NCBI GenBank assembly: GCA_963720755.1 | Contig: CAVRGP010000011.1 | Coordinates: 800,001-864,000 of the forward strand | Direction of reading: 5' to 3' | Length of the DNA stretch: 64,000 nt | From: an uncultured Chloroflexia bacterium | Lineage (GTDB): Bacteria; Chloroflexota; Limnocylindria; Limnocylindrales; CSP1-4 | Part shown: piece after piece, positions 1-64,000 of the stretch | How the letters are laid out: every line of letters starts with the position of its first letter | Position numbering within the stretch: position 1 is the first letter of the stretch | The notes under the pieces: generated by a model | Told to the model about the DNA's origin: nothing | The model's database searches: none | What the model saw: only the letters and a program-made list of their open reading frames with translations | Position numbers and translations under genes: made by a program

Positions 1-1518
1 GAGCCGACGAACCATCTCGATCTCGATGCGCTCGAGTGGCTCGAGGAGCACCTTCGCCGGCGGAACGGGTCATTGCTCGTGGCATCCCACGACCGGGCAT
101 TCCTCGACGCCACGGTCGACCGGGTCTGGGAACTCCGCGACCGGCGGTTGACGGCGTTCCGCGGCGACTACAGCGCCTACCACCGCCAGCGGATCGAGCG
201 TGATGCGCGGACGGTCAAGGAAGTCGAGACCCAGGCCGAGGCGATCGCGCGCGAGAAGGAACTCGTCCAGCGCTATCGGAGCCACCGCAAGTTCAGCAAG
301 ATGCACGAGCATGAGGCCCGGCTCGAGCGACTCGAGGCGGAGCGGCGGGATGCCCCGAAGGCTGGACGCCGATTGGCCATCCCCACGGCGGCATTGCTCG
401 GCGGCGAAGGTCCGTCGCGAAGCGGTGAGATCGTGGTCAGGATCGACGGCCTCTCGGTGGGCTATCTCCCTGGGCGCGGGGCGATGGCCCCCGATGGTTC
501 CGCTGCGTCCGAGGCCAAGCTCGTCGCCCGCGCCCCGTTCCTGGCCGCGCAACGCGGCGAGCGGATCGGGATCGTCGGCCCGAACGGCGCGGGCAAGACC
601 ACCTTGTTGCGGACGATCGCCGGTGACCTGCCGCCGCTCGACGGCGGTGTCGGGTTCGGGAACGCGGTCCAGATCGGCTATCTCGCCCAGCTCCGGAGCG
701 CGGGGATCGCCGGGGCGACCGTTCTCGACGCCCTCCTGGAGGCGGCCCCGGTCACCGGGGGCGAGGCTCGAGCGTACCTGGCCCGCTTCCTGTTCCGGGG
801 CGACGACGCCTTCAAGGAGGTCCGGATGCTGTCGGGCGGGGAACGGTCCCGCCTGGAGCTCGCGCTGCTTGGCATCCAGGCCTCGAACCTCCTCCTGCTC
901 GACGAACCGACGAACCACCTCGACATCCCGGCCCGGGAGGCGATCGAGGCGTTCATGATCGAGTCGCCGGCGACTCTGTTGGTCGTTTCCCACGACCGGC
1001 GCCTGCTGCAGACGGTGTGCGAGAAGCTGTGGGTGGTCGACCGTGGCTCGGCGGTCGCGTTCGACGGCGGATATCAGGCTTGGCGGGCGGCCGTGGCCGC
1101 AGGATGGACGATCGAATCGGCCCTTGCGCAGGAGGCGGCGCGACTGCACGGGGGCCGGTCCGGCGGTCGTTCGGCCGGCGCTCCCTCCGGCGCTGCGCCT
1201 CATGGTCGCGACGGCCGCACGCCCGCCGGGCCGGCGGGTCTTGGCGGGGCAGCGGCTTCGCCGGCTGCTACCAGGAAGAAGGGTGGGAAGAAGGACAAGC
1301 TGTCGAAGGAGGCGTACAAGCGACAGCGGGCTGCTGCCGAAGGGGAGTTGACTCGGCTGGGGTTGCGCCGGAGTCACCTCGAGTTGGCGATGGCAGATCC
1401 GGCGGTCCAGGCGAACTTCGTGGAGCTACGTCGGGTCACCAGCGAGCTGGCGGATATCGACGTGGCCCTGAGCGTCGCCGAGGATGCCTGGCTCGACGTC
1501 GAGGAGCGAGCGCCATGA
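1..1518 (+). CDS. ABC-F family ATP-binding protein (5' end outside window)
   Basis: Frame is open from base 1 (EPTNHLD..LEWLE, end of first ABC domain). Second domain has GPNGAGKTT, LSGGE, LLLLDEPTNHLD and VSHDR, then a C-terminal coiled coil. No TM segments. Confidence 0.9.
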   Translation, partial: EPTNHLDLDALEWLEEHLRRRNGSLLVASHDRAFLDATVDRVWELRDRRLTAFRGDYSAYHRQRIERDARTVKEVETQAEAIAREKELVQRYRSHRKFSKMHEHEARLERLEAERRDAPKAGRRLAIPTAALLGGEGPSRSGEIVVRIDGLSVGYLPGRGAMAPDGSAASEAKLVARAPFLAAQRGERIGIVGPNGAGKTTLLRTIAGDLPPLDGGVGFGNAVQIGYLAQLRSAGIAGATVLDALLEAAPVTGGEARAYLARFLFRGDDAFKEVRMLSGGERSRLELALLGIQASNLLLLDEPTNHLDIPAREAIEAFMIESPATLLVVSHDRRLLQTVCEKLWVVDRGSAVAFDGGYQAWRAAVAAGWTIESALAQEAARLHGGRSGGRSAGAPSGAAPHGRDGRTPAGPAGLGGAAASPAATRKKGGKKDKLSKEAYKRQRAAAEGELTRLGLRRSHLELAMADPAVQANFVELRRVTSELADIDVALSVAEDAWLDVEERAP

Positions 1519-2126
1519 CCGTGCGGATCGGGCTGACCGGGCCGATCGGCTGCGGCAAGTCGACGGTCGCGGGTTGGCTGGGCGAGCGGACCGGCGTCGT
1601 GGTCATCGACGCGGACGATGTGGCGCACGAGGTCGTGGAGCCCGGTGAACCGGCGCTGGAGGCCGTGCTGGGTCGGTTCGGCCAGGACCTGCGTCGGGCT
1701 GACGGGACGCTGGACCGCCTCGCGCTGGGCAGGATCGTGTTCGCGGACCCGGCGGCCCTCCGCGACCTCGAGGCGATCATCCACCCAGCGGTCCGGCCGC
1801 GGATCCTGGACCGCATCGCCGCCGCCGAGGCCGATGACGCCCCCGCCGTCGTGATCGAGGCGATCAAGTTGGTGGAGGGTGGCCTGGCCGAAGCCTGCGA
1901 TGAAGTCTGGCTGGTGACGTGCGACCCGGCAGTCCAGCAGGACCGGCTCGTCGGACGCGGAACGATCGCCGCGGACGCGGCCGACCGGATCGCGACCCAG
2001 GGCGATCTCGCCGACCGGCTGGCGTCGCGGGCGAGCCACGTGATCGATACCTCCGGGGAGCCAGTTTCGACCCGGGTGCTCGTCGACGAGGCGTTCGAGC
2101 GCGTCGTCGGGAACGCACGGCCCTGA
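1515..2126 (+). CDS. coaE: dephospho-CoA kinase
   Basis: MTVRIGLTGPIGCGKSTV, IDADDVAHEV, LEAIIHPAV. ATG 1515 overlaps the upstream stop (ATGA). Confidence 0.93.
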   Translation: MTVRIGLTGPIGCGKSTVAGWLGERTGVVVIDADDVAHEVVEPGEPALEAVLGRFGQDLRRADGTLDRLALGRIVFADPAALRDLEAIIHPAVRPRILDRIAAAEADDAPAVVIEAIKLVEGGLAEACDEVWLVTCDPAVQQDRLVGRGTIAADAADRIATQGDLADRLASRASHVIDTSGEPVSTRVLVDEAFERVVGNARP

Positions 2127-2170
2127 CCGCGAAGCCGGGGATCGACCCACCGCGACGGATCTGCCTGCCA

Positions 2171-2182
2171 GAACACCTGTTC
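2171..2182. promoter_or_regulatory. LexA (Gram-positive/Chloroflexota-type) SOS box upstream of uvrB
   Basis: GAACacctGTTC inside AGAACACCTGTTCT, 18 nt upstream of the -10 TAGACT (2201-2206). Confidence 0.8.
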
Positions 2183-2215
2183 TGTTCGTGCGTGGACTGG
2201 TAGACTTGGCGGCAC

Positions 2216-4572
<2,357 letters not shown>

Positions 4573-4576
<4 letters not shown>

Positions 4577-5769
4577 TAGAGGCCCAGGCGCACACGCTGG
4601 CGACGGACGGCCGCCAGGCGATCCCCATCGGTGAGGCCCTCGAGGTCGTGGAGCATCCGATTGAGCGCTCGGACGATCTGGCCGGAGTCCGCACCGTACG
4701 AGGCGATCTCCGCACAGGCGAGCTCGAGGTAGTCGGTCCAGCCGGGGCTCGGGAGCACCAGCCGCAAGGCACCGCTCTCGTCGAAGTGCCGACCATCGCC
4801 GATCGATCTGCCCGCCAGCCGTCGGAGCAGATCGTGGAGCTGCTCGATGACCGACGCGGCCGTCGTCGGATCATTGATGCCGGGCGACAGCGCTCGCACC
4901 GCGACATCGACGAGCTGCCGGAACCCGAAGGCCGGGTCCTGTCCCATCGCCCGCTCCCGACCGATCGACATCGCAGCGAGGACCTCGTCGGTCGGTGCGC
5001 GTCCATGGCCGTGGACGCGTACCAGTGGTGCGTTGCCGGGGGTCGATCCTCCGATGCCGGTCAGGAACTCGAGGGTCGTCCCGGACGCGCCCGCGAGTCG
5101 GACGAGCCGGTCGATATCGACGCCCTGGAGTACACCCGGATCGTCCGGCGCGTCGATCGTCGAGGTCGCGACCGACATCGTCGCGGCCACTCGCGGCGGC
5201 ATGGCCGTTCCATCCGGATAGCACCGATCGATGGCCGCTCGCGTCTCCGCCGCGACGCTTCCGATGATCGTCGACACGCGCATGGCATGAGCCATGTGAT
5301 CGATGTAGTAAACGAACGCCGCGACCGATGTCAGGAGCAGGACGAACGCCCCCGAGACCGCGAGCGATGGCACGAACGCGTCCCCGTCGACCGACCGGAC
5401 GTCCCGCAACACGAGCAGCGCGTAGACGAATGTCGCGACGAAGATGCCAAGCACGAGTTGGTTCTTCCGGTCGCGGAGGAACGTGCGTGTGACCCGGGGC
5501 GAGAACTGGCTCGAGGCGAGTTGAAGGACGAGCATCGTCACCGTGAACACCAGTCCGGTGAAGGACAGCATCGCGGCCGCGATCGTCGACAGGATGAGCC
5601 GCGCGCTGTCTGGCCCACCGCCGAAGAAGAATAGATCGGCCCGTGTCGTGCCGACGGCCTGGTCGATCCGGACCAGGACCCAGGCCAGGATCGCTGCGAC
5701 CACGGTCGCGATAGCCGGGATCAGCCACAACCGCTCGCGAAGTGTCTCGAACAGGATCGATACCCGCAT
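4573..5769 (-). CDS. DUF2254-family membrane protein
   Basis: [39 protein letters not shown], four N-terminal TM helices. Confidence 0.85.
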
Positions 5770-5841
5770 CCTCGAAGTCTCCTCCTCGTGCGCCCGCCCA
5801 CTCTAGGTGAATGGGTCAGACGCCGGGATGACCCGTCGACA

Positions 5842-5853
5842 GAACGGGTGTTC
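5842..5853. promoter_or_regulatory. LexA SOS box upstream of uvrA
   Basis: GAACgggtGTTC, 18 nt upstream of the -10 TACACT (5872-5877), the same spacing as at uvrB. Confidence 0.8.
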
Positions 5854-5883
5854 GGTTTGTCCAGAGTCCGTTACACTTCGTCT

Positions 5884-8800
5884 GTGCCCCAGGATCAGCT
5901 CATCGTGCGCGGTGCGCGCGAACACAACCTCAAGAACGTGGATGTCGCGTTCCCGCGCGACCGGCTCGTGGTCATCACCGGCCTGTCCGGGAGCGGCAAG
6001 TCGAGCCTCGCGTTCGACACCATCTACGCGGAGGGGCAGCGGCGCTACGTCGAGAGCCTGAGCGCCTATGCGCGCCAGTTCCTCGGTCAGATGGAGAAGC
6101 CGGACGTCGACCAGATCGATGGGCTGTCACCGGCCATCTCGATCGACCAGAAAGGTGCTTCGCGAAACCCGCGGTCGACGGTCGGGACGGTCACCGAGAT
6201 CTACGACCACCTACGGCTCCTGTTCGCCCGCATCGGCGTCCCGCATTGCCCGAACGGCCATGCCATCGAGCGGCAGAGCGTCCAGCAGATCGTCGACCAG
6301 GTCCTGGCCCTGCCGGAGGGGACCCGCCTGTTGGTGCTAGGCCCCCTCATCAAGGACCGCAAGACCGAAGGTGATCGCGTCTTCGATGCCGCCCGTCGGC
6401 AGGGCTTCGTTCGGATCCGAGTGGACGGCGAGATGGTCGACATCGCGGACGCCCCCAAACTCGACAAGTACAAGCGCCATTCGATCGATGTCGTGGTCGA
6501 TCGCTACATCGTCAGGCACGCCGAGGCCCCGGATGGCGCCGCTCGGGCGGCCGACGGCCGCCCGATCGACCCGGAGACCGGGGAAACCATCCCGGATCCG
6601 GATGCCGGGCGACTGGCCGACTCGATCGAAACGGCGTTGCGACTCGGTGAAGGAGTCGTCCTGATCGCCCCGGCTCCCCGCGACGGTGAGCCGCCGGACT
6701 TCGAAGAGCGGCGGTACAGCGAACGCTACAGCTGCCCGTACGACGGCTACACGGCGGACGAGCTCGAGCCGCGAAGCTTCTCGTTCAACTCGCCCCACGG
6801 GGCCTGCCCCGGCTGCGCCGGACTCGGCACGAAGCTGGAGATCGACGCGGATCTGGTCATCCCGGACCGGACGAAGAGTCTCGCCGCCGGGGCACTCGTG
6901 CCGTGGGCCCGGATGCCGACCGACGCGTCGTGGCGGCTCAAGATCCTCGAAGCGATCTGCGCGGCGCACGGTTGGGACTACACCGCCCCGATCCAGGACC
7001 TCCCCGCGGAGGCGCTCGAGTACGTCCTCCGGGCGAAGAAGGACGAGAAGGTCATCGTCCGGTACCGGACGGAGCGGGGCGAGAATACGTACAAGGCCAC
7101 GTTCGAAGGCGTCGTCACGAACCTCGAGCGTCGATACCGCGAGACGGATTCCGACTACATCAAGGCCGAACTCGAGAAGTTCATGGTCAGTCGGCCATGC
7201 CCGGTCTGCCATGGGAAGCGGCTCCGGCCGGAGATCCTCGCGGTCTTGATCGGCAAGCGCAACGTCTGGGACGTTTCGACGATGTCGATCACGGACGCGC
7301 TGCGCTGGTCATCGGATCTCGAGGCGACCCTGACCGACCGGGAACGGACGATCGCCCACCAGTTGCTCAAGGAGATCGGCGCACGACTCGGGTTCCTGGT
7401 CGATGTCGGACTGGACTACCTGACCCTCGACCGGACCAGCGTGACCCTGTCCGGTGGCGAGGCCCAGCGCATCCGACTGGCGACCCAGATCGGGACGACC
7501 CTGATGGGCGTCCTGTACATCCTCGACGAGCCGTCGATCGGTCTCCACCAGCGCGACAACGCGAAGTTGATCGCGACCCTCACCCGGCTCCGCGACCTCG
7601 GCAACACGGTCCTCGTCGTCGAGCACGACGAAGAGACGATCCGGACCGCCGACTGGGTCGTCGACATCGGGCCCGGGGCAGGGGAGCATGGAGGAGAGAT
7701 CGTCGCCAACGGGCCGCTCGAGGCCGTCCTGGCCGAGCCGCGGTCGATCACCGGCGCGTTCCTGCGGGGCGAACGGGCCGTGCCCATCCCGGAGACCCGG
7801 CGGACGGGCAGCGGCAAGACATTGACCGTGCGGGGGGCCCGCGAGCACAACCTGCGAGACCTCGATCTGCGCGTTCCACTGGCGACATTCGTGGCCGTCA
7901 CCGGGGTATCGGGCAGCGGCAAGAGCACGCTGGTGACGGAGGTCCTGTATCGCGCGCTTGCCAGGGAACTCAACGGTTCACGCGAACCGGTCGGGGCCTA
8001 CGACGCGCTCGAAGGTGCTGAGCACATCGACAAGATCATCGAGATCGACCAGAGCCCGATCGGTCGCACACCACGGTCGAACCCGGCCACCTATGTCGGG
8101 TTGTTCACGACGATCCGGGAACTGTTCGCCGGCGTTCCGGAGTCGCGCCTGCGTGGCTACACGCCCGGTCGGTTCAGCTTCAACGTCAAAGGTGGCCGCT
8201 GCGAGCACTGCAAGGGCGACGGCATCCTCAAGATCGAGATGCAGTTCCTGCCCGATGTCTACGTCCCGTGCGAGGTCTGCCTCGGCAAGCGCTACAACCG
8301 CGAAGCCCTCGAGGTCCACTACAAGGGCAAGTCGATCGCGGACGTCCTCGAGATGACCATCGCCGAGGCGCTCGACTTCTTCAACGCCGTGCCCAAGGTC
8401 CGGGCAAAGCTCCAGACGCTCAATGATGTCGGGCTGGGATACGTCCATCTTGGGCAACCGGCCACGACCCTGTCGGGTGGAGAGGCGCAGCGCGTCAAGC
8501 TGTCGACCGAGCTGTCCCGACGGGCGACCGGCCGCACCTTGTATGTCCTTGACGAACCGACGACGGGCCTCCACTTCGCCGATGTCGAGAAGCTGCTCCA
8601 GGTCCTCCATCGCCTGGTCGACAGCGGCAATACGGTCCTGGTCATCGAGCACAACCTGGACGTCATCAAGACGGCAGACTGGATCGTCGATCTTGGACCG
8701 GAGGGAGGCGACCGGGGTGGTCGGATCGTCGCCGAGGGGACCCCGGAGGCGATCGCGTCGGCCAGGGGATCGGCGACCGGGGAATATCTCGCCCGCGTCC

Positions 8801-8946
8801 TTCGCGGTGAACCGCTGGTCCCGTTGTCCGACGTGACGTTCGCTGACGAGGCCGGCCGGGGAGGGACGGACAACGGTCGCGCGACCGGCAAGGTGATCCG
8901 GCTGGCGCCATCGAGGAAGCGGGCGGCGGCCGCGCGGGCGCGTTGA
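5884..8946 (+). CDS. uvrA: excinuclease ABC subunit A
   Basis: GAREHNLKN, two Walker A motifs ([16 protein letters not shown]), LSGGEAQR twice, Zn fingers. Start placed at GTG 5884, 6 nt after a TACACT -10. Confidence 0.97.
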
Positions 8947-8991
8947 CCGCATCCTGGCGCACCGGGACCGATCGGCGGCTAGCATAGGCAG

Positions 8992-9444
8992 ATGCCCGAT
9001 ATCGACTTCGCCTTCCTCGCCGATGCCGCCGAGACGGTCCCAGGCCAGAAGTTCCACGTCCTCGGCGGTGGGGTCGCCCGGATCGGGGGCCGACGGTTCC
9101 CGCTTCGGCACCCGCACCTCGCGCTGGTCATCGGGCTGCAGGTGACATCCCCGGAGACCGATCGCGAGCACGAGATCCGGTTCGTGCTGCTGGATCCGGA
9201 CGGCGGCGAGGTCGCCGGGGCGACGGGGAGCCTGAAGGCGCGCAGCCAGCACGATGCCCGCGATGCTGTCCTGACCTTCTCGATCGACCTCTGGAACCTG
9301 ACCTTCCCGGCGCCCGGCGACTATTCGTTCCGGATCCTGGTGAACGGGTCCGAGCGCAAGCGGCTGCCCCTGCTGCTCGTGGCGCCGCCGGACAAGGCCG
9401 ACGGCGGCGTCGGCATCCTTGGAACCAAGCCGGCGGATGACTGA
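8992..9444 (+). CDS. conserved hypothetical protein (DUF6941-like beta-sandwich)
   Basis: DFAFLADAA..KFHVLGGG and FPAPGDYSFRILVNG pattern, typical codon usage, -10 TAGCAT 6 nt upstream. Confidence 0.6.
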   Translation: MPDIDFAFLADAAETVPGQKFHVLGGGVARIGGRRFPLRHPHLALVIGLQVTSPETDREHEIRFVLLDPDGGEVAGATGSLKARSQHDARDAVLTFSIDLWNLTFPAPGDYSFRILVNGSERKRLPLLLVAPPDKADGGVGILGTKPADD

Positions 9445-9450
9445 GCACGG

Positions 9451-9807
9451 ATGACCGACGGACGATCCGTCGGGGCGCCGCGCCGGGCACCGCGTCACGA
9501 ATACCCCGCCATCGACGATCTCGGTCTTGCAGCCGCGCGGCTGGCCGATCGGCTCCTGGGCGCCGCCCGCGAGATCGGGTCCGATCGCTGGATCGCGTAC
9601 CTCGAGCCCTTGCCGGACCACCTGCGCGATGACGAGCCGATCGCCCTGCGCACGACGGCGATCCGCTGCCGAGCGGCGTACGGGGTCAAGGACTCGATCC
9701 GCGATGTCCTGCCGGCCGAGTTGACCGAGCCATTCCTCGACGCGGTCGACCGGCTCCTCAGGGAGCTGAACCGGGCGCGGGCCGCAGACCGAGCTCTGCA
9801 GGACTGA
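9451..9807 (+). CDS. hypothetical helical protein
   Basis: Follows the previous gene by 6 nt, with GC3-rich codons. Confidence 0.6.
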   Translation: MTDGRSVGAPRRAPRHEYPAIDDLGLAAARLADRLLGAAREIGSDRWIAYLEPLPDHLRDDEPIALRTTAIRCRAAYGVKDSIRDVLPAELTEPFLDAVDRLLRELNRARAADRALQD

Positions 9808-11389
9808 ACGCCTCGAGCAGGAACGGCGATGGGACCGCCGGATCGTACAGGAGGACCAACGACCGACGGGCGCGGGTCCAGGCGACGTAGCCGAGCCGTC
9901 GTTCCTCTTCCAGGGCGCGGATGGGATCCTCGGCCTGGCTGACGGCTCGGGCACTCGGGAAGCGGCCAGCCTCCATACCGACGACCAGGACGTGGTCGAA
10001 TTCGAGCCCCTTGGTGGCGTGGGCGGTGGCCAGGGTCAACGGTGCGTCATCGCGACGGAGATCGGCCAGGCGGGCTCGGGTGTCCTCGATGGCGTCGACG
10101 AGGCTTTCGAGATCCGGATGGCCGATCGCCCAGCCGAGGAGCGCGGTCGTCAGCTCTCGTCGCGCGCCATCGGTTCCGGCGGCGTCGCGCACGGCCCCAA
10201 CCACGGCAAGCGTCGGGAGCCCCGGCGCCGACGTCGCCACGGACCGAGCCTGCCCCAGCACCTCGTCGAGCAAGGGCGACTCGACGAGCAATTCGATCCG
10301 GGGCGCCCGGAATGGAAGACCGAGCAGCAGCGCGACCACGACGGCGGGAAGCAGTTCACGGTTGGTCCGAGCCAGGATCGCGCGGGTGGAGTCGTCATCC
10401 GGCCACGACCGCACCACTCGCTCGACGCGGACCGTTTCGTCCGCCGGGTCGGGCGCGAGGATCAGGTGCCCGGCCGATGACGGGCCGGCCCGGATCGTCT
10501 TCGCGAAACGCTCGTCGTTGTGTTCGACCAGGCGGACGGCACGTTCGACCACGGGGCGTGGGCAGCGGTAATTGACTTCGAGATCGACCCGCTTGAGTCC
10601 GGGCAGCAACGCTTCCAGGCGGAGGATCCGGCGCACGTCGGCCAGACGCCAACCGTAGATCGACTGGTCGTCGTCGCCGACCAGGAAGATCCGGTTCGCC
10701 GGGGCCGCCAACAGCAGCGCCAGCCGGAGTTGGGCCCGATCGACGTCCTGGACCTCATCGACGAGGAGTTCGGTGCAGTGCGTGCGCCAGCGGCGAAGGA
10801 GGGCGTCGTCGCGTTCGAGACGGTCGATCGCCCGGAGGATCAGGTCGTCGAAGTCGAGGCCGCCGGATGCCGCGATCGCCGCCTCATAGTCGACGAAGGC
10901 CCGGGCCATCGGGCCGGCGTCGGGGTCGGCGGCGACGTCGGCTGCGGTCACGCCGAGCTCGACCTTGAGACGCGACACGACGGTGTCGAGGCGGAGGAGG
11001 GCGGGTTCATCGGCCCACGGGGCGACCTCGGCCAGGATCGCCGCGCGATCGGCCAGGGGATCCACCGGCACGCCGGCATCCCGAAGGATCTCGCGCCCGA
11101 GCGCGTGGAAGGTCCGGACCCGGACGGCGCCCGGATCGACGCCGAGCGGGTCGACCGCCGCATCGAGTCGCTCGGTCATCTCGACCGCCGCCCGCTTGTT
11201 GAACGTGATCGCCCGGATCTGTTCCGGGGGCGTGCCGCCATCGATCAGCCAAGCCGCCCGGGCCACGAGGGTCGTGGTTTTGCCCGATCCGGCGGGCGCG
11301 ATACACAACGCCGGCCCGGGCGGTGACGTCGCGGCGGCCCGCTGGTCCGGCGCCAGGCGAGCGAGCCGATCGGTGACCGCAGGGTGCAT
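9758..11389 (-). CDS. compact UvrD/Rep/PcrA-family (SF1) DNA helicase
   Basis: APAGSGKTT, ITFNKRAA, VDEVQD, VGDDDQSIYGWR, NYRC, TAHATKGLEF, EEERRLGYVAWTRAR. Confidence 0.9.
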   Translation of the reverse strand: MHPAVTDRLARLAPDQRAAATSPPGPALCIAPAGSGKTTTLVARAAWLIDGGTPPEQIRAITFNKRAAVEMTERLDAAVDPLGVDPGAVRVRTFHALGREILRDAGVPVDPLADRAAILAEVAPWADEPALLRLDTVVSRLKVELGVTAADVAADPDAGPMARAFVDYEAAIAASGGLDFDDLILRAIDRLERDDALLRRWRTHCTELLVDEVQDVDRAQLRLALLLAAPANRIFLVGDDDQSIYGWRLADVRRILRLEALLPGLKRVDLEVNYRCPRPVVERAVRLVEHNDERFAKTIRAGPSSAGHLILAPDPADETVRVERVVRSWPDDDSTRAILARTNRELLPAVVVALLLGLPFRAPRIELLVESPLLDEVLGQARSVATSAPGLPTLAVVGAVRDAAGTDGARRELTTALLGWAIGHPDLESLVDAIEDTRARLADLRRDDAPLTLATAHATKGLEFDHVLVVGMEAGRFPSARAVSQAEDPIRALEEERRLGYVAWTRARRSLVLLYDPAVPSPFLLEAFSPAELGLRPAPGSAP

Positions 11390-11451
11390 CGTCGGATCGT
11401 CGCTGACAGCCCTCATCCGCGGATCACCCGTGCTTGCCGTAGCATCGAGAT

Positions 11452-13302
11452 GTGACCCCCGAACTCCAGTCAGCCCTGGCCCGACTCCCCGACAAACCCG
11501 GCGTCTACCTGATGAAGGACGTCCGCGGCGATGTCGTCTACGTCGGCAAGGCCCAGAGCCTGCGGAGCCGCGTCCGGAGCTACTGGCAGAAGCAGGCGCC
11601 CGGTGGCGAGATCCATCGCATTCGGAGCGTCATCGACAAGGTCGTCGACGTCGAGGTCACCCAGACGGATTCGGTCTCGGAGGCGTTGCTCCTCGAGGCC
11701 AACCTGATCAAGCGGTATCGACCGCGGTTCAACGTCCGCCTCAAGGACGACAAGAGCTATCCCTACATCAAGGTGACCCTGAGCGACGACTTCCCGCGGG
11801 TCGAGCGCACCCGCAAGCTCGTCAACGACGGCAGTCGCTACTTCGGTCCGTACGCATCCGCCTCGAGCGTCGACGAATCGATGAATCTCGTGCGCCGCCT
11901 GTTCCCGTTCCGGACCTGCACGATCGACATCACCGACGGCGTCCGCGCGCTGCAACGGCCGTGCCTCCTGTATCACATCAAGCGCTGCCAGGGTCCCTGC
12001 ATCACGGCCATCGGCAAGGCCGACTATCGGGCCGACATCGACCAGGTCGAACTCTTCCTCGAGGGACGCCAGGAGACCCTGGTCAGGGCTCTTCGGTCGG
12101 AAATGGCCGCTGCCGCCGAACGGACCGACTACGAGCGTGCGGCCGTCCTGCGCGACAAGATCCGGGCCATCGAGCGGACGATGGAGAGCCAGAAGATGGC
12201 CGCCTTCGCGAAGACCGAGCTCGACCTGCTCGGCATGGCCCGGCAGGATAACCAGGCGGCGATCCAGCTGTTCGTGATCCGCGATGGGCAGATGATCGGT
12301 CGCGACGTCTTCCTGCTGGACGCGGCCCGGGACGCCTCCGATGACGAGGTGCTGTCCAGTTTCCTCGAGCAGTACTACGCTCGGGCCGGGTCGATCCCGC
12401 GTGAGGTCTACGTCCCTGCCGGCATCGAGGACGGGCCAGATGTGGAGGCATTCCTCGCGGACCGGCGGGGCGGACCCGTTCACCTGCGGGTCCCCGTTCG
12501 CGGCGAGAAGCGGGAACTCCTCGCCCTCGCCACCCGGAACGCGACCGAGACGCTGGCCCGGGAACAGGCCCGCTGGCTGGCCGACCAGGGCAAGACGCTG
12601 GCCGCCCTCGAGGAATTGGCCGATGCGCTCGGACTGGCCGGCCCGCCCCTGCGCATCGAGTGCTATGACATCAGCAACTTCCAGGGGGCCGAGTCGGTCG
12701 GCAGCATGGTCGTGTTCGAAGACGGGAAGCCGCGTTCCGGTGAGTACCGCCGGTTCCGGATCAAGACCGTCACCGGCGCGAACGATTTCGCCAGCCACCA
12801 GGAGGTCCTCAGGCGGCGATTCCGCAACGCCCGGCACGGTGAGGAAGGGGTGGAGGAGGCGCGGCGCTGGGCCATGCCCGATCTCGTCATCGTCGACGGC
12901 GGCAAGGGCCAGGTCAGCGCGGCAAAGGCCGTGCTCGACGAACTCGGCCTTCACGACCTGCCGATGGCCGGCCTGGCGAAGGAACGGGAGGAGTTGTTCC
13001 TCCCTGGCGAGACGGAGCCGATCCTCCTCCCGACGACCTCGCCGGCGCTCTACCTGGTCCAGCGCCTTCGCGACGAGGCCCATCGTTTCGCGATCACCTA
13101 TCACCGCAACCTGCGGGCAAAGCGCAGCGTCCGCTCGGGCTTCGACGACCTCCCCGGGGTGGGGGCGAAGCGCAAACGGGAGTTGCTCAAGGTCTTCGGA
13201 TCGATCAAGCGGGTCCGGGATGCACCTGTCGAGCAGATCGCCGCCGTCCCGGGGATCGGGCCATCGCTGGCAGCGAAGATCAAGGCGAATCTCGAGGCCT
13301 GA
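11452..13302 (+). CDS. uvrC: excinuclease ABC subunit C
   Basis: GIY-YIG (PGVYLM..YVGKA), UVR domain, RIECYDIS, IVDGGKGQ, RLRDEAHRFA, HhH. Confidence 0.97.
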   Translation: MTPELQSALARLPDKPGVYLMKDVRGDVVYVGKAQSLRSRVRSYWQKQAPGGEIHRIRSVIDKVVDVEVTQTDSVSEALLLEANLIKRYRPRFNVRLKDDKSYPYIKVTLSDDFPRVERTRKLVNDGSRYFGPYASASSVDESMNLVRRLFPFRTCTIDITDGVRALQRPCLLYHIKRCQGPCITAIGKADYRADIDQVELFLEGRQETLVRALRSEMAAAAERTDYERAAVLRDKIRAIERTMESQKMAAFAKTELDLLGMARQDNQAAIQLFVIRDGQMIGRDVFLLDAARDASDDEVLSSFLEQYYARAGSIPREVYVPAGIEDGPDVEAFLADRRGGPVHLRVPVRGEKRELLALATRNATETLAREQARWLADQGKTLAALEELADALGLAGPPLRIECYDISNFQGAESVGSMVVFEDGKPRSGEYRRFRIKTVTGANDFASHQEVLRRRFRNARHGEEGVEEARRWAMPDLVIVDGGKGQVSAAKAVLDELGLHDLPMAGLAKEREELFLPGETEPILLPTTSPALYLVQRLRDEAHRFAITYHRNLRAKRSVRSGFDDLPGVGAKRKRELLKVFGSIKRVRDAPVEQIAAVPGIGPSLAAKIKANLEA

Positions 13303-13363
13303 GCGCACGACCCGGTGCCACCTCCCTCCCGGCTCCGTGTCGAGTTCTTCACCATTCCCTTGA

Positions 13364-13398
13364 CCCCATCGCTACCGCCGGACGGTAGGGTGATGGGG
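13364..13398 (+). terminator. GC-rich stem-loop downstream of uvrC, possible terminator
   Basis: CCCCATCGCTACCG pairs with CGGTAGGGTGATGGGG. No U-tract. Confidence 0.35.
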
Positions 13399-13481
13399 AT
13401 CGACCCGATGGGTGGTCGAATGCCCGAGGAACCTTGCCCAGATGTACCCTCACGCCCAAGACCCTGTAACATCCCGCCTCG

Positions 13482-14843
13482 ATGCGTAAAGCCGGTCCGA
13501 TCCTGATCCTGCTCATCGGTATCTTCGCCCTGGCCATCGATTTCGTGCCCGGGCTCCAGTTGCCGGACTCGTCGAGCACTGATGGCGTCTGGCGGACGGT
13601 CGAGACGAAACTCGGCCTCGACCTGTCGGGCGGGCTGCGGGTCGAGTACCAGGCCCAGCCGGTCGATGGCAAATCGCCGAGCGCCGGTGACATGGCGGTC
13701 ATCAAGGACATCGTCGAGCGCCGCGTCAACACCACGGGTGTCTCCGAACCCGTCGTGACCACCCAGGGTTCGGACCGCGTGGTCGTCGAACTCCCGGGCG
13801 TCACGGATCCGGAAGCGGTGCGCAAGCTGGTCGGGACGACCGGCCGCCTCGACTTCGTGCCGCTCGGTCAGACCCAGGTGTCCGAGGGTCAGATCCTTGA
13901 CCTTGTGAAGTACCCGCCCTCCTTCAGTGGCGACCAGGTCTCGTCGGCCACCGTCGGCACGGACACGAACGGCCGTCCAGCCGTCGACTTCGTGCTCAAG
14001 GATGAGGGCCGCGCCAAGTTCGCCGAATACACCAAGGACCATATCGGCGACTACTTCGCGATCACCCTGGATGGGACGGTCATCTCCGCACCCGTCATCC
14101 AGAACTCCATCCCGAACGGCAATGTCCAGATCACCGGCGGCGGGTTGTCCGGCTTCACCGCCCAGGCGGCGACCCAGCTCGTCACCGTCCTCAAGTTCGG
14201 CTCGCTGCCGTTCCCGATCACGGCTCTGTCGAGCGAGACCATCAGCGCGACCCTCGGCACCCAGTTCCTTGTCCAGACGGTGATCGCCGGTCTGATCGGC
14301 ATCTCCCTCGTCTTCGCCTTCATGCTCATCTACTACCGGCTGCCCGGAGCGGTTGCGAGCTTCGCCCTGATCTACTACACGATCGTGATGTACGCGATCT
14401 TCCGGCTCATCCCGGTGACCCTCACCCTGGCAGGGATCGCTGGCTTCGTGCTCTCGGTGGGCATGGCGGTCGATGCCAATATCCTCATCTTCGAACGGAT
14501 GAAGGAAGAGCTGCGGGTCGGGAAGTCGTTGCCGGCCGCGGTCGAGGCCGGCTTCAACCGAGCCTGGAACTCGATCCTCGACTCGAACGTGTCGAGCCTG
14601 ATCACGGCGACCATCCTGTATGCCTTCGGTTCGTCGGTCATCCGCGGGTTCGCCCTGGTCCTGATCATCGGCGTCCTCGTCTCGATGTTCAGCGCGATCG
14701 TCGTCACCCGCACGATCCTGCGCTGGATGGTCCGACGGGAATGGGCTCGGAAGCCGTCGTTGTACGGCATGCGCGATGACGAATTCGTCGCCCTCGGGGC
14801 CATCCGACCGAGCTCCCGACGCGAGGCGCGCGGGCGTGTTTGA
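13482..14843 (+). CDS. secD: protein translocase subunit SecD
   Basis: KLGLDLSGG, RVNTTGVSEP, GMAVDANILIFERMKEE, ILDSN, RGFA. Confidence 0.95.
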   Translation: MRKAGPILILLIGIFALAIDFVPGLQLPDSSSTDGVWRTVETKLGLDLSGGLRVEYQAQPVDGKSPSAGDMAVIKDIVERRVNTTGVSEPVVTTQGSDRVVVELPGVTDPEAVRKLVGTTGRLDFVPLGQTQVSEGQILDLVKYPPSFSGDQVSSATVGTDTNGRPAVDFVLKDEGRAKFAEYTKDHIGDYFAITLDGTVISAPVIQNSIPNGNVQITGGGLSGFTAQAATQLVTVLKFGSLPFPITALSSETISATLGTQFLVQTVIAGLIGISLVFAFMLIYYRLPGAVASFALIYYTIVMYAIFRLIPVTLTLAGIAGFVLSVGMAVDANILIFERMKEELRVGKSLPAAVEAGFNRAWNSILDSNVSSLITATILYAFGSSVIRGFALVLIIGVLVSMFSAIVVTRTILRWMVRREWARKPSLYGMRDDEFVALGAIRPSSRREARGRV

Positions 14844-16095
14844 TGTCATCGGGAAACGGCGCTGGTTCTATCTCCTCTCGCTCGCCGTCACCATCCCGGG
14901 CCTCTTCTTCATCCTGCTGACCCCGTTCACGGACGCGGGCCTGCAGTTCACCATCGATTACACCGGTGGGACGAAGTGGGAGATCCGGTTCGAGGACGCG
15001 TCCGTCACTCCCGACCAGGTCGAAGAAGTCTTCGCCAAACACGGGCTGGCAGCCGTCGCGGTCAGCACCGGTTCCGGCTTCATCGAGATCAAGACGGTCA
15101 AGCTGACCGACCTTGCACCGGCTCCGTCGCCGACCCCGGTCGCCACGTTGCCGACCGCCTCGGGTTCGCCCGGAGCGAGTGCCTCGTCGGCGGCCAGCGC
15201 AGCCCCGACGGCCAGTCCCGCGCCGAGCGCGAGCGCAGCTCCGACCTCGGGCGCGAGCGCCAGCCCGGGCTCGTCAGCGAGTGCCTCGACGGCGCCCAGC
15301 GCCTCTCCGAGTCCGATCCCGAGTGCCAGCGCGTCGCCGAGCCCAAGCGCCGCTCCGAGCGGTAGCGTCGCGCCGTCGGCCTCGCCTTCACTCCCGCCGG
15401 TTGCGTCGGGGAATACGAAGATCCCCACGGAAGGCACCCTCGGTACGATCGCGGCTGCGCTCGAAACCGAACTCGGACCGATCGCCGAACAACGCAGCCT
15501 GACGACCATCGGTGCCGTCGTGAGCAGCGACCTGATCAGCCAGGCCCTGGTGCTCATCCTGGTCGGATCGATCGGGATCCTGGCCTGGATCACTTACCGC
15601 TTCCGAGACGTCAAGTTCGGCGTCGCGGCCCTCGTCGCGCTCCTCCATGACGTGATCGTCGTCCTCGGGATCTTCGCGATCCTGGGCACGTTCTTCAACG
15701 TCGAGATCGATGCCCTGTTCGTGACGGCCATGCTGACCGTGATCGGCTTCAGTGTCCACGACACCATCGTCGTCTTCGATCGCATCCGCGAGAACAAGGC
15801 GCGCCACGCCGGCGAGCCGTTCGCCGCTATCGTCAACCACTCGATCCTGCAGACCTTCGGCCGTTCGATCATGACCAGCCTGACCGTCGTGCTGACCCTG
15901 CTCGCCCTGCTCCTGTTCGGTGGGGCCGCGATCAGCGACTTCGTGCTGGCGCTGCTCCTCGGGATCATCTCGGGCACGTACTCGTCGATCTTCGTGGCCA
16001 GTCCATTGCTGGTCGACTGGCAGCTCTGGGACGACCGGCGTCATGGTCGCGTGGCCACGGCGAGGACGCCGCGCGTCCGCCACACCGCGACCTGA
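14836..16095 (+). CDS. secF: protein translocase subunit SecF with a Ser/Pro/Ala-rich insertion
   Basis: IDYTGGT, ALLHDV, GFSVHDTIVVFDRIREN, GTYSSIFVA. GTG 14836 overlaps the secD end. Confidence 0.93.
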   Translation: MFDVIGKRRWFYLLSLAVTIPGLFFILLTPFTDAGLQFTIDYTGGTKWEIRFEDASVTPDQVEEVFAKHGLAAVAVSTGSGFIEIKTVKLTDLAPAPSPTPVATLPTASGSPGASASSAASAAPTASPAPSASAAPTSGASASPGSSASASTAPSASPSPIPSASASPSPSAAPSGSVAPSASPSLPPVASGNTKIPTEGTLGTIAAALETELGPIAEQRSLTTIGAVVSSDLISQALVLILVGSIGILAWITYRFRDVKFGVAALVALLHDVIVVLGIFAILGTFFNVEIDALFVTAMLTVIGFSVHDTIVVFDRIRENKARHAGEPFAAIVNHSILQTFGRSIMTSLTVVLTLLALLLFGGAAISDFVLALLLGIISGTYSSIFVASPLLVDWQLWDDRRHGRVATARTPRVRHTAT

Positions 16096-16154
16096 GGTCG
16101 TGGCACGAAGCCTCGATGGATCCGCGGTGCAGCGCTCCGTGGCATCCTGACGAC

Positions 16155-17921
16155 GTGATCGAGCCTCGTTTTCGGTGGACGTTCCCGGCACCGGCCAGCG
16201 AGGCGACACCGACCACCGATACTGCCCAGGCGCATGGGATCACCGCCCGACTCGCCGGCTTGCTGGCAGCGCGCGGGGCCACGTCGGACGATGACCTGAC
16301 CGCCTGGTTCGGGGACCCGATGGACGGCCTCCACGATCCATCGGCCCTGCCCGATGCGGCCATCGTCCTCGACCGGATGCGGCGGGCGCGATCGGCCGGC
16401 GAGCGGGTCCAGGTCTTCGGAGACTTCGATGCCGACGGCCTGACCGGGCTGGCCATCATGACCATCGCGCTGCGCCGCTTCGGTGTCGCCGTGGAACCGT
16501 ATGTCCCGAGTCGCCTCGAGGAGGGACATGGGCTGTCGATGGCCGCGGTCGATGCCGCGGTCGCAGCCGGTGCATCCGTGATCGTCACCGTAGATTGCGG
16601 TACGACGAGCGTCGCAGAGATCGCCGAGGCGAATACCCGGGGCCTGGACGTGATCGTCACGGACCATCACCGCGTGCCGCCCGTCCTCCCGGCGGCCCTC
16701 GCGATCGTCAATCCGCACCGAACGGATTCCACCTATCCGGATCGTCGACTGGCCGGGAGTGGCGTCGCCTTCAAGGTCGCCCAGCTCCTGCTCGCGGACG
16801 AACCAGGCGGCCCAACCGCGGCCCTTGGGCTTGCCGATCTGGCCACCATCGGCAGCGTGGCGGACGTGGCCCCGGTCATCGGCGAGAACCGCTCGATCGC
16901 TCGGATCGGGCTCGCGTTGTTGCAGACCACCCCGCGCCCCGGGATCGCCGCATTGCTCGAACGCGCCCGCACGGCCCCGTCGGCGGTGGATCTCGAGACC
17001 GTCTCGTTCGCGATCGCCCCGCGGCTCAACGCGGCCGGTCGGGTCGGCGAGGCGATGGCGGCCGCCAGACTCCTGCTGGCCGAGGACCCGGTCGACGCGG
17101 CAGTCCATGCCGACGCGTTGGAGTCCGCCAACCTGACGCGCCGCGACCTGATGAAGTCAGCCGTGACGGAAGCGCGGGTCGCCGTGGAGAACGACGACCC
17201 CGGGGCGGCCGCCACGGTCGTTCGGGGCCCCTGGTCGGTCGGGATCGTCGGGCTGGTCGCCGCCCGTCTCGTCGACGATCGTGGCCGGCCGGCCGTCGTC
17301 GGGTCCGACCTCGGGGACGTTGTCCGGGCCTCGTGTCGGAGCGACGGCTCGATGGATCTTGGCGCGGCACTGGAGCGCTGCGGCGATCTGTTCGTCCGGT
17401 TCGGCGGACATGCCGGCGCTGCCGGGTTCGAGATCCGGACGGATCGATGGGACGAATTCCAGGCGCGCTTCCTGGAACTGGCGGCTGCGTCGTCGCCACC
17501 AGATCCTCGGCGATCGATCGCGATCGACCTTGCCCTGCCGGCACGGGATGTGGATTACGGGCTCTATCGAGAGCTCGCCGGCCTGGCCCCGTGTGGTCCG
17601 GGGAACCCCGATCCGCTCGTGGCGGTGCTCGGGCTCACCGTGACCCGGGTTCGCGCCGCGACGGGCGGTCACAGCCAGTTGACCCTGCGGCGCGATCGGG
17701 ATGTCCTCGATGGCATCGCCTTCGGGCGCGCGGACATCGCCGAAGTCGTCCATGAAGGCGACCGGCTGGACGTTGTCGCCCGGCTGACCAGCCGGCACTT
17801 CGGAGGGTTCGAGTCGCTCCAGCTGGACATCCGGGACGTCGCCTCGTCCGGCAGCCACCCGGCGGCGGCCGCGATCCTCGGGTCGCCGGCTGCGCCGCTC
17901 CTCGCCGGGCTGGCCTCGTGA
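16155..17921 (+). CDS. recJ: single-stranded DNA exonuclease RecJ (DHH/DHHA1)
   Basis: GDFDADG, TVDCG, TDHH, APRLNAAGR, FGGHAGAAG, PCGPGNPDP. Confidence 0.93.
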   Translation: MIEPRFRWTFPAPASEATPTTDTAQAHGITARLAGLLAARGATSDDDLTAWFGDPMDGLHDPSALPDAAIVLDRMRRARSAGERVQVFGDFDADGLTGLAIMTIALRRFGVAVEPYVPSRLEEGHGLSMAAVDAAVAAGASVIVTVDCGTTSVAEIAEANTRGLDVIVTDHHRVPPVLPAALAIVNPHRTDSTYPDRRLAGSGVAFKVAQLLLADEPGGPTAALGLADLATIGSVADVAPVIGENRSIARIGLALLQTTPRPGIAALLERARTAPSAVDLETVSFAIAPRLNAAGRVGEAMAAARLLLAEDPVDAAVHADALESANLTRRDLMKSAVTEARVAVENDDPGAAATVVRGPWSVGIVGLVAARLVDDRGRPAVVGSDLGDVVRASCRSDGSMDLGAALERCGDLFVRFGGHAGAAGFEIRTDRWDEFQARFLELAAASSPPDPRRSIAIDLALPARDVDYGLYRELAGLAPCGPGNPDPLVAVLGLTVTRVRAATGGHSQLTLRRDRDVLDGIAFGRADIAEVVHEGDRLDVVARLTSRHFGGFESLQLDIRDVASSGSHPAAAAILGSPAAPLLAGLAS

Positions 17922-19144
17922 ACCGCTCGGTGGCGCCCCGCTCGATGGATCGGTGGCTGGCGCCCGCCTTGTCCGTGATCGGGCTCATCATCGTTGCCCT
18001 CGTCACCCTGAGCCTCCTCAACGGCAGCGTCCCATTCGTGGGCGGCACCACCGGGACCGGCAACGATCCGGGCGGCGCCATCGGCGACGGGACCGGCGTC
18101 GATACCCAGACGCCGACGCCCTCGAATATCGTCGTCGTCCCCGATGTGGCCGACACCATCCCCGGGTCGATCGTCTACGCGAAGGCCGGCAATATCTGGG
18201 TCCAGACGGGCAAGTCCGCCCACCAGGTGACGACCGGTGGAAACGACTCGATGCCGTCATGGGCTCCCGACGGTCAGTCGATCTACTTCATCCGGACCGT
18301 CGACGACACCGGCCGTTGGCCGGCTGGCGGCGTCCTCCGTGACTACCAGATGAGCGTGCCCTCGGTGATGCAGATCCCGGCCGACGGCAGCGGGAACGCG
18401 GTGCGCGTGCTCAACGGCAAGGTCAAGATCGGCGGGAACACCTGGCACGCCTGGATCCGACAGCCGGTCCTCTCTCCGGATGGCCACACGCTCGCGATCG
18501 TGTCCGACCGACCGAACCCCTCGCAGAGCGACGTCATCCTCCAGTTCTACGACATCGATTCGGGCAAGTCGCTCATTCCCAACCTGCCCGAAACGGCCCC
18601 GCTCGGGCACCAGGACCCGGCCTGGCGTCCCGACGGCAAGTTCCTGCTGTATGTGCGGAACGATCGGAACGGCGCGAAGGGCGCGGCGGTCATCTACCGC
18701 TGGGACGTGACCAAAGGCAAGGCCACGCCATTCACCACGGCCGGCTACATCGAGCCCGCCTATTCCCCGGACGGTCGGTACGTGGCGGCGACCAAGACCA
18801 CCAGTTTCGGCAGTGACGTGGTCATCCTCGATGCCGGATCCGGCCGCGAGCTGATGCGCGTCACGAGTGACGGCTCATCGTGGTCTCCGGTCTGGTCGCC
18901 CGTCGGCGATTCGATCGCCTTCCTGCACCTTCGGGGCCAGATCGTCGATCTCAAGCTGGCCCAACTCGACGGCATCGGGCCGAACTGGACCGTCAAGGAC
19001 GTGATCGACTTGACCGAAGCCTCTGGGTTGGACGGAGATTCACGACCTCACTGGTTCGTCCCGCCGGACCAGCTGCCGACACCGACGCCGACGCCGATCC
19101 CGGCCGTCACGGCCTCGCCCGACACGTCGACGACACCGCAATGA
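17918..19144 (+). CDS. membrane-anchored TolB-like (PD40 repeat) beta-propeller protein
   Basis: N-terminal TM helix, repeated PxW/YSPDG motifs, PT-rich tail. Confidence 0.75.
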   Translation: MNRSVAPRSMDRWLAPALSVIGLIIVALVTLSLLNGSVPFVGGTTGTGNDPGGAIGDGTGVDTQTPTPSNIVVVPDVADTIPGSIVYAKAGNIWVQTGKSAHQVTTGGNDSMPSWAPDGQSIYFIRTVDDTGRWPAGGVLRDYQMSVPSVMQIPADGSGNAVRVLNGKVKIGGNTWHAWIRQPVLSPDGHTLAIVSDRPNPSQSDVILQFYDIDSGKSLIPNLPETAPLGHQDPAWRPDGKFLLYVRNDRNGAKGAAVIYRWDVTKGKATPFTTAGYIEPAYSPDGRYVAATKTTSFGSDVVILDAGSGRELMRVTSDGSSWSPVWSPVGDSIAFLHLRGQIVDLKLAQLDGIGPNWTVKDVIDLTEASGLDGDSRPHWFVPPDQLPTPTPTPIPAVTASPDTSTTPQ

Positions 19145-20031
19145 CGACGACCTACCTGCAGCGGCTCGCCCGGCGGACCGAGGCCGTTGGCAGTGTCCTG
19201 TGCCTCGGCCTCGACCCGGATCCAGCGGCGTTGCCGGCCGGCTTCTCGCCCGATGTCCGGGGCGTGGAGGCGTTCGTGGATCTCATCGTCGAAGCCGCTG
19301 GCCCGTTTGCCGCGGCGATCAAGCCGAACCTGGCCTTCTACGAGTCGTTCGGTGCGCCCGGTCTGGCTGCACTCGAGCGGATCCGGGGCCGCATCCCGTC
19401 CGCCATCCCGGTCGTCATGGACGCAAAGCGCGCGGACATCGGCTCCACGGCGAAGCGACATGCCATCGCGCTGTTCGATGTCCTCGGCGCCGACGCGGTG
19501 ACGGTCAACCCATACCCGGGTGGGGACGCCATCACCCCGCTGCTGGAGCGTCTGGATCGGTACGCCTACGTCCTGTGCCGAACATCGAACCCAGGTGCCG
19601 CCGAACTCCAGAACCTGATGGTCGCCGAGGATCCGACGATCGACGCCCCTGCGGAACCGCTGCACCTCCGGGTCGCGAGGCGGGCCGCCTCATGGGGTCC
19701 GGGCGGGACGGTCGGTCTCGTCGTCGGGGCGACGGCTCCGGCAGAACTGCGCGCGATCCGCCAGGTCGCCCCGGGGATGGGTTTCCTGGTGCCCGGCATC
19801 GGCGCCCAGGGTGGCGAAATCGAGCCGGTCCTTGCCGCGGGACCGGCGACGGCCGCCCCCGCGGGCGACGGCGTCGGCGGGGGACTCCTGGTGAACGTGT
19901 CGCGCGCGATCAGCGGCTCGGCCATCGGCGACGCGCCAGCGGGTGCCCCGAGCGACCTCGGGGCTCGTCTGGCCGCGGCCGCCGCCGACTGGGCTTCGCG
20001 ACTCCCTGTGCTAGGCTACTTCGGCGCATGA
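19141..20031 (+). CDS. pyrF: orotidine-5'-phosphate decarboxylase
   Basis: LCLGLDP, KPNLAFYE, DAKRADIGST, RTSNPG, LVVGAT, LVPGIGAQGG, VNVSR. Confidence 0.93.
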   Translation: MTTTYLQRLARRTEAVGSVLCLGLDPDPAALPAGFSPDVRGVEAFVDLIVEAAGPFAAAIKPNLAFYESFGAPGLAALERIRGRIPSAIPVVMDAKRADIGSTAKRHAIALFDVLGADAVTVNPYPGGDAITPLLERLDRYAYVLCRTSNPGAAELQNLMVAEDPTIDAPAEPLHLRVARRAASWGPGGTVGLVVGATAPAELRAIRQVAPGMGFLVPGIGAQGGEIEPVLAAGPATAAPAGDGVGGGLLVNVSRAISGSAIGDAPAGAPSDLGARLAAAAADWASRLPVLGYFGA

Positions 20032-20097
20032 AGCGCCCGATCATCACCCATCGGAAGGGCAACCCGGAACCCTGATTTCGCAGGAGCATCGACGATC

Positions 20098-20559
20098 ATG
20101 CCTACCCCTGGACCTCTTGAGCTGGTCATCATCCTGGTGATCGCGCTCCTCATTCTTGGACCCGGCAAACTGCCGGACGTCGGGGCCGCGCTGGGCAAGA
20201 GCATCAAGGAATTCCGAAAGGCATCTGCGGACGTCCAGGAGGCGGTCAACGTCAACGTGGACACCTCGCCGCTTCCGCCCGCGCAGGTCGCCCCGCCCGC
20301 CCCGGCACAGGCGGCCCCGGCACAGGCGGCCGCGCCGTCCCCTGCGCAGGTCGCACCGGCCGTCGCCGTCGCGGCGCAGGTCGCCCCCTCTGCCCCGGTT
20401 GCCGCCCCTGAGGTCGCCCCGGCTGCGGCCCCCGCCCCTGAGGTCGCCCCGGCTGCGGCCCCCGCCCCGGTCGCGGCTGCGGCCCCCGAGGCTGCCCCGG
20501 CTCAGGTCGCCGCCCCTGACCCGGCCGCCCCGACCGACCAGACCACCGTCGCCGGCTAG
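20098..20559 (+). CDS. tatA: twin-arginine translocase TatA with a long Ala/Pro tail
   Basis: ELVIILVIALLILGPGKLPDVGAALGKSIKEFRK, RBS AGGAG. Confidence 0.9.
   Translation: MPTPGPLELVIILVIALLILGPGKLPDVGAALGKSIKEFRKASADVQEAVNVNVDTSPLPPAQVAPPAPAQAAPAQAAAPSPAQVAPAVAVAAQVAPSAPVAAPEVAPAAAPAPEVAPAAAPAPVAAAAPEAAPAQVAAPDPAAPTDQTTVAG
20402..20468 (+). repeat. in-frame 30-bp tandem repeat (2.2 copies) in the tatA tail
   Basis: CCGCCCCTGAGGTCGCCCCGGCTGCGGCCC at 20402-20431 and 20432-20461, encoding APEVAPAAAP. Confidence 0.85.
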
Positions 20560-20579
20560 CTGGGCGCCCACCCTCGATC

Positions 20580-21371
20580 ATGGCCGACGCCGACGCCCTG
20601 CTCGAGCCGGGTGTCACCGGACGACCATCGACACCTGATCCAGAGCCGCCATCGAACCCGGCGGCCACGCCCGGCGACGAGTCGGTCATGTCGCTCCTCG
20701 ATCATCTGGGGGAGCTGCGCAAGCGGATCTTCCGGGCGATCATCGCCGTCGCCATCGCGTCGGTCATCGGCTGGTTCGCCGCGCCACAGGTCCGCCTCTG
20801 GCTGCAGCTCCCACTCGGCGATATCCCACTCCAGGTTCTGGGCGTCGGGGACGCGTTCGTCATCCAGGTCAAGATCGCGCTGGTCATCGGGGTGATCCTG
20901 GCGATGCCCGTCCTGCTGTACCAGTTGTGGGCGTTCATCGCTCCTGGCCTGACGCCGAAGGAGCGGAAACTCGTGCGGCCGTGGATCCCGATGGCGCTGG
21001 TGTTCTTCGGCATCGGCGTGCTCATCGCCTACGTCGTCCTGCCGTTCGCGATCCAGTTCCTGTTCAGTTTCACCGACGACACGTTGCAGGCGCGCCCTGC
21101 GGCCGGCCAGTATTTCGACTTCGTCACCACGATGTTCCTCGCCTTCGGCCTGGTGATGGAGTTCCCGATCCTGCTCGTCGGGCTGTCGACCGTCGGGATC
21201 GTGACGTCGAAGCGATTGACCTCCGCGCGCCGGATGGTGATCCTCGGTATCTCGATCTTCGCAGCAGTCGTGACGCCCGGCGGGGACCTGGTGAGTCCCT
21301 TCGTGCTCGGTGGGACCATGTACCTCTTGTTCGAGCTGACGATCATCTTCATCCGGCGCAGCGGTAAGTGA
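20580..21371 (+). CDS. tatC: twin-arginine translocase TatC
   Basis: MSLLDHLGELRKR, YQLWAFIAPGLTPKE, AAVVTP..D. Confidence 0.95.
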   Translation: MADADALLEPGVTGRPSTPDPEPPSNPAATPGDESVMSLLDHLGELRKRIFRAIIAVAIASVIGWFAAPQVRLWLQLPLGDIPLQVLGVGDAFVIQVKIALVIGVILAMPVLLYQLWAFIAPGLTPKERKLVRPWIPMALVFFGIGVLIAYVVLPFAIQFLFSFTDDTLQARPAAGQYFDFVTTMFLAFGLVMEFPILLVGLSTVGIVTSKRLTSARRMVILGISIFAAVVTPGGDLVSPFVLGGTMYLLFELTIIFIRRSGK

Positions 21372-22276
21372 ACGACGAGGTCGAACCCCGCCCGCCGATC
21401 GACGCGGTGACGGACCCGGCCGTCGTCATCGTGAGCGGGCTGTCGGGGGGCGGCAAGACAGCGGCAGCGAAGCTGTTCGAGGACCTCGGCTACACGGTCG
21501 TCGACAACCTGCCCGGCGAGCTGCTACCAGAGCTCGCGGACCTGGTCTCTTCCGATCGCCACCGGTTCGCCAAGGTCGCGATCGTCGTCGACGTCCGGGC
21601 CGGCGACGCCACCCTGGCCCTCGCGGCGATGCGTGGTGCCCTGGAGGGTCGCGGGATCCGTCCTCGGGTGGTCTTCCTGGAGGCCTCGGATGAGGTGCTC
21701 ATCAGGCGCTTCAGCGAGACCCGACATCGACATCCGCTCGGCGACGAGCGAGGACTCGCCGATTCGATCGCCGAGGAGCGCCGCCGCCTCGAGATCGTCC
21801 GGACCGAGGCCGATGTCGTCCTTGATACGTCGGACATGTCGCTGCGTCAGCTCCGCGAGCGCCTGTTCGCCGCGCTGGCAAGTGAGGTCCGGGCGGATCA
21901 ACTCGCATTCCAGCTGATCAGCTTCGGGTTCAAGCATGGCGTCCCGCTGGAGGCCGACCTCGTCTTCGACGTGCGGTTCATGCAGAACCCGTACTACGTG
22001 CCGGGGCTGCGCCCCCTGTCCGGGCTCACCGAGGAAGTCCGCAGCTTCGTGCTCGAGCAACCGGTGGCTGGACGGTTCATGGCGTTCCTGCAGGAATTCC
22101 TCGCGTTCGCCATCCCCGCGTACATCGCCGAGGGCAAGACACGCCTGACCATCGCGATCGGCTGTACCGGCGGTTTCCACCGTTCGATCGTGGTGGGCGA
22201 AGAACTCGCCTCCTGGTTGCGCGACCAGGACTACGGACCGGTGTCGGTGTTCCACCGGGAGCTCGACCGCACATGA
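21368..22276 (+). CDS. rapZ: RNase adapter RapZ / YvcJ nucleotide-binding protein
   Basis: SGLSGGGK, VDNLP, RRFSETRHRHP, SFGFKHG, FDVRF..NPY, IGCTGGFHRS. Confidence 0.93.
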   Translation: MNDEVEPRPPIDAVTDPAVVIVSGLSGGGKTAAAKLFEDLGYTVVDNLPGELLPELADLVSSDRHRFAKVAIVVDVRAGDATLALAAMRGALEGRGIRPRVVFLEASDEVLIRRFSETRHRHPLGDERGLADSIAEERRRLEIVRTEADVVLDTSDMSLRQLRERLFAALASEVRADQLAFQLISFGFKHGVPLEADLVFDVRFMQNPYYVPGLRPLSGLTEEVRSFVLEQPVAGRFMAFLQEFLAFAIPAYIAEGKTRLTIAIGCTGGFHRSIVVGEELASWLRDQDYGPVSVFHRELDRT

Positions 22277-23592
22277 ACCTCCGGCGCTGGTTGACCCCGG
22301 GGATCGGGATCAAGCGCTGGTTGCTGGTCGGGTTCGCGGGCCTCAGCCTTCTGGCGATCGCTGGCGCGCAGATCCTCCGCCAGTTCACGCGTGACCTGTC
22401 TCCGACGGGACTCGCCGGGACCGTTCTCGATACCCTGACCCTGCAGTTCCTCCCATCGCCACTGCGCTGGTTCGTCCTCGCGTCGATCGGCATCGCCCTC
22501 GTTGCCGTCGGCGCCTATCGCGCAGCGCACGTCCTGACCGATCCACTCCGTGCCGCGGATCCCGACCAGCCGCTGGTCGAACTCATCTACCAGAAGCGCT
22601 TCCTCGCTCGCGGGCCCCGGATCGTCGCCATCGGCGGCGGTACCGGATCGTCGGCGCTGCTCCGCGGTCTCAAGGAGCACACCAGCAACCTGACCGCGAT
22701 CGTGACGGTCGCGGACGACGGGGGGTCGTCCGGTGTCCTGCGCGATGAACTCGGGATCCCACCGGTCGGCGACATCCGCAATTGTGTCGTCGCCCTGGCC
22801 GACGCCGAGCCACTCATGAGCGACGTCCTCCAGTACCGGTTCCCTGACCGCCCCGGGGGACTCGCCGGTCATGCGCTCGGGAACCTGCTGATCGCGGCCA
22901 TGACCGCCGTGGAGGATGGCGACTTCGAGGGTGGGATCCGGATGATGAACCGGATCCTGGCGGTCCGGGGTCAGGTCGTCCCCGTCTCGTCGACGCCGAT
23001 CACCCTGCACGCCCGTCGGGTGGACGGCACCGTCGTCGACGGCCAGTCGCAGATCATGCGGACGACCGGGATCGATCGCGTGTGGATCAGCCCGAAGGAC
23101 GTCGAGCCGTCGGCGTCCGCGATCGAGGCGATCAGCGAGGCAGACCTGATCGTGGTTGGGCCGGGCAGCCTGTACACGAGCCTCTTGCCGAGTCTGCTTA
23201 TCCCCGCCATCCGGGAGGCAGTTGCGGGCGCCACGGCGCCGTGCCTGTTCGTCTGCAACGTCGCCACGCAGTCCGGCGAGACCGCGGGCTTCGATCTTGG
23301 CCGTCACGTCGACGCGATCGACGCGCACACGCTCCCCGGGCTGATCGATATCGTCCTGGCCAACAACGACCTCGAACCATTCGCGGCTGCGGACGGGTCC
23401 GTCCCGGTGGCGCTGACCTGGCCACCGGTCGGAGGATCCCGGCCTCGACTCGTCCTCGATGCAGTGGTCGATCCGTCGAATCGTCGCCACCACGATCCGG
23501 CGCGCCTGGCCTCCGCGATCATGCACGCGTTCGAGACCGAATCCGGGGTACGCCGCCGTCCGACCGGCCGGGCCGCAAGCCGCTCTGCCTGA
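22273..23592 (+). CDS. yvcK: YvcK/GlmR (UPF0052) family protein with N-terminal TM helices
   Basis: IGGGTG, VTVADDGGSSG, PPVGDIRN, GHALGNL, GPGSLYTS, RHHDP. Confidence 0.9.
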   Translation: MNLRRWLTPGIGIKRWLLVGFAGLSLLAIAGAQILRQFTRDLSPTGLAGTVLDTLTLQFLPSPLRWFVLASIGIALVAVGAYRAAHVLTDPLRAADPDQPLVELIYQKRFLARGPRIVAIGGGTGSSALLRGLKEHTSNLTAIVTVADDGGSSGVLRDELGIPPVGDIRNCVVALADAEPLMSDVLQYRFPDRPGGLAGHALGNLLIAAMTAVEDGDFEGGIRMMNRILAVRGQVVPVSSTPITLHARRVDGTVVDGQSQIMRTTGIDRVWISPKDVEPSASAIEAISEADLIVVGPGSLYTSLLPSLLIPAIREAVAGATAPCLFVCNVATQSGETAGFDLGRHVDAIDAHTLPGLIDIVLANNDLEPFAAADGSVPVALTWPPVGGSRPRLVLDAVVDPSNRRHHDPARLASAIMHAFETESGVRRRPTGRAASRSA

Positions 23593-23594
23593 CC

Positions 23595-24390
23595 GTGGCC
23601 ACATCCGAACGGGACCTCGTCGCCGACCTGCGGGATGAGCTTGCGGCGATCGATCCTGCAAGACCGTGCGATCGGGTCGCCGAGCTCGACGGTCTTGGCC
23701 CCCCACCGATCGGCCGTGAGGCATCCGTCGCTCGTCTGGAGCATCGTCTCGGACGGATGGAAGCGCCCGCCACGACGGCAGGGTTCGATTGGGCGACGGC
23801 CGCTGACCACTGTCGTGCCGCCTGGGCGCGGGGGCGGTTCCTTGCCCGGGGCTCGCTCAGCCTGGCCGGTGGTCGGACCCACCTCGAATTCGTGGTCGGA
23901 CGGTCGGACGCCCCGGCGCTCGCCGCCCGGCTGACCGACTTCGGGCTGCCGGTGTCCTGGCGGGTCCGACGGGGAAGAGGCGTGGTCACCTCGAAGAATG
24001 GGGAAGCGGTCGGGACTTTCCTGCGCCGGATCGGAGCCAGTGGAGCCTTGCTCGAAGTCGAGGCGCGGCAGGTGTCGAGGGCCTTGCGTGGTGAACTGAA
24101 CCGCGTGCTCAACGCCGAATTCGGCGAATCTCCAGCGCGCCGTTGCGGCCGCCGGGCGCCAGCTCGATGCGATCGACACGCTCGACCGGGATGGCCGGCT
24201 GTCATCCCAGCCGTACCTCGTCCGGATGGTGGCCGACGCACGCCGCGAAACGCCGGAGGCCAGCCTCGGGGAACTGGCAGAGCGGCTGGACATCCATCGC
24301 TCGGCCGTCCAGCGGGCGCTCGAGCGAATGGAGCGGCTCGCCGCGCTCGATCAGCCGAGCGAGGGCTCGATCCGTCCCGCTCTGGCATGA
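23595..24390 (+). CDS. whiA: WhiA (LAGLIDADG-derived domain + HTH), one frameshift
   Basis: LRDELA, ARGRFLARGS, HLEF, NRVLNAE. Removing one T at ~24120 restores SANLQRAVAAA..PEASLGELA..IHRSAVQRAL with stop at 24388-24390. Usual position after rapZ-yvcK. Confidence 0.85.
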
Positions 24391-24398
24391 TGGCCGGG

Positions 24399-25187
24399 AT
24401 GCGAGACGTGGTCATCGCCGCCAATTGGAAGATGCATACGACCCCGGCCGACGCAGCCGAGCTGGCCGCGACCATCGCGGCCCGGACACGCGTGAGTGAC
24501 GTCATCCGGGTCATCTGTCCACCATTCGTCGCTCTGGCGAGCGTTCGCGATGCCTTGTCGACCACGGATCCGGATATCGGGATCGGGGCGCAGACGGTCC
24601 ATCATGAGCTCCAGGGCGCGTACACGGGTGAGATCTCCGCGCCGATGCTCGACGGTCTTGCCACCTGGGTCATCGTCGGCCACTCGGAGCGCCGTCGGGA
24701 TGCGGGGGAGACGGACGAGATGATCGGCCGGAAGATCGGCCGTGCGCTGGAGGCCACCCTTCGACCGATCCTGTGCGTCGGCGAACGGCTCGAGGAACGC
24801 GAAGCCGGCCGGCAGGTCGACGTCGTTCGGGGGCAGCTGACCGGGGCCCTCGCCGGTCACGATCCCGACGCCCTGCGGTCGGGTGGGCTGGTCGTCGCCT
24901 ACGAACCGGTGTGGGCGATCGGGACTGGCCGGAACGCCAGTGGCCAGGATGCCGCGGCCATGTCGACGGCGATCCGGGCAACCATCGCGGAGCTCTGGGC
25001 AGGGTCCGCGGATGCCATCCCGGTCCTGTACGGCGGCAGCGTCACGTCGGCCAATATCGGAGAGTTCCTGGCTGAGCCGTCGATCGATGGTGCGCTCGTC
25101 GGCGGTGCGTCACTCAAGCCCGATGAGATGGCTGGGATCGTGGCTCGTGCCGGGTTGACCGCGGCAGCGCGACGCGGCGCCGGGTGA
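24399..25187 (+). CDS. tpiA: triosephosphate isomerase
   Basis: ANWKM, GAYTGEIS, VGHSERR, AYEPVWAIGTG, LYGGSV, LVGGASL. Confidence 0.97.
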   Translation: MRDVVIAANWKMHTTPADAAELAATIAARTRVSDVIRVICPPFVALASVRDALSTTDPDIGIGAQTVHHELQGAYTGEISAPMLDGLATWVIVGHSERRRDAGETDEMIGRKIGRALEATLRPILCVGERLEEREAGRQVDVVRGQLTGALAGHDPDALRSGGLVVAYEPVWAIGTGRNASGQDAAAMSTAIRATIAELWAGSADAIPVLYGGSVTSANIGEFLAEPSIDGALVGGASLKPDEMAGIVARAGLTAAARRGAG

Positions 25188-26788
25188 CGGTCGACCAGCC
25201 CACGCCCGCGCGGTCCGGCGAGACGATCCGACCGCGACCCATCGTCCTGGTCATCCTCGATGGGTTCGGGATCGGACATGATCCGGCGGTCGACGCGATC
25301 GCAGCGGCGCCGATGCCGACCTGGCGGCGGCTGCTCCGTGACTGGCCCCATGCCGTGTTGCGCGCCTCGGAGGAGGCGGTCGGTCTGCCGCCCGGCCAGA
25401 TGGGCAATTCCGAAGTCGGGCACCTCAACCTCGGGGCGGGGCGCCCGGTGCTCCAGGATCTGCCCCGGATCGACGCCGCCATCGCGGATGGCAGCTTCTC
25501 GACCCGTCCTGCCCTGATCGATGCCTGCCGGCATGCGGCTGGCCTCAACGGCCGCCTCCACATCGTCAGCCTGATCGGTCCAGGTGGTGTGCACGCCAAC
25601 GATCGACACCTCGTCGCCATCGTCGGCCTGGCGACCGAGATGGGAGTCCGGAGCGTTCGCGTCCACGCGCTGCTCGATGGACGCGACACGCCGCCCCGGT
25701 CCGCCCTCGGGTTCATCGCGGACCTGGAGCGACGATTGGCGGGCGCCCACCCAGATGTCCGGATCGCCTCGGTCGGCGGTCGCTACTACGCGATGGATCG
25801 GGACCAGCGATGGGAGCGGATCGAGCGAGGCTACGACGCGATCGTCCACGCGCAAGGGGAGCGGGCCGCGAGTGCCACGGCCGCGGTCGAGGCGGGCTAT
25901 GCCCGCGGTGAGAACGACGAATTCATCCTTCCGACCGTCATCGACGGCGCCGACGGCGAGGTGCGTTCGGGCGATCCGGTCATCCACGCGAACTTCCGTG
26001 CCGATCGGGCACGACAGCTGACGCATGCGCTGGCGGACGGTCGATTCAGTGCGTTCGACCGGGATGCGCCGGATGGTCGGCCCGCCCCCACCGATCTGTT
26101 CGTCGTGACGATGACCTCGTACGAAGCCGACCTGCCGGTCGAGGTCGCCTTCCCGCCGGAGACCGCGCGATCGCTCGCCCAGTCGTTCTCGGAACTCGGC
26201 TGGCGCCAGTTCCACGTCGCCGAGACCGAGAAGTACGCCCACGTGACCTACTTCTTCAACGGCGGCGTTGAAGAGCCATACCCCGGCGAGGAACGTCGAC
26301 TCATCCCGAGCCAGAAGGTCGCAACGTACGACCTGGCTCCGGCGATGAGCGCGGTCGGCGTGACCGACGCCTTGGTCACGGCGATCGGGTCCGGCGAATA
26401 CGACTTCATCGTCGCCAATCTCGCCAACCCGGATATGGTCGGCCACACCGGCGTCTGGGATGCGACCATCGAAGCGCTCGGCGTCATCGACGACTGCCTC
26501 GCCCGCATCGTCACCGCGGCCGAGGCCGTGCCGGCGGGTGGACCCGATGGTCCTGGCGTCCTCCTGGCGATCACCGCCGACCACGGCAACGCCGATGAGC
26601 TTCGCGATGCGGACGGGCGGCCCGTGACGGCCCACTCCCTCAACCCGGTCCCGTTCGTCCTGATCGGTCGCGCGGCTCTCGGATCCACCCTGACGGATGG
26701 GGTCCTGGCTGACGTGGCGCCGACCTTGCTCGAGTTGGCCGGCTTGCCAAGGTGGCCCGGTATGACCGGTCGATCGCTGATCTTGTGA
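25184..26788 (+). CDS. gpmI: 2,3-bisphosphoglycerate-independent phosphoglycerate mutase
   Basis: LVILDGFG, GQMGNSEVGH, GRYYAMDRD, NFRADRARQ, AETEKYAHVT, NPDMVGHTG, TADHGNA. Confidence 0.97.
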   Translation: MTVDQPTPARSGETIRPRPIVLVILDGFGIGHDPAVDAIAAAPMPTWRRLLRDWPHAVLRASEEAVGLPPGQMGNSEVGHLNLGAGRPVLQDLPRIDAAIADGSFSTRPALIDACRHAAGLNGRLHIVSLIGPGGVHANDRHLVAIVGLATEMGVRSVRVHALLDGRDTPPRSALGFIADLERRLAGAHPDVRIASVGGRYYAMDRDQRWERIERGYDAIVHAQGERAASATAAVEAGYARGENDEFILPTVIDGADGEVRSGDPVIHANFRADRARQLTHALADGRFSAFDRDAPDGRPAPTDLFVVTMTSYEADLPVEVAFPPETARSLAQSFSELGWRQFHVAETEKYAHVTYFFNGGVEEPYPGEERRLIPSQKVATYDLAPAMSAVGVTDALVTAIGSGEYDFIVANLANPDMVGHTGVWDATIEALGVIDDCLARIVTAAEAVPAGGPDGPGVLLAITADHGNADELRDADGRPVTAHSLNPVPFVLIGRAALGSTLTDGVLADVAPTLLELAGLPRWPGMTGRSLIL

Positions 26789-26828
26789 TAGCATCCGACG
26801 CCGAAGCGGACAGAGGAGCGTAAGACTC

Positions 26829-27056
26829 GTGGACCCCCTCCTGGCCATCGGCCAGATCCTGGTGAGCATCGCGCTCATCGTCGCCATCCTGCTGCAAGCC
26901 CGCGGTGTCGGGCTGTCAGGGACGTTCGGCGGCGATTCGGCCGTCTATCGAAGCCGTCGAGGTGTGGAGCGTCGGCTGTGGCAATTCACGATCGTCCTGC
27001 TCGTCCTGTTCGTGACGTTCTCGCTGGCGGCGTTCATGCTCGCCCCCACCGCCTGA
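26829..27056 (+). CDS. secG: preprotein translocase subunit SecG
   Basis: ILLQARGVGLSGTFGG..RRGVE, two TM helices, RBS GAGGAG. Confidence 0.92.
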   Translation: MDPLLAIGQILVSIALIVAILLQARGVGLSGTFGGDSAVYRSRRGVERRLWQFTIVLLVLFVTFSLAAFMLAPTA

Positions 27057-27108
27057 TCCTCCGCGGAGCGCGGCGGCCCACCGCGCCTTTCCGCTCGTTC
27101 GGAGCCCG

Positions 27109-28845
27109 ATGACCCGCACCGACTCGTTCGTGGTCGGGACCCTCGTCGTATTGCTCGCCATCATCGCGGGCATCGTGGGTCTTCCGACGCTGCAGACCTC
27201 CGCCGCCACGACCAACACGCCGTCACCGACGGTGGGATCGACCGCGTCGAGGCCGTATCGTGAAGGGATCCTGGGACGCCCCGTCTCGGTCAGTCCGTTT
27301 TCTGCCCGAACCCAGGCGGACCGGGATCTGGTCGCGCTCATCTTCGCCGGCCTGGTGCGGAACGGCCCATCCGGATCGCTCGTCCCCGACCTCGCCGACC
27401 GTTGGTCCGTCGATGCGACCGGAGCGGTCTGGACGTTCCATCTTCGCGACGGCGCGATCTGGCAGGACGGCGAGCCGGTCACCGCCGATGACGTCGCCTT
27501 TACGATCCGGACGCTGCAGGATCCCGCCTACACGGGCCCAGGGGCGAGTTCCTGGTACGGCGTGAAGGTGGAAACAGAGGGACGCCAGATCGTGGTCTTC
27601 ACCCTGGCGACGCCGCTCGGTGGCTTCCTGCAGGCTGCGACCCAACCGATCGCACCGGCGCACCTCCTGGCGAACATCCCCATCGAGGAGTTGGCGACCG
27701 CGCCATTCACGAGACAGCCGGTCGGCGCCGGTCCGTTCGCCGTCGCTCGTCTGGACGACCATTCTGCGGAGCTGGTCCCGGCCGCTCAGGTGGTGCCCGC
27801 TCCCGCCCCGAGTACGGACCCGTCACCGGGCGCCACCGATTCGCTGGCGACCACACCGCCGACGAGTCATCCCACCGGACCGACGCCGTACCTGTCGGGG
27901 ATCGAATTCAGCTTCTACGACGATCCGGACATGCTGGCGGCGGCCTATCGGGCGGGCGGCCTCGATGCCGCGTCCGGGCTTCCACCGCAGTCGATCCGGG
28001 AGCTTGGGTCGATCGCCGGGAGCCGAGTCCTGCGCTACCCAAGCGCTACCCTCACGGCCGTCCTGCTGAACCTGAGACCCGGCAACCCCGAGTTCGCCGA
28101 TCCTGCGGTGCGCAAGGGGCTGCTCCAGGCGATCGACCGATCGAGCCTGATCTCCGACAGCTTCGCCGGCGCGGCCGAGCTGGCGGCGGGCCCAATCCCG
28201 CCTAGCTCCTGGTTGTCCGATCCGGGCAGTGGAGCTCCAGTCGACTACGACCGAGCGGCTGCCGTGGCGGCCCTCAAGAAGGCGGGATGGACACGATCGA
28301 CGGACGGGTGGCATCTGCCGAACGGCAAGTCGCCGATCAAGATCGACCTCCTGAGCATCGACCAGGCGTCGAACCCGGTCGCCTTCGCGACGGCCGAGGC
28401 GGTCGCTCGCGGTTGGGCGGCGATCGGCCTGGACGTGACCCATAAACCACTGCCTCCTGCCGATTTCGTCGGCGATCGGCTGGCGGCCGGTTCGTTCAAG
28501 GCGGCCGTCGCGGACGTCACGATCGGCCTCGATCCCGACCTCTATCCACTGCTCGCGTCGAGTCAGACCCGGACCGGCGGGTCCAACGTCATGGGTTTGC
28601 AGGATTCCAAGCTGGACAAGCTGCTGGCGGCGGCTCGCGCGCCGGGGACCGACACGGAGCGAAAGTCAGCCTACGCCGCCCTCCAGACGGCTCTGGCCGC
28701 CGATGCATTTATCCTCCCGCTCGCCTTCGCCGACGAGTCGATCGTCGTCCGCGACACGGTCGAAGGACCGTCGATCCGGCAGGTCGCCGATCCGGCTGAT
28801 CGATTTTGGGATGTGCTAACATGGCGCCTCGCTGCGGGCCGCTAG
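27109..28845 (+). CDS. peptide/nickel ABC transporter substrate-binding protein (family 5)
   Basis: LVPDLADRW..WTFHLR..WQDGEPVTADDVAFT, PVGAGPF, VRKGL.QAIDR. Confidence 0.88.
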   Translation: MTRTDSFVVGTLVVLLAIIAGIVGLPTLQTSAATTNTPSPTVGSTASRPYREGILGRPVSVSPFSARTQADRDLVALIFAGLVRNGPSGSLVPDLADRWSVDATGAVWTFHLRDGAIWQDGEPVTADDVAFTIRTLQDPAYTGPGASSWYGVKVETEGRQIVVFTLATPLGGFLQAATQPIAPAHLLANIPIEELATAPFTRQPVGAGPFAVARLDDHSAELVPAAQVVPAPAPSTDPSPGATDSLATTPPTSHPTGPTPYLSGIEFSFYDDPDMLAAAYRAGGLDAASGLPPQSIRELGSIAGSRVLRYPSATLTAVLLNLRPGNPEFADPAVRKGLLQAIDRSSLISDSFAGAAELAAGPIPPSSWLSDPGSGAPVDYDRAAAVAALKKAGWTRSTDGWHLPNGKSPIKIDLLSIDQASNPVAFATAEAVARGWAAIGLDVTHKPLPPADFVGDRLAAGSFKAAVADVTIGLDPDLYPLLASSQTRTGGSNVMGLQDSKLDKLLAAARAPGTDTERKSAYAALQTALAADAFILPLAFADESIVVRDTVEGPSIRQVADPADRFWDVLTWRLAAGR

Positions 28846-28865
28846 CCGGTCGTGCACGGCCCTAT

Positions 28866-28952
28866 GCCGAGGTGGCGGAATTGGTAGACGCGCTAGCTTC
28901 AGGAGCTAGTGTCCGCAAGGGCGTATGGGTTCAAATCCCTTCCTCGGTACCA
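28866..28952 (+). tRNA. tRNA-Leu(CAG)
   Basis: Cloverleaf, anticodon loop TTCAGGA, long variable arm, encoded CCA. Confidence 0.95.
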
Positions 28953-28991
28953 GACCTCGTTCGTGGACCGTCGATCGCAGCGGTCTCTCAG

Positions 28992-29076
28992 GCCCAGGTG
29001 GCGGAATTGGTATACGCGTACGTTTGAGGGGCGTATGAGGCAACTCATCCGGGTTCAAGTCCCGGCCTGGGCACCA
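28992..29076 (+). tRNA. tRNA-Leu(GAG)
   Basis: Cloverleaf, loop TTGAGGG, long variable arm, CCA. Confidence 0.95.
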
Positions 29077-29086
29077 CGCTGACACC

Positions 29087-29114
29087 AACGACCGTCGCAT
29101 CTGCGGCGGTCGTT
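29087..29114 (+). terminator. stem-loop between tRNA-Leu(GAG) and tRNA-Val
   Basis: AACGACCGTCGCA pairs with TGCGGCGGTCGTT, followed by ATCCTTT. Confidence 0.5.
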
Positions 29115-29125
29115 ATCCTTTGCAC

Positions 29126-29202
29126 GGGCGGTTAGCTCAGTCGGTCAGAGCGCCTCGTTTACACCGAGGAGGTCACTGGTTCGAACCCAGTACCGCCCAC
29201 CA
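29126..29202 (+). tRNA. tRNA-Val(TAC)
   Basis: Cloverleaf, loop TTTACAC, GGTTCGAAC, CCA. Confidence 0.96.
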
Positions 29203-29256
29203 TCAAGACGCACCAGGTGATGGGCGTGCGGGCCGGCCGCGTGGCAGGAGCGTTTC

Positions 29257-29763
29257 GTGAGCATTCGTACGGCATACAGCGTCTGGCCCGAATACAACCG
29301 CCGGCTTCGTGATGTGGTCGCCGCGATGACCGACGAACAGCTGGCACTCCGCCCATCTCCCGAGCGGTGGCCACTCTGGGCGACCGTGGGCCACCTGGCC
29401 TGTCAGCGGGTGTTCTGGTTGTGCGACTTCGCCGGTGAACCTGGCGTCGAATCCACACCATTCACCAACGCCGCGTACGACTGCCCTGGAGATGACGACC
29501 TCGAGCATGTCCTGGGGGCCGGCCAGCTCGCCGATGCGCTCGACACGTCCTACCGCATCGTCGATGCCTTCCTGGATCGGTGGACCGCAGACTCGATGTC
29601 CGAGGAACTGTCTCGCGACTGGGATGGCGAGTGGGTCCACACACGTGGGTGGGTCATCCAGCGCGTCTTCAGTCACGACGTCTACCACTGTGCTGAGTTG
29701 AACGAGGTCCTTGGTCGCACCGGATTGCCCCAGATCGATCTGTGGGGTCCCGGCACCGGGTGA
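29257..29763 (+). CDS. DinB/YfiT-family protein
   Basis: MTDEQLALRP..W..VGHLA and HDVYH.AE metal-site pattern, RBS AGGAG. Confidence 0.8.
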   Translation: MSIRTAYSVWPEYNRRLRDVVAAMTDEQLALRPSPERWPLWATVGHLACQRVFWLCDFAGEPGVESTPFTNAAYDCPGDDDLEHVLGAGQLADALDTSYRIVDAFLDRWTADSMSEELSRDWDGEWVHTRGWVIQRVFSHDVYHCAELNEVLGRTGLPQIDLWGPGTG

Positions 29764-29851
29764 CGGCCGGCCACCTCCGGGCCTGATACGGGCACTGGTA
29801 GACTTGACCCGAGCACGAGCCGACCGGCGTCGTGGCCATCGGAGGAGTTGC

Positions 29852-30421
29852 ATGGGCCTCGAACTGATCATCGTCCTCGTGATCATCGTCGTGCTGATCG
29901 TTCTCCTCGTCGGGCTCTATAACGGGCTCGTCCAGAAGCGATTGCGGATCGATGAAGCGTTCGCGCAGATTGAAGTCCAACTGAAGCGCCGCCACGACCT
30001 CATCCCGAACCTCGTCAACGCGGTCAAGGGCTATATGGGGTTCGAGCAGAAGGTCCTGACCGATGTCACCAACGCTCGTGCAGCCGCCGTTTCGGCAGGT
30101 GCCCAGGGCCCGACCCAGCAGGCAGCAGCGGAAAATGCGCTCACCGGCGCCCTGCGTTCGCTCTTCGCAGTCGTCGAGAACTACCCGGAACTCAAGGCCA
30201 ACGAGAATGTCCTGGCGCTGCAGGAGCAGCTGACCACCACGGAGAACCAGATCTCGTTCTCGCGCCAGCACTACAACGCGACCGTGCTCGACTACAACAC
30301 GAACATCCAGACGTTCCCGGCCGTGCTGCTTGCCGGCATGTTCGGCTTCACCAAGCGCGACTTCTTCGACGCCGAGCCCGAGGCGGCCAACGTCCCCAAC
30401 GTCGATCTCAGCCTGAGCTGA
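29852..30421 (+). CDS. lemA: LemA family protein
   Basis: YNGLV, QLKRRHDLIPNLV, ENYPELKAN, TENQISFSRQHYN, RBS GGAGGAG. Confidence 0.95.
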   Translation: MGLELIIVLVIIVVLIVLLVGLYNGLVQKRLRIDEAFAQIEVQLKRRHDLIPNLVNAVKGYMGFEQKVLTDVTNARAAAVSAGAQGPTQQAAAENALTGALRSLFAVVENYPELKANENVLALQEQLTTTENQISFSRQHYNATVLDYNTNIQTFPAVLLAGMFGFTKRDFFDAEPEAANVPNVDLSLS

Positions 30422-30443
30422 GCGGTCGCTGCCGGGATCGTCG

Positions 30444-31427
30444 GTGGCCGAGCGGTCGTTCTACGGGCAGATCGGAGCCAACAAACGGAACTCGTTCCTT
30501 TTGGCTGGTGGACTCGTCGCGCTCCTGGCGGTACTCGGGTTCACGATCGGATACGCGATCGTCGGGACGCCGGCTGGCGGGGTCGCCGCGACCGCGCTGG
30601 CCATCGCGGCCGGTTCCGTGTCCGGGATCGCGGCGTTCTATAGCGGCGACAAACTCGTCCTGACCGTCAGCGGGGCGCAGGCGGTCGACGAAACGTCGGC
30701 CCCGCAGCTCCTGAACGTCGTCCGAGAGATGGCCATCGCGGCCAATGTGCCGATGCCGAAGGTGTACATCATCGACGACACCGCGCCGAATGCATTCGCG
30801 ACGGGCCGCGATCCGGCCCATGCGTCGGTCGCCATCACCACGGGGTTGCTCCAGAAGCTCGACCGGGAAGAATTGCAGGGTGTCATCGGCCACGAGCTTT
30901 CGCACGTGCGCAACTTCGACATCCGGTTCTCACTCATCCTTGGGGTCATGGTCGGTGCCATCGCGATCCTGGCCGACTTTTTCCTCCGGTTCACGTTCTG
31001 GGGCGGGATGTCGTCCCGGCGATCGTCCAGCCGGGACAGTGGCGGGAATGGGGCCGCCGCGATCATGGCCGTGATCGCGATCATCCTGGCGATCCTTGCG
31101 CCGATCATCAGCCGGTTCATCCAGCTCGCGGTTAGCCGCCAACGCGAATACCTGGCGGATGCGTCGTCGGTCGAACTGACTCGCAATCCCTACGGGCTCG
31201 AGCGGGCGCTGGCCAAGATCGACGCGGACCAGGAAGTCCTCGAGGTCGCCAACCGTGGGACTCAGCACATGTACTTCACCAATCCGATCAAACGGTTCGA
31301 AGCCCGGTCGTCCGGATTGATGGACACGCACCCGCCGATCCTGGATCGGATCAACCGTCTGCGCCAGCTGACCGGCGAGGCGCCGCTCCAGTCCGCTGAC
31401 GTCGCCTCGTTGGCCGGTCCGCAGTAG
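30444..31427 (+). CDS. htpX: M48 zinc metalloprotease HtpX
   Basis: PNAFATG, HELSH, SRQREYLAD, THPP..RI, located next to lemA. Confidence 0.92.
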   Translation: MAERSFYGQIGANKRNSFLLAGGLVALLAVLGFTIGYAIVGTPAGGVAATALAIAAGSVSGIAAFYSGDKLVLTVSGAQAVDETSAPQLLNVVREMAIAANVPMPKVYIIDDTAPNAFATGRDPAHASVAITTGLLQKLDREELQGVIGHELSHVRNFDIRFSLILGVMVGAIAILADFFLRFTFWGGMSSRRSSSRDSGGNGAAAIMAVIAIILAILAPIISRFIQLAVSRQREYLADASSVELTRNPYGLERALAKIDADQEVLEVANRGTQHMYFTNPIKRFEARSSGLMDTHPPILDRINRLRQLTGEAPLQSADVASLAGPQ

Positions 31428-31533
31428 GGGAGTGGGGCGGACGGAGCTGCCTGGTGGGCTCGTTGCCCGGCTTCTGAGGCCCGTGGTATCGTTCCATGCG
31501 CCGACGGGCAGCCGACGGCTGGTTGGCCATCGG

Positions 31534-31609
31534 GCCGAGATAGCTCAGTTGGTAGAGCACGCGACTGAAAATCGCGGTGTCGCCAGTTCGATTCTGGCTC
31601 TCGGCACCA
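31534..31609 (+). tRNA. tRNA-Phe(GAA)
   Basis: Cloverleaf, loop CTGAAAA, CCA. Confidence 0.96.
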
Positions 31610-31634
31610 CCTCAGGGTGGGTGTGGATCTCAGA

Positions 31635-31710
31635 GCGGAAGTGGCTCAGTTGGTAGAGCATCACCTTGCCAAGGTGAGGGTCGCGGGTTCGAGTCCCGTC
31701 TTCCGCTCCA
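31635..31710 (+). tRNA. tRNA-Gly(GCC)
   Basis: Cloverleaf, loop TTGCCAA, TCCA end. Confidence 0.96.
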
Positions 31711-31730
31711 AATCTCCCCTATCGGACCGC

Positions 31731-31804
31731 TGCCCCTTCGTCTAGTGGTAGGACAGCGGACTTTGGATCCGTGAACCGAGGTTCGAATCCTCGAGGGGCA
31801 GCCA
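31731..31804 (+). tRNA. tRNA-Gln(TTG)
   Basis: U1-A72 start, loop CTTTGGA, GCCA end. Confidence 0.95.
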
Positions 31805-31838
31805 GCATCCGGCGGGGGCCCGCCAGCGAATATCTTCT

Positions 31839-31915
31839 GGCGACGTGGTGAAGTGGCTCAACACGGAGGTCTGCAAAACCTCTATTCACCGGTTCGAATC
31901 CGGTCGTCGCCTCCA
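31839..31915 (+). tRNA. tRNA-Cys(GCA), integration target
   Basis: Cloverleaf, loop CTGCAAA, TCCA end. Its 3' 45 bp are duplicated at 41821-41865. Confidence 0.95.
31871..31915 (+). repeat. att core, tRNA side
   Basis: CTGCAAAACCTCTATTCACCGGTTCGAATCCGGTCGTCGCCTCCA, starting at the anticodon loop, identical to 41821-41865. Confidence 0.95.
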
Positions 31916-31958
31916 CTTCCACTCACAAAACAGCACTCCCGGGCCGGAGTGCGCCCTC

Positions 31959-31982
31959 CGCTGTTAGCATCGCGTTAGCATC
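31959..31982 (+). repeat. putative integrase arm-type sites (tandem GTTAGCATC)
   Basis: CGCTGTTAGCATCGCGTTAGCATC, 23/24 identical to 41703-41726. Confidence 0.75.
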
Positions 31983-32084
31983 GCGACCGCCGAACGGGTG
32001 TACAGTGATGGACGTAAAGCGGCGCGCCACCCGCGAGAACGAGTGACGCGCCATACGGAAGTCCTGACTAGGAGGACACCCGCG

Positions 32085-33308
32085 ATGGCAAAGTCTACAG
32101 GCCCGACATCCGCAAAGAAAAACGCCCGCCGGCGTTCCCCGGGGGAGGGGAGCGTGTATCCGTTCCGGGGCGGCCATGCGGGAGCACTCGCCTGGACCGA
32201 TCCGGACGGAACCCGACACCGTCGGACCGTGACCGCCCCGACCAGTGCCGGGGTCCGTGACAAGCTCGACGATCTTCGGCGCGAACTCCGGCTCGGCACC
32301 CTCACGTCGGCATCACAAGCCCTGACCGTCGGCGACTACCTGACGGAATGGATCGAGCGCCACCGGACATCCGTCCGCCCGTCGACGTGGCGCTCTGCCG
32401 AACAGCACGTCCGGGTGTACCTCATTCCGGCGCTCGGCCGTATCCCGCTGGCCCGACTGTCGGCCGACGATGTGGCGACCGCCCTTGCGGCCTTTCAGGC
32501 GACCGGGCGGCCCGTCCGTGCGCCGAAACGAACCCGGGGCCGGCAGAATGCCGGCGGGCTGTCTCCGCTGACGGTCCGCCATATCCGGGCGACACTCCGG
32601 CAAGCACTCGGGGCCGCCGTCATCGCGGGCAAGGCGCAACGGAACGCCGCCGCCGACTCGAGGCCGCCGTACCTGCCGCACCGACCGATTACCTATCTGT
32701 CAACGCGCGACCTGGCGCGACTGCTCGACGCGACCCGGGACGATGAGTTCGGCCCCCTGTACGCCCTGGCCGCAACGACCGGGCTCCGGCTCGGGGAGCT
32801 GCTCGGGCTGGAATGGCCGGACGTGGCCGATGGTCGCCTGACCGTCCGCCGGTCACTGGCCCGGGCACAGGGGAACGGCTGGGAACTCGCCCAACCGAAG
32901 TCGGCACGATCCCGGCGGACGATCCCGCTACCCGCTCGAGCCCGTCAGGCCGTGGAGACACAACGAACCCGGCAACGGTTCGCACAGAATGCCGCCGGGT
33001 CGGCATGGCAGGACCGCGACGGGCTCGTCTTTACTGATGCCGTGGGGCGACCGTTGGCCCCGGAGCGGGTGTCCCGGGAGTTCGGCAAGGCTCGCGACGC
33101 CGCCGGCGTCCCGCGTATCCGGTTCCATGACCTGCGCCACAGTGCCGCGACCGCCCTACTGTCGGCCGGCGTCCCGTTGGCCGTCATCTCCGAGTGGCTC
33201 GGTCACTCCGGTATCGCGATCACCGCGTCCGCGTATGCCGCAGTCGTGCCGGAACTTCTGACCGATGCCGCCGACGCCATGGACCGCGCCCTAGGGGGCG
33301 ATTCATGA
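32085..33308 (+). CDS. tyrosine recombinase / phage-type integrase
   Basis: RBS AGGAGG and ATG 32085. N-terminal RR.PGEGSVY, then TGLRLGEL, PKS, FHDLRHS, LGHS and catalytic Y (TASAY). Confidence 0.95.
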   Translation: MAKSTGPTSAKKNARRRSPGEGSVYPFRGGHAGALAWTDPDGTRHRRTVTAPTSAGVRDKLDDLRRELRLGTLTSASQALTVGDYLTEWIERHRTSVRPSTWRSAEQHVRVYLIPALGRIPLARLSADDVATALAAFQATGRPVRAPKRTRGRQNAGGLSPLTVRHIRATLRQALGAAVIAGKAQRNAAADSRPPYLPHRPITYLSTRDLARLLDATRDDEFGPLYALAATTGLRLGELLGLEWPDVADGRLTVRRSLARAQGNGWELAQPKSARSRRTIPLPARARQAVETQRTRQRFAQNAAGSAWQDRDGLVFTDAVGRPLAPERVSREFGKARDAAGVPRIRFHDLRHSAATALLSAGVPLAVISEWLGHSGIAITASAYAAVVPELLTDAADAMDRALGGDS

Positions 33309-33937
33309 CCGACGACGAGCGACCGGACGACAAGCGGCCACCGACCGAGGAGGAATGGCGGCAATGGGCGGAGGCGAACGGCTGGGAGTATTCCGAGGGC
33401 AAGGGGCCGAAGGGGAACCCGCCCACCGAGGCCGGCCATCGGTCCGGGCTAGTGCGCCAGTGGACGGACCCCGACGGCACCATGCACCGTGAAATCAGCC
33501 TCCGGTACCACGGCGACCATGGGGAGGAGTTGACCGACGACGAGCGGGAACGGCTGGGCGACTTTCTACCGGATGTCTGGGCTGAGTTCGAAAAGACGAA
33601 GCTCGGCGGGAGGCCGTTTTCGCGGCGCTTGGCTGACACCGACAAGGGCCCGGGGAAGCCCGGCCGTCCTGTGAGGCCCGATCCCGAGCATTTCTCTCTG
33701 AACAATCGCGAGCACGCCAAAACACTTGAAAAGGCATGGAGAGATGCCGCGCCGTACCCGGACGAGTTCGGGGTCATGCACCCCCGAACGTGGGAACGGA
33801 TCGCGAGTAAGGCGTACCGGTCGACGACGACGATCCGAGAGGTTTTCGACCGGGACGAGTTCGACCGCGAACACTTCTTCGACCACGGTGAGCTAGTCCG
33901 CCTGCCGAAGCCGGCTGGGGAAGTTTCCGAGGAATAA
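33305..33937 (+). CDS. hypothetical protein, possible C-terminal HTH (regulator)
   Basis: ATG 33305 is coupled to the integrase stop. TWERIASKAYRSTTTIREVF resembles an HTH. Confidence 0.55.
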   Translation: MTDDERPDDKRPPTEEEWRQWAEANGWEYSEGKGPKGNPPTEAGHRSGLVRQWTDPDGTMHREISLRYHGDHGEELTDDERERLGDFLPDVWAEFEKTKLGGRPFSRRLADTDKGPGKPGRPVRPDPEHFSLNNREHAKTLEKAWRDAAPYPDEFGVMHPRTWERIASKAYRSTTTIREVFDRDEFDREHFFDHGELVRLPKPAGEVSEE

Positions 33938-33983
33938 TCCCGAAACAGTTTTAGCCTCGGCCGAGGACGTAGATGCTCGTCTC

Positions 33984-34199
33984 ATGGCATCCACGGACCG
34001 CAAGCCGCAACGCATCTACGTCCCGCTCCCGGCTGACGTGCTCGACGCTGTCCTGGTCGCCGCCTGGCGCGAGGATCGCGAACCGCAAGCCCAGATCGTG
34101 CGATACGTCACGACGGCGCTACGGCACGACGGCTACCTCGCCGAGCCCGACCCCGAAGACGCTCCGCCCTGGCTGGCCGTCGACAAGGCCGGACGATGA
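33984..34199 (+). CDS. small ribbon-helix-helix-like DNA-binding protein
   Basis: KPQRIYVPLPADVLDAV..AWRE beta-alpha-alpha pattern, coupled to the next gene. Confidence 0.55.
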   Translation: MASTDRKPQRIYVPLPADVLDAVLVAAWREDREPQAQIVRYVTTALRHDGYLAEPDPEDAPPWLAVDKAGR

Positions 34200-34444
34200 G
34201 CGACCGACTGGCCGCGGCCGTCGCCGAACTCGTCGAGGCGCTCCGCGAGGACGTGCGGGCCGAGACCGTCGACGCCCCGGACCGGCTGCTATCGGTCGAT
34301 GAGGCCGCGGCGCTGCTCGGCATCGGCCGATCCGTTCTGTATTCCCTCATCGGGTCGGGGCGTATCCGCTCGATTTCGGTCGGACGGCGGAGGCTCATTC
34401 CCTCGAGCGCGGTCCGCGAGTTCGTCGACGAGGCCGGACGTTGA
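34196..34444 (+). CDS. excisionase-family HTH protein
   Basis: LLSVDEAAALLGIGRSVLYSLIGSGRIRSISVGRRRLIP. Confidence 0.88.
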   Translation: MSDRLAAAVAELVEALREDVRAETVDAPDRLLSVDEAAALLGIGRSVLYSLIGSGRIRSISVGRRRLIPSSAVREFVDEAGR

Positions 34445-34686
34445 CGCGCCTCTCGCAGACGTGCCCCCACTGCGGGACCACTGAGGCCGCCGGCTTCTAC
34501 TGCACGCGTTGTTTGGCGCGCACTGAGCCCGCATGGCTGCACCCCGACCGCCGACTCGGGCAAGGACGCCACCAGGCACCCCGCAAGCCCGTAGCGCACG
34601 TCCAAATCGCGCAGGAAGCGTTTTGGACGGACCCGGAGTCCGTGACCACGCCCAGCCCACAGACAAGAGGAGTGAAAGCCCCGTGA
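34441..34686 (+). CDS. small zinc-ribbon protein
   Basis: CPHC..CTRC, with 4-bp overlaps to both neighbours. Confidence 0.55.
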   Translation: MTRLSQTCPHCGTTEAAGFYCTRCLARTEPAWLHPDRRLGQGRHQAPRKPVAHVQIAQEAFWTDPESVTTPSPQTRGVKAP

Positions 34687-35321
34687 CGACCGCCATTCAC
34701 ACCCGCCGCAGCGCCGCCACCGTCACCCGCAACAAGAACGCGCACCCGCCCCTGGTCGGCGACGCCAAGGCGTTTATCCCAAACCCCAAGGCCGACTATC
34801 ACCTCGCTGTGATGGCGGAGCGCCCTGGATTTGTCCATCATCGCTACGTCGACGAGCTGCTCCGCTACCGCGCCAACCAGGAAGCCGCCCGGGTAGCCCT
34901 CGCGGCGGACCCCAAAGCTCGGGTCCAGGTGCCCATGCCGCAGCAGCTGGTCGACGCGCACCGCGCGGATGTCCGCGTGAAGCTCGAGCGATACGACGAG
35001 TTGTCAGCCCTCGAGCCGGTCGACCGCGAGTCGCTCGAGCTCGAGTTCAACGAGCGCGCCTTGGTCGATCCGTCGGCGGCCCTGGTCTGGGGCCACCAGC
35101 ACTACGTCGGCGCGATCGTCGCGCAGGAGAACTTGCGCCGCGAACGACTGCGCCTGGCGGGAGACCTCGGCCACGCCCTTCCGGGACCGATCCCGCCGAC
35201 TCTGAAGCCGGGCGACCCGCTCCGGCATTTTCAGATCGCCAACCTACCCAACCTTATCGACCTTCTCCGGGAGGCCCTTGCCACCGCACCTAGCCCAGCA
35301 ACGAAAGGGACCAAGCGATGA
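34683..35321 (+). CDS. hypothetical protein
   Basis: RBS GAGGAG and GTG 34683, translational coupling at both ends. Confidence 0.65.
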   Translation: MTTAIHTRRSAATVTRNKNAHPPLVGDAKAFIPNPKADYHLAVMAERPGFVHHRYVDELLRYRANQEAARVALAADPKARVQVPMPQQLVDAHRADVRVKLERYDELSALEPVDRESLELEFNERALVDPSAALVWGHQHYVGAIVAQENLRRERLRLAGDLGHALPGPIPPTLKPGDPLRHFQIANLPNLIDLLREALATAPSPATKGTKR

Positions 35322-35536
35322 CCACAACCCCGAACACGATCCGACAAGACCCAGCCCGAACCGCATTGGAGCGGGAACGAGCGCGAGCCCGCTACGCCCG
35401 ACTGCGAGAGGAACTCGGCCTGCCGCCGCTCACGCGCCGCCGGGTCGATCGGTGGCGCGGTGGGCGCTTCCTGGCCGTCGACTCCAAGCGAACGCTGATC
35501 TTTGATGCCGAGCCTGGCCGCGGCATTCCGGGATGA
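35318..35536 (+). CDS. hypothetical basic protein
   Basis: RBS AAAGGGA, ATGA overlap with the previous gene. Confidence 0.45.
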   Translation: MTTTPNTIRQDPARTALERERARARYARLREELGLPPLTRRRVDRWRGGRFLAVDSKRTLIFDAEPGRGIPG

Positions 35537-36629
35537 ACTCGAGCCTCGGATTCAGTCTCTGCCTCCTCCGCCCGATCTGACCTTGGTGAGCGTGATGTCG
35601 GCGGAACCCTATGTCTCGATGGAGCCGTGTCCGAAGAAGTGTGGCCAAGGCTGGCACCTGCCGCCGCACGCTCATCTCAGGCTCACGAATGGCGGCATGA
35701 CAGCGCCGGAACTCGACCACCTGCGAGGGATGAACGCCGCCGACTTGCTCGCGATCGACATCCCGGCGCTGCGCCAGGCGGTCGCAGGACTCCTGCCCGA
35801 GGGACTGGGAGTGATCGGGGCTCCCCCGAAGGCTGGCAAGAGCGTCCTCGCCTATCAACTGGCCGTCGAACTCGTCTTCGGCGGAGAGGTCCTCGGGGTA
35901 AAGGCCGAGCGCCGGGCCGTCCGCTACTACGCACTCGAGGACGGCCAGCGCCGGTCCCAGAGTCGTATCCGGGAGCTTCTGAAGGGACGCGGGGCCGGAC
36001 TGGTCAGTCTCGACCTCCAGTGGACGGCACCGAAGCTCGGCGGGCCACTCGAGGAGGAGGTCGGGATCTGGCTCGACGCCCATCCCCTCGGCGTCGTGAT
36101 CATCGACGTCCTGTCGAAGGTCCGAGCCGCCGGCAAGGCGGGGCTCAATGCCTACGATGAGGACTACGCGGCCATCGTCGGGTTGCACAACGAAGCGCGT
36201 CAGCATCCGGGTTCGACCATCCTCCTCGTCACCCATGACCGGAAGGCAGGCTCGGACGACTGGATGACGCGGATCACCGGGACCAGGGGTGTCACCGGGG
36301 CCGCCGACTTCGTCATCTTCATCTCCCGCAAGCGGACCGAGATGCTCGGCACCATCTTCGTGACCGGACGGGACATCGAGGACAAGGCATTCGACGTCGA
36401 GTTCACCGGGACGAGTTGGCGACCGGCCGACATCGACCTGCTCATCGGCACCAGGTCCCGGACACGCCAGACGATCTTCAACTGGGTCAAGGAGAACGGC
36501 CCAGCCTGGCAGAAGGCGATCGCCGAGGGGACCGGATTGCCGCTGACGACCGTCCACGCGCGGGTCCATGACATGGTCGGGGACGAGGAACTGGTCGGTG
36601 GACCGAGTGGGTATGTCGTCCCGGACTGA
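35505..36629 (+). CDS. RepA-like (AAA_25, SF4-type) replicative helicase with C-terminal HTH; start uncertain
   Basis: GAPPKAGKS Walker A, ALED, VVIIDVL Walker B, LVTHDRK, GRDIED, QKAIAEGTGLPLTTVHARV. Confidence 0.85.
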   Translation: MPSLAAAFRDELEPRIQSLPPPPDLTLVSVMSAEPYVSMEPCPKKCGQGWHLPPHAHLRLTNGGMTAPELDHLRGMNAADLLAIDIPALRQAVAGLLPEGLGVIGAPPKAGKSVLAYQLAVELVFGGEVLGVKAERRAVRYYALEDGQRRSQSRIRELLKGRGAGLVSLDLQWTAPKLGGPLEEEVGIWLDAHPLGVVIIDVLSKVRAAGKAGLNAYDEDYAAIVGLHNEARQHPGSTILLVTHDRKAGSDDWMTRITGTRGVTGAADFVIFISRKRTEMLGTIFVTGRDIEDKAFDVEFTGTSWRPADIDLLIGTRSRTRQTIFNWVKENGPAWQKAIAEGTGLPLTTVHARVHDMVGDEELVGGPSGYVVPD

Positions 36630-36640
36630 TCTCGGGATGG

Positions 36641-36761
36641 CTGACGGCGCTTACGGGACTGACGGGACTTACGGCCCGAACCAAGACATGGAGGCGTGCT
36701 TGCTCGCCCTATCTGCCGTAAGCGTCGTAAGTGGAAGGCTTACGGCTTACGGGACTTACGG
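36641..36761. repeat. iteron-like CT(T/G)ACGG cluster, putative replication origin
   Basis: Four copies at 9-bp period (36641, 36650, 36659, 36668), two inverted (36716, 36725) and three more direct (36739, 36746, 36755), immediately after the helicase stop. Confidence 0.7.
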
Positions 36762-36930
36762 TGGTGTATGTGGGGTATCTGCGGAAAGTTCACGGTTCTT
36801 TGAGCCTGCTAACCCCCGTTCAGGAGCATTTCCGAATATAGGCCCGGAGGTCTCCGCCACCAGCTTGTAAGTAAAGATCCTGCTGGACGGGGGTTACCGA
36901 CCTTGGAGAACTCCGAACTTTCCGACGCAC

Positions 36931-37887
36931 ATGCCGGGGCTGTCCGTTGACAGGAGGCAGGAACATCGGTGGATGGATTACCGGTGGGTAGGCGACGGCG
37001 TTGCAAGGGATTCCGAGGGTGAGGTGTGGGAGGTCGTCAGCTCGCCCGATGGGTCGTGGGCGATCCTCACGAGGGACGCTGACGACACGTATGAGCATGT
37101 CGGTTGCCGGACGTCCGGTCCTGGCCGGTACCGGCTCGTCGAGGGTTCCGCGACCCGCTGCCAAGGTCAGCTCGATCGACCCAATAACGCCCGTGTCGCC
37201 AACAATGGAACCTTTCTGGTGAGTGACTGGCTGTTCGGGGACGACCGAGCGTGTCGCGTTTGCGTCTTTGACAAGGCGGGCACGCCGCTTATCGACGGTC
37301 GATATGCTGCGAATGTCCTTGCCACGGCCCTATCCGATGACGGTCGGTTCGGGGCGCTGCAGCTCGCAAGCAACCCCGACGCCCCGGACTTCGATGATCT
37401 GGCGATCGTGTGGGATCTCGAGCTTGGGATCACCCTTTGGTCGAAGCAGCTGGAGGGCGGGCCGGCGCGAACAATCGTGCTCGACACGGCTGCCGGTGTT
37501 CTCCGGTCCATGACCAGCCGTGACGGATGGGTGGAGTACGACCTTGCCACGGGCAGCACTGACATCGCGGCATTGAGGGATACCTTCCTCGAACAAGGGA
37601 ACGGGTTCGAGGTCTTGGATCTCGTGATGGACGAGGTGGCGACCGGGTCGGTTCGTGAGGACCGCGCTGCCGGTCTCATCGCGTACTGCGAAGCGGCCGC
37701 GGCCAAGCTTCAGCCTTACCCAAGCCACCAGGCTCGTGCGCTTCGAGTGGCCGGCGAGATTGCCGAGACGCAACATGATCCAGTCACCGCCCTGCGATAT
37801 TGGGACCGCGCCTTGGCTATCGACCCGAAGGTGGGCGTAAGGATGCGAGCCAAGGCATTGAGGGCATCCGTGGTCACACAGGACTGA
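36931..37887 (+). CDS. hypothetical cargo protein (beta-repeat N-terminus, C-terminal TPR)
   Basis: SSPDG/LSDDG blade-like repeats, ALRYWDRALAIDPKVG TPR-like end. Confidence 0.65.
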   Translation: MPGLSVDRRQEHRWMDYRWVGDGVARDSEGEVWEVVSSPDGSWAILTRDADDTYEHVGCRTSGPGRYRLVEGSATRCQGQLDRPNNARVANNGTFLVSDWLFGDDRACRVCVFDKAGTPLIDGRYAANVLATALSDDGRFGALQLASNPDAPDFDDLAIVWDLELGITLWSKQLEGGPARTIVLDTAAGVLRSMTSRDGWVEYDLATGSTDIAALRDTFLEQGNGFEVLDLVMDEVATGSVREDRAAGLIAYCEAAAAKLQPYPSHQARALRVAGEIAETQHDPVTALRYWDRALAIDPKVGVRMRAKALRASVVTQD

Positions 37888-37920
37888 ACTTCGGAGCAGG
37901 CAACCGAGCGAGGTCGATAG

Positions 37921-38991
37921 ATGGGAATCCGGTACCGCAAGAGCATCAGGCTTGGCGGAGGTGTCCGACTCAACCTCAGCAAGTCCGGAATGGGGATGTC
38001 CGCCGGTATCCCCGGGTTCAGAGTCGGCACCAACTCGTCGGGGCGGATCACGCGGTATATGGGCATTCCGGGGACCGGGCTGTATAGCCGATCCTCAGTC
38101 GGGTCCTCGCCCAGAGGGTCGAACACGAGGGCTCGACCTGCGTCATCCGGGCGTCGCCCGCAGTCGATACCAGCCAGCGAGGCTACGAACCTGCTGCCCA
38201 AGCCCGGTTGGCTTTCGGGAGCCGGCGAGAAGCGCTACTACGAGGGGGTCCAGGCGTACCTCAAGAGTGACTACGCATCCGCGCTGGCGGCATTCGCCGC
38301 GTGCCTGGTGGCCGAACCGAAAGCGGCCTCTGCCCATCTATTCGCGGCGCTCTGCGTCGGCAAACTCGATGGCCCAGACGTGGAGCAGATCCAGCACCTG
38401 GAGGCTGTGGTGGGTGGCTCCGACCCCATCCCGGATCGGCTTCAGACTAAGTACCTGCCTCCCGGCTTCGTCGAGCTCACGTTGACGGTCAAGATCACCG
38501 ACATGATCTGGGGCCAAGCGCCAGTTGGCTCGGTCGGGGCGACTTTGATGCTGGCTGAGTTGTACCAGGCCGGCGGTCGTCTCGAGGAAGCACTCGGCCT
38601 GATCCAGCAACTGCACGAAGCAGAACCGGCAGATACGACGATCCGGCTTTCCTTGGCCGACCTCTACTTTGCCGACCAGGACTTCGAAGGGGTCCTTGAT
38701 GCGGCGTCGTCCGCCATCAACGACTCTGATACTGGGGTCGCACTTCTCCACCTGCGGGCTGCCGCGCTCGTCCAGCTTGGCCACATGGACGGAGCACTCG
38801 ATGCCTTCCGTCAGGCGTTGGCAAAGACTTCCAATCGCGATCCGGACCTCCTCAAAGTCGTCCGGTACGATCGGGCTCTGGCCTACGAAGCCGCAGGCCA
38901 GCCCCGGAAAGCACGGATCGACCTAGAGAAGATCATGGCGACAGACCCTTCATATCTCGACGTGCGCGAGCGGCTTCAATCACTGCAATGA
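37921..38991 (+). CDS. DUF4236-domain + TPR protein
   Basis: MGIRYRKSIRLGGGVRLNLSKSG..GIPGTGLY N-terminus, multiple TPR helices. Confidence 0.8.
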   Translation: MGIRYRKSIRLGGGVRLNLSKSGMGMSAGIPGFRVGTNSSGRITRYMGIPGTGLYSRSSVGSSPRGSNTRARPASSGRRPQSIPASEATNLLPKPGWLSGAGEKRYYEGVQAYLKSDYASALAAFAACLVAEPKAASAHLFAALCVGKLDGPDVEQIQHLEAVVGGSDPIPDRLQTKYLPPGFVELTLTVKITDMIWGQAPVGSVGATLMLAELYQAGGRLEEALGLIQQLHEAEPADTTIRLSLADLYFADQDFEGVLDAASSAINDSDTGVALLHLRAAALVQLGHMDGALDAFRQALAKTSNRDPDLLKVVRYDRALAYEAAGQPRKARIDLEKIMATDPSYLDVRERLQSLQ

Positions 38992-39010
38992 CATCCGTAA
39001 AGGCGGTCAG

Positions 39011-39229
39011 TCACGGCCCCCGTCTCGCCGCCCGCTCCGCCTCGATCCACTCCGACCCAACCGACCAATACTCGCGATCGCGAGCCAGCCCCCGACGCAC
39101 CGCCTCGGCCTCCCAGGCAGCGCACCATCGCTCGGCCGTCTCGACCGGCATCCCGGTCCCGGCCAGCGTGTTCCGGACGGCCGCACGACGGGCCTGGTGG
39201 ATGCGCTCGGGATCGGCTCGGCGTGGCAT
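39011..39229 (-). CDS. 72-aa Trp-rich hypothetical protein (copy 1)
   Basis: 58/72 aa identical to 42525-42752, with mostly conservative changes. Confidence 0.8.
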   Translation of the reverse strand: MPRRADPERIHQARRAAVRNTLAGTGMPVETAERWCAAWEAEAVRRGLARDREYWSVGSEWIEAERAARRGP

Positions 39230-39250
39230 GGTGGGAGGGCACGGCGAGGC

Positions 39251-39279
39251 CGTGACGGGTTTGGGTGGCGGAGTACGCT
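39251..39279 (+). promoter_or_regulatory. conserved promoter, copy 1, divergent from the 72-aa gene
   Basis: CGTGACGGGTTTGGGTGGCGGAGTACGCT. -10 TACGCT lies 6 nt before GTG 39286. Near-identical copy at 42775-42802. Confidence 0.65.
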
Positions 39280-39285
39280 TCGAGT

Positions 39286-39987
39286 GTGACCAAACTCATC
39301 GCTGCAATCCTCGCGTCCGTGTGCCTGGCGGCCTGCGCCACAGGGGGATCGGTCTCAACGTCCGTCCTGCAAACGGTCGCCTCCGCCGACACTGGAGGCC
39401 CCGACGCGACATCGCTCCCCGAGGTCACGTCGCCTCCTCAGCCGGCATTCGATGTCATCCACCTCAAGGGCAAAGGCAAGAAGGTCGCCAAATTCAGCAT
39501 CCCCGAGGACTCGCCTGCCATTGCCGTCATCACCCACAAGGGCACGAGCAACTTCATCGTGCATTCGGTGGATAGCAGCGGCGACATCGTCACCGGTCTG
39601 GTGAACGAGATCGGCAATTACAGCGGAACGGTGCTCTTTGACAGCGGCTACGGGGAACATTCCGTTGCATTTGAGATCGACGCGGATGGAACCTGGACGA
39701 TCAACGTCAAGCCTGTCACGGCCGCGACGGCCTGGAACCCGGCGAAGCCCCTCAAGGGTCAGGGCGACGACGTCTACGTCGTGTCGCCACCGTCGAGCGG
39801 CTTGGTCACCCTGGATCTCACCTACAAGGGCAAATCCAACTTCATCGTCCACGCGTTTTCTCCTGATGGACCGGAGGGACTTGCCAACGAGATCGGCAAC
39901 TTCAAGGGACAGGTCCTCCTGCCAGACGGAACGTTCCTCATCGAGGTGACCGCCAACGGCGGAGTATGGACGATGGTCCCCGGATGA
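39286..39987 (+). CDS. predicted lipoprotein with two tandem beta-domains
   Basis: MTKLIAAILASVCLAAC lipobox, internal repeat KG.SNFIVH..GL.NEIGN..G.VL twice. Confidence 0.8.
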   Translation: MTKLIAAILASVCLAACATGGSVSTSVLQTVASADTGGPDATSLPEVTSPPQPAFDVIHLKGKGKKVAKFSIPEDSPAIAVITHKGTSNFIVHSVDSSGDIVTGLVNEIGNYSGTVLFDSGYGEHSVAFEIDADGTWTINVKPVTAATAWNPAKPLKGQGDDVYVVSPPSSGLVTLDLTYKGKSNFIVHAFSPDGPEGLANEIGNFKGQVLLPDGTFLIEVTANGGVWTMVPG

Positions 39988-40036
39988 GCATCGAGAGATA
40001 ACCCGCAGCTAAGCGCCCAACCGCTGGCCTGACCTC

Positions 40037-40103
40037 GCCTCGGCTCCGGTCCCGGACTCGCGATCCCGTGTCGCGCGGCCAGCCTGTCCGGGCCGACCGG
40101 GGC
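40037..40103. repeat. cargo-boundary hairpin, copy E (diverged, complete)
   Basis: CCTCGG-CTC-CGG-T-CCCGGAC ... GTCCGGG-CCG-A-CCGGGG. Homologous to 41319-41385 with compensatory changes. Confidence 0.65.
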
Positions 40104-40107
40104 TACG

Positions 40108-40545
40108 TCACGCTGACAGCCGCTCGCCGATCCGACGCGCGAGTTCCGCGACGAACTCGCGATCGACACGCGGTCCAGCCTCGTCGCTTTCATACCACGG
40201 CACGTCGGCCGAGGTGCCGGGGTGGCGGCAAAAGAGATGCTCGTGGAAATGCGCCGCGCCAGTCCCGATGACGGCCGCGAAGACGAACTCGGGGCCTACC
40301 TCAGCGCGCAGCGCCTGGGCTAGTCGGGTGCGAAGTCGCCCGAGCGCGGCGGCCTCATCCTCGGATAGGTCGGCGACATAGCCGAGATGGCGATCGCTCT
40401 CGATAATGAGATACCCGAGCGGGGCGGTCCCGTCGTCTCCGGGCGGAGCATGCCAGACCCAGAAACCATCGAGACGGGCGATCCGCTCGCCACCCAGTGG
40501 TCCCTCGCCGCGGTGCTTGGCGCAGATCAGGCAATCTGCCGTCAT
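40108..40545 (-). CDS. HIT-family protein
   Basis: DCLICAKH, GYLIIES.RH, AHFHEHLF (HxHxH), RBS GGGAG. Confidence 0.82.
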   Translation of the reverse strand: MTADCLICAKHRGEGPLGGERIARLDGFWVWHAPPGDDGTAPLGYLIIESDRHLGYVADLSEDEAAALGRLRTRLAQALRAEVGPEFVFAAVIGTGAAHFHEHLFCRHPGTSADVPWYESDEAGPRVDREFVAELARRIGERLSA

Positions 40546-40578
40546 CGACTTCGCTCCCTACGGTCCGGGGTTCCATTC

Positions 40579-40610
40579 TCCCGTACTCGCGATCCCGCGT
40601 CATGCGGCCA
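40579..40610. repeat. cargo-boundary hairpin, copy F (central part only)
   Basis: TCCCGTACTCGCGATCCCGCGTCATGCGGCCA, 28/32 identical to 40050-40081. Confidence 0.6.
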
Positions 40611-40870
40611 TCAACACGGTCGACGCCTGTGTCGCCACCGATGATTTTTGCGGCAACGCGAACGTGTGGCCGTTGACCGCATTTGCAGTGGTTACCGTCG
40701 GGGCCGGCGCGGTGGCGGCGGGGGTGGTCGCCGTTCGCGCTACTCGGTAGCCGCCCTGGTGTTATTGGCGCACGCTCGCCAAGGCCAGTATGACCACGCC
40801 CGGAGTGGTGGTCGGATCGCGTCACGTCGATCCGATTGCGTGTCGCACCCTCAACCGTCAGGCTGCATCC

Positions 40871-41308
40871 ATGCGGCAGATCCGGGAGCTGGCGCCGAAC
40901 GAGATCGAACGGGTCGGTGCCGTGCTCGGTCTGGCCCGCCTCGGGCAGGGCGATGGCTACTACCTGATTGCATGGGAGGACGATGAGCCGCTTGGCCACG
41001 CTCACCTGGCCCTCACCGACCCACCCGAACTCCAGGATGTCTCGGTGCGTCCTGAGTATCGGCGGCAAGGCATCGCGACGGCCCTGGCCGGCGCGGCCGA
41101 GCGGGCGGCGGTCGCCCGTGGATCCGCCCGACTCCGACTTTCGGTAAGCGTCGACAACAACGCGGCGCTGGCACTGTATCGCCACCTCGGCTACTGCGAC
41201 GTCGGGGTTCCGCCCAGACGGGTGCACGGCACCATCCGGATCCGCACCGGCACGCTTGAGGTCGACGACACGCTACTCACCTTGGAGAAGTCACTCGTCC
41301 CCACCTAG
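40871..41308 (+). CDS. GNAT acetyltransferase
   Basis: VSVRPEYRRQGIATAL, LSVSVDNNAALALYRHLGY. ATG 40871 lies 6 nt after CAGGCT. Confidence 0.88.
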   Translation: MRQIRELAPNEIERVGAVLGLARLGQGDGYYLIAWEDDEPLGHAHLALTDPPELQDVSVRPEYRRQGIATALAGAAERAAVARGSARLRLSVSVDNNAALALYRHLGYCDVGVPPRRVHGTIRIRTGTLEVDDTLLTLEKSLVPT

Positions 41309-41385
41309 TCTCACGCGACCCCGGCCCCGCGTCCGGGCCGACGATCCCGCCGTCGTGCGGCCAGTCGAGCCCGGAGCGACCGGGG
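41307..41385. repeat. cargo-boundary hairpin, copy A (complete)
   Basis: CCCCGG-CCC-CGC-G-TCCGGGC-CGAC ... GTCG-A-GCCCGGA-GCG-A-CCGGGG, starting at the GNAT stop codon. Confidence 0.8.
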
Positions 41386-41403
41386 CGGTGTAGGCTGACC
41401 CTC

Positions 41404-41637
41404 ATGAACCTCCTGCGCGCGATCGCCAGGCCACTGGTGCTCGCGGCCGTGGTCGGCTGGACGGCGCTGGTCCTGCTCGCGCAGGCGTTCAAAGGGTCGA
41501 GCGTCGGCGGCCCTGCCTGCCGCACGGACCCGAATTGCGGTGAGGTGCTCTGGATCCCCGTGGCAGCATGGCTTGGGGGTTGTCTTGTCATCCTCGTGAT
41601 TGGCTATTGGATCCGGCACCGAGGCAAGGCGGACTAG
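41404..41637 (+). CDS. small two-TM membrane protein
   Basis: Two hydrophobic helices around a Cys-pair loop. TAGGCT -10 lies 7 nt upstream. Flanked by hairpins A and B. Confidence 0.7.
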   Translation: MNLLRAIARPLVLAAVVGWTALVLLAQAFKGSSVGGPACRTDPNCGEVLWIPVAAWLGGCLVILVIGYWIRHRGKAD

Positions 41638-41643
41638 CCTGAG

Positions 41644-41700
41644 GCGTCCGGGCCGACGATCCCGCCTACGTGCGGCCCGTCGAACCCGGAGCGACCGGGG
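41644..41700. repeat. cargo-boundary hairpin, copy B (left end missing)
   Basis: 53/57 identical to 41329-41385. Confidence 0.85.
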
Positions 41701-41702
41701 GT

Positions 41703-41726
41703 CGCTGTTAGCATCGAGTTAGCATC
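41703..41726 (+). repeat. putative integrase arm-type sites, distal end
   Basis: CGCTGTTAGCATCGAGTTAGCATC, same orientation as 31959-31982. Confidence 0.75.
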
Positions 41727-41820
41727 AGGGGCGGATATCCCCGGATTCTGAACCCGGTCGGAACCCCGATTCGTGCGTGAATCCGTCGCCGATAGACGCC
41801 AATGGACGCGGCAGACGAGA

Positions 41821-41865
41821 CTGCAAAACCTCTATTCACCGGTTCGAATCCGGTCGTCGCCTCCA
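41821..41865 (+). repeat. att core, distal copy (3' half of tRNA-Cys)
   Basis: 45/45 identical to 31871-31915. Confidence 0.95.
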
Positions 41866-41878
41866 ATTCCTGAGCGTG

Positions 41879-41904
41879 AAACCGGGCCTTCTGGTCCGGT
41901 TTTC
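41879..41904 (+). terminator. Rho-independent terminator-like hairpin after the distal att
   Basis: AAACCGGGCC-TTCT-GGTCCGGTTT followed by TC. Confidence 0.6.
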
Positions 41905-42073
41905 CTAATTCACTGGTAGCAATCGTGGTAGCGACCGGCGTTCTGGGCGGTCCCGTCATAAGCAAAGATGCGGCTGGACGGGGGGTTTCGGGCCGTGACG
42001 CGCTCCCACGGGCGGAGCCGAGATCAGCGCTGGTGGTGCTTTAGGGCGCTCCGTCGTGTCGGCTGCTCATCTC

Positions 42074-42451
42074 CTAGCCGTCGACGTAGGTCGCGACGTG
42101 ACAGTCGTCGGCCGGGGCCACTCCGATGCCACAGCCGATCAGGTAGGTGCGCTCGGATCCGTCGGCGAGGCCGAGGACGACCACGAGGGTCATACCGCCG
42201 CCGCCAGAGGTCGGGTTGTACGGTTCTCCGTTGGACAGGCGGTAGTCGAGGGTGTAGGCACGACTGGTGGCAACCTTGCCGTGATCGGGTTCGGCGTTGT
42301 CGAGGAGCCGCTCGGCATAGGCGACGAAGGGTGTCGTGCCGTCGGCCACCTGGTCCCGTACGGGGTAGCCGCCGATTCGGACGATCGGCGGCGAACATCC
42401 GGCCAGGAGAACGACGGCGACGAGAGCGATGCGCAACCGGTTCTTCCTCAT
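42074..42451 (-). CDS. predicted small lipoprotein
   Basis: MRKNRLRIALVAVVLLAGC lipobox. Confidence 0.7.
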   Translation of the reverse strand: MRKNRLRIALVAVVLLAGCSPPIVRIGGYPVRDQVADGTTPFVAYAERLLDNAEPDHGKVATSRAYTLDYRLSNGEPYNPTSGGGGMTLVVVLGLADGSERTYLIGCGIGVAPADDCHVATYVDG

Positions 42452-42524
42452 GGTCTCGGAGTAGAGCACGGTGCCGGCCCTCACGTCACTAGGTCATTCC
42501 CTGCAGGCGAGTGGGCGAAGGTCA

Positions 42525-42752
42525 TCACGAAGTGATCGGCGACCGTCTCGCCGCCCGCTCCGCTTCGATCCAGTTCCAGCCCGCGTCCCAGTAGTCCCGG
42601 TCCCGCGCCAGCCCTCGCCGCTCAGCGTCCGCCTCCCAGGCTTCGCACCAGCGCTCGGCCGTCTCGATCGGCATCCCGGTGCCGGCCAGCGTGTTCCGGA
42701 CGGCCGCACGACGGGCCTCGTGGATACGCTCGGGATCGGGGTGGCGGGTCAC
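42525..42752 (-). CDS. 75-aa Trp-rich hypothetical protein (copy 2)
   Basis: Paralog of 39011-39229. -10 TAGTCT lies 7 nt before the GTG. Confidence 0.8.
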   Translation of the reverse strand: MTRHPDPERIHEARRAAVRNTLAGTGMPIETAERWCEAWEADAERRGLARDRDYWDAGWNWIEAERAARRSPITS

Positions 42753-42774
42753 GGGAGCCAGACTATCGACCCAT

Positions 42775-42802
42775 CGTGACGGGTTGGGTGGCGGAGTAGG
42801 CT
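42775..42802 (+). promoter_or_regulatory. conserved promoter, copy 2
   Basis: CGTGACGGGTTGGGTGGCGGAGTAGGCT, one indel and one substitution versus 39251-39279. Confidence 0.65.
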
Positions 42803-42859
42803 CCTGCCAACGAGCTCACGAGTCGATCGCAGCAGACGACCCAATACGGGAGAGGTCCA

Positions 42860-43372
42860 ATGCAGGACACGGCATCTCCGCCTTCACAACCTGTCGTTGC
42901 CCCGCCGCGGACGTTCGACTGGGCTGGGTTGGTGATCCTTCTGGCGGGTGGCCTGGCGATCCTCGGATCCTTCCTGCCCTGGATCCAATCGACCTCGCTT
43001 AGCGGCAGCTTCGGTCCGACCGGGCTTGACCTCGGCCGCGACGGCGTCATCTCGATCGTCCTCGGCATCATCATGGCCCTGTTCGCGATCGCGATCCTTG
43101 CCCGGAGCGGGCGACGAAACGTGGCGCGGGTCGGGGCGCTGATATGCGCAGTCGCGCTCGGCTGGTTCGCATGCATCGATATCGTGCATTTCAACAGCGG
43201 CATCGCGTTCCTTTACACCAGCATCGACGGCAGCCTCTACTTCATCGGGTCGTTGGGCCCTGGCCCGATCGTCGTAGCCTTGGCCGCCGCTCTTGGGGTG
43301 GTGGGTGTATTCCTGCCCGGTGGCCCCGAGGCTGTGGCTGGCCCGAGTGCCCAGCAGGCGCCACCCGGCTAG
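42860..43372 (+). CDS. four-TM membrane protein
   Basis: RBS GGAGAGG, ILGSFLPW motif, four hydrophobic helices. Confidence 0.75.
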   Translation: MQDTASPPSQPVVAPPRTFDWAGLVILLAGGLAILGSFLPWIQSTSLSGSFGPTGLDLGRDGVISIVLGIIMALFAIAILARSGRRNVARVGALICAVALGWFACIDIVHFNSGIAFLYTSIDGSLYFIGSLGPGPIVVALAAALGVVGVFLPGGPEAVAGPSAQQAPPG

Positions 43373-43533
43373 GTGTGCGGGTTCTGCCACAAGCCACTTA
43401 GTCCTGCCTGGATAGCAAGTGCGACCAGTGCAAGACCCCCTACGCCGAGATTCCGCCAGTTCTTCGTGCCACGCAAAGGCAGGAACCTGGCCGAGCTGCC
43501 GCCACGTAACCCCCTGCTAGGCGCCCCCAGCCC

Positions 43534-43596
43534 AGTCTCACGCGGCCCCCGGCTCCGCGTCCGGGCCGACGATCCGGCCGGGTGCGGCCAGTCGAG
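43534..43596. repeat. cargo-boundary hairpin, copy C (right end missing)
   Basis: AGTCTCACGCGGCCCCCGGCTCCGCGTCCGGGCCGACGATCCGGCCGGGTGCGGCCAGTCGAG aligns to 41307-41369. Confidence 0.8.
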
Positions 43597-43891
43597 TCGC
43601 ATCCGGATCGAGGCGGGCTCGCAGCGCGTCTCTTCGTTCGAGCCAGAGTCGACGCCCCAGTCCGTGGCCGCGGTGCGACGGCGCGATGATGAAGAACCCC
43701 ATGAACCCGAACCGGCCCGCGTAGGAGACGATCGAGCCGCCCCCGACCAGCTCGCCATCGATCTCGGCGGCGACGAAGCCCTCGGGGTCGGTCGCCCAGA
43801 AGATCTCGGCGTCGTTGCGTCCTGGATTCCAGCCCTCGTCCGCAGCCCAATCGACGAGGATGTCCAGCTCGTCGCGCTTCATGCGGCGCAC
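43538..43891 (-). pseudogene. 3'-truncated GNAT acetyltransferase (YitH-like)
   Basis: WAADEGWNPG, DPEGF, FGFMGFFIIAPSHRGHGLG. The frame runs into hairpin C after ~98 aa. Confidence 0.7.
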
Positions 43892-44008
43892 GATCAGGTC
43901 CGCACTCCCGTCGGGATCATCCCACGAGCGACTCGGTCCCGAGGGTCCCGATGGACCAGCCTCGAGATGCCGCCCCGGATGACGACCGGATCGGCGGGCG
44001 ACCCAGGG

Positions 44009-44284
44009 TCAGGACGCCCGGAGCATCCTTCGGCGGAGTTGTCGCACGGCGAGGCCCGACATGGCCACGATCATCGCGAAGACCGGTCCTGCCATGTTGC
44101 CGGCCATCGCGTGGAGCAGCACCATGACGACGAACATGCCCCAGAGCACCGTGCCCATGGCCAGGAGGACGTTTCGAGACAAATGTTCCCCTCCAGCAGC
44201 GAGGTTCGTGGCGACGCACCGCGTCGATGTCCCCGAACGACCGCTCCGTCCCGGCCACCGTACCCGATAGTCCCGGCAACGCAA
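44009..44284 (-). CDS. small two-TM membrane protein (start uncertain)
   Basis: VLLAMGTVLWGMFVVMVLL and PVFAMIVAMSGLAV helices. Confidence 0.5.
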   Translation of the reverse strand: MRCRDYRVRWPGRSGRSGTSTRCVATNLAAGGEHLSRNVLLAMGTVLWGMFVVMVLLHAMAGNMAGPVFAMIVAMSGLAVRQLRRRMLRAS

Positions 44285-44452
44285 GGCTCGATGGTCCCGA
44301 TGTGGTTCCCGGGGGCACCAGGAACCGGACCGGTCCCGGCCTTCTGGCGTCCTGCGGCCCCGGCCCGTCGCTGAATATCACGTCGCGGACCGCCTCCAAA
44401 CGCACTATGCTCCGCGGGTGTCCGGCGTGTTGCCGGCGAATCTGGAGCGGGC

Positions 44453-45217
44453 GTGGCCAGTATCGTCAGCGTCCACTCGTTTCGCGGCGGCACCGGGAAG
44501 TCGAACACGACCGCGAACCTGTCTGCATTGATCGCCAATCGGGGCCTTCGGGTCGGCGTCATCGACGCGGACATCCAGTCCCCCGGGATCCACGTCCTAT
44601 TCGGCCTGTCGGGCGATGACGTCCATGCGTCGCTGAACGATTTCCTGTGGCATGACCGCCCGATCCGTGACGTGGCGATGGACGTGACCGATCGAGTCGG
44701 GGTGACCGGAGGCGGACGTCTCTTCCTGATCCCATCGAGTATGGAGCCGGGCGAGATCACCCGCGTCCTGCGTGAGGGGTACGACGCCCAGCGATTGACC
44801 GGCGGTCTGCGCGACCTCGTGACCCAGCTGGACCTCGATGTCCTGTTCATCGATACCCATCCGGGGCTCAACGAGGAGACGCTCCTCTCACTCGTCATCT
44901 CGGACGCGTTGCTGATCGTGATGCGACCCGACCGCCAGGACTTCGAGGGCACGGGCATCACCGTACGCGTCGCCAGGGAGCTCGAGGTTCCGCGGATCAG
45001 CATCCTGGTCAACAAGACCCCAACGGATCTTGATCTCGGGTCGGTCCGAGATCGGGTCGCCGCGACCTATGGCTGCGAGGTCGCGGCTGTATTGCCGCAC
45101 TCCGACGCGTTGATGAGTCTCGCCAGTGAGGGTGTCTTCTCCCTTCGGTTCCCAGACCATCCACTGACCGAGGCGTATCGACGCCTGGCCGAGCACGTGA
45201 TCCCGGTCACGTCCTGA
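44453..45217 (+). CDS. MinD/ParA-family ATPase
   Basis: SFRGGTGKS deviant Walker A, VIDADIQSPG, IDTHPG, LVNK. Confidence 0.88.
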   Translation: MASIVSVHSFRGGTGKSNTTANLSALIANRGLRVGVIDADIQSPGIHVLFGLSGDDVHASLNDFLWHDRPIRDVAMDVTDRVGVTGGGRLFLIPSSMEPGEITRVLREGYDAQRLTGGLRDLVTQLDLDVLFIDTHPGLNEETLLSLVISDALLIVMRPDRQDFEGTGITVRVARELEVPRISILVNKTPTDLDLGSVRDRVAATYGCEVAAVLPHSDALMSLASEGVFSLRFPDHPLTEAYRRLAEHVIPVTS

Positions 45218-45219
45218 AC

Positions 45220-47424
45220 GTGGGCGGACCGCCCGGGAACTCCTCGACGCCCATGTTCTCGCGCGACCAACTGCTGGGCGGGATGCCGGCACGTCGCGCG
45301 AGCACGCTGCTGTTCGCGATCGAAGGTGAGACCGCTCGCTTGGTCGCCGCGTCACGGATCAATCGCGCCGGGTTCGTCGGCGAACGCACGACTGTGGAGC
45401 GCGAGCAGGATTTCCTCAAGGCGATGGCGACGGGCTCATCGCTGCCGAACCCGCCTTCGATCGCCGATCTCGAGCGCTTCTCGTCCAGTTGGGCAAACCT
45501 CGTGCCGGTCGGCGACGACCTTCGGGCGGCCCTCGCCCGATCCCTTGGATCGAAGTACCGATTTCGACGAGGCGACGTCCCCGGGATCCAGCTTGCCCTT
45601 GGCTTGTCCAGCCCGACCATCGCTGGCGCGTTCGAGCGGCTCTACGGCGCTCCGCTCGAGAGCATCTACGCATCGACCCTTCCGATCCGGGACCGGGCAC
45701 GATGGGCGCTATCGCGGTTCTCCGCCAGGTCCGACCGCCTCCCGCCGTTCTGGATCGCGTTCTTCCTGGCCCTGACCGAGACCCTCGGCGAGGGGATCCT
45801 GTCGGTGCCGCTGGCACTCGCGGGACTCGGCCCGCTGCCCGGCGTCATCCTCCTGCTCGTGTTGGGCGGGGTGAACCTCATCACCATGGGTGCGATGGCC
45901 GAGACGGTCATCCGGAACGGGAGCATGCGCTATGGAGCGGCGTACTTCGCCCGCCTCGTGACGGAGCTCATCGGGCGCGTGCCGGCTTCCGTCCTCGGCA
46001 TCGTCTTCGCGCTCGATGGCATCCTGGCATTCTGGTTCTACTTCCTGGGATTCGGATCCGTCCTCGCGGGCGCGACCGGCATCCCGATGGGGATCTGGAT
46101 CGCGGCGCTCTTCGCCATCAACGTGTTCATGCTCCGGAACGAGACACTGGATGACACGATCGCCTCGGCCATCGTGATCGGCACGGCGAGTCTGGCCCTG
46201 GTCGTCGCGATCACCGCGATCGCCTTGGTCAATGTCGTCCCGGCCAACCTCGCCTACGCCAACATCCCGTTCGTCAGCGGGCAGCCGATCGATGCCTCCA
46301 TCGTCGGGCTGGTCTTCGGGATCATCCTGATGGCGTTTTTCGGGCACACGTCGGCTGCGAATTCGGCCAAGCTGCTCCTCACGGTCGAGCCAAGCGGCCG
46401 TTCGCTCCTGTGGGGCAATCTCCTGGCGATGACCGTCGTGATCGTCCTGTACTGCATCGCGTCGGTGGCGATACTCGGCGTCGTCGGACCGGCGCCGCTC
46501 CTCGACACGAACGGGACCGCGATCACCCCACTCGCCGACGCCCTGGGTCCGGCGGTCAACGTGATGAGCGTGATCTATGTGGTCCTCGCGATCGGGATCG
46601 GTTCGCTGTACGTCACCCTGGGAACGTACAACCAGGTCGTCGAACTGCTCCCGCGAGGGTCCGAGCCGAATAGCGGGCGGCTGGCGAAGCTCGGTTCGAC
46701 CCGGCGAGGCCGCCAGCTCGTCGGATTTGCGCCGGCGGCTCTCGTCTGCCTCGCTCTCGAGGCCATCGTCCTCCTGGGACTCGACGACTTCGCCGGCATC
46801 ATCGGGTTCGCCGGGACGTTGACGGTGCCGATCATCACGGGCATCTTCCCGATGTTGCTGATCGCCGCGGCCCGCCGAAAGGGCGAGTATGTGCCGGGTC
46901 GGGTCATCGGAATCCTGGGCAGCCGTGCGTCGGTCGTCGTGCTCCTCGCGCTCTTCACCCTGGCGGTGGCGGCCCACGCGTTCATTTGGGACAACCCGTT
47001 CGAGCGCGCGGCCGCCGCGGGGACGAGCATCGTGATCGTGGTGCTGATCGCCTGGGTCTGGCGGGCTCGCGTCACGCTGCCTCGAGCGATCGTCGAGCTG
47101 CGGGTCGACCATCGGTTCCGTCGATCGATGCTGTCGACGACGGTGGCGGGGCGGGCGATCGAGCTGGAGACGCCCATCGGATCGGGGACGTCCGCGCCAA
47201 CCGCGGTGACGTCATTGCCGGCCGGTCCATGGCGTGAGATCCGCATCTGGCCGCATGAAGTCTCGATCGATGGCTGGTCGACAGGGCTGGCCGCGTCGGT
47301 CGAGATGGTGACCGATGGAGCCGTTGAAGCGCATGAACTGGAGCCTACGCCGGATCCCGTGCTCCTGCCGGTCGATGGCCGGCCGGTGACGATCCGGATC
47401 CAGATCAAGGGAGCCGCCGGATGA
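45220..47424 (+). CDS. amino-acid permease-like (APC) membrane protein with large soluble N- and C-terminal domains
   Basis: TETLGEGILSVP (TM1-like), AFFGHTS (TM6-like), about 11-12 TM helices. Start may be ATG 45253. Confidence 0.7.
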   Translation: MGGPPGNSSTPMFSRDQLLGGMPARRASTLLFAIEGETARLVAASRINRAGFVGERTTVEREQDFLKAMATGSSLPNPPSIADLERFSSSWANLVPVGDDLRAALARSLGSKYRFRRGDVPGIQLALGLSSPTIAGAFERLYGAPLESIYASTLPIRDRARWALSRFSARSDRLPPFWIAFFLALTETLGEGILSVPLALAGLGPLPGVILLLVLGGVNLITMGAMAETVIRNGSMRYGAAYFARLVTELIGRVPASVLGIVFALDGILAFWFYFLGFGSVLAGATGIPMGIWIAALFAINVFMLRNETLDDTIASAIVIGTASLALVVAITAIALVNVVPANLAYANIPFVSGQPIDASIVGLVFGIILMAFFGHTSAANSAKLLLTVEPSGRSLLWGNLLAMTVVIVLYCIASVAILGVVGPAPLLDTNGTAITPLADALGPAVNVMSVIYVVLAIGIGSLYVTLGTYNQVVELLPRGSEPNSGRLAKLGSTRRGRQLVGFAPAALVCLALEAIVLLGLDDFAGIIGFAGTLTVPIITGIFPMLLIAAARRKGEYVPGRVIGILGSRASVVVLLALFTLAVAAHAFIWDNPFERAAAAGTSIVIVVLIAWVWRARVTLPRAIVELRVDHRFRRSMLSTTVAGRAIELETPIGSGTSAPTAVTSLPAGPWREIRIWPHEVSIDGWSTGLAASVEMVTDGAVEAHELEPTPDPVLLPVDGRPVTIRIQIKGAAG

Positions 47425-50400
47425 GCGACGAGGCCGAGATGACGGGATTGGCTGCGGCGCGTGCGAGGATCGCCGAACTCGAGGCCGAGCACGCCGAGCG
47501 CGATGCGACCGCCCGGGTCAACGCGGCGCTCTACCGGATCGCGGAGACGTCCGCCGGGTCGGGCGATCTGCAAGCGTTCTATGCGTCGATCCACGCGATC
47601 GTCGCCGACCTGATGTACGCGGAGAACTTCTACATCGCGTTGTACGACCCGGAACGGGAGCTGATCAACTTCCCGTACTTCCAGGATGCGGTCGACCCTG
47701 ACATCCCCGACCCGTCCGGCTGGGAGCCGTTCGGGATCGGGAATGGCGGTGGGTTGACGGCCTTCGTCCTGCGGACGGCGCAGGTCCAGCACGTCCCGGT
47801 CGAGCGGCTCGAGCAGCTGGTCGCCGCCGGCGAGGCGACCAGCATCGGCAGCGACGGGACGGACTGGCTCGGGGTCCCACTCCAGGCCGAAGGACAGTTG
47901 CTGGGAGCCCTGGTCGTCCAGACCTATCGCCCCGACGAGGTCTATTCGGACGCGGACGTGGACCTGCTGGCATTCGTCGGGCAGCACGTCGCCACAGCCC
48001 TCTCCAGAAAGCGGGCGGTGGAGGAGATCCGCCGTCAGAACGCAGAGCTGGCCGTCGTCAGCGAGATCGGGGCGGGGTTGGCCGCCCAACTCGAATACGA
48101 CGCGATCATCGATCTCGTCGGGGACCGGATCCGGGAGGTCTTCGAGGCATCGAACATGTACATCGCCATGTACGAGGAGACGCGCGGCGAGATCCACTTC
48201 CCGTACGACTTCGTGGCCGGCAACCGCCAGCCAACCTTCCCGCCGACGGCCATCGGGGAGGGGCTGACTTCGGTCGTCATCCAGAGCGGCAGGCCACTGA
48301 TGGTGGGCACGACCGCGGATATGGACGCGATGGGCGCGATCGACGACGGCGGCGTTGAGACGGAGTCGTACCTCGGCGTCCCGATGGCGGTCGGTGACCG
48401 GGTGATCGGGGTGATCGCGATCCAGGATTTCGAGCCGAATGCCTACGATGAAGACGATGCGCGGCTCCTGAGCACGCTCGCGTCGAGCACGGCCGTGGCG
48501 CTTGACAACGCCAGATTGTTCGACGACGTGCGCCGTCGCGCTGCGGAGCTCGAGATCATCGGCCGGGTCAGCGATGCGATGGCATCGCAACTCGAGCTCG
48601 AGGCGTTGATCGAGCTCGTCGGCGAGCAGATGCGCGAGATCTTCGTCGCGGACATCGTGTACGTCGCGCTGCTCGACGAAGAGACGGGACAGATCGAGTT
48701 CCCGTACTACAACGAGGATGGGCGCAGGCTGGAAGAGACGCCGATGGTGCTGGGCGAGGGGCTGACGTCACGGATCCTCATCTCTCGTCAGCCGATGTTG
48801 CTCAACCGCGACGACCAGTTCGAGGCACTCGGGACCCGTGGCGTGGGAACGTTGGCGAAATCGTGGCTGGGTGTGCCGATCCTCGTGGGCGACCGTGCTA
48901 TCGGCGTCATCAGCGTCCAGAGCTCGACCCAGGAGGGCCGCTTCGGCGAGCGCGAAATGGCCCTCCTGACGACCCTGGCCGCGAGTGTCGGGGCGGCGAT
49001 CCAGACCGCCCGCCTGTTCCGCGAGCGCGAGCTGAGCGAGCAGCGCTCACTGCGCCTCGTCGAGGAGTTGCCGCTCGCGGTCTACACGGACAACCCTGAC
49101 GAAACTTCGACGTCGACGTACATGAGTCCGATCGTCGAGGAGATGTTCGGGTATCCCCGCGACGAATGGCTGCGCGAGGGATTCTTCGCCTCGGTTGTCC
49201 ATCCGGACGATCGTGAGCGGATCACCGGGCAGATCGAGGACGCGCTCGAGGGGTCGGGCCAGAAGGCATCCTATGAGTACCGGATCATCGCGGCGGACGG
49301 CCGGGTCGTGTGGGTTCGCGACGACGTCTGGATCGTCCGCGATGATGACGGCACCGCGCTGTATGCCCAGGGCTTCATGCTCGACATGACCGACCAGGTG
49401 CTGGCCGCCGCCGAGATCCGTCGTCAGAAGCAGTACTTCGAGTCGCTCGTCGAGATCAATCCGGTTGCGGTCGTGACGATGGATCGCGACGAGATCGTGA
49501 CCGGCTGGAACCCAGCCGCCGTGCAGCTGTTCGGATACGAGGTCGATGAGGCGATCGGAACCCATATCGACCGCTTGCTCTTCGCCGAGGACGATCTCGA
49601 TGAGGGTCGTGCCACGACGCTGGCCGCCGCGGAGACCGGGCGAGCCCAGCTGATCGGTCGCCGGTCGCGCAAGGACGGCACCCCCGTCGATGTCGAGATC
49701 ATCCTGGTCCCGCTCGTCGTTGATGGCGAGCACGCCGGGTACTACGCGATCTATCACGACATCACGGAATTGCAGGCGGCACGCAGCGAGGCGGACGCGG
49801 CGAACGCCGCCAAGGGCACGTTCCTGGCGTCGATGAGCCACGAGATCCGGACGCCGATGAACGCGATCATCGGGATGAGCGGCCTGCTCGTCGGGACGCC
49901 GCTCGACCCGGAGCAGCGCGACTACGCGGAGACGATCCGCGCCTCGGGCGAGGCGCTGCTGACGATCATCAACGACATCCTCGATTTCTCCAAGATCGAA
50001 GCCGGCCGGATCGAACTGGACGAGGCGCCATTCGGGCTCGGCTCCTGCCTGGAGGGCGCGCTCGACGTCATCGCGCCCGCGGCTGCCGCGAAGGGCATCG
50101 AATTGGCGTACTCGATCGATCCCGACCTTCCGTTCGCCCTGGTCGGGGATGCCGGCCGCGTTCGCCAGATCGTTCTCAACCTGCTGTCCAATTCGGTCAA
50201 GTTCACGGAGCAGGGTGAAGTCGTCGTGACGGTCACCGGGCGTCGTCTCGATCGACGGCGGGCCGGCGGGCGTTGGCAGATCGACGTGGAGGTCGCCGAT
50301 ACGGGCATCGGCATCTCGCCCGATCGGATGGATCGGCTGTTCCAGTCGTTCAGCCAGGCAGACGCATCGATCTCAAGACGGTATGGCGGGACCGGCCTGG

Positions 50401-51377
50401 GACTCGTGATCAGCCGTCGCCTGGCCGAGTTGATGGGCGGCTCGCTGACCGCCGCGAGCGAAGGTTTGGAAGGCGGGGGCTCCACCTTCCGACTGCGGTT
50501 CCGAGCCCCCGCGGCCCCTTCTGACGCCCTCCCGGATGCGACTCCGGTGCTGTCCAGCGACCTGGTCGGCAAACAGGTGCTGGTCGTCGATGACAGTCCG
50601 ACCAATCGCCGCATCCTCGTCGCCCTGCTGCGCCGATGGGGGATGGTGGCGCGCGAATCCGGCTCACCGCGCGAGGCGCTCGACTGGGTCAGGGCAGGGG
50701 AGCGCTTCGACCTGGGACTCTTCGATTACGTCATGCCGGATATCGATGGTGCCACCCTGGCGGGACTCGTGCGGGAGGCGGCCCCGGACGGTGTCTTCCC
50801 CGTCGTGATCGTCACATCGGCGGGCCAACGGTGGGTCGACGACCCGGCCGTCGCGGCGTCGGTGACGAAGCCGGTCAAGCCTTCGCCACTGCTCGACACG
50901 ATCCAGACGGTGCTGGCGCCGTCGGGCGGTGATCCGGCCAGCCACGACACCATCGTGGACGCCGCAACGATCCTGGGGGAGCGGCATCCGCTGCGGATCC
51001 TGCTGGCCGAGGACAACGCGGTCAACCAGAAGCTGGCCGTCAGGCTCCTCCGCCAGATGGGCTACACGGCCGACATCGCCAACAACGGCCTCGAGGTTCT
51101 CGAGGCAGTCGAGCGGAGCGCCTACGATGTCGTCCTGATGGATGTCCAGATGCCCGAACTCGACGGTCTGGAGGCGACCCGGCGGATCCGCCAGCGGTCC
51201 GGGCGGGACGTTGGCCCGCGGATCGTGGCGATGACCGCGAATGCGATGGCCGGAGACCGGGAGGCATGCCTGGCAGCAGGGATGGACGACTACGTCAGTA
51301 AGCCGATCCATGTGGATGCGCTTGAGGCGGCGCTGCTCGCAACGACGCCGACTCGAGCCGGGACCCGCGATGCCTGA
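47421..51377 (+). CDS. cytoplasmic hybrid histidine kinase (3 GAF, 2 PAS, HisKA, HATPase, 2 REC)
   Basis: Three GAF repeats (..YIALYD-like), HPDDR PAS, SHEIRTPMNAI, NLLSNSVKFT, GGTGLGL, VLVVDD, ILLAEDN..MDVQMP. Confidence 0.93.
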   Translation: MSDEAEMTGLAAARARIAELEAEHAERDATARVNAALYRIAETSAGSGDLQAFYASIHAIVADLMYAENFYIALYDPERELINFPYFQDAVDPDIPDPSGWEPFGIGNGGGLTAFVLRTAQVQHVPVERLEQLVAAGEATSIGSDGTDWLGVPLQAEGQLLGALVVQTYRPDEVYSDADVDLLAFVGQHVATALSRKRAVEEIRRQNAELAVVSEIGAGLAAQLEYDAIIDLVGDRIREVFEASNMYIAMYEETRGEIHFPYDFVAGNRQPTFPPTAIGEGLTSVVIQSGRPLMVGTTADMDAMGAIDDGGVETESYLGVPMAVGDRVIGVIAIQDFEPNAYDEDDARLLSTLASSTAVALDNARLFDDVRRRAAELEIIGRVSDAMASQLELEALIELVGEQMREIFVADIVYVALLDEETGQIEFPYYNEDGRRLEETPMVLGEGLTSRILISRQPMLLNRDDQFEALGTRGVGTLAKSWLGVPILVGDRAIGVISVQSSTQEGRFGEREMALLTTLAASVGAAIQTARLFRERELSEQRSLRLVEELPLAVYTDNPDETSTSTYMSPIVEEMFGYPRDEWLREGFFASVVHPDDRERITGQIEDALEGSGQKASYEYRIIAADGRVVWVRDDVWIVRDDDGTALYAQGFMLDMTDQVLAAAEIRRQKQYFESLVEINPVAVVTMDRDEIVTGWNPAAVQLFGYEVDEAIGTHIDRLLFAEDDLDEGRATTLAAAETGRAQLIGRRSRKDGTPVDVEIILVPLVVDGEHAGYYAIYHDITELQAARSEADAANAAKGTFLASMSHEIRTPMNAIIGMSGLLVGTPLDPEQRDYAETIRASGEALLTIINDILDFSKIEAGRIELDEAPFGLGSCLEGALDVIAPAAAAKGIELAYSIDPDLPFALVGDAGRVRQIVLNLLSNSVKFTEQGEVVVTVTGRRLDRRRAGGRWQIDVEVADTGIGISPDRMDRLFQSFSQADASISRRYGGTGLGLVISRRLAELMGGSLTAASEGLEGGGSTFRLRFRAPAAPSDALPDATPVLSSDLVGKQVLVVDDSPTNRRILVALLRRWGMVARESGSPREALDWVRAGERFDLGLFDYVMPDIDGATLAGLVREAAPDGVFPVVIVTSAGQRWVDDPAVAASVTKPVKPSPLLDTIQTVLAPSGGDPASHDTIVDAATILGERHPLRILLAEDNAVNQKLAVRLLRQMGYTADIANNGLEVLEAVERSAYDVVLMDVQMPELDGLEATRRIRQRSGRDVGPRIVAMTANAMAGDREACLAAGMDDYVSKPIHVDALEAALLATTPTRAGTRDA

Positions 51378-51735
51378 GATCCTGGACCAGGACGCTCTGG
51401 ACGGACTCCTCGCAATGGTCGGCGACGATCCGGAATTCGTCGACGAGCTCGTGGACGCCTACCTCGACGACGCCCCGCGCCTCGTCGAGCAGATCCGCAC
51501 CGCGATATCGAGTGGCGTGGCCGCGGACGTCGTTCGCCCGGCCCACACGCTCAAGGGCAGCAGTGCGAGCATCGGCGCGCGCGAAGTCGAAGGCGTGAGC
51601 CGGACGATCGAGGAACGATCCCGGGCCGAGGTCATGGACGGGCTTGGAGCCCTCGCAGATGATCTCGACGCGGCGGTCCGCCGGCTCGTCGACGTCCTCG
51701 ACGCGGCACGAGCTCGACGATGGGCGGCCCCGTGA
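51370..51735 (+). CDS. Hpt phosphotransfer protein
   Basis: AHTLKGSSASIGA. Confidence 0.9.
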   Translation: MPEILDQDALDGLLAMVGDDPEFVDELVDAYLDDAPRLVEQIRTAISSGVAADVVRPAHTLKGSSASIGAREVEGVSRTIEERSRAEVMDGLGALADDLDAAVRRLVDVLDAARARRWAAP

Positions 51736-52511
51736 CCGTGTCGGGCGGCCGGATCCTCGTCGTCGAGGACAGCCAGGTGATCCGCATGACGTTGACCCGT
51801 GCACTCGAAGTCCGCGGACACTCGGTGTCGGCGGCGTCGGATGGCGTCGAGGCGATGGACGAGCTGCACGGCGGCCGGTTCGACGTCGTCCTGCTCGACA
51901 TCGAGATGCCACGCAAGGACGGCTTCGAGACCCTCGCCGAGATCAAGGCGGATGAACGCCTGAGGGAGATCCCGGTCATCGTGATCTCGGGGATCGAGGA
52001 CACGGCAAGCGTCGCGCGGTGCATCGAGATGGGGGCGCTCGATCACCTCCCGAAACCGTTCGAACCGGCCCTGCTTGATGCCCGCCTCGGAGCGGCACTG
52101 TCGGCCAAGCGGTTGCGCGACCTCGAACTCGAGTACCTCGAGCAGGTGCGCCAGGTCACCAGCGCCGCCGAGCATCTCGAGCGCGATGACTTCGATCCGG
52201 CGGTGCTCGGCGGCGTGGCCGAGCGTCAGGATGCCCTCGGCGTCCTGGCCAGGACGTTCACCCGGATGGCGGTCGAGATCCGAGCTCGCGAGGACGCGCT
52301 CCGGCGCCAGGTTCGCGAATTGACCATCGAGATCGACGAGGCGCGCCAGGCGCGAAAGGTGGCAGAGATCACCGACAGCGATTACTTCCGATCGTTGCGC
52401 GTTCGGGCCGCAGCCTTGAGGCAGGATGTGCACGGCGCACCCGTCGGCGACATCGAGGTCGAGCCAGGGGCGACCCGGGCCGTAGCATCGGATCCGCCGG
52501 CTGCCGACTGA
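51732..52511 (+). CDS. response regulator with HAMP-like/coiled-coil C-terminus
   Basis: ILVVED, LLDIEMP, LPKPF, then DALGVLARTFTRM..IEIDEARQARKVAEITDSDYF. Confidence 0.88.
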   Translation: MTVSGGRILVVEDSQVIRMTLTRALEVRGHSVSAASDGVEAMDELHGGRFDVVLLDIEMPRKDGFETLAEIKADERLREIPVIVISGIEDTASVARCIEMGALDHLPKPFEPALLDARLGAALSAKRLRDLELEYLEQVRQVTSAAEHLERDDFDPAVLGGVAERQDALGVLARTFTRMAVEIRAREDALRRQVRELTIEIDEARQARKVAEITDSDYFRSLRVRAAALRQDVHGAPVGDIEVEPGATRAVASDPPAAD

Positions 52512-52564
52512 CGGGCCTTCGTCGACACCCCGTCGTTCGCTCCAGCCGGTACGCTAGCGCTCGC

Positions 52565-52651
52565 GCCGGAGTGGCGGAACTGGCAGACGCAGCGGACTTA
52601 AACTCCGCGGCCCGCAAGGGCGTTCGAGTTCGAATCTCGGCTCCGGCACCA
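52565..52651 (+). tRNA. tRNA-Leu(TAA)
   Basis: Cloverleaf, loop CTTAAAC, long variable arm, CCA. Confidence 0.95.
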
Positions 52652-52741
52652 CCTTTGCAGCATAAGTTGCCTGGCGCCTGGGCCTGCTCGGCCGTCACGG
52701 CTATCGGCCGCCATACGTGACCGTCTCGAGCCCGGGAGTGC

Positions 52742-52772
52742 AGAAGAGGCCGCCCGTCTGGCGGCCTCTTCT
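52742..52772. terminator. bidirectional terminator-like hairpin
   Basis: 13-bp perfect stem AGAAGAGGCCGCC / GGCGGCCTCTTCT between the tRNA and the convergent phosphoesterase. Confidence 0.75.
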
Positions 52773-52788
52773 ACGCAGGTGCGCTCGG

Positions 52789-53976
52789 TCAGTGCGCGAA
52801 GAATTCCTTCATCGAGGTGACTTGGGCGTTGTCCGAGGCGTTACCGAGGTATGGAAGGTTCCAGTTCTCCTCGATCGTCCGGAGCAGCGAGTAGTGGTTG
52901 TACGGCGTGTCACTGGTGTAGTGACGCGCGCCGTGCCTCGCGATCACGATCGCCGGGATCTGCCCGCCTCCGTAGGTGCACTCTGTTGCGTCGCCAGGGC
53001 AGTCCAGGATCAATGGGTGAACCACACCGGCGCTGTCGGTGTAGGTGGCTGGATTGCCGTGCTTGTCCAAGAACTGATAGCCGTCCGGCAGGATCGGTGA
53101 ATCGCAGCAGCCGGCGGCGCTGTCCCACTGGCCGTTATCCGTGTTCGCTCCGTTGAAGTCGTTCTCGTCGGTCAGGACGAAGATCGCGCTGTTCCCGGTC
53201 CAGGCCTTCGAGGCCATGATCTGGGTGACGGCTGTCTTCACGAAGGCGTCAGCCTTCTGCTTGAGCGACGCGTCGTTGGCGTCGTCCTTCGCCGAACCGT
53301 ACGGGCATGGCGTCCCGTCGTTCGCGCCGAGCTGGACGTAGATCCCGCCGTGCATGTCATTGCACTGATTCGGGGTGATCCAGACAAAATCGGCGACCCG
53401 GTTGTGCTTGAGATCGGAAGCGAAGTCCGAGTACGGCTTGATCTTCGCTCGTCGCGCCGGGTTGTTGCGGATGTCGTCGAACAGGATGAACGGATTGTGC
53501 TTGCTGACGTAGAGCTCATTCGTGCCCGGCGCCTGGTCCCCAAGGTAGCCGGCTGACGGCATCGACTCCATGTAGGCCGCCCAGCTGTGATGGCTGGCCT
53601 CGAGCTGGTCGACGAGGTTCGTGTGATCGAACCGATGGGTCGGCTGGTCATCGTTGACGAACCAGTTGCTCCCACTGATCGCGGCGACGTAGTTCGGCAG
53701 ACTCGGGTGCGTGACGCCGTAGTAATTGGTCGCCAGGCCATACGTGTCCGCCAGCGAGTTGATGAACGGTGCGTTCTTGTTTCCGATGACCGTCGAGTAG
53801 GAATGGTTCTCGAGCATGATCACGAACACGTGCTTGAGCGCGCCGTTCTGACCGTGTCCGCTATCCGAACCCCGGCCCTCCGACGAGTGTCCTAACGTCG
53901 AGCCGACACTCGTGACGGCAATGAGCGCGAGCGCTGCGGCTGACGCGCCAAGCCGCATCCTGCGACTGATCCTCAT
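52789..53976 (-). CDS. secreted phosphoesterase (acid phosphatase/phospholipase C family)
   Basis: RBS GGAGGAGG, signal peptide, HVFVIMLENHS, THPSLPNY, KHNPF, NDMH, DEND, YNHYSLLRTIE. Confidence 0.88.
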   Translation of the reverse strand: MRISRRMRLGASAAALALIAVTSVGSTLGHSSEGRGSDSGHGQNGALKHVFVIMLENHSYSTVIGNKNAPFINSLADTYGLATNYYGVTHPSLPNYVAAISGSNWFVNDDQPTHRFDHTNLVDQLEASHHSWAAYMESMPSAGYLGDQAPGTNELYVSKHNPFILFDDIRNNPARRAKIKPYSDFASDLKHNRVADFVWITPNQCNDMHGGIYVQLGANDGTPCPYGSAKDDANDASLKQKADAFVKTAVTQIMASKAWTGNSAIFVLTDENDFNGANTDNGQWDSAAGCCDSPILPDGYQFLDKHGNPATYTDSAGVVHPLILDCPGDATECTYGGGQIPAIVIARHGARHYTSDTPYNHYSLLRTIEENWNLPYLGNASDNAQVTSMKEFFAH

Positions 53977-54289
53977 GAGACAGACCTCCTCCTCGTGACC
54001 TGAGCGATCGACCGGGTGCGTCGAACGGCGGGGCGCGGATGACGGTGGGTCCGGACGAGACGCGGAGGCGATCCGGTGCGCGACACCCGGCTCCCGGGGC
54101 ACTGGGCGACCCGGTCGTTCCCGGATGGTGCCATGGCCGAAGCGCGTCGGTTGGTCGATTCCGCAGAGTTCGCGACGATATGGGAGACGACCCGAGGTTC
54201 AACGCATATGACGTCGAAGGTTCCGGTGCGTTCGGGCACCGCTTTGCAGGGCGTCGGTCATCGTCACGAAACAGCGCATGTCCGTCGGC

Positions 54290-54420
54290 GACTTCCCGGG
54301 GTTCAGTGGACAGGGTTGACCGGCAACCCAGCGAATGGCCGTAGCCTCAGGTGTTGCCCGCTTGTCCTGAACACCTTGAGCGAGTTGACTCGGAGTCATA
54401 GCTGAGAGCGCGGCCGTGAA
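54290..54420 (-). pseudogene. possible IS3-family right-end remnant
   Basis: GACTTCCCGGGGTTCAGTGGACA resembles an IS3 terminal IR. Degenerate H..ALSY.TP.Q (OrfB C-terminus-like) upstream on the minus strand. Confidence 0.35.
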
Positions 54421-54658
54421 GGATCGCGGGTCGGTGCAACCTTCGGCTTCGGCGGCGTTCGAGTTCGAATCTCGGCTCCGGCACCAGATCGGCGACTGAT
54501 CGTGCCGACCTGACCAGCCACAGGCGTCCGGGCCGACGACTTCGTAACGTTCCGGTGACGAACGGATGTGACCATCGCAAAGATGACGGACGACGTTCCG
54601 TGGCTGGCGACGCGATGAAGCGACCAGCACGACTTTCAAGATATTCGAGACCGACGGT

Positions 54659-55885
54659 ATGACCCCGCATCGATTCGGCGTCGGGGTCGGATTCCTGTTC
54701 GGGCTGTGGATCGCACTCGTCCTGGGCGATGTGCTGTCACTCGCCTTCTACTTGCCCTATGCGATCGCGGGTGCCTGGCTCGCGGTCCGCCGTCCCGTCA
54801 ACCCGATCGGCTGGTGCCTGATCGCGATCGGATGGTCGGTTGCGATCGCGACCGTTCGCGTGACCTCGGATCCTGGATCGCTGGCGACCGGCGCGGCCCC
54901 GATGACCGAACGGGTGATCGCCTGGGGCGCCGGGTGGAGTTGGACCGCGGCGCAAGTGCTGATCCTCATCCTCACCCTGATCTTCCCGAGTGGTGACCTG
55001 CCGCGCCCCCACAGGACAGCGGCGCGGGCCCTGATCGCGATCGGGATCGCGTGCGTCTTCCTTTCGATGATCCAGCCGACGCTGGCCGTGGGCACCTCGA
55101 CCGGTGGCGACATCGCCATGCTGAATCCATTCGCGGTCGTGCCCGACGCTTGGCTTTGGACCGTCCTGCCATCGGATCAGGGCCTGTTCCTCGTGGCGGT
55201 CCTCCTGCTCCTGGTCGGGGTCGGGTCCCTCTTTTCACGAGCGCGCCGAGCCAGTGGACTGGAGCGGGTCCAATATCGCTGGCTCGTCGCGACGCTGATC
55301 CTCGGGGCGACGGGAACCGCGGCCGGGCTGGTCATCTCGTCGTCGATGGGGATGGCGGCCGGTGACCCGCGTGCCGCCGACGTCACGCTCCTGCTGGCGT
55401 GGCTGCCGGCGATGATCGGCATCGCTCTCGTGCCCGTAAGCATCGGTATCGCGGTCCTGCGCTATCGGCTGTACGAGATCGACCGGATCATCAGCCGGAC
55501 GATCGGGTGGGCGATCGTCACCGGTGTGCTGGTCGGCGCATTCGTCCTGCTGGTCCTCGGCCTGACGAACATGCTCCAGTCGCTGACCGGTGGGAACACC
55601 GTTGCGGTCGCCGGGTCGACCCTGGCCGTAGCGGCCCTGTTCGCGCCAGTCCGCTCGCGCGTCCAGCGGCTGGTCGATCGACGATTCGACCGTAGCCGGT
55701 ACGACGTCGAGCGGCTCCTGGCTGACTTCGGAGAACGCCTTCGCGACGAGGTCGATCTGTCGACGATCAGCCGGGATGCTCGAGCCACGGTCGACGCGGC
55801 GGTTCGGCCGACCAGTGTCGGGCTGTGGCTGCGCGGTGGAGCGCCCGATCCAACGGACCGGCCCGCGAACGTCAGGACACCCTGA
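54659..55885 (+). CDS. multi-TM membrane protein resembling a kinase sensor module without a kinase domain
   Basis: RRPVNPIGW, IAVLRYRLYEIDRIISRT, RRFDRSRYD..FGERLRDEVDL, ending at the start of a GAF-like segment. Confidence 0.75.
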   Translation: MTPHRFGVGVGFLFGLWIALVLGDVLSLAFYLPYAIAGAWLAVRRPVNPIGWCLIAIGWSVAIATVRVTSDPGSLATGAAPMTERVIAWGAGWSWTAAQVLILILTLIFPSGDLPRPHRTAARALIAIGIACVFLSMIQPTLAVGTSTGGDIAMLNPFAVVPDAWLWTVLPSDQGLFLVAVLLLLVGVGSLFSRARRASGLERVQYRWLVATLILGATGTAAGLVISSSMGMAAGDPRAADVTLLLAWLPAMIGIALVPVSIGIAVLRYRLYEIDRIISRTIGWAIVTGVLVGAFVLLVLGLTNMLQSLTGGNTVAVAGSTLAVAALFAPVRSRVQRLVDRRFDRSRYDVERLLADFGERLRDEVDLSTISRDARATVDAAVRPTSVGLWLRGGAPDPTDRPANVRTP

Positions 55886-56117
55886 GTATCCGTCGGGCCA
55901 GCGTCGGACGACCGGCAGACAGCCGGATCGTCGCGGATGGTGCCCCGACGCACCTGATTGGTACGTTCGGGGGGTGTCACCACTACCCCGATCGGTGCCT
56001 CGGGTGCTAGCGTCCCAGTGAGTCAACGCCAGGGAGGTTGCCCAAGGGGTTCCCCCCGCCGGGGTGGCGGTCGACATCTTGGCGCCTGCGTGGTCGAAGG
56101 GGATCACGTGCCCGCCG

Positions 56118-57146
56118 ATGAGCGAGGGACCGGGCTTGAACAACATGCGTGATCTCCTACGAGGCAGTCCACAGATCGATGAGGCAGAGTTGGAACTCCT
56201 CCGGGTTCGGTCGCTCAAGCGACTCGGGAGCTTGACGGACCCGGACGAGATCGGACTTGTTGGTGCCAGGCGGCGAGGCAACGAACCTACCCAGGACGCG
56301 GCCGGCGACTCCGGCAGTGCACCCAATGACACGGACGACTTTCTCGTGGCATTCATGGAAGCCAGGCGGACCGACGCGCACGCCCCCGGGGAGGTCGTCG
56401 AGATGATGGGACTGGATCAGATGATCGAACGGGACGGACCGATCCACGATCCGGCCCGGGCGACTGCAGGCGCCGCCGACGACTCGACTGTGGCCGCTTC
56501 AGTCACCAGGGGCGATGCGGCCAGGCAGGTCGTGCTGTTCCCGGTCGATGAGCCGTCCGATGCGCCTGCGGTCGAGGACCTCGTCGGGTCGGCATCCGAG
56601 TCGTCGCGACCGGATGGACTGGACGCTGATGCGTCCGCGACAGGTTCATCCGCAGCGCCGAACCCCGATGCGCTCGCCTATTGCCCGTATTGTGCGACGT
56701 CGCTGCAGCCGCCGCCCAAGGCAGATCGTCGATGCACGCGATGCCGTCAGCGGATCATCGTCAGGCAAGTCGGCGGCCGGACCGTGTACCTCGCCGAGGC
56801 GGCCCTGCCGGTCTTCGAGGCGGAACGCCGCCGGATCGCCGCCGACGAGGAGTGGACCCGGCAGCGCGATCACTGGCTCGATCTCGCCCGCCGGACCGGC
56901 GCGTCCGTCGATCGGGTCGCGCGAGCCTCTCAGGAGCCCCCGTCCGAGGGCAAGGTCGTCGCGGCCCGCACGCTGTACCTCGCGGCCGTCGATCGGTCGT
57001 TCAAGGCCGCCACAAAACGTGGTCGATGGCAGGAAGCGGCCAGGATCCGTTATGACGAGGCGTTGGTCCTGTTCGACTTCGTCGGAGCGTCAACCCCGGA
57101 GGCCGCGCCGCTGTCCCTAGCGACGGCGGCGGAAGAATCCGCCTGA
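56118..57146 (+). CDS. hypothetical protein with zinc ribbon (start uncertain)
   Basis: Acidic disordered N-half, CPYC..CTRC, helical C-terminus overlapping the convergent gene by 30 bp. Confidence 0.55.
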   Translation: MSEGPGLNNMRDLLRGSPQIDEAELELLRVRSLKRLGSLTDPDEIGLVGARRRGNEPTQDAAGDSGSAPNDTDDFLVAFMEARRTDAHAPGEVVEMMGLDQMIERDGPIHDPARATAGAADDSTVAASVTRGDAARQVVLFPVDEPSDAPAVEDLVGSASESSRPDGLDADASATGSSAAPNPDALAYCPYCATSLQPPPKADRRCTRCRQRIIVRQVGGRTVYLAEAALPVFEAERRRIAADEEWTRQRDHWLDLARRTGASVDRVARASQEPPSEGKVVAARTLYLAAVDRSFKAATKRGRWQEAARIRYDEALVLFDFVGASTPEAAPLSLATAAEESA

Positions 57147-58337
57147 CTTCTGTTCTTCGGCGGGGCCACTGGCTGCGAGGCTCTCCTCCCCGAAGGCGAG
57201 CGCGCTGAGTCGAATGAGGCGTTCGGCCGCAAGGGACTTGGGGGCCCCGGTCACGATGGGCACCCCTTCGTTGACGGCCTTGAGATAGAGGAAGGCGTCG
57301 TAGGGCAGCTCGACAGCCGCTTTCGCGCCCAGGAAGCCTTCGACATCGCGCAACTTCAGGATGTCCCGGGCGAAGAGATAGTTCAGGGCGAAGATCGACT
57401 TGAGACCGAGGGCGCCGGACTCGCTGAGATATTCGAGCAGGGCCTGCATCACCTTGAGCGCCCCGATCTCTGGCGTGATCGGCAGGATCACAGCCTCCGC
57501 GGCTTCGAAGGTCGTGAGCGCCCGCTCGTCGAGGGTCGAGCCCCCGTCGATGACGATCATGTCGTAGGCCTCGAGCAACGTCGCCAGGATCTGGGCGATG
57601 TGGGCGGGAGAGATCGCCTCCGCGACTTCCGGTGCCGCCGGTGCAGCGAGCACGTGGAGGCCGCTGTCGTGACGGATCGCGTAGGCCCGCAGCAACTCCG
57701 GCTCACGCATGGCCGTTTCGTCGCGGACCACATCGGCCAGGGTTTGCTTTGGTTCCAGGTTCAGGAGCGTCGCAACACCGCCGAACTGGAGTGCGAGATC
57801 GACCAGGATCACCTTGTCGGGCCGCCTGGCGACTGCGGCCACCGCGATATTGGTGGCGATCGTGGTCGTCCCGACACCGCCCTTCGGGCTGAAGACGGCC
57901 ACGATTCGCCGGGCACGGTGCATCGTCACGCCATCGGTCGAGATGATCGGGGCCAGGTTCTTCGAGCGCTGGAACCGGAGCAGGAGCGCCTCGACCCTGG
58001 CCTCGAGTTCACGGGCGTCGAACCCGGGCGCGAGGACATCGTCCGCCCCTGCCTCGAGGAACGTGATCCGCTCTTCGACGTCATCTGTCACGCTGACACA
58101 CATGACCCCGACCGACGCCATCGCCGGCGTGGCGCGGATCTCCCGACAGATATCGATCGCGGAGCGCGTCCCGGCGGTCGTCCCGATGAGGACCAGCTGG
58201 TGTTCCGCGACCCGGGCGAAAGCTTCGTCCGGGTCCGATGTCACCGTGACGTTGTAGCCTGCCGTGCTGAGGATGGTCGACGTGGCGACCCGGATCTCCG
58301 GGTCGGATTCGAGGAACAGGATGGTGCTGGCGGGCAC
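57117..58337 (-). CDS. REC + MinD/ParA ATPase (CpaE/TadZ-like)
   Basis: Atypical N-terminal REC (LEAGADD), FSPKGGVGTTTIATN, VDLALQFG, AVNEGVP. Confidence 0.85.
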   Translation of the reverse strand: MPASTILFLESDPEIRVATSTILSTAGYNVTVTSDPDEAFARVAEHQLVLIGTTAGTRSAIDICREIRATPAMASVGVMCVSVTDDVEERITFLEAGADDVLAPGFDARELEARVEALLLRFQRSKNLAPIISTDGVTMHRARRIVAVFSPKGGVGTTTIATNIAVAAVARRPDKVILVDLALQFGGVATLLNLEPKQTLADVVRDETAMREPELLRAYAIRHDSGLHVLAAPAAPEVAEAISPAHIAQILATLLEAYDMIVIDGGSTLDERALTTFEAAEAVILPITPEIGALKVMQALLEYLSESGALGLKSIFALNYLFARDILKLRDVEGFLGAKAAVELPYDAFLYLKAVNEGVPIVTGAPKSLAAERLIRLSALAFGEESLAASGPAEEQKSGGFFRRRR

Positions 58338-58478
58338 GGAGCCTCCGCGGTCACGGGTTTGTTGATTGGGGTCGAGCTGAGATCCATACCGCCCGATGTC
58401 GGCGGCCGGCCATGAGGATACAACGGACGTATGGGCGCGGTCGGCCGCTCGACGGCGGGGCCGTGCTAGACTCCCGCT

Positions 58479-58545
58479 CTGTCCTTTCCGCTCCGTGCCG
58501 GAGGTCCGTCAACGGGGCAACCCCTTTGGAAGGAGATTCGCGCGC
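58479..58545 (+). promoter_or_regulatory. structured rpsF leader (putative S6:S18 autoregulatory RNA)
   Basis: TCCTTTCC can pair with the SD GGAAGGA around two small hairpins. Extended -10 TGCTAGACT upstream. Confidence 0.5.
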
Positions 58546-58980
58546 ATGCGCCGTTACGAACTCATGCTCGTCATCCGCCCAGATGTGGCCGATGACAAGA
58601 TCCAGGGCATCGTCGACCGGACGACCCGCCAGATCGTCACCGCCGGCGGCCAGATCGTGAAGGTCGCCCCGTGGGGTCGCCGAAGACTGGCCTACCCGAT
58701 CGATCGACACCGCGATGGCTCGTACCAGATCATCCTGTTCGAGGCACCATCGGACACGATCATCGACCTCGAGCACTCCCTCCTCATCACCGAGGAGGTG
58801 CTCCGTCACCTCATCACCCGGGTGGAAAGGCCGGCGAGATCGAATCGTGCGGATGGCTCGGACGGAGACGCCGCTGATGGCGACGACCTCCCTTCCGGCC
58901 TCGACGACGAGGACGATCTCGATCAACCTGAATTCATCGACGAATCCGAGAGCGATGCGGCTCCGGCCGCGATCGACTGA
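58546..58980 (+). CDS. rpsF: 30S ribosomal protein S6 (acidic tail)
   Basis: MRRYELMLVIRP, WGRRRLAYPI, VLRHLI. Confidence 0.95.
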   Translation: MRRYELMLVIRPDVADDKIQGIVDRTTRQIVTAGGQIVKVAPWGRRRLAYPIDRHRDGSYQIILFEAPSDTIIDLEHSLLITEEVLRHLITRVERPARSNRADGSDGDAADGDDLPSGLDDEDDLDQPEFIDESESDAAPAAID

Positions 58981-58994
58981 CGGGAGGCCCTCGC

Positions 58995-59435
58995 ATGGCA
59001 TTCTGCAAGATCATGCTCATCGGCAATCTCGGCCGCGACCCGGAGATGCGCTATACGCCCGCCGGCAAGCCGGTCACCCAATTCAGCGTGGCGGTCAGCC
59101 ATAGCCGTCCGGACGGTCAGGGCGGGTGGCAGGACGAAGGCACGGACTGGTACCGGGTCAGCGTGTTCGGAGACCGGGCCGAGCGCGTCGCGGATCAGCT
59201 CCGCAAAGGCAACAAGGTGTTCGTCGAAGGGCGCTTCAAGACCCGTGAATTCGAGGGCAAGGACGGCGAGAAACGGCTATCGCTCGACGTGATCTCGGAC
59301 AACGTCATCAGCCTCGAGCGCCGCGGCGGCCGTGACGACGACGCCGCGTTCGCTGGCGTGCCAGCCGGCACCGCCAGCGGCGGGGGCTCGCGCCCGCCAG
59401 CAGACGATTCAGATCTCGACGACCTTCCCTTCTGA
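58995..59435 (+). CDS. ssb: single-stranded DNA-binding protein
   Basis: LIGNLGRDPEMRYT, KGNKVFVEGR, DDLPF tail. Confidence 0.96.
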   Translation: MAFCKIMLIGNLGRDPEMRYTPAGKPVTQFSVAVSHSRPDGQGGWQDEGTDWYRVSVFGDRAERVADQLRKGNKVFVEGRFKTREFEGKDGEKRLSLDVISDNVISLERRGGRDDDAAFAGVPAGTASGGGSRPPADDSDLDDLPF

Positions 59436-59450
59436 TCAGGAGAACGAACG

Positions 59451-59720
59451 ATGCCACCTCCCGCCCGCGCCAAGAAGCGCGACGACTTCTACCGTGATCG
59501 CCGCCGCCGCAAGGTCTGCGCGTTCTGTGCCGACAAGACGGCCCAGATCGATTACAAGGAGGTCAACCGCCTCCGTCGATACCTGTCGGAGCGAGCCAAG
59601 ATCGAGCCGCGTCGGAAGACGGGCACCTGCGCGGGGCATCAGCGCGAGCTGGCGGTGGCCCTCAAGCGCGCCCGCCACGTCGCGTTGCTCCCGTACGCAC
59701 CGCAGCACCTTCGGCCCTGA
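59451..59720 (+). CDS. rpsR: 30S ribosomal protein S18 (Zn-binding form)
   Basis: [28 protein letters not shown]. Confidence 0.96.
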
Positions 59721-59770
59721 ACGAGCGGGCCGACCGCGGCGGATGACCATGTCGTTCCGGCCCGCGTGAC

Positions 59771-60610
59771 GTGTTGATCGGCCTGCTGATCGTCGGAGGG
59801 GTCGCCGCGGGGGCGTTCGGCTCATTGCTCGGCCTTGGTGGCGGCGTGTTGATCGTGCCGCTCCTCACGTTCGGGTTCGGATTGCCGCTCCGTGAAGCGG
59901 TCGGCGTTTCACTGATCTGCGTGGCCATGACCAGCAGCGCCGCCGCTGGCGTCTATCTGGAGCGCCACGTGGCCAATCTTCGGCTCGGGATGACCCTGGA
60001 GCTGTTCACCGTCATCGGGGCCCTGGTCGGTGGATCCGTCGCGTTCCTCCTCGATGAGCGCCTCCTCTCCCTCCTGTTCGGGGTGCTCCTGCTGTACGTT
60101 GCGTTGACGATGGCTCGGGCCCGCGTCGTGGAGCCGACCCTGATGCCGGACGACGTTGACGGGACCGCAGACGAGGCGGTGAGCGATCCGGAGCCGCCGA
60201 CCACGCTCGATCGTCTGTCGGGACCCGGCTACCGCGTTCGCCATCTCCGGCGCGGCGTGATCGGGGCGACCGGGGCCGGGATCCTGTCCGCCTTGCTCGG
60301 GATCGGTGGGGGGATCATCAAAGTCCCGCTGATGCATCTGGCGATGGGTGTGCCGCTCCGGGTCGCGACCGCCACGAGCAACATGATGATCGGGATCACG
60401 GCGGCCGCCAGCGCGGTGATCTATGTCGTCCGCGGTGGGATCGATCCGTATGTCGCCGGCCCGACCGCGATCGGTGTCTTCCTGGGCGCGACCGCAGGGT
60501 CGCGGCTGGCCCATCGAATCGATGTCCGGATCCTCCGCCTGCTGTTCGTGGTCGTGCTGGTCTACACCGGGGTCCAGATGCTCCTGCGGAGTTTCGGAGG
60601 CGGTTCGTGA
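59771..60610 (+). CDS. TauE/SafE (TSUP) family exporter
   Basis: GSLLGLGGGVLIVP, ALLGIGGGIIKVP, ATATSN. Confidence 0.9.
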   Translation: MLIGLLIVGGVAAGAFGSLLGLGGGVLIVPLLTFGFGLPLREAVGVSLICVAMTSSAAAGVYLERHVANLRLGMTLELFTVIGALVGGSVAFLLDERLLSLLFGVLLLYVALTMARARVVEPTLMPDDVDGTADEAVSDPEPPTTLDRLSGPGYRVRHLRRGVIGATGAGILSALLGIGGGIIKVPLMHLAMGVPLRVATATSNMMIGITAAASAVIYVVRGGIDPYVAGPTAIGVFLGATAGSRLAHRIDVRILRLLFVVVLVYTGVQMLLRSFGGGS

Positions 60611-60978
60611 CGCCATCGACCGGTCGACGCACGCGAGCGGCCGAGCGACTCAGCGGGCAGTTGCTCATCGGGTTCACGTACGTCGCCGTCGTGCTGCTGG
60701 TGCTGGGCGTGCTGGCCATGGCCGCGGCCGGGATCTCGGCCCTCGATGGCGGCCCGACGTTCGACGTGACGTCCCTACCGGCGGACCTCGCGGATCTCGC
60801 CCCGGCGAGCGTGCTGTGGCTGGGTCTGCTGTTCGTCATCGCGGCGCCCATCTGCCGGGTCATCGTGGCCGGCGTCGCGTACGCCTTCGATTCCGATTGG
60901 CGGATGGTCGCGATCTCGATCGGCATCCTTGTGCTCATCGGGATCGGTGTCGCCACGGCCCTGACGGTTACCTTGTAG
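60607..60978 (+). CDS. DUF1634-like membrane protein
   Basis: Three TM helices, LGLL..IAAP..RV motif, usual partner position after TSUP. Confidence 0.75.
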   Translation: MTPSTGRRTRAAERLSGQLLIGFTYVAVVLLVLGVLAMAAAGISALDGGPTFDVTSLPADLADLAPASVLWLGLLFVIAAPICRVIVAGVAYAFDSDWRMVAISIGILVLIGIGVATALTVTL

Positions 60979-60981
60979 TCG

Positions 60982-62052
60982 ATGGACATCCTCGTTCTCG
61001 TCGTCGCCTTCGTGATCATCCTGGCCGGCGCCGAGCTTTTCACGAACGGCATCGAATGGTTCGGGCACAAGCTCGGACTGGCCGAGGGCGCGGTCGGATC
61101 CGTGCTTGCTGCCGTCGGGACGGCGTTGCCGGAGACGATGATCCCGATCATCGCCATCCTGTTCGCGAGCGGCACTTCATCGGCCGAAGTCGGGATCGGG
61201 GCGATTCTGGGGGCGCCGTTCATGCTCGCCACCCTGGCCATGTTCGTGACCGGTGTGGCCGTCCTGTGGGCCGGCCGCAGACGGTCGAGTGGCGACCTGA
61301 TGCGAGTGGACACCGGGGTTCTCGCGCATGACATGCGCTACTTTGCGATGGCCTACGCGTTGGCCATCGGCGCCGCATTCCTGCCGGTCGAGCCGGTCTG
61401 GCCGAAGTGGGTCGTGGCAGCCATCCTGATCGGGACCTACGGCTGGTACGTCAAGGGCCATTTCGAGGCCGATGCCGAGTCCAGTGGCGACGACCTCGCC
61501 CCCCTCCGGTTCCACCGGCTGGATCGCAACGGCCATCAGGTCGACGCGTCGGTCCCTCGCCTTCGGGTCGTCAACCTGCAGGTCGTCGCGGCCCTGGCGC
61601 TGATCGTCCTTGGTGCTGTGTTCTTCGTCCAGGCAGTCGATCACCTCGCCTCGCAGCTGGGTGTCGACAGCGTGCTCCTCGCCCTCGTCATCGCCCCGAT
61701 CGCGACCGAGCTTCCGGAGAAGTTCAACTCGGTCATCTGGGTCCGGCAAGGGAAGGACACACTCGCGATGGGCAACATCACCGGGGCGATGGTGTTCCAG
61801 GCCACGATCCCGACGGTCATCGCACTCGTCTTCGCATCCAGTTCATGGGTGGTCACCGAGGCCTCGTATGTCGCCTTCGCATCGGCCGGGATCGCGTTCC
61901 TGTCGTCGGCGTTCATCTTCATCCCGATGGCCCGCCGCGGGGTCCTGCACGGGAAGAACCTGCTGGTGGGTGGGGTCTTCTATCTGGCCTACCTGGGCCT
62001 CGTCGCGGGCGTGGTCAGCGGCGCGATCGGCGGGCCGGCCACGGGCCATTGA
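60982..62052 (+). CDS. sodium/calcium exchanger (CaCA) family protein
   Basis: Alpha-repeats AVGTALPE and PIATELPE, GNITGA. Confidence 0.88.
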   Translation: MDILVLVVAFVIILAGAELFTNGIEWFGHKLGLAEGAVGSVLAAVGTALPETMIPIIAILFASGTSSAEVGIGAILGAPFMLATLAMFVTGVAVLWAGRRRSSGDLMRVDTGVLAHDMRYFAMAYALAIGAAFLPVEPVWPKWVVAAILIGTYGWYVKGHFEADAESSGDDLAPLRFHRLDRNGHQVDASVPRLRVVNLQVVAALALIVLGAVFFVQAVDHLASQLGVDSVLLALVIAPIATELPEKFNSVIWVRQGKDTLAMGNITGAMVFQATIPTVIALVFASSSWVVTEASYVAFASAGIAFLSSAFIFIPMARRGVLHGKNLLVGGVFYLAYLGLVAGVVSGAIGGPATGH

Positions 62053-62091
62053 TATACTTTCGGTCGACCACATCGCGCAGGAGCCGCATCC

Positions 62092-63072
62092 ATGCTCACC
62101 CAGGATCCTGACAGCGCGTCCGTCCCGGCCACGCATCACGCCCCCACACCCGGATCACTCGACGACCTGATCTGCTACTTCGAAGGCGACTGGGTCCCGA
62201 TGCGCGACGCAAAGGTCAGCATCATGACCCACGCATTCATGTACGGCACCGCGACCTTCGAAGGGATCCGCGCCTACTGGAATGCAGACCAAGAACGCCT
62301 CTACGGCCTGAAGATTCGCGAGCATGTCGAACGGATCCGGCAGTCCTGTCGGATCCTGCTGATGCGGGATGTCCCGTCCGTGGATGAGTTGACGAGGCTG
62401 ATCGTCGAGACGATCCGACGCAACGACTTCCACCATGACGTCTACGTCCGGCCGTCGTTCTACAAGTCGACCTCGGCGATCGGTGTCCGCCTGCACGAAC
62501 TGGACAACGAGCTATACATCATCGCCATCCCGTTCGGCGACTACATCGCCACCGAGACGGGCATCCGGGTGATGACCTCGACCTGGCGCCGCAACGCGGA
62601 CGATGCCCTGCCCGCGCGCGGCAAGATCGTCGGCGGCTACGTCAACATGGCCTTCCAGAAGACCGAGGCGGAGCTCAACGGCTTCGACGAGGCGATCGTG
62701 TTGACCGCCGATGGCCACGTCAACGAGGCATCCGCCGCCAACCTCTTCATCGTCCGCGACGGTGTCGCGCTGACCCCGCCGGTGAGCGACGACCTGCTCG
62801 AAGGCGTCACCCGCAAGGCGGTCATGGAACTGCTTGGTAACGAGGGTGTGCCGGTCGAGGTCCGATCGATCGATCGGTCCGAGCTGTACGTGGCGGATGA
62901 GATCTTCCTGTGCGGGACCGGTGTCCAGATCTCCTCGGTCGTCGAAGTCGATCATCGCCCGGTGGGCTCGGGCGCCATCGGTCCGATCGGGAGGCTCGTC
63001 CACGATCGCTACTTCCATGCCGTCCGGGGCAGCCTCCCGGAATACTCGCACTGGCTCACGCCGATCGAATAG
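62092..63072 (+). CDS. ilvE: branched-chain amino acid aminotransferase
   Basis: YGTATFEGIRAY, KIVGGYVN, EASAANLF, LEGVTR, ADEIFLCGT. Confidence 0.92.
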   Translation: MLTQDPDSASVPATHHAPTPGSLDDLICYFEGDWVPMRDAKVSIMTHAFMYGTATFEGIRAYWNADQERLYGLKIREHVERIRQSCRILLMRDVPSVDELTRLIVETIRRNDFHHDVYVRPSFYKSTSAIGVRLHELDNELYIIAIPFGDYIATETGIRVMTSTWRRNADDALPARGKIVGGYVNMAFQKTEAELNGFDEAIVLTADGHVNEASAANLFIVRDGVALTPPVSDDLLEGVTRKAVMELLGNEGVPVEVRSIDRSELYVADEIFLCGTGVQISSVVEVDHRPVGSGAIGPIGRLVHDRYFHAVRGSLPEYSHWLTPIE

Positions 63073-63113
63073 GACGCCGGGTCACCGGGACGCGGCCCGG
63101 GGATCGGACGCGG

Positions 63114-64000
63114 CTAGGAGATCGGGGGAGGGGCCAGGTCCGGTGTCGACCGACCGATGGTGACGATGATGTCCGTATGCACGGTCGGGTCGTTCACCAG
63201 TGCGACCTTCACGCCGAATGTCGACTCGAGGTAGGCGATCGAGTTGGGTAGCCGGGCTTCCGCGCCGTTGTAGACGACGATCGTCGTCGCCGCCGGGACA
63301 CCGCCCGCCGGCTTCTGGCGTGGTGCCGACGCAGCCAGGCCGTGGTAGTCCAGGTACCCGGCGAGTCGGACCCCACGGCCGCTGTCCGAGGTGCCGTTGA
63401 GGACCCAGACTCCGGCGCCCTCGTTGGCGAGATCCTGGCGCTGGGCCTCATCCGGCGGATCGGCCGAGAAGGCGTCACGGACGGCCGCCCGGATCTTGCT
63501 CACGTACGGTTCGATGATGTAGCCGCGCGGACTGTTCAGGTATTCCTTTCCGTAGTACGGCGGCGAGAAGACATAGGACTGGATCGCCTTGGTGTCGATC
63601 TGCGAGGCGAGTCCGAGGAGCGGTGCCAGCTGGTTGGCCGGGATGTCGGTCGAAACCGCGGACTGGAGCGCGGAGATCAGGGCCGGCAGGTTTGGGATGA
63701 GGGCCTGGGGGTCGGCCTGCTCGCGCATCGACAGGAGGATGCGCTGCTGCCGGGCACCCCGGTCGAAATCGTTCGAACCGTGTCGAGAGCGGGCGTAGCG
63801 GAGCGCCTCGGCGCCGTTCATGTGCTGGATCCCGCTCGGGATGTACAGACGACGGAGCTGGCCGCCGGCGCCCGGGTATCGATCGTCCGAGACCGGGACC
63901 TGGACGTTGACGGTGACGCCACCCATCACGTCGACGATCTGCTTGAACCCGTCGAAATTGACCTCGACGAAGTACTTGACGTCCAGGCCGTAGAGGTTGC
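63114..64000 (-). CDS. LCP (LytR-CpsA-Psr) family protein with LytR_C domain (5' end outside window)
   Basis: VNFDGF.QIVD..GGV, GAEALRYARSRH..DFDRGARQQ, VWVLNGT, IIVTIG. Confidence 0.9.
   Translation of the reverse strand, partial: NLYGLDVKYFVEVNFDGFKQIVDVMGGVTVNVQVPVSDDRYPGAGGQLRRLYIPSGIQHMNGAEALRYARSRHGSNDFDRGARQQRILLSMREQADPQALIPNLPALISALQSAVSTDIPANQLAPLLGLASQIDTKAIQSYVFSPPYYGKEYLNSPRGYIIEPYVSKIRAAVRDAFSADPPDEAQRQDLANEGAGVWVLNGTSDSGRGVRLAGYLDYHGLAASAPRQKPAGGVPAATTIVVYNGAEARLPNSIAYLESTFGVKVALVNDPTVHTDIIVTIGRSTPDLAPPPIS

Follow-up and report, generated by a model that had tools for sequence, protein, structure and literature searches.

We propose, at roughly even odds (a probability of about 0.5), that a small gene found twice in a 64,000-nucleotide stretch of DNA from an uncultured Chloroflexota bacterium (the window) is the head module of an accessory-gene array of Limnocylindria (Chloroflexota), partly carried by tRNA-Cys elements. 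The head would comprise a gene, read from a leaderless promoter of its own, for a ~73-aa three-helix protein; a conserved element of 17-28 nt lying ~20-45 nt upstream of the small-gene start; and an opposite-facing -10 hexamer, within or just past that element, that would start the first cargo gene. Past the head would follow cassettes of 1-2 genes, in either orientation and each with its own -10, split by co-oriented ~67-nt hairpins and exchanged through recombination in the conserved hairpin core. Such arrays would be the attR-side cargo of tRNA-Cys integrative elements in the window and in the related genome G005. The small protein may bind nucleic acid, either at the hairpins or at the conserved element (the box), where it would control its own expression and that of the first cassette.

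The small gene and its box

39011..39229, minus strand: small gene copy 1, 72 aa, within the integrative element (family alignment, AF2 model)
39251..39279, plus strand: box 1, CGTGACGGGTTTGGGTGGCGGAGTACGCT, 21 nt from the copy 1 start; its last 6 nt, TACGCT, are the predicted -10 of the divergent leaderless gene
42525..42752, minus strand: small gene copy 2, 75 aa, outside attR
42775..42802, plus strand: box 2, CGTGACGGGTTGGGTGGCGGAGTAGGCT, adjoining copy 2

The original prediction described a 72/75-aa gene occurring twice, and both open reading frames are indeed present, their products sharing 58 of 72 residues (E 4e-41). The two genes have diverged to a dS of 0.42 with a dN/dS of 0.30, and both are therefore old, selected coding genes. 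Relatives of the protein number 56 in a set of 5.8 billion proteins, the family has 673 representatives at E<=0.001, and all 58 genome loci found for the gene come from Chloroflexota MAGs; 35 of 101 unique matches are truncated or broken. No known family was matched by the protein, nor did a PADLOC scan return one. Structure prediction, which had been suggested as a check, gave a confident three-helix bundle (AF2, pLDDT 84.8), for which fold searches returned generic helical matches alone (best Z 6.4). Arg and Trp residues are conserved in the family alignment. Family members as a whole do not carry a basic net charge (median pI 7.97; copy 2, pI 6.1). The small protein is not a recombinase; we infer that its most likely role is nucleic-acid binding at the head of a cassette array specific to this lineage.

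Each copy adjoins the 28-29 nt sequence that had been noted beside both, and this box has no other occurrence in the 3.0 Mb genome. Its 17-mer core matches exactly at the two box sites only (a scan of the window allowing <=3 mismatches has an expectation of 0.43 matches). The boxes differ by one substitution and one indel (alignment A2), while the 21-24 nt spacer between start codon and box is unalignable between the copies; conservation is therefore stronger in the box than at synonymous positions within the small gene. It is likewise retained in G005 and G070, in which the spacer is not, and the strict box pattern occurs in 13 of 66 full small-gene copies. As had been reported, similarity between the copies stops past the hexamer TA(C/G)GCT, and unrelated genes follow, a lipoprotein-type ORF in one case and a multi-pass membrane ORF in the other. 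The third copy of the -10 end also proved to be real: GGCGGTGTAGGCT lies at 41384-41396, adjoining hairpin A, and places TAGGCT 7 nt 5' of the ATG at 41404. The degenerate 13-mer GGCGG[AT]GTA[CG]GCT has three exact matches in the genome, all within one 3.6-kb stretch here.

Reading the hexamer as a -10 is plausible for the host organism, judging from its sequence statistics. Genome-wide, TAnnnT before the first start codon shows sharp peaks at 6 nt (48 cases) and 7 nt (13 cases), other offsets having mostly 1-9 cases. A scan of the box region for -35/-10 promoters, using the E. coli consensus, gave no match. Most small-gene copies carry a TACCAT-type hexamer 6-7 nt 5' of their own ATG; that of copy 1 is degenerate (TGCCCT), and copy 2 has TAGTCT 7 nt 5' of its GTG.

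Cassettes bounded by recombining hairpins

39286..39987, plus strand: first cargo of copy 1, a lipoprotein-type ORF with a leaderless GTG 6 nt past the hexamer; 88% identical cassette in G076
40021..40108, plus strand: hairpin E with its left flank (nhmmer E 5.8e-20; structure, covariation)
40108..40545, minus strand: 145-aa cassette gene; 95% identical, with its hairpins, in G076, in different order
40579..40610, plus strand: hairpin D, a partial family member (repeat family D15)
40790..41308, plus strand: GNAT acetyltransferase cassette (PF00583, 1.3e-18); 95% identical in G076
41303..41396, plus strand: hairpin A, then GGCGGTGTAGGCT, the predicted -10 of the next gene (13-mer search, hairpin model)
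41404..41637, plus strand: 77-aa membrane-protein cassette, its ATG 7 nt past TAGGCT
41644..41709, plus strand: hairpin B, the last before the element's right end (repeat family D3)
42074..42484, minus strand: lipoprotein-type ORF, 136 aa, downstream of copy 2 (ORF, gene caller)
42860..43372, plus strand: first cargo of copy 2, a multi-pass membrane protein; leadered, with GGGAGAGG before the ATG; weak Holin_9 match (4.1e-6)
43532..43596, plus strand: hairpin C, without its right arm; a truncated minus-strand GNAT gene overlaps it (Pfam for 43538-43891)

The boundary hairpin claimed after each first cargo gene is present in both cases (E and C). These hairpins are ~67 nt long, with a conserved loop and core and variable, covarying stems (compensatory changes in 6 of 11 pairs). 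Only six clear ones occur in the 3.0 Mb genome of the window, all at two island sites: five at 40.0-43.6 kb of the window, while the sixth adjoins a small-gene remnant near a tRNA-Pro gene. Intervals between hairpins hold 0-4 called genes, exactly one in 20 of 41, among them genes for GNAT proteins, glyoxalase, methyltransferases and small lipoproteins. Array genes run in both directions (29 co-oriented, 26 opposite), hairpin orientation being independent of the flanking genes. As these genes run in both directions and have -10 boxes of their own, the head promoter could drive the first gene only.

Comparison with the related genome G076 revealed exchange of cassettes. Three cassettes are common to G076 and the window, at 88-95% identity, with the order of the GNAT gene and the 145-aa gene swapped. 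The G076 hairpin between the swapped cassettes joins the left half of A to the right half of E, and the changeover falls within the conserved core (alignment A6); cassettes therefore recombine within the hairpin core.

A tRNA-Cys integrative element around copy 1

31839..31920, plus strand: tRNA-Cys(GCA), forming attL (ARAGORN, Rfam); its 3' half, 31871-31920, is the left att repeat
31959..31982, plus strand: phased direct repeat GTTAGCATCGCGTTAGCATC, a 24-nt match (95.8%) to 41703-41726; candidate arm-type site and/or integrase promoter
31998..33308, plus strand: tyrosine integrase (PF00589, 1.1e-23, and SAM-like N-terminal domains); the start may be 32154
34196..34444, plus strand: excisionase-type HTH_17 protein (PF12728, 5.4e-13; phrog_66 excisionase)
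35502..36629, plus strand: AAA_25 RepA/helicase-like replication protein (PF13481, 1.1e-20; DnaB-like and primase PHROGs)
36649..36761, plus strand: iteron-like repeats GCTTACGGGACT(G/T)ACGG, 3' of the rep gene (repeat family D13, alignment A1)
41703..41726, plus strand: second phased repeat copy, GTTAGCATCGAGTTAGCATC; same architecture in G005 (alignment A5)
41821..41870, plus strand: attR, the displaced tRNA-Cys 3' half, beginning in the anticodon loop and not called as tRNA

The 50-nt att repeats (31871-31920 and 41821-41870) are 98% identical and border what is apparently an intact 10-kb element integrated at tRNA-Cys. Copy 1 lies inside it and copy 2 just beyond attR, a context that the original prediction had overlooked. 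The small-gene module would thus be present twice because copy 1 came in on this element, and such an arrival accounts for the "duplication" better than a platform duplicated in situ. The DNA past attR that holds copy 2 is probably what remains, after decay, of a related element inserted earlier. No third tRNA-Cys fragment was found for an older element around copy 2, and the flank of copy 2 begins like the tRNA-Cys flanks of relatives; copy 2 may therefore simply be chromosomal.

In G005, small gene, box, cargo, hairpin and phased repeats lie together between two copies of the tRNA-Cys 3' end. In G070, which lacks the insertion, tRNA-Cys and tRNA-Leu are 3.7 kb apart, with no integrase family among the called ORFs. 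Integrase fragments occur close to small genes in L035, L057 and L113, and 13 of 43 island-type copies have a tRNA gene no more than 5 kb away, vs 2 of 23 copies in the family's other lineage.

Linkage across relatives and alternative explanations

Among the 43 island-type copies, 13 have a hairpin within 1 kb upstream and one has a hairpin downstream; in 30 copies none was detected within 1 kb upstream, although the search may overlook divergent hairpins. Of 58 hairpins in four whole genomes, 48 are no more than 10 kb from a small gene, and 46 of these 48 run antiparallel to it. The upstream neighbours of 65 small-gene copies fall into 48 sequence clusters; loci from related MAGs among those counted are not independent samples. 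Small gene and box recur in other genomes as a head beside variable cargo and hairpin-bounded cassettes, as the original prediction had it. In a second lineage of the family the small gene has a fixed divergent DinB_2 partner with the same back-to-back leaderless promoters and no arrays. Linkage to the array recurs in other genomes, but G076 (83% complete) retains array and box with no small-gene match, and the small protein is therefore not needed for keeping the array. Linkage of the small gene to hairpin and box across relatives is partial, and the interpretation in the original prediction is, overall, partly supported.

That interpretation likened the module to an integron head. As a statement of membership it fails: none of the genus's 41 genomes scanned has an IntI scoring above the curated cut-off, and the head encodes a three-helix protein of 72-75 aa. 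A functional analogue, with the box as an attI-like site, the hairpins as attC-like single-strand structures and the small protein as an accessory or directionality factor of a trans-acting tyrosine recombinase, either a host Xer-type enzyme or the integrase of the element, and with new cassettes entering beside the head, is in our view unlikely, although much of the anatomy would suit it: the head position and antiparallel hairpins, the co-oriented hairpins with 0-4 called genes between them, the compensatory stem changes, the hybrid hairpin and the tyrosine integrases or fragments near several arrays. It would also accommodate "empty" heads, in which a hairpin comes straight after the box (L034:8433 by the hairpin model; L040, L046:10887 and L057 by eye), beside "filled" ones, and the similarity of array-internal hairpin left flanks to the sequence upstream of small genes (matches in 3 of 63 targets vs 0 of 630 shuffled). 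Yet no recombinase gene was found adjoining the head, cassette directions are mixed, the hairpin ends lack GTT/AAC-type boxes, and the ~25-nt conserved core is equally compatible with homologous recombination. The array of G076 and the DinB-linked lineage, in which array and small gene occur one without the other, also weigh against it.

These last two observations would instead suit a more doubtful explanation, in which the small gene is merely the commonest cassette (e.g., a small regulator or addiction-type gene), the box no more than a strong promoter region, bidirectional and leaderless, and the linkage to hairpins a result of shared residence in flexible islands. The proportion of broken small genes is as expected of dispensable island genes, and the flanks of array-internal hairpins resemble promoter stubs of the small gene with another gene in its place; but the asymmetry of 13 upstream against one downstream and the near-uniform antiparallel orientation are hard to explain by co-residence alone, the box, unlike the freely varying spacer, is conserved across species past its -10, and the small protein matched no PADLOC family. 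Least probable, we consider, is a protein-RNA pair in which the box -10 transcribes the hairpin, alone or as the 3' end of the first-cassette mRNA, and the Arg/Trp-rich helical protein stabilises or silences this RNA. TAGGCT or TAGTCT does stand 7-8 nt before the first hairpin base in many units, the promoter of "empty" heads would read directly into the hairpin, and the conserved loop, covarying stems and conserved Arg and Trp would fit. However, no Rfam family was found in the stretch containing hairpins A and B (41250-42100; best E 0.39), a gathering-threshold scan of the whole window returned tRNAs only, the direction of flanking genes does not set hairpin orientation, and the recombinant hairpins indicate a role at the DNA level.

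Comparison with known systems

The head module of an accessory-gene array that we favour shares features with several known systems. XafT of TLC phage is a small activator for a Xer-dependent integrative element, and the idea of a small element-encoded helper, a recombinase from elsewhere and a folded att site may be similar; the arrays are not at a dif site and no sequence or fold similarity was found. The likeness is an analogy only. Phage "morons" are autonomous promoter-gene-terminator units, and each cassette here likewise has its own -10 followed by a stem-loop and is dispensable mobile-element cargo. Unlike in morons, the stem-loops here have a common core, keep one orientation whatever the gene direction and recombine together, and a dedicated small gene marks the array end. 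REP/BIME sequences with RAYT and IS200/IS605-type hairpin ends resemble the hairpins as clustered, GC-rich, imperfect intergenic palindromes of ~67 nt, but the window's genome has only the six clear copies at two island sites, and a search of 5 genomes found no Y1 transposase (PF01797), which did score in 6 of 14 control genomes.

Integrons (Cury et al. 2016, PMC4889954) combine an intI-Pc-attI platform with cassettes bounded by attC sites; CALIN arrays have no integrase nearby, and arrays of the present kind can lack one too. The likeness extends to a head gene transcribed away from the array, cassettes bounded by co-oriented structured repeats, and a cassette order that varies among relatives with a breakpoint within the repeat. 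The gene types listed above may also resemble those of chromosomal integron cassettes. The head here, in contrast, is no tyrosine recombinase, cassettes run in both directions with their own -10 boxes, the repeat has a conserved centre, variable stems and no R-box ends, and the arrays lie within tRNA-Cys-integrating elements in the window and G005.

Islander-type islands are defined (PMC4383910) by a regenerated tRNA gene and a displaced fragment. The window conforms, with a tyrosine integrase adjoining an intact tRNA-Cys, a displaced 50-nt 3' fragment 10 kb off, excisionase, replication protein and iteron-like repeats, and an insertion that is absent in G070. While the core of the element is ordinary, its attR-side cargo, a small-gene head followed by hairpin-bounded cassettes, is unusual.

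Results

A small gene and an adjoining element are conserved as a pair

The small gene predicted to occur twice in the window is present as two copies on the minus strand that are identical at 58 of 72 residues, each accompanied, again as predicted, by the same 28–29-nt element, hereafter called the box, which lies 21–24 nt from the start codon of its gene. The proposed third, partial copy of the box is also present, as GGCGGTGTAGGCT.

39011–39229, minus strand: small gene, copy 1, 72 aa
39251–39279: box of copy 1
41384–41396: third, partial box copy
42525–42752, minus strand: small gene, copy 2, 75 aa
42775–42802: box of copy 2

In the genome of the window (3.0 Mb, 15 contigs) these are the only two copies of the small gene, the next tblastn match having an E-value of 0.15, and the 17-nt core of the box has no further exact copy there. 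The degenerate 13-mer of the third copy has 3 exact matches in the genome, all in one 3.6-kb stretch. Codon comparison of the two genes gave a dS of 0.42 (about 32% of synonymous sites changed) and a dN/dS of 0.30, indicating that the copies are old and both under purifying selection, and that this is not a recent duplication. When both copies were aligned with the orthologous locus of a relative from the same genus (G005), the coding region and the box aligned, and neither the spacer between gene and box nor the DNA past the TA(C/G)GCT hexamer did; similarity thus ends after the -10 hexamer, as the original prediction had it. It is improbable that a neutral 28-nt stretch would retain 27 identical positions: by our binomial arithmetic, based on the roughly 32% synonymous change, 27 of 28 positions would be kept by chance about 3 times in 10,000. 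The box was also considered as a palindromic operator. Some variants are inverted repeats (CAGC-TAG-GCTG type), and the box in the window reads as a tandem 12–13-mer; because no one symmetry fits all variants, we make no such claim.

Scans of 38900–43700 for E. coli-type promoters and for intrinsic terminators returned none of either, with promoters consisting of TAnnnT only and terminators lacking a T-tail falling outside the models used, and the E. coli promoter model is the wrong one for a genome of 68.5% G+C. A count over 1852 well-scoring ORFs in this genome placed the end of TAnnnT at 6 nt ahead of the first start codon in 48 cases and at 7 nt in 13, compared with mostly 1–9 cases at other offsets; the commonest hexamers are TAGCAT, TAGACT and TAGGCT. 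The same TAnnnT pattern has been described in one study as a signal of leaderless genes in high-GC bacteria (PMC3160421). In the window, TACGCT precedes an in-frame GTG at 39286 by 6 nt and TAGGCT precedes the ATG at 41404 by 7 nt, while the cargo of copy 2, unlike that of copy 1, is leadered, with GGGAGAGG ahead of the ATG at 42860. Most members of the small-gene family in turn have a TACCAT-type hexamer 6–7 nt ahead of their own ATG. As hexamers face both ways, the intergenic region is predicted to contain two back-to-back leaderless promoters; we infer that the hexamers have promoter activity.

Copy 1 is carried by an element integrated at tRNA-Cys

Copy 1 lies within a 10-kb stretch that is marked by the following features:

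31839–31915: tRNA-Cys(GCA), intact target, its 3' half duplicated as att
31871–31920 and 41821–41870: att repeat, 50 nt, 98% identical
31998–33308: tyrosine integrase (PF00589, 1.1e-23)

The far repeat (41821–41870, attR) is the 3' half of tRNA-Cys(GCA), beginning in the anticodon loop. Neither ARAGORN nor Rfam calls it as a tRNA; at its gathering threshold Rfam returned tRNAs only, and it gave nothing credible for 41250–42100 at E ≤ 5. Genes between the att copies also encode an HTH_17 protein of excisionase type and an AAA_25 protein of replication type. A regenerated tRNA target with a displaced fragment is described as a standard mark of tRNA-integrating elements (PMC4383910). Here, the integrase adjoins the intact tRNA and the displaced 3' repeat lies at the far end, and the insertion is missing from a second relative (G070), in which the site has no member of the integrase family among its called ORFs. 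The element carrying copy 1 is an ordinary tRNA-integrating element. Its cargo on the attR side consists of copy 1, its box and four cassettes, with hairpins E (40021–40108), D, A and B, which belong to the conserved hairpins of about 67 nt that bound the cassettes. The phased direct repeat GTTAGCATCG(C/A)GTTAGCATC is found at both ends of the element, 44 nt inward of attL and 94 nt inward of attR, as would fit arm-type sites or promoters.

Several further features of the element and its surroundings were recorded. Directly past the AAA_25 gene, 36649–36761 contains at least three copies of GCTTACGGGACT(G/T)ACGG, which look like iterons, i.e., the replication origin of the integrative element. 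These are followed by a 48-nt inverted repeat (36782–36924, 73% complementary), and a 26-nt sequence in one of its arms (36868–36893) recurs with 88% identity at 41959–41984, about 90 nt beyond attR, where it may be the trace of an older junction or a common terminator. A second att between the replication gene and copy 1 was considered, and comparing 36630–36960 with 41760–42075 gave this 26-nt match only. Between the same two genes are two TPR proteins (36931–37887 and 37921–38991), one with an N-terminal DUF4236 domain that matches several phage families, to which PHROGs assigns no function. Direct repeats phased at about 11 nt, in the style of the GTTAGCATC repeats of the element ends, occur past attR (TGGTAGCAATCGTGGTAGC, 41905–41945) and past a hairpin in G005 (GGTAGCAACGCCGGTAGCAA, around 7340–7375 of locus L033); they are candidate protein-binding arm sites and can also be read as TAGCAn -10 boxes.

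Copy 2 lies 655 nt past attR, and the chromosome conserved in the genus restarts at about 44.4 kb with a ParA-like gene that is matched in 7 relatives at 74–81%. In between, hairpin C (43532–43596) is without its right arm, lost to a GNAT gene that is itself truncated. We read 41871–44400 as the leftover of an earlier, related insertion. A plain chromosomal origin of copy 2 is also possible, because 41901–56000, downstream of copy 2, contains no third, decayed tRNA-Cys fragment longer than 12 nt, and because the first bases past attR resemble the tRNA-Cys flanks of relatives. The membrane protein following copy 2 (42860–43372) has a weak, above-threshold match to Holin_9 (27.4 bits against a cut-off of 25.3, E 4.1e-6).

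A probable related insertion at the same site in a relative

The tRNA genes of the window (Leu, Leu, Val, then LemA and an M48 peptidase, then Phe, Gly, Gln and Cys, at 28866–31915, plus 52565–52651) form a cluster that is syntenic in G070 and G005. Across the three genomes the distance from tRNA-Cys to tRNA-Leu(TAA) is 3.7 kb (G070), 7.4 kb or 20.6 kb, and this variable length marks the interval as an island hot spot. In G070, a decayed small gene with an intact box (27/28) lies beside tRNA-Leu. In G005, the 3' part of tRNA-Cys recurs 2 kb away from the tRNA gene itself (L033, 7200–7267 and 9247–9343), and between the two are a small-gene fragment, an intact small gene, a box (24/28 kept), a 123-aa cargo gene, a hairpin and the phased repeat GGTAGCAACGCCGGTAGCAA, with no integrase. 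The bases after this repeat, AGGGGCGG, match the right end of the element in the window, and the locus thereby backs the placement of the small gene on mobile DNA. The 2-kb segment is possibly a decayed element or a mobilisable mini-element. Integrase fragments about 45% identical to the integrase of the window lie near small genes in three further loci.

The genome of the window has a second island site beside tRNA-Pro(GGG) (contig C15, 444316–445400), with a terminator like the one past attR, a 3' remnant of the small gene (444738–444785), two members of the hairpin family and the box-like sequence GGGGGAGTAGGCG.

The small protein belongs to a family of two lineages, found in Chloroflexota MAGs

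No match to the small protein was found in Pfam (E ≤ 0.1), PHROGs, NCBIfam or PADLOC, nor did it match profiles of known small DNA-binding families (Xis/HTH_17, RHH, Cro/CI and others). A profile search of the PDB gave a best E-value of 0.56, the ESM Atlas gave no usable match, and PADLOC detected no defence system among the small protein and 11 neighbouring proteins. AlphaFold, using a 46-row alignment, predicted a confident three-helix bundle (pLDDT 84.8; helices 7–24, 29–46 and 52–70). Foldseek found no PDB structure at E ≤ 0.001 for this model, and the best score in a wider VIA-align search (Z 6.4, rmsd 3.9, 71 residues aligned) is in the range expected of any helical bundle. In the family alignment, four Trp and many Arg are among the residues that never or hardly vary; the net charge of the family is not basic (median pI 7.97). 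The small protein cannot be a recombinase of any known kind.

A word-indexed search yielded 56 relatives, and an exhaustive search 673 representatives at E ≤ 0.001; among the matches listed, nearly all of 150 are 50–130 aa long, and 15 longer relatives (117–275 aa), considered as possible fused forms, contain no Pfam domain. All 58 genome loci are from MAGs labelled Chloroflexota, mostly Limnocylindria/Limnocylindrales. The protein is found in 18 of 36 other genomes of the genus, with up to 9 matches per genome, and in 0 of 24 genomes of the neighbouring small-genome family.

The fetched loci contain 101 unique small-gene matches, 66 of them full-length and the other 35 disrupted by truncation, frameshift or stop codon. 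Among the full-length copies, the 23 most distant comprise a syntenic group of 12 loci in which a 154-aa DinB_2/MDMPI_N protein is always the divergent neighbour; downstream neighbours are constant too, and hairpins are almost absent. The remaining 43, which include both copies in the window, are island-type copies with variable neighbours. A tRNA lies within 5 kb of 13 of these 43, compared with 2 of the 23 copies of the other lineage. For all 65 copies that have an upstream gene, these neighbours fall into 48 clusters, with the DinB group as the sole large one. The prediction of interchangeable first cargo thus describes the island-type copies, and it does not extend to the distant lineage with its constant DinB_2 partner. 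That conserved pair may point to what the family originally did; in its loci (L090–L107 and related ones, e.g., L097:5479–6201), two -10 hexamers lie only about 10 nt apart. An attB inside the small gene was considered, as C-terminal fragments begin at profile positions 44–49 in seven loci; the idea was dropped because the DNA ahead of the seven fragments has no common junction sequence.

Hairpins form co-oriented arrays and are sites of recombination

With an iterated nhmmer model, 97 hairpin matches were found in 1.07 Mb around small genes (some loci fetched twice), forming co-oriented arrays of up to 10 members. The hairpin folds, with compensatory changes in 6 of 11 pairs and a conserved centre. 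Consecutive co-oriented hairpins (41 intervals) are spaced by a median of 774 nt, mostly with one or two genes between them, whose direction is unrelated to that of the hairpins (29 co-oriented, 26 opposite). Many hairpins are followed by a TAGnnT hexamer 6–7 nt before the next start codon, again with a leaderless start, and ahead of many stands TAAG-N10-GCTAGGCTGAC, which is similar to small-gene upstream regions; a profile of the left flanks of hairpins matches 3 of 63 such regions and 0 of 630 shuffled ones. "Empty" heads, in which the box is directly followed by a hairpin, were detected at L034:8433 by the model, and at L040, L046:10887 and L057 by eye.

Whole-genome counts in five relatives were 23, 16, 18, 1 and 4 hairpins. 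For the four that also have small-gene data, 48 of the 58 hairpins are no more than 10 kb away from a small-gene match, a distance that covers at most 3–7% of each genome, and 46 of these 48 are antiparallel to the nearest small gene; such linkage counts derive from about a dozen arrays of related MAGs and are non-independent, with a consistent direction of effect. The genome of the window has six clear hairpins, five within 40.0–43.6 kb and the sixth adjoining the small-gene remnant by tRNA-Pro on the other contig. The linkage of small gene and hairpin across genomes is partial: of the 43 island-type copies, 13 have a hairpin up to 1 kb away upstream, on the divergent side, and 1 has one that close downstream, but 30 have no detected hairpin within 1 kb upstream, and a third relative (G076, 83% complete) has an array and a box without a small-gene match.

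The array of G076 matches cassettes of the window at 88% identity for the lipoprotein cassette, a match that takes in the box and a few initial small-gene codons, and at 95% for both the GNAT and the 145-aa cassettes, the order of the latter two being reversed. The hairpin between the swapped cassettes (L031, 11298–11384) combines the left half of window hairpin A with the right half of hairpin E, switching within the conserved core around GCGGCCAG. The hybrid is direct sequence evidence that recombination takes place within the hairpins; the junction could be the product of either a site-specific enzyme or homologous recombination.

Discussion

The observation of a duplicated small gene with a conserved box is confirmed as real and holds in other genomes as well. 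In the most economical account, tRNA-integrating elements would carry hairpin-bounded cassette arrays specific to this lineage, with the module as their head; the module would be present twice in the window through tandem or successive insertions at tRNA-Cys; and the small protein would be a nucleic-acid-binding regulator or accessory factor, a role that we only infer. A bolder reading, which we regard as unlikely, is that of a previously undescribed system of cassette capture in Limnocylindria, integron-like in its working but made of other parts, with the hairpin of about 67 nt and its conserved core as boundary and crossover site, the box beside the 73-aa three-helix head protein as an entry site, and a recombinase that the array-bearing tRNA-integrating elements provide in trans. 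If so, the head protein would represent a novel type of accessory factor in recombination or of array regulator. Should these parts indeed cooperate, they would constitute an independent solution to modular gene capture and a handle on the assembly of flexible islands in Chloroflexota, a phylum known mainly from metagenome-assembled genomes, as are all loci found here. Even the conservative account yields a clear annotation of the 10-kb element integrated at tRNA-Cys, a named family of 673 representatives as a target for functional work, and, in the hybrid hairpin, direct sequence evidence of recombination at hairpins.

Comparison with known systems

REP/RAYT and IS200/IS605 systems also involve hairpins, and an identity with either is unlikely, because the genome of the window has 6 clear copies clustered at two sites rather than many dispersed ones, and because the Y1 HUH transposase (PF01797) was found in 0 of 5 genomes (completeness 59–94%).

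To our knowledge, cassette arrays that shuffle accessory genes come almost solely from integrons. The integron integrase IntI (TIGR02249, 265-bit cut-off) was found in 0 of 41 genomes of the genus, in which the best score of about 87 bits is at the level of generic tyrosine recombinases, and in 0 of 14 control genomes. Instead of an adjoining IntI, the head gene here encodes a three-helix protein of 72–75 aa. The ends of attC sites carry GTT/AAC-type (R-box) motifs, which by eye are lacking in the hairpin ends, CGGCTCC...GACCGGGG. Cassettes of integrons are mostly promoterless, co-oriented and read from Pc, whereas those described here face both ways (29 versus 26) and have hexamers of their own. 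CALINs comprise two or more bona fide attC sites with no intI close by, and arrays without a nearby integrase exist here too (L031). We found no paper linking Limnocylindria with integrons, in a search that covered main texts rather than supplements, and for tRNA- or integrase-associated islands in Limnocylindrales only general island papers. On the integrase and on the orientation and promoters of cassettes, the integron analogy of the original prediction fails as a statement of membership, and it does not amount to a demonstrated mechanism, but it gives a fair picture of the layout. The arrays of these soil and freshwater Chloroflexota follow the logic of integrons without their integrase, having a head gene, co-oriented structured boundaries and swappable one-gene units; and, as in integrons, the content and order of cassettes vary between relatives with breakpoints at the repeat, as seen in the order swap and hybrid hairpin of G076.

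Follow-up and report, generated by a model that had tools for sequence, protein, structure and literature searches.

Islands bounded by a tRNA gene and a partial copy of it, found in soil Chloroflexota, contain arrays of gene modules delimited by an imperfect hairpin, and this architecture of integron-like, hairpin-delimited cassettes is an undescribed one. Our reading, which we put forward tentatively, sees in the hairpin a structured inverted repeat (~67-78 nt), specific to this lineage, that bounds gene modules which assort independently in the cargo arms of the islands. Its pairing is conserved via compensatory change and, as comparison of related genomes shows, the modules have moved between species and changed their order, and hybrid hairpins occur where they join; that site-specific recombination takes place at the hairpins is a serious, albeit unproven, possibility.

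The island at tRNA-Cys and its hairpins

In the window (the whole 64,000-nt stretch of DNA analysed), a 10-kb element has integrated at tRNA-Cys and bears hairpins E, F, A and B in its cargo arm, and hairpin C and a second s72 gene lie outside the island, beyond attR (Table 1), a setting for the array and for C which the preliminary description had overlooked. The empty site is found in soil contigs, where the intact tRNA-Cys is joined directly to position 41821 onwards.

Table 1. Features of the tRNA-Cys island and of the adjoining remnant (positions in the window; CM, covariance model R1).
Feature	Position	Strand	Evidence and remarks
tRNA-Cys(GCA), island target	31839..31915	+	ARAGORN; Rfam tRNA 64.3 bits
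attL core, 50-nt stretch of the tRNA-Cys 3' part that recurs at attR	31871..31920	+	self-BLAST, 98% to 41821-41870
Direct 9-mer pair, arm-type-like, P' arm (putative role)	31961..31984	+	24-mer motif again at 41704-41727
Tyrosine integrase	31998..33308	+	Pfam Phage_integrase 1.1e-23, SAM-like N domains
HTH_17 protein, excisionase-like	34196..34444	+	Pfam PF12728 5.4e-13
AAA_25 ATPase, replication-module-like	35502..36629	+	Pfam PF13481 1.1e-20
Two TPR proteins (36931-37887; 37921-38991, latter with DUF4236)	36931..38991	+	Pfam; 96.4% nt identity to sister island L129
s72, 72-aa three-helix protein	39011..39229	-	recurrent array gene family
Lipoprotein-like cargo with Cys-containing signal peptide and an internal duplication	39286..39987	+	translation; repeats D6, D7, D17; 88% aa identity to L035 counterpart
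Hairpin E, complete, E type	40037..40103	+	CM 78.5 bits (E-value 5.9e-13); fold
145-aa cargo, family unconfirmed	40108..40545	-	97% aa identity in L035
Hairpin F, 5' half alone, stops just past GCGGCCA core	40579..40610	+	repeat family D8; CM 18.6 bits (0.77)
GNAT acetyltransferase cargo	40790..41308	+	Pfam PF00583 1.3e-18; 95% aa identity to L035 counterpart
Hairpin A, complete, A type	41319..41385	+	CM 71.0 bits (1.9e-11); fold
77-aa two-TM cargo	41404..41637	+	ORF; 84% aa identity in L129
Hairpin B, without 5' outer strand	41644..41700	+	CM 53.8 bits (5.8e-8)
Direct 9-mer pair, arm-type-like, P arm	41704..41727	+	sequence repeats
attR, partial tRNA-Cys copy, island right end	41821..41870	+	self-BLAST
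Second s72 homologue (79% aa), older remnant outside island	42525..42752	-	268-nt repeat, 80% identity (self-BLAST)
170-aa four-TM cargo	42860..43372	+	ORF; weak Holin_9 match; homologue after s72 in L129
Truncated GNAT	43538..43891	-	Pfam match to model positions 13-91 of 116; last ~19 codons extend into hairpin C
Hairpin C, 5' two-thirds alone	43546..43596	+	CM 29.2 bits (0.0055); repeat comparison

All five same-orientation copies first reported for this region are present (repeat-finding families D2, D3, D8, D9 and D16), but only E and A are complete 67-nt hairpins; B is partial as well, and F and C have unrelated sequence in place of their 3' halves. F matches E at 88% identity across 32 nt (nhmmer positions 21-52), and its counterpart in locus L035 is complete. 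Folded as single RNA sequences, E and A do better than shuffles (z -2.8 and -3.2) and B, F and C no better (z -0.2, -0.4 and -1.8), the gain being modest in DNA of 68% GC. The start of A, initially placed at 41307, had to be moved to the position in Table 1. The location of the copies at gene boundaries was confirmed, with the GNAT stop codon TAG (41306-41308) immediately upstream of repeat A, as was the claim that A and B enclose exactly one gene, the 77-aa ORF. E and F do enclose a single minus-strand ORF, but the HIT label given to it is unsupported: this 145-aa protein has no significant Pfam or NCBIfam match (the best being DcpS_C, E 0.32), and an HxHxH-like motif is all that is visible. 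The GNAT assignments, on the other hand, agree with Pfam. The rest of the 3.0-Mb genome holds one further hairpin copy, 0.9 kb downstream of tRNA-Pro, plus fragments (contig C15:445132-445369 and ~445937); additionally, an 18-nt hairpin piece adjoins a tRNA-Leu islet at 54522-54539 of the window.

Distribution, structure and cargo of the hairpin arrays

The covariance model matched 243 sites in 63 of the 131 genomes of the genus (1-23 hairpins per genome), and in a class-wide sample the hairpin was restricted to the host family of soil Chloroflexota. We fetched 80 loci, with 157 hairpin matches. Neighbouring hairpins are co-oriented in 70 of 71 cases, at a median spacing of 1.37 kb, and arrays reach up to eight hairpins, one per cargo module. 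A tRNA is present in 25 of 52 hairpin-centred loci (10.2% expected), and partial tRNA repeats flank the hairpins on both sides in 12 of 21 loci in one test and in 4 of 8 in another; hairpins occur in 24 of the 30 genomes with an island-type integrase, against 39 of the 101 without one. The hairpins are confined to tRNA-linked islands, with no genome-wide scatter after housekeeping genes.

Within the islands, the hairpins always point from the intact tRNA towards the partial copy, in 3'-side and 5'-side configurations alike, which would also be expected if the hairpin were a cis-acting part of attP (for instance a site for DNA bending or for an accessory factor, on the outer margin of the P arm) and the arrays the residue of tandem tRNA integrations plus deletion. 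We regard this as quite unlikely, even though, in L024, L129 and L079 as in the window (where it is B), the last hairpin abuts arm-type-like repeats that precede the partial tRNA by ~100-135 nt, with analogous repeat pairs after the terminal hairpin in L024 and L129. Tandem partial tRNA repeats (L024, L031, L079, L120), mini-islands of ~0.5-0.7 kb with little beyond the hairpin between tRNA and partial copy (L109, L128) and the accretion of elements at tRNA sites known for tycheposons, in the part of their description available (10.1101/2020.12.28.424599), are in line with it as well. Nevertheless, neither arm repeats nor tRNA fragments lie between the hairpins of an array (18 nt, for example, separate A from the start codon that follows), the window has only two tRNA-Cys-derived copies, the array of genome G147 occupies a site without tRNA, and accretion could not produce the chimeric hairpins and the cassette reordering described below.

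Pairing is retained in 91.9% of cells, with double changes at 14 of 20 pairs (69 double-change cells, against 16.2 in shuffles), values reached in 0 of 500 shuffles, although the alignment behind these counts had been fitted to the model and the genomes, being related, are non-independent. Both the covariation that had been claimed and the compensatory changes noted between E and A proved real, the latter extending across the hairpin family. The terminal loop varies in length (4 to ~30 nt), the inner stem is flanked by unpaired nucleotides that hardly vary across unrelated cargo, and many copies lack the 5' outer strand alone. Because G:T/T:G wobble pairs outnumber A:C/C:A (87 against 36), the excess points to folding of the given strand. 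Such apparent strand specificity, together with the AAA_25 replication-type ATPase on the island, would suit a hairpin that acts as single-strand origin or as priming signal when the excised island is replicated or transferred, but we consider this extremely improbable, given the multiple copies per array (one for each cargo module) and the copies in remnants and insertions devoid of replication genes.

The cargo is diverse (each Pfam family in at most 2 of 82 ORFs) and, according to crude GC3-based gene calls, runs with the hairpins in 63 cases and against them in 56. The sole gene family recurrent in arrays is s72, which is antisense to 56 of 58 hairpins in s72 loci and to the hairpins at every array-locus s72 match. 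The palindrome could be an operator for the s72 protein, controlling divergent or adjacent cargo, and some s72 start codons do lie ~40 nt from the hairpin (L041), with a genome-level co-occurrence odds ratio of 4.2. This role is very improbable: most hairpins have no neighbouring s72, 19 hairpin-positive genomes lack a detectable s72, the modelled s72 is a simple bundle of three helices that matches no DNA-binding fold, and both the G:T wobble bias and the variable loop length speak against a double-stranded dyad.

Reassortment of modules and position of the junctions

The window has the order lipoprotein, E, 145-aa gene (minus strand), F, GNAT, A, and L035 the order lipoprotein, hairpin, X, GNAT, hairpin, 145-aa gene (minus strand), hairpin; both cassette arrangements are seen in soil contigs. 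The hairpin following the GNAT gene in L035 is chimeric, with an A-type 5' half, an E-type 3' half and the switch inside GCGGCCAG, where only 8 nt are shared; its folding does not surpass that of shuffles (z -0.27). In the sister species to which L035 belongs, the cassette genes of the window are found at a different chromosomal site, and the cassettes are 94.7-94.8% identical to those of the window, against 85-86% for the core flanks. The sister island L129 matches the window at 96.4% identity for 2083 nt, after which it carries other cassettes, the break with the window falling ~20 nt outside a degenerate hairpin. Cargo order is not invariant among related genomes. Of fourteen hairpin pairs with a flank in common, eight have only the upstream flank in common, six only the downstream one and none both.

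The junctions favour the hairpin centre, their position not being unique: among 12 informative ones (two more were uninformative), seven lie at model positions ~45-60, three at or beyond the 3' outer stem and two at or upstream of the 5' edge. As for the half-copies, the 5' ones end at positions 40-52 and the 3' ones start at 30-46. This spread of junctions in and around the hairpin is compatible with a passive structured repeat (a REP-like terminator, insulator or mRNA-stabilising hairpin) ending expression modules which homologous or microhomology recombination between the 67-78-nt repeats shuffles with no dedicated enzyme, and so are the failure to find a linked recombinase, the persistence of arrays where Xer-like recombinases are the only ones, the one-strand G:U excess (which RNA folding could equally cause) and the placing of E between convergent genes and of B before attP/int, both sensible sites for a terminator. 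We nonetheless find a passive repeat somewhat unlikely. There is no T tail, with 0 terminator-like sites in 38900-44000, a terminator would not need the near-invariant unpaired nucleotides by the inner stem, and the hairpins keep their common orientation despite cargo in both directions. Moreover, the half-copies fused to non-repeat DNA break centrally, and the A/E switch occurs within a stretch of identity too short for RecA-type exchange. The hairpins do resemble REP/BIME elements in being short, GC-rich, imperfect palindromes, intergenic and conserved within a lineage, but they are co-oriented and tRNA-island-linked, their number per genome falls far short of the hundreds of dispersed copies of such elements, and a RAYT (Y1) gene was found in 0 of 5 genomes tested.

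Candidate recombinases and relation to known systems

The absence of IntI and of canonical attC ends had been correctly noted: an integron integrase was found in 0 of the 131 genomes of the genus, and the hairpins lack RYYYAAC/GTTRRRY ends. Tried as an integron integrase, the island enzyme scored 27.8 bits against a model cut-off of 265. Most arrays encode no recombinase within or adjoining them. Genomes G144 (92% complete, seven hairpins) and G147 have just two Xer-like tyrosine recombinases, both at loci far removed from the arrays; a serine recombinase is absent from G144, the single one of G147 is on a contig other than that of the array, and a 6.6-kb insertion in G147 contains no recombinase. 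No dif site was found in the host.

In the cassette reading that we prefer, the folded top strand would serve as an attC-like recombination site, and a cassette would comprise one hairpin's 3' part, the gene(s) and the following hairpin's 5' part. The strands are proposed to be exchanged where the inner stem (GCGG-CCAG) gives way to the middle stem's 3' strand, at the inner edge of the basal helix, which is the same relative place where attC exchange occurs. The enzyme would act in trans, either a tyrosine integrase of the island type or the host's pair of Xer recombinases, with s72 perhaps as an accessory factor. The hairpin-based gene capture originally suggested is a candidate mechanism, favoured by the modular arrays and weakened by the lack of a linked recombinase and by the junctions at hairpin edges or outside.

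In attC arrays, lineage-specific co-oriented hairpins (e.g. of the VCR type) have unpaired bases that are conserved and a terminal loop that varies, and they accompany diverse cargo. Chromosomal integrons and CALINs thus share with our arrays the co-orientation, the one lineage-specific imperfect hairpin per ~one to a few small genes, the compensatory change, the conserved unpaired bases, the variable loop, the diverse cargo (with GNATs and lipoproteins among genes that mostly have no known function), the reassortment of cassettes between strains and a 3'-side junction close to the inner edge of the basal helix. Besides the missing integrase and end motifs, our system differs from integrons in the extra outer stem, the cargo without orientation bias, the junction position that is not unique, and the location inside tRNA-integrating islands and not beside intI/attI/Pc.

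The pdif sites are 28-bp, double-stranded and inverted around modules on plasmids, whereas the sites described here are 67-78-nt hairpins in direct orientation in chromosomal islands. The available parts of the accounts of pdif (Xer) modules in Acinetobacter plasmids (PMC9455709, PMC7399989) nevertheless describe gene modules with short recombination sites at their ends and a central crossover, moving from context to context through host tyrosine recombinases with no element-encoded recombinase, as may happen here. Tycheposons, as far as the available part of their description goes (10.1101/2020.12.28.424599), are cargo-carrying, tRNA-integrating elements similar to our islands in the tyrosine integrase by the tRNA, the partial tRNA repeats, the cargo arm, the Xis-like and replication-type genes, the tandem or degraded copies and the presence/absence polymorphism in populations. 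That part mentions no sub-modules set off by hairpins inside the element; in the Chloroflexota islands, which belong to a different host phylum, the hairpin additionally partitions the cargo arm into sub-modules, and these partitions move independently of the island.

A structured repeat in the cargo of tRNA islands

In islands that integrate at tRNA genes, the cargo arm is divided by a lineage-specific structured repeat into modules which assort independently and cross species. The five co-oriented copies noticed in the preliminary description of the window are indeed present (as repeat-finding families D2, D3, D8, D9 and D16, and in the sequence itself); E and A are full hairpins, and B, F and C are partial (see the table). 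Copies A and C had been placed at 41307-41385 and 43534-43596, and their starts were found at 41319 and 43546. Homology in F stops just past the conserved GCGGCCA core, and in C it stops 6 nt beyond that point. The surrounding genes are largely as described: a GNAT stop codon (41306-41308) directly precedes copy A, both GNAT labels were confirmed, A and B bracket exactly one gene (a 77-aa ORF), and E and F bracket a single 145-aa ORF on the minus strand, whose earlier name, HIT, is unsupported by Pfam and NCBIfam. Additionally, a truncated GNAT gene on the minus strand has its last ~19 codons read from the complement of hairpin C (43538-43596), which implies that the event removing the 3' part of C also cut this gene.

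Positions of the hairpin copies and associated features (window coordinates unless a locus or contig is named)
Feature	Position	Description	R1 score (bits)
Hairpin E	40037-40103	complete, 67 nt	78.5
Hairpin A	41319-41385	complete, 67 nt	71.0
Hairpin B	41644-41700	without 5' strand of outer stem	53.8
Hairpin C	43546-43596	5' part only	29.2
Hairpin F	40579-40610	5' part only	18.6
Hairpin piece	54522-54539	18 nt of the 5' part, after the tRNA-Leu islet	
tRNA-Cys 3' 50 nt and copy	31871-31920; 41821-41870	98% identity	
Direct 9-mer pair	41704-41727	straight after hairpin B	
Direct 9-mer pair	31961-31984	same pair, after tRNA-Cys	
Direct 7-9-mer pair	L024 ~4960-4985	minus strand	
Direct 7-9-mer pair	L129 4081-4105		
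s72 genes	39011-39229; 42525-42752		
268-nt repeat	39014-39279; 42537-42802	80% identity	
tRNA-Leu islet	52565-54539		
tRNA-Leu(TAA) last 33 nt and copy	52619-52651; 54454-54486	100% identity	
Phosphoesterase-family gene	52789-54102	minus strand, within the islet	
Mini-islands	L109 3557-4209; L128 3736-4479	~0.5-0.7 kb	
Insertion in L035	L035 5189-11789	6.6 kb; site at G000 C15:85328-85341	
-10-like motif	39258-39286; 41386-41404; 42781-42802		
-10-like motif	L035 7089-7100; 8670-8695; 11617-11630		

With a covariance model of the hairpin (R1, built from the nine copies of alignment A1), 243 matches were found in 63 of the 131 genomes of the genus, at 1-23 per genome, these genomes being mostly incomplete MAGs, one per species, and non-independent as relatives. 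In a class-wide sample the model matched 8 of 151 genomes and 3 of 35 genera, all within the window's own family (7 of 44 genomes when that of the window is excluded), and none of the 106 genomes of the other four families. Outside the window, the same genome (G000, 3.0 Mb) holds one further copy and fragments on contig C15, 0.9 kb downstream of a tRNA-Pro, and its hairpin copies are confined to three tRNA-linked loci.

The complete copies E and A fold into an outer 6-bp stem, a 3x1 internal loop, a 3-bp helix, a bulge and a middle stem of 5-7 bp, followed by a large internal loop (~9x9) and an inner stem of 4-5 bp; across copies the terminal loop ranges from 4 to ~30 nt and the unpaired nucleotides on either side of the inner stem hardly vary. 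The proposal that structure rather than sequence is conserved is borne out by 95 aligned copies: changes on both sides occur in 14 of 20 pairs, standard pairs make up 91.9% of cells, and double-change cells number 69 (16.2 expected), with none of 500 shuffles attaining any of these measures, figures which are biased towards the structure since the copies were aligned by fitting them to the model and come from related genomes. In slid controls pairing drops to 28-50%, and single-sequence folding energies show a modest gain over shuffles. The excess of G:T/T:G (87) over A:C/C:A (36) wobble pairs speaks for a fold of the given strand (RNA or single-stranded DNA) and not for a double-stranded dyad. 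No Rfam family matched window positions 38500-44500 at E up to 1, a search of 38900-44000 for GC-rich stems with a T/U run returned no terminator-like site, and inspection of the hairpin 3' flanks revealed no T runs.

In 80 fetched loci (from G000 and its relatives in the genus; 157 matches at E up to 5e-4, the E-values of R1 being rough), neighboring hairpins are co-oriented in 70 of 71 cases, and the sole switch spans a tRNA-Lys with an island on either side. Their spacing has quartiles of 615, 1375 and 2555 nt, and 20 of 57 intervals of up to 3.5 kb hold one ORF (crude gene calls, heuristic outside the window). ORFs run with the hairpins in 63 cases and opposite to them in 56 (crude GC3-based calls). 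No Pfam family occurs more than twice among the 82 ORFs between hairpins, the cargo families including GNAT, DinB_2, lipases, SnoaL, Kelch and peptidases. ECF sigma factors paired with PD40 beta-propellers, as well as cyclase/TPR genes, recur in loci having both hairpins and s72, a 72-aa protein of the arrays (L044, L048, L051, L059 and others), and were judged to be cargo.

Some cassette start codons are preceded, at 6-9 nt, by a -10-like motif of the TAnnnT type, and such proximity suggests leaderless transcripts. Two motifs seen in the window and in L035 (a locus of genome G147) were discarded as general features: the promoter-like one after the hairpin, confined to this subgroup (only 3-5 of 150 copies), and one in the 5' flank (only 12 of 150).

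Islands bounded by tRNA copies

The window's array belongs to a 10-kb integrated element, missed in the preliminary description, which is enclosed by the 3' part of tRNA-Cys and a partial copy of it (attL and attR). The element encodes a tyrosine integrase, an HTH_17 (Xis-like) protein, an AAA_25 ATPase, two TPR proteins and, on the minus strand, s72, and its array reads lipo-E-145aa(-)-F-GNAT-A-2TM-B (lipo, lipoprotein gene). Tycheposons are similar in having an integrase by a tRNA, a partial tRNA repeat at the far end, a replication module and cargo; this likeness concerns the working of the window's island. Assembled soil contigs (Logan; four metagenome runs, X1-X4, of one study) contain, in X1 and X4, an intact tRNA-Cys joined directly to position 41821 onwards, an empty site which marks the element as an insertion polymorphism in nature. 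In the same two runs, one contig (window 41821/41865) crosses the partial tRNA copy and continues with other sequence, pointing to other occupants of the site in the same soils. Beyond attR lie copy C, a 4-TM gene and another homologue of s72; the 268-nt repeat ties this region to the island, and the region appears to be what is left of an earlier, related element.

The association with tRNA genes extends to the relatives. A tRNA is present in 25 of 52 hairpin-centered 8-kb loci, when 10.2% of G000 lies that near a tRNA (p about 5e-12), and of the tRNA-adjacent loci tested, 12 of 21 in one test and 4 of 8 in another have their hairpins bracketed by partial tRNA copies. Two configurations exist: a tRNA running in the direction of the hairpins has its 3' part duplicated, and one antisense to them has its 5' half duplicated; in both, the hairpins are directed from the intact tRNA to the partial copy. 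Homologues of the window's integrase occur in 30 of the 131 genomes (many of them fragmentary or with stop codons), and hairpins are found in 24 of these 30 genomes versus 39 of the 101 others (odds ratio 6.4). The terminal hairpin adjoins repeat pairs of an arm-type-like kind in the window, L024 and L129 (the latter in genome G104), and in L079 it lies 96 nt from attR.

Several smaller observations concern these islands. The direct 7-9-mer pairs, which adjoin both the terminal hairpin and the tRNA, are probably arm-type integrase sites, judging by their placement; the 7-mers of the window and of the tRNA-Val element of L024 are reverse complements, and L129 has a third variant of the pair, in a P arm otherwise 78% similar and with a different tRNA core. 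In L034, L041, L098, L107, L120 and L127 the islands lie 5' of the tRNA, the 5' 37-42 nt being duplicated instead of the usual 3' part, and the arrays are antisense to the tRNA. The mini-islands of L109 and L128 run from a tRNA to its partial copy with a hairpin and at most one small ORF, and may be non-autonomous elements or deletion remnants. A second islet in the window, bounded by the repeated end of tRNA-Leu(TAA), brackets a single phosphoesterase-family gene, is devoid of an integrase, and is followed by the 18-nt hairpin piece.

Cassette exchange and the position of the joins

Cargo order, for which the preliminary description had suggested a comparison between strains, differs between the window and L035. 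The lipoprotein, GNAT and 145-aa genes are shared (88, 95 and 97% amino acid identity) and the order in L035 is lipo-hp-X-GNAT-hp-145aa(-)-hp (hp, hairpin). The cassettes are 94.7-94.8% identical in DNA, and the sequences on either side of the 6.6-kb L035 insertion have their counterpart in an uninterrupted site on C15 of G000, at only 85-86% identity, from which it follows that cassettes moved between species after the species had diverged. This insertion, which lies between convergent genes and not at a tRNA, has an imperfect 14-nt direct repeat at its flanks and contains neither a tRNA nor a recombinase gene. In L129, a sister island 96.4% identical over 2083 nt (TPR genes and s72), a 4-TM cassette then takes the place of the window's lipoprotein gene, and the 2-TM cassette is found in another context, terminating in a 5' half-hairpin. 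L035-like joins occur beside the window's arrangement in the soil contigs of X1 and X3.

Hybrid hairpins also occur. The one after GNAT in L035 combines an A-type 5' half, traveling with GNAT, and an E-type 3' half, traveling with the 145-aa gene; the switch falls inside GCGGCCAG, 8 shared nt, and the hybrid folds no better than shuffles (z -0.27). The 3' half missing from F is present in L035. In an alignment of 150 hairpins, shared flanking sequence is limited to the upstream side in 8 pairs and to the downstream side in 6, and no pair has it on both (identity of 85% or more over 60 nt or more, so that orthologues diverged past 85% escape the count). Such hybrids and the reordering are left unexplained if the hairpin is an attP-arm element and the arrays are residues of tandem integrations, a reading we consider improbable; it follows the tycheposon model (10.1101/2020.12.28.424599).

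Junctions were placed with column profiles and manual alignments, BLAST end-points being unusable because the alignments span whole hairpins. Mismatch profiles put the changeover after the GCGG-CCAG core and before the 3' strand of the middle stem. Of 12 pairs informative by eye, 7 switch within positions ~45-60 of the model, 3 at or beyond the 3' outer stem and 2 at or upstream of the 5' edge (two further pairs are uninformative as to position). Partial copies (nhmmer) fall into three groups, namely 5' halves ending at 40-52, 3' halves starting at 30-46 and copies lacking the 5' outer strand. This spread, together with the ends of the half-copies, indicates a central hot region and not a single point. 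We favor, with slightly less than even confidence, site-specific recombination at a folded strand, on account of the conserved unpaired bases, the covariation and strand bias, the co-orientation of hairpins whatever the gene direction, the hybrids joined within 8 shared nt and the half-sites broken centrally.

Candidate enzymes, known systems and s72

The absence of IntI, claimed for the window, extends to the genus: none of the 131 genomes passes the integron-integrase model (TIGR02249, cut-off 265 bits), the best hits (~88 bits) being Xer-like C-termini and the window's integrase scoring 27.8 bits. The only tyrosine recombinases of G144 (92% complete, 3 contigs, 7 hairpins) and G147 are two Xer-like ones, distant from the arrays. 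No serine recombinase was found in G144, G132 and G017, and the single one of G147 is on another contig than its array. RAYT (Y1, PF01797) is absent from five genomes, including the four richest in hairpins, and IS110, present in 1 of 5 genomes away from the arrays, was rejected as mobilizer. No dif-like site was detected in G000 with a 22-nt consensus at up to 6 mismatches; the hairpin center has short inverted arms around a 4-6-nt loop, and dif has two ~11-bp arms and a 6-8-bp spacer. The missing enzyme, like the scatter of junctions, is accounted for by the main rival explanation, in which the hairpin is a passive repeat, serving as terminator or insulator, and exchange occurs through homologous or microhomology recombination, and which we regard as somewhat unlikely.

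To our knowledge, no well-understood system other than the integron uses folded DNA hairpins to delimit and mobilize single-gene cassettes, and integrons depend on one enzyme family. The present arrays resemble them in the imperfect hairpin with conserved unpaired or extrahelical bases and variable loop, in the structure kept over sequence, and in the co-oriented sites at roughly one-cassette spacing. Nevertheless, attC sites end in RYYYAAC and GTTRRRY, and the consensus here (from 95 and from 150 copies) is CCCCGG...CCGGGG with no AAC/GTT boxes, as the preliminary description had noted for the window; since IntI and R-box ends, two defining features of integrons, were both sought and are absent, the arrays are not classed as integron or CALIN. 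In attC the crossover falls 3' of the center, where the basal helix ends on its inner side, and the hairpin joins would occupy the same relative place. REP/RAYT systems differ in their Y1 transposase and genome-wide extragenic dispersal, and the few, tRNA-linked copies (1-23 per genome) rule out a genome-wide REP. In pdif modules the flanking sites are in inverted orientation. The idea of module exchange driven by host enzymes is common to pdif/Xer modules and the present arrays, and site size, site orientation (hairpins being direct in 70 of 71 cases) and replicon type differ. Among the matches listed for literature on integron-like cassettes, integrons in Limnocylindria and Xer/dif modules, the hairpin is undescribed.

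Carrying site-specific recombination further, we tentatively propose, as a joint reading that is possible and falls well short of an even chance, an IntI-independent analogue of integrons in Chloroflexota, a second independent invention. The recombination site would be a hairpin of folded single-stranded DNA with no sequence relation to attC, through which single-gene cassettes would be captured, reordered and passed between species inside tRNA-integrating islands, with catalysis in trans by a non-integron tyrosine recombinase (the island integrase or Xer). In any event, a sequence-unrelated hairpin with integron-like architecture and covariation exists in a largely uncultured phylum and habitat, and cassettes change species and position here without any IntI. 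If recombination is site-specific, hairpin-guided gene capture evolved more than once, surveys built on attC models miss part of the cassette metagenome, and the hairpin with its candidate recombinases offers a handle on the assembly of tRNA-island cargo; if the hairpin is passive, it still shows a small structured repeat modularizing island cargo.

The array-specific protein s72 may assist in such a reaction. It was the single array-specific family upon clustering of 826 predicted ORFs from 44 loci, and it is antisense to 56 of the 58 hairpins in s72 loci. It occurs in 68 of the 131 genomes (44 with both s72 and hairpin, 19 with hairpin only, 24 with s72 only and 44 with neither), and the two copy numbers track one another (28 s72 and 23 hairpins in G132, for example). 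Its predicted fold is a three-helix bundle (pLDDT 87), with no match in the PDB at E up to 0.001, none in Pfam or NCBIfam and no usable one in the protein atlas. The family is unannotated, and some of its Trp residues are invariant; a genome may hold up to 28 copies, which are frequently fragmentary or interrupted by stop codons, and many genomes additionally carry a weaker, possibly chromosomal paralogue.
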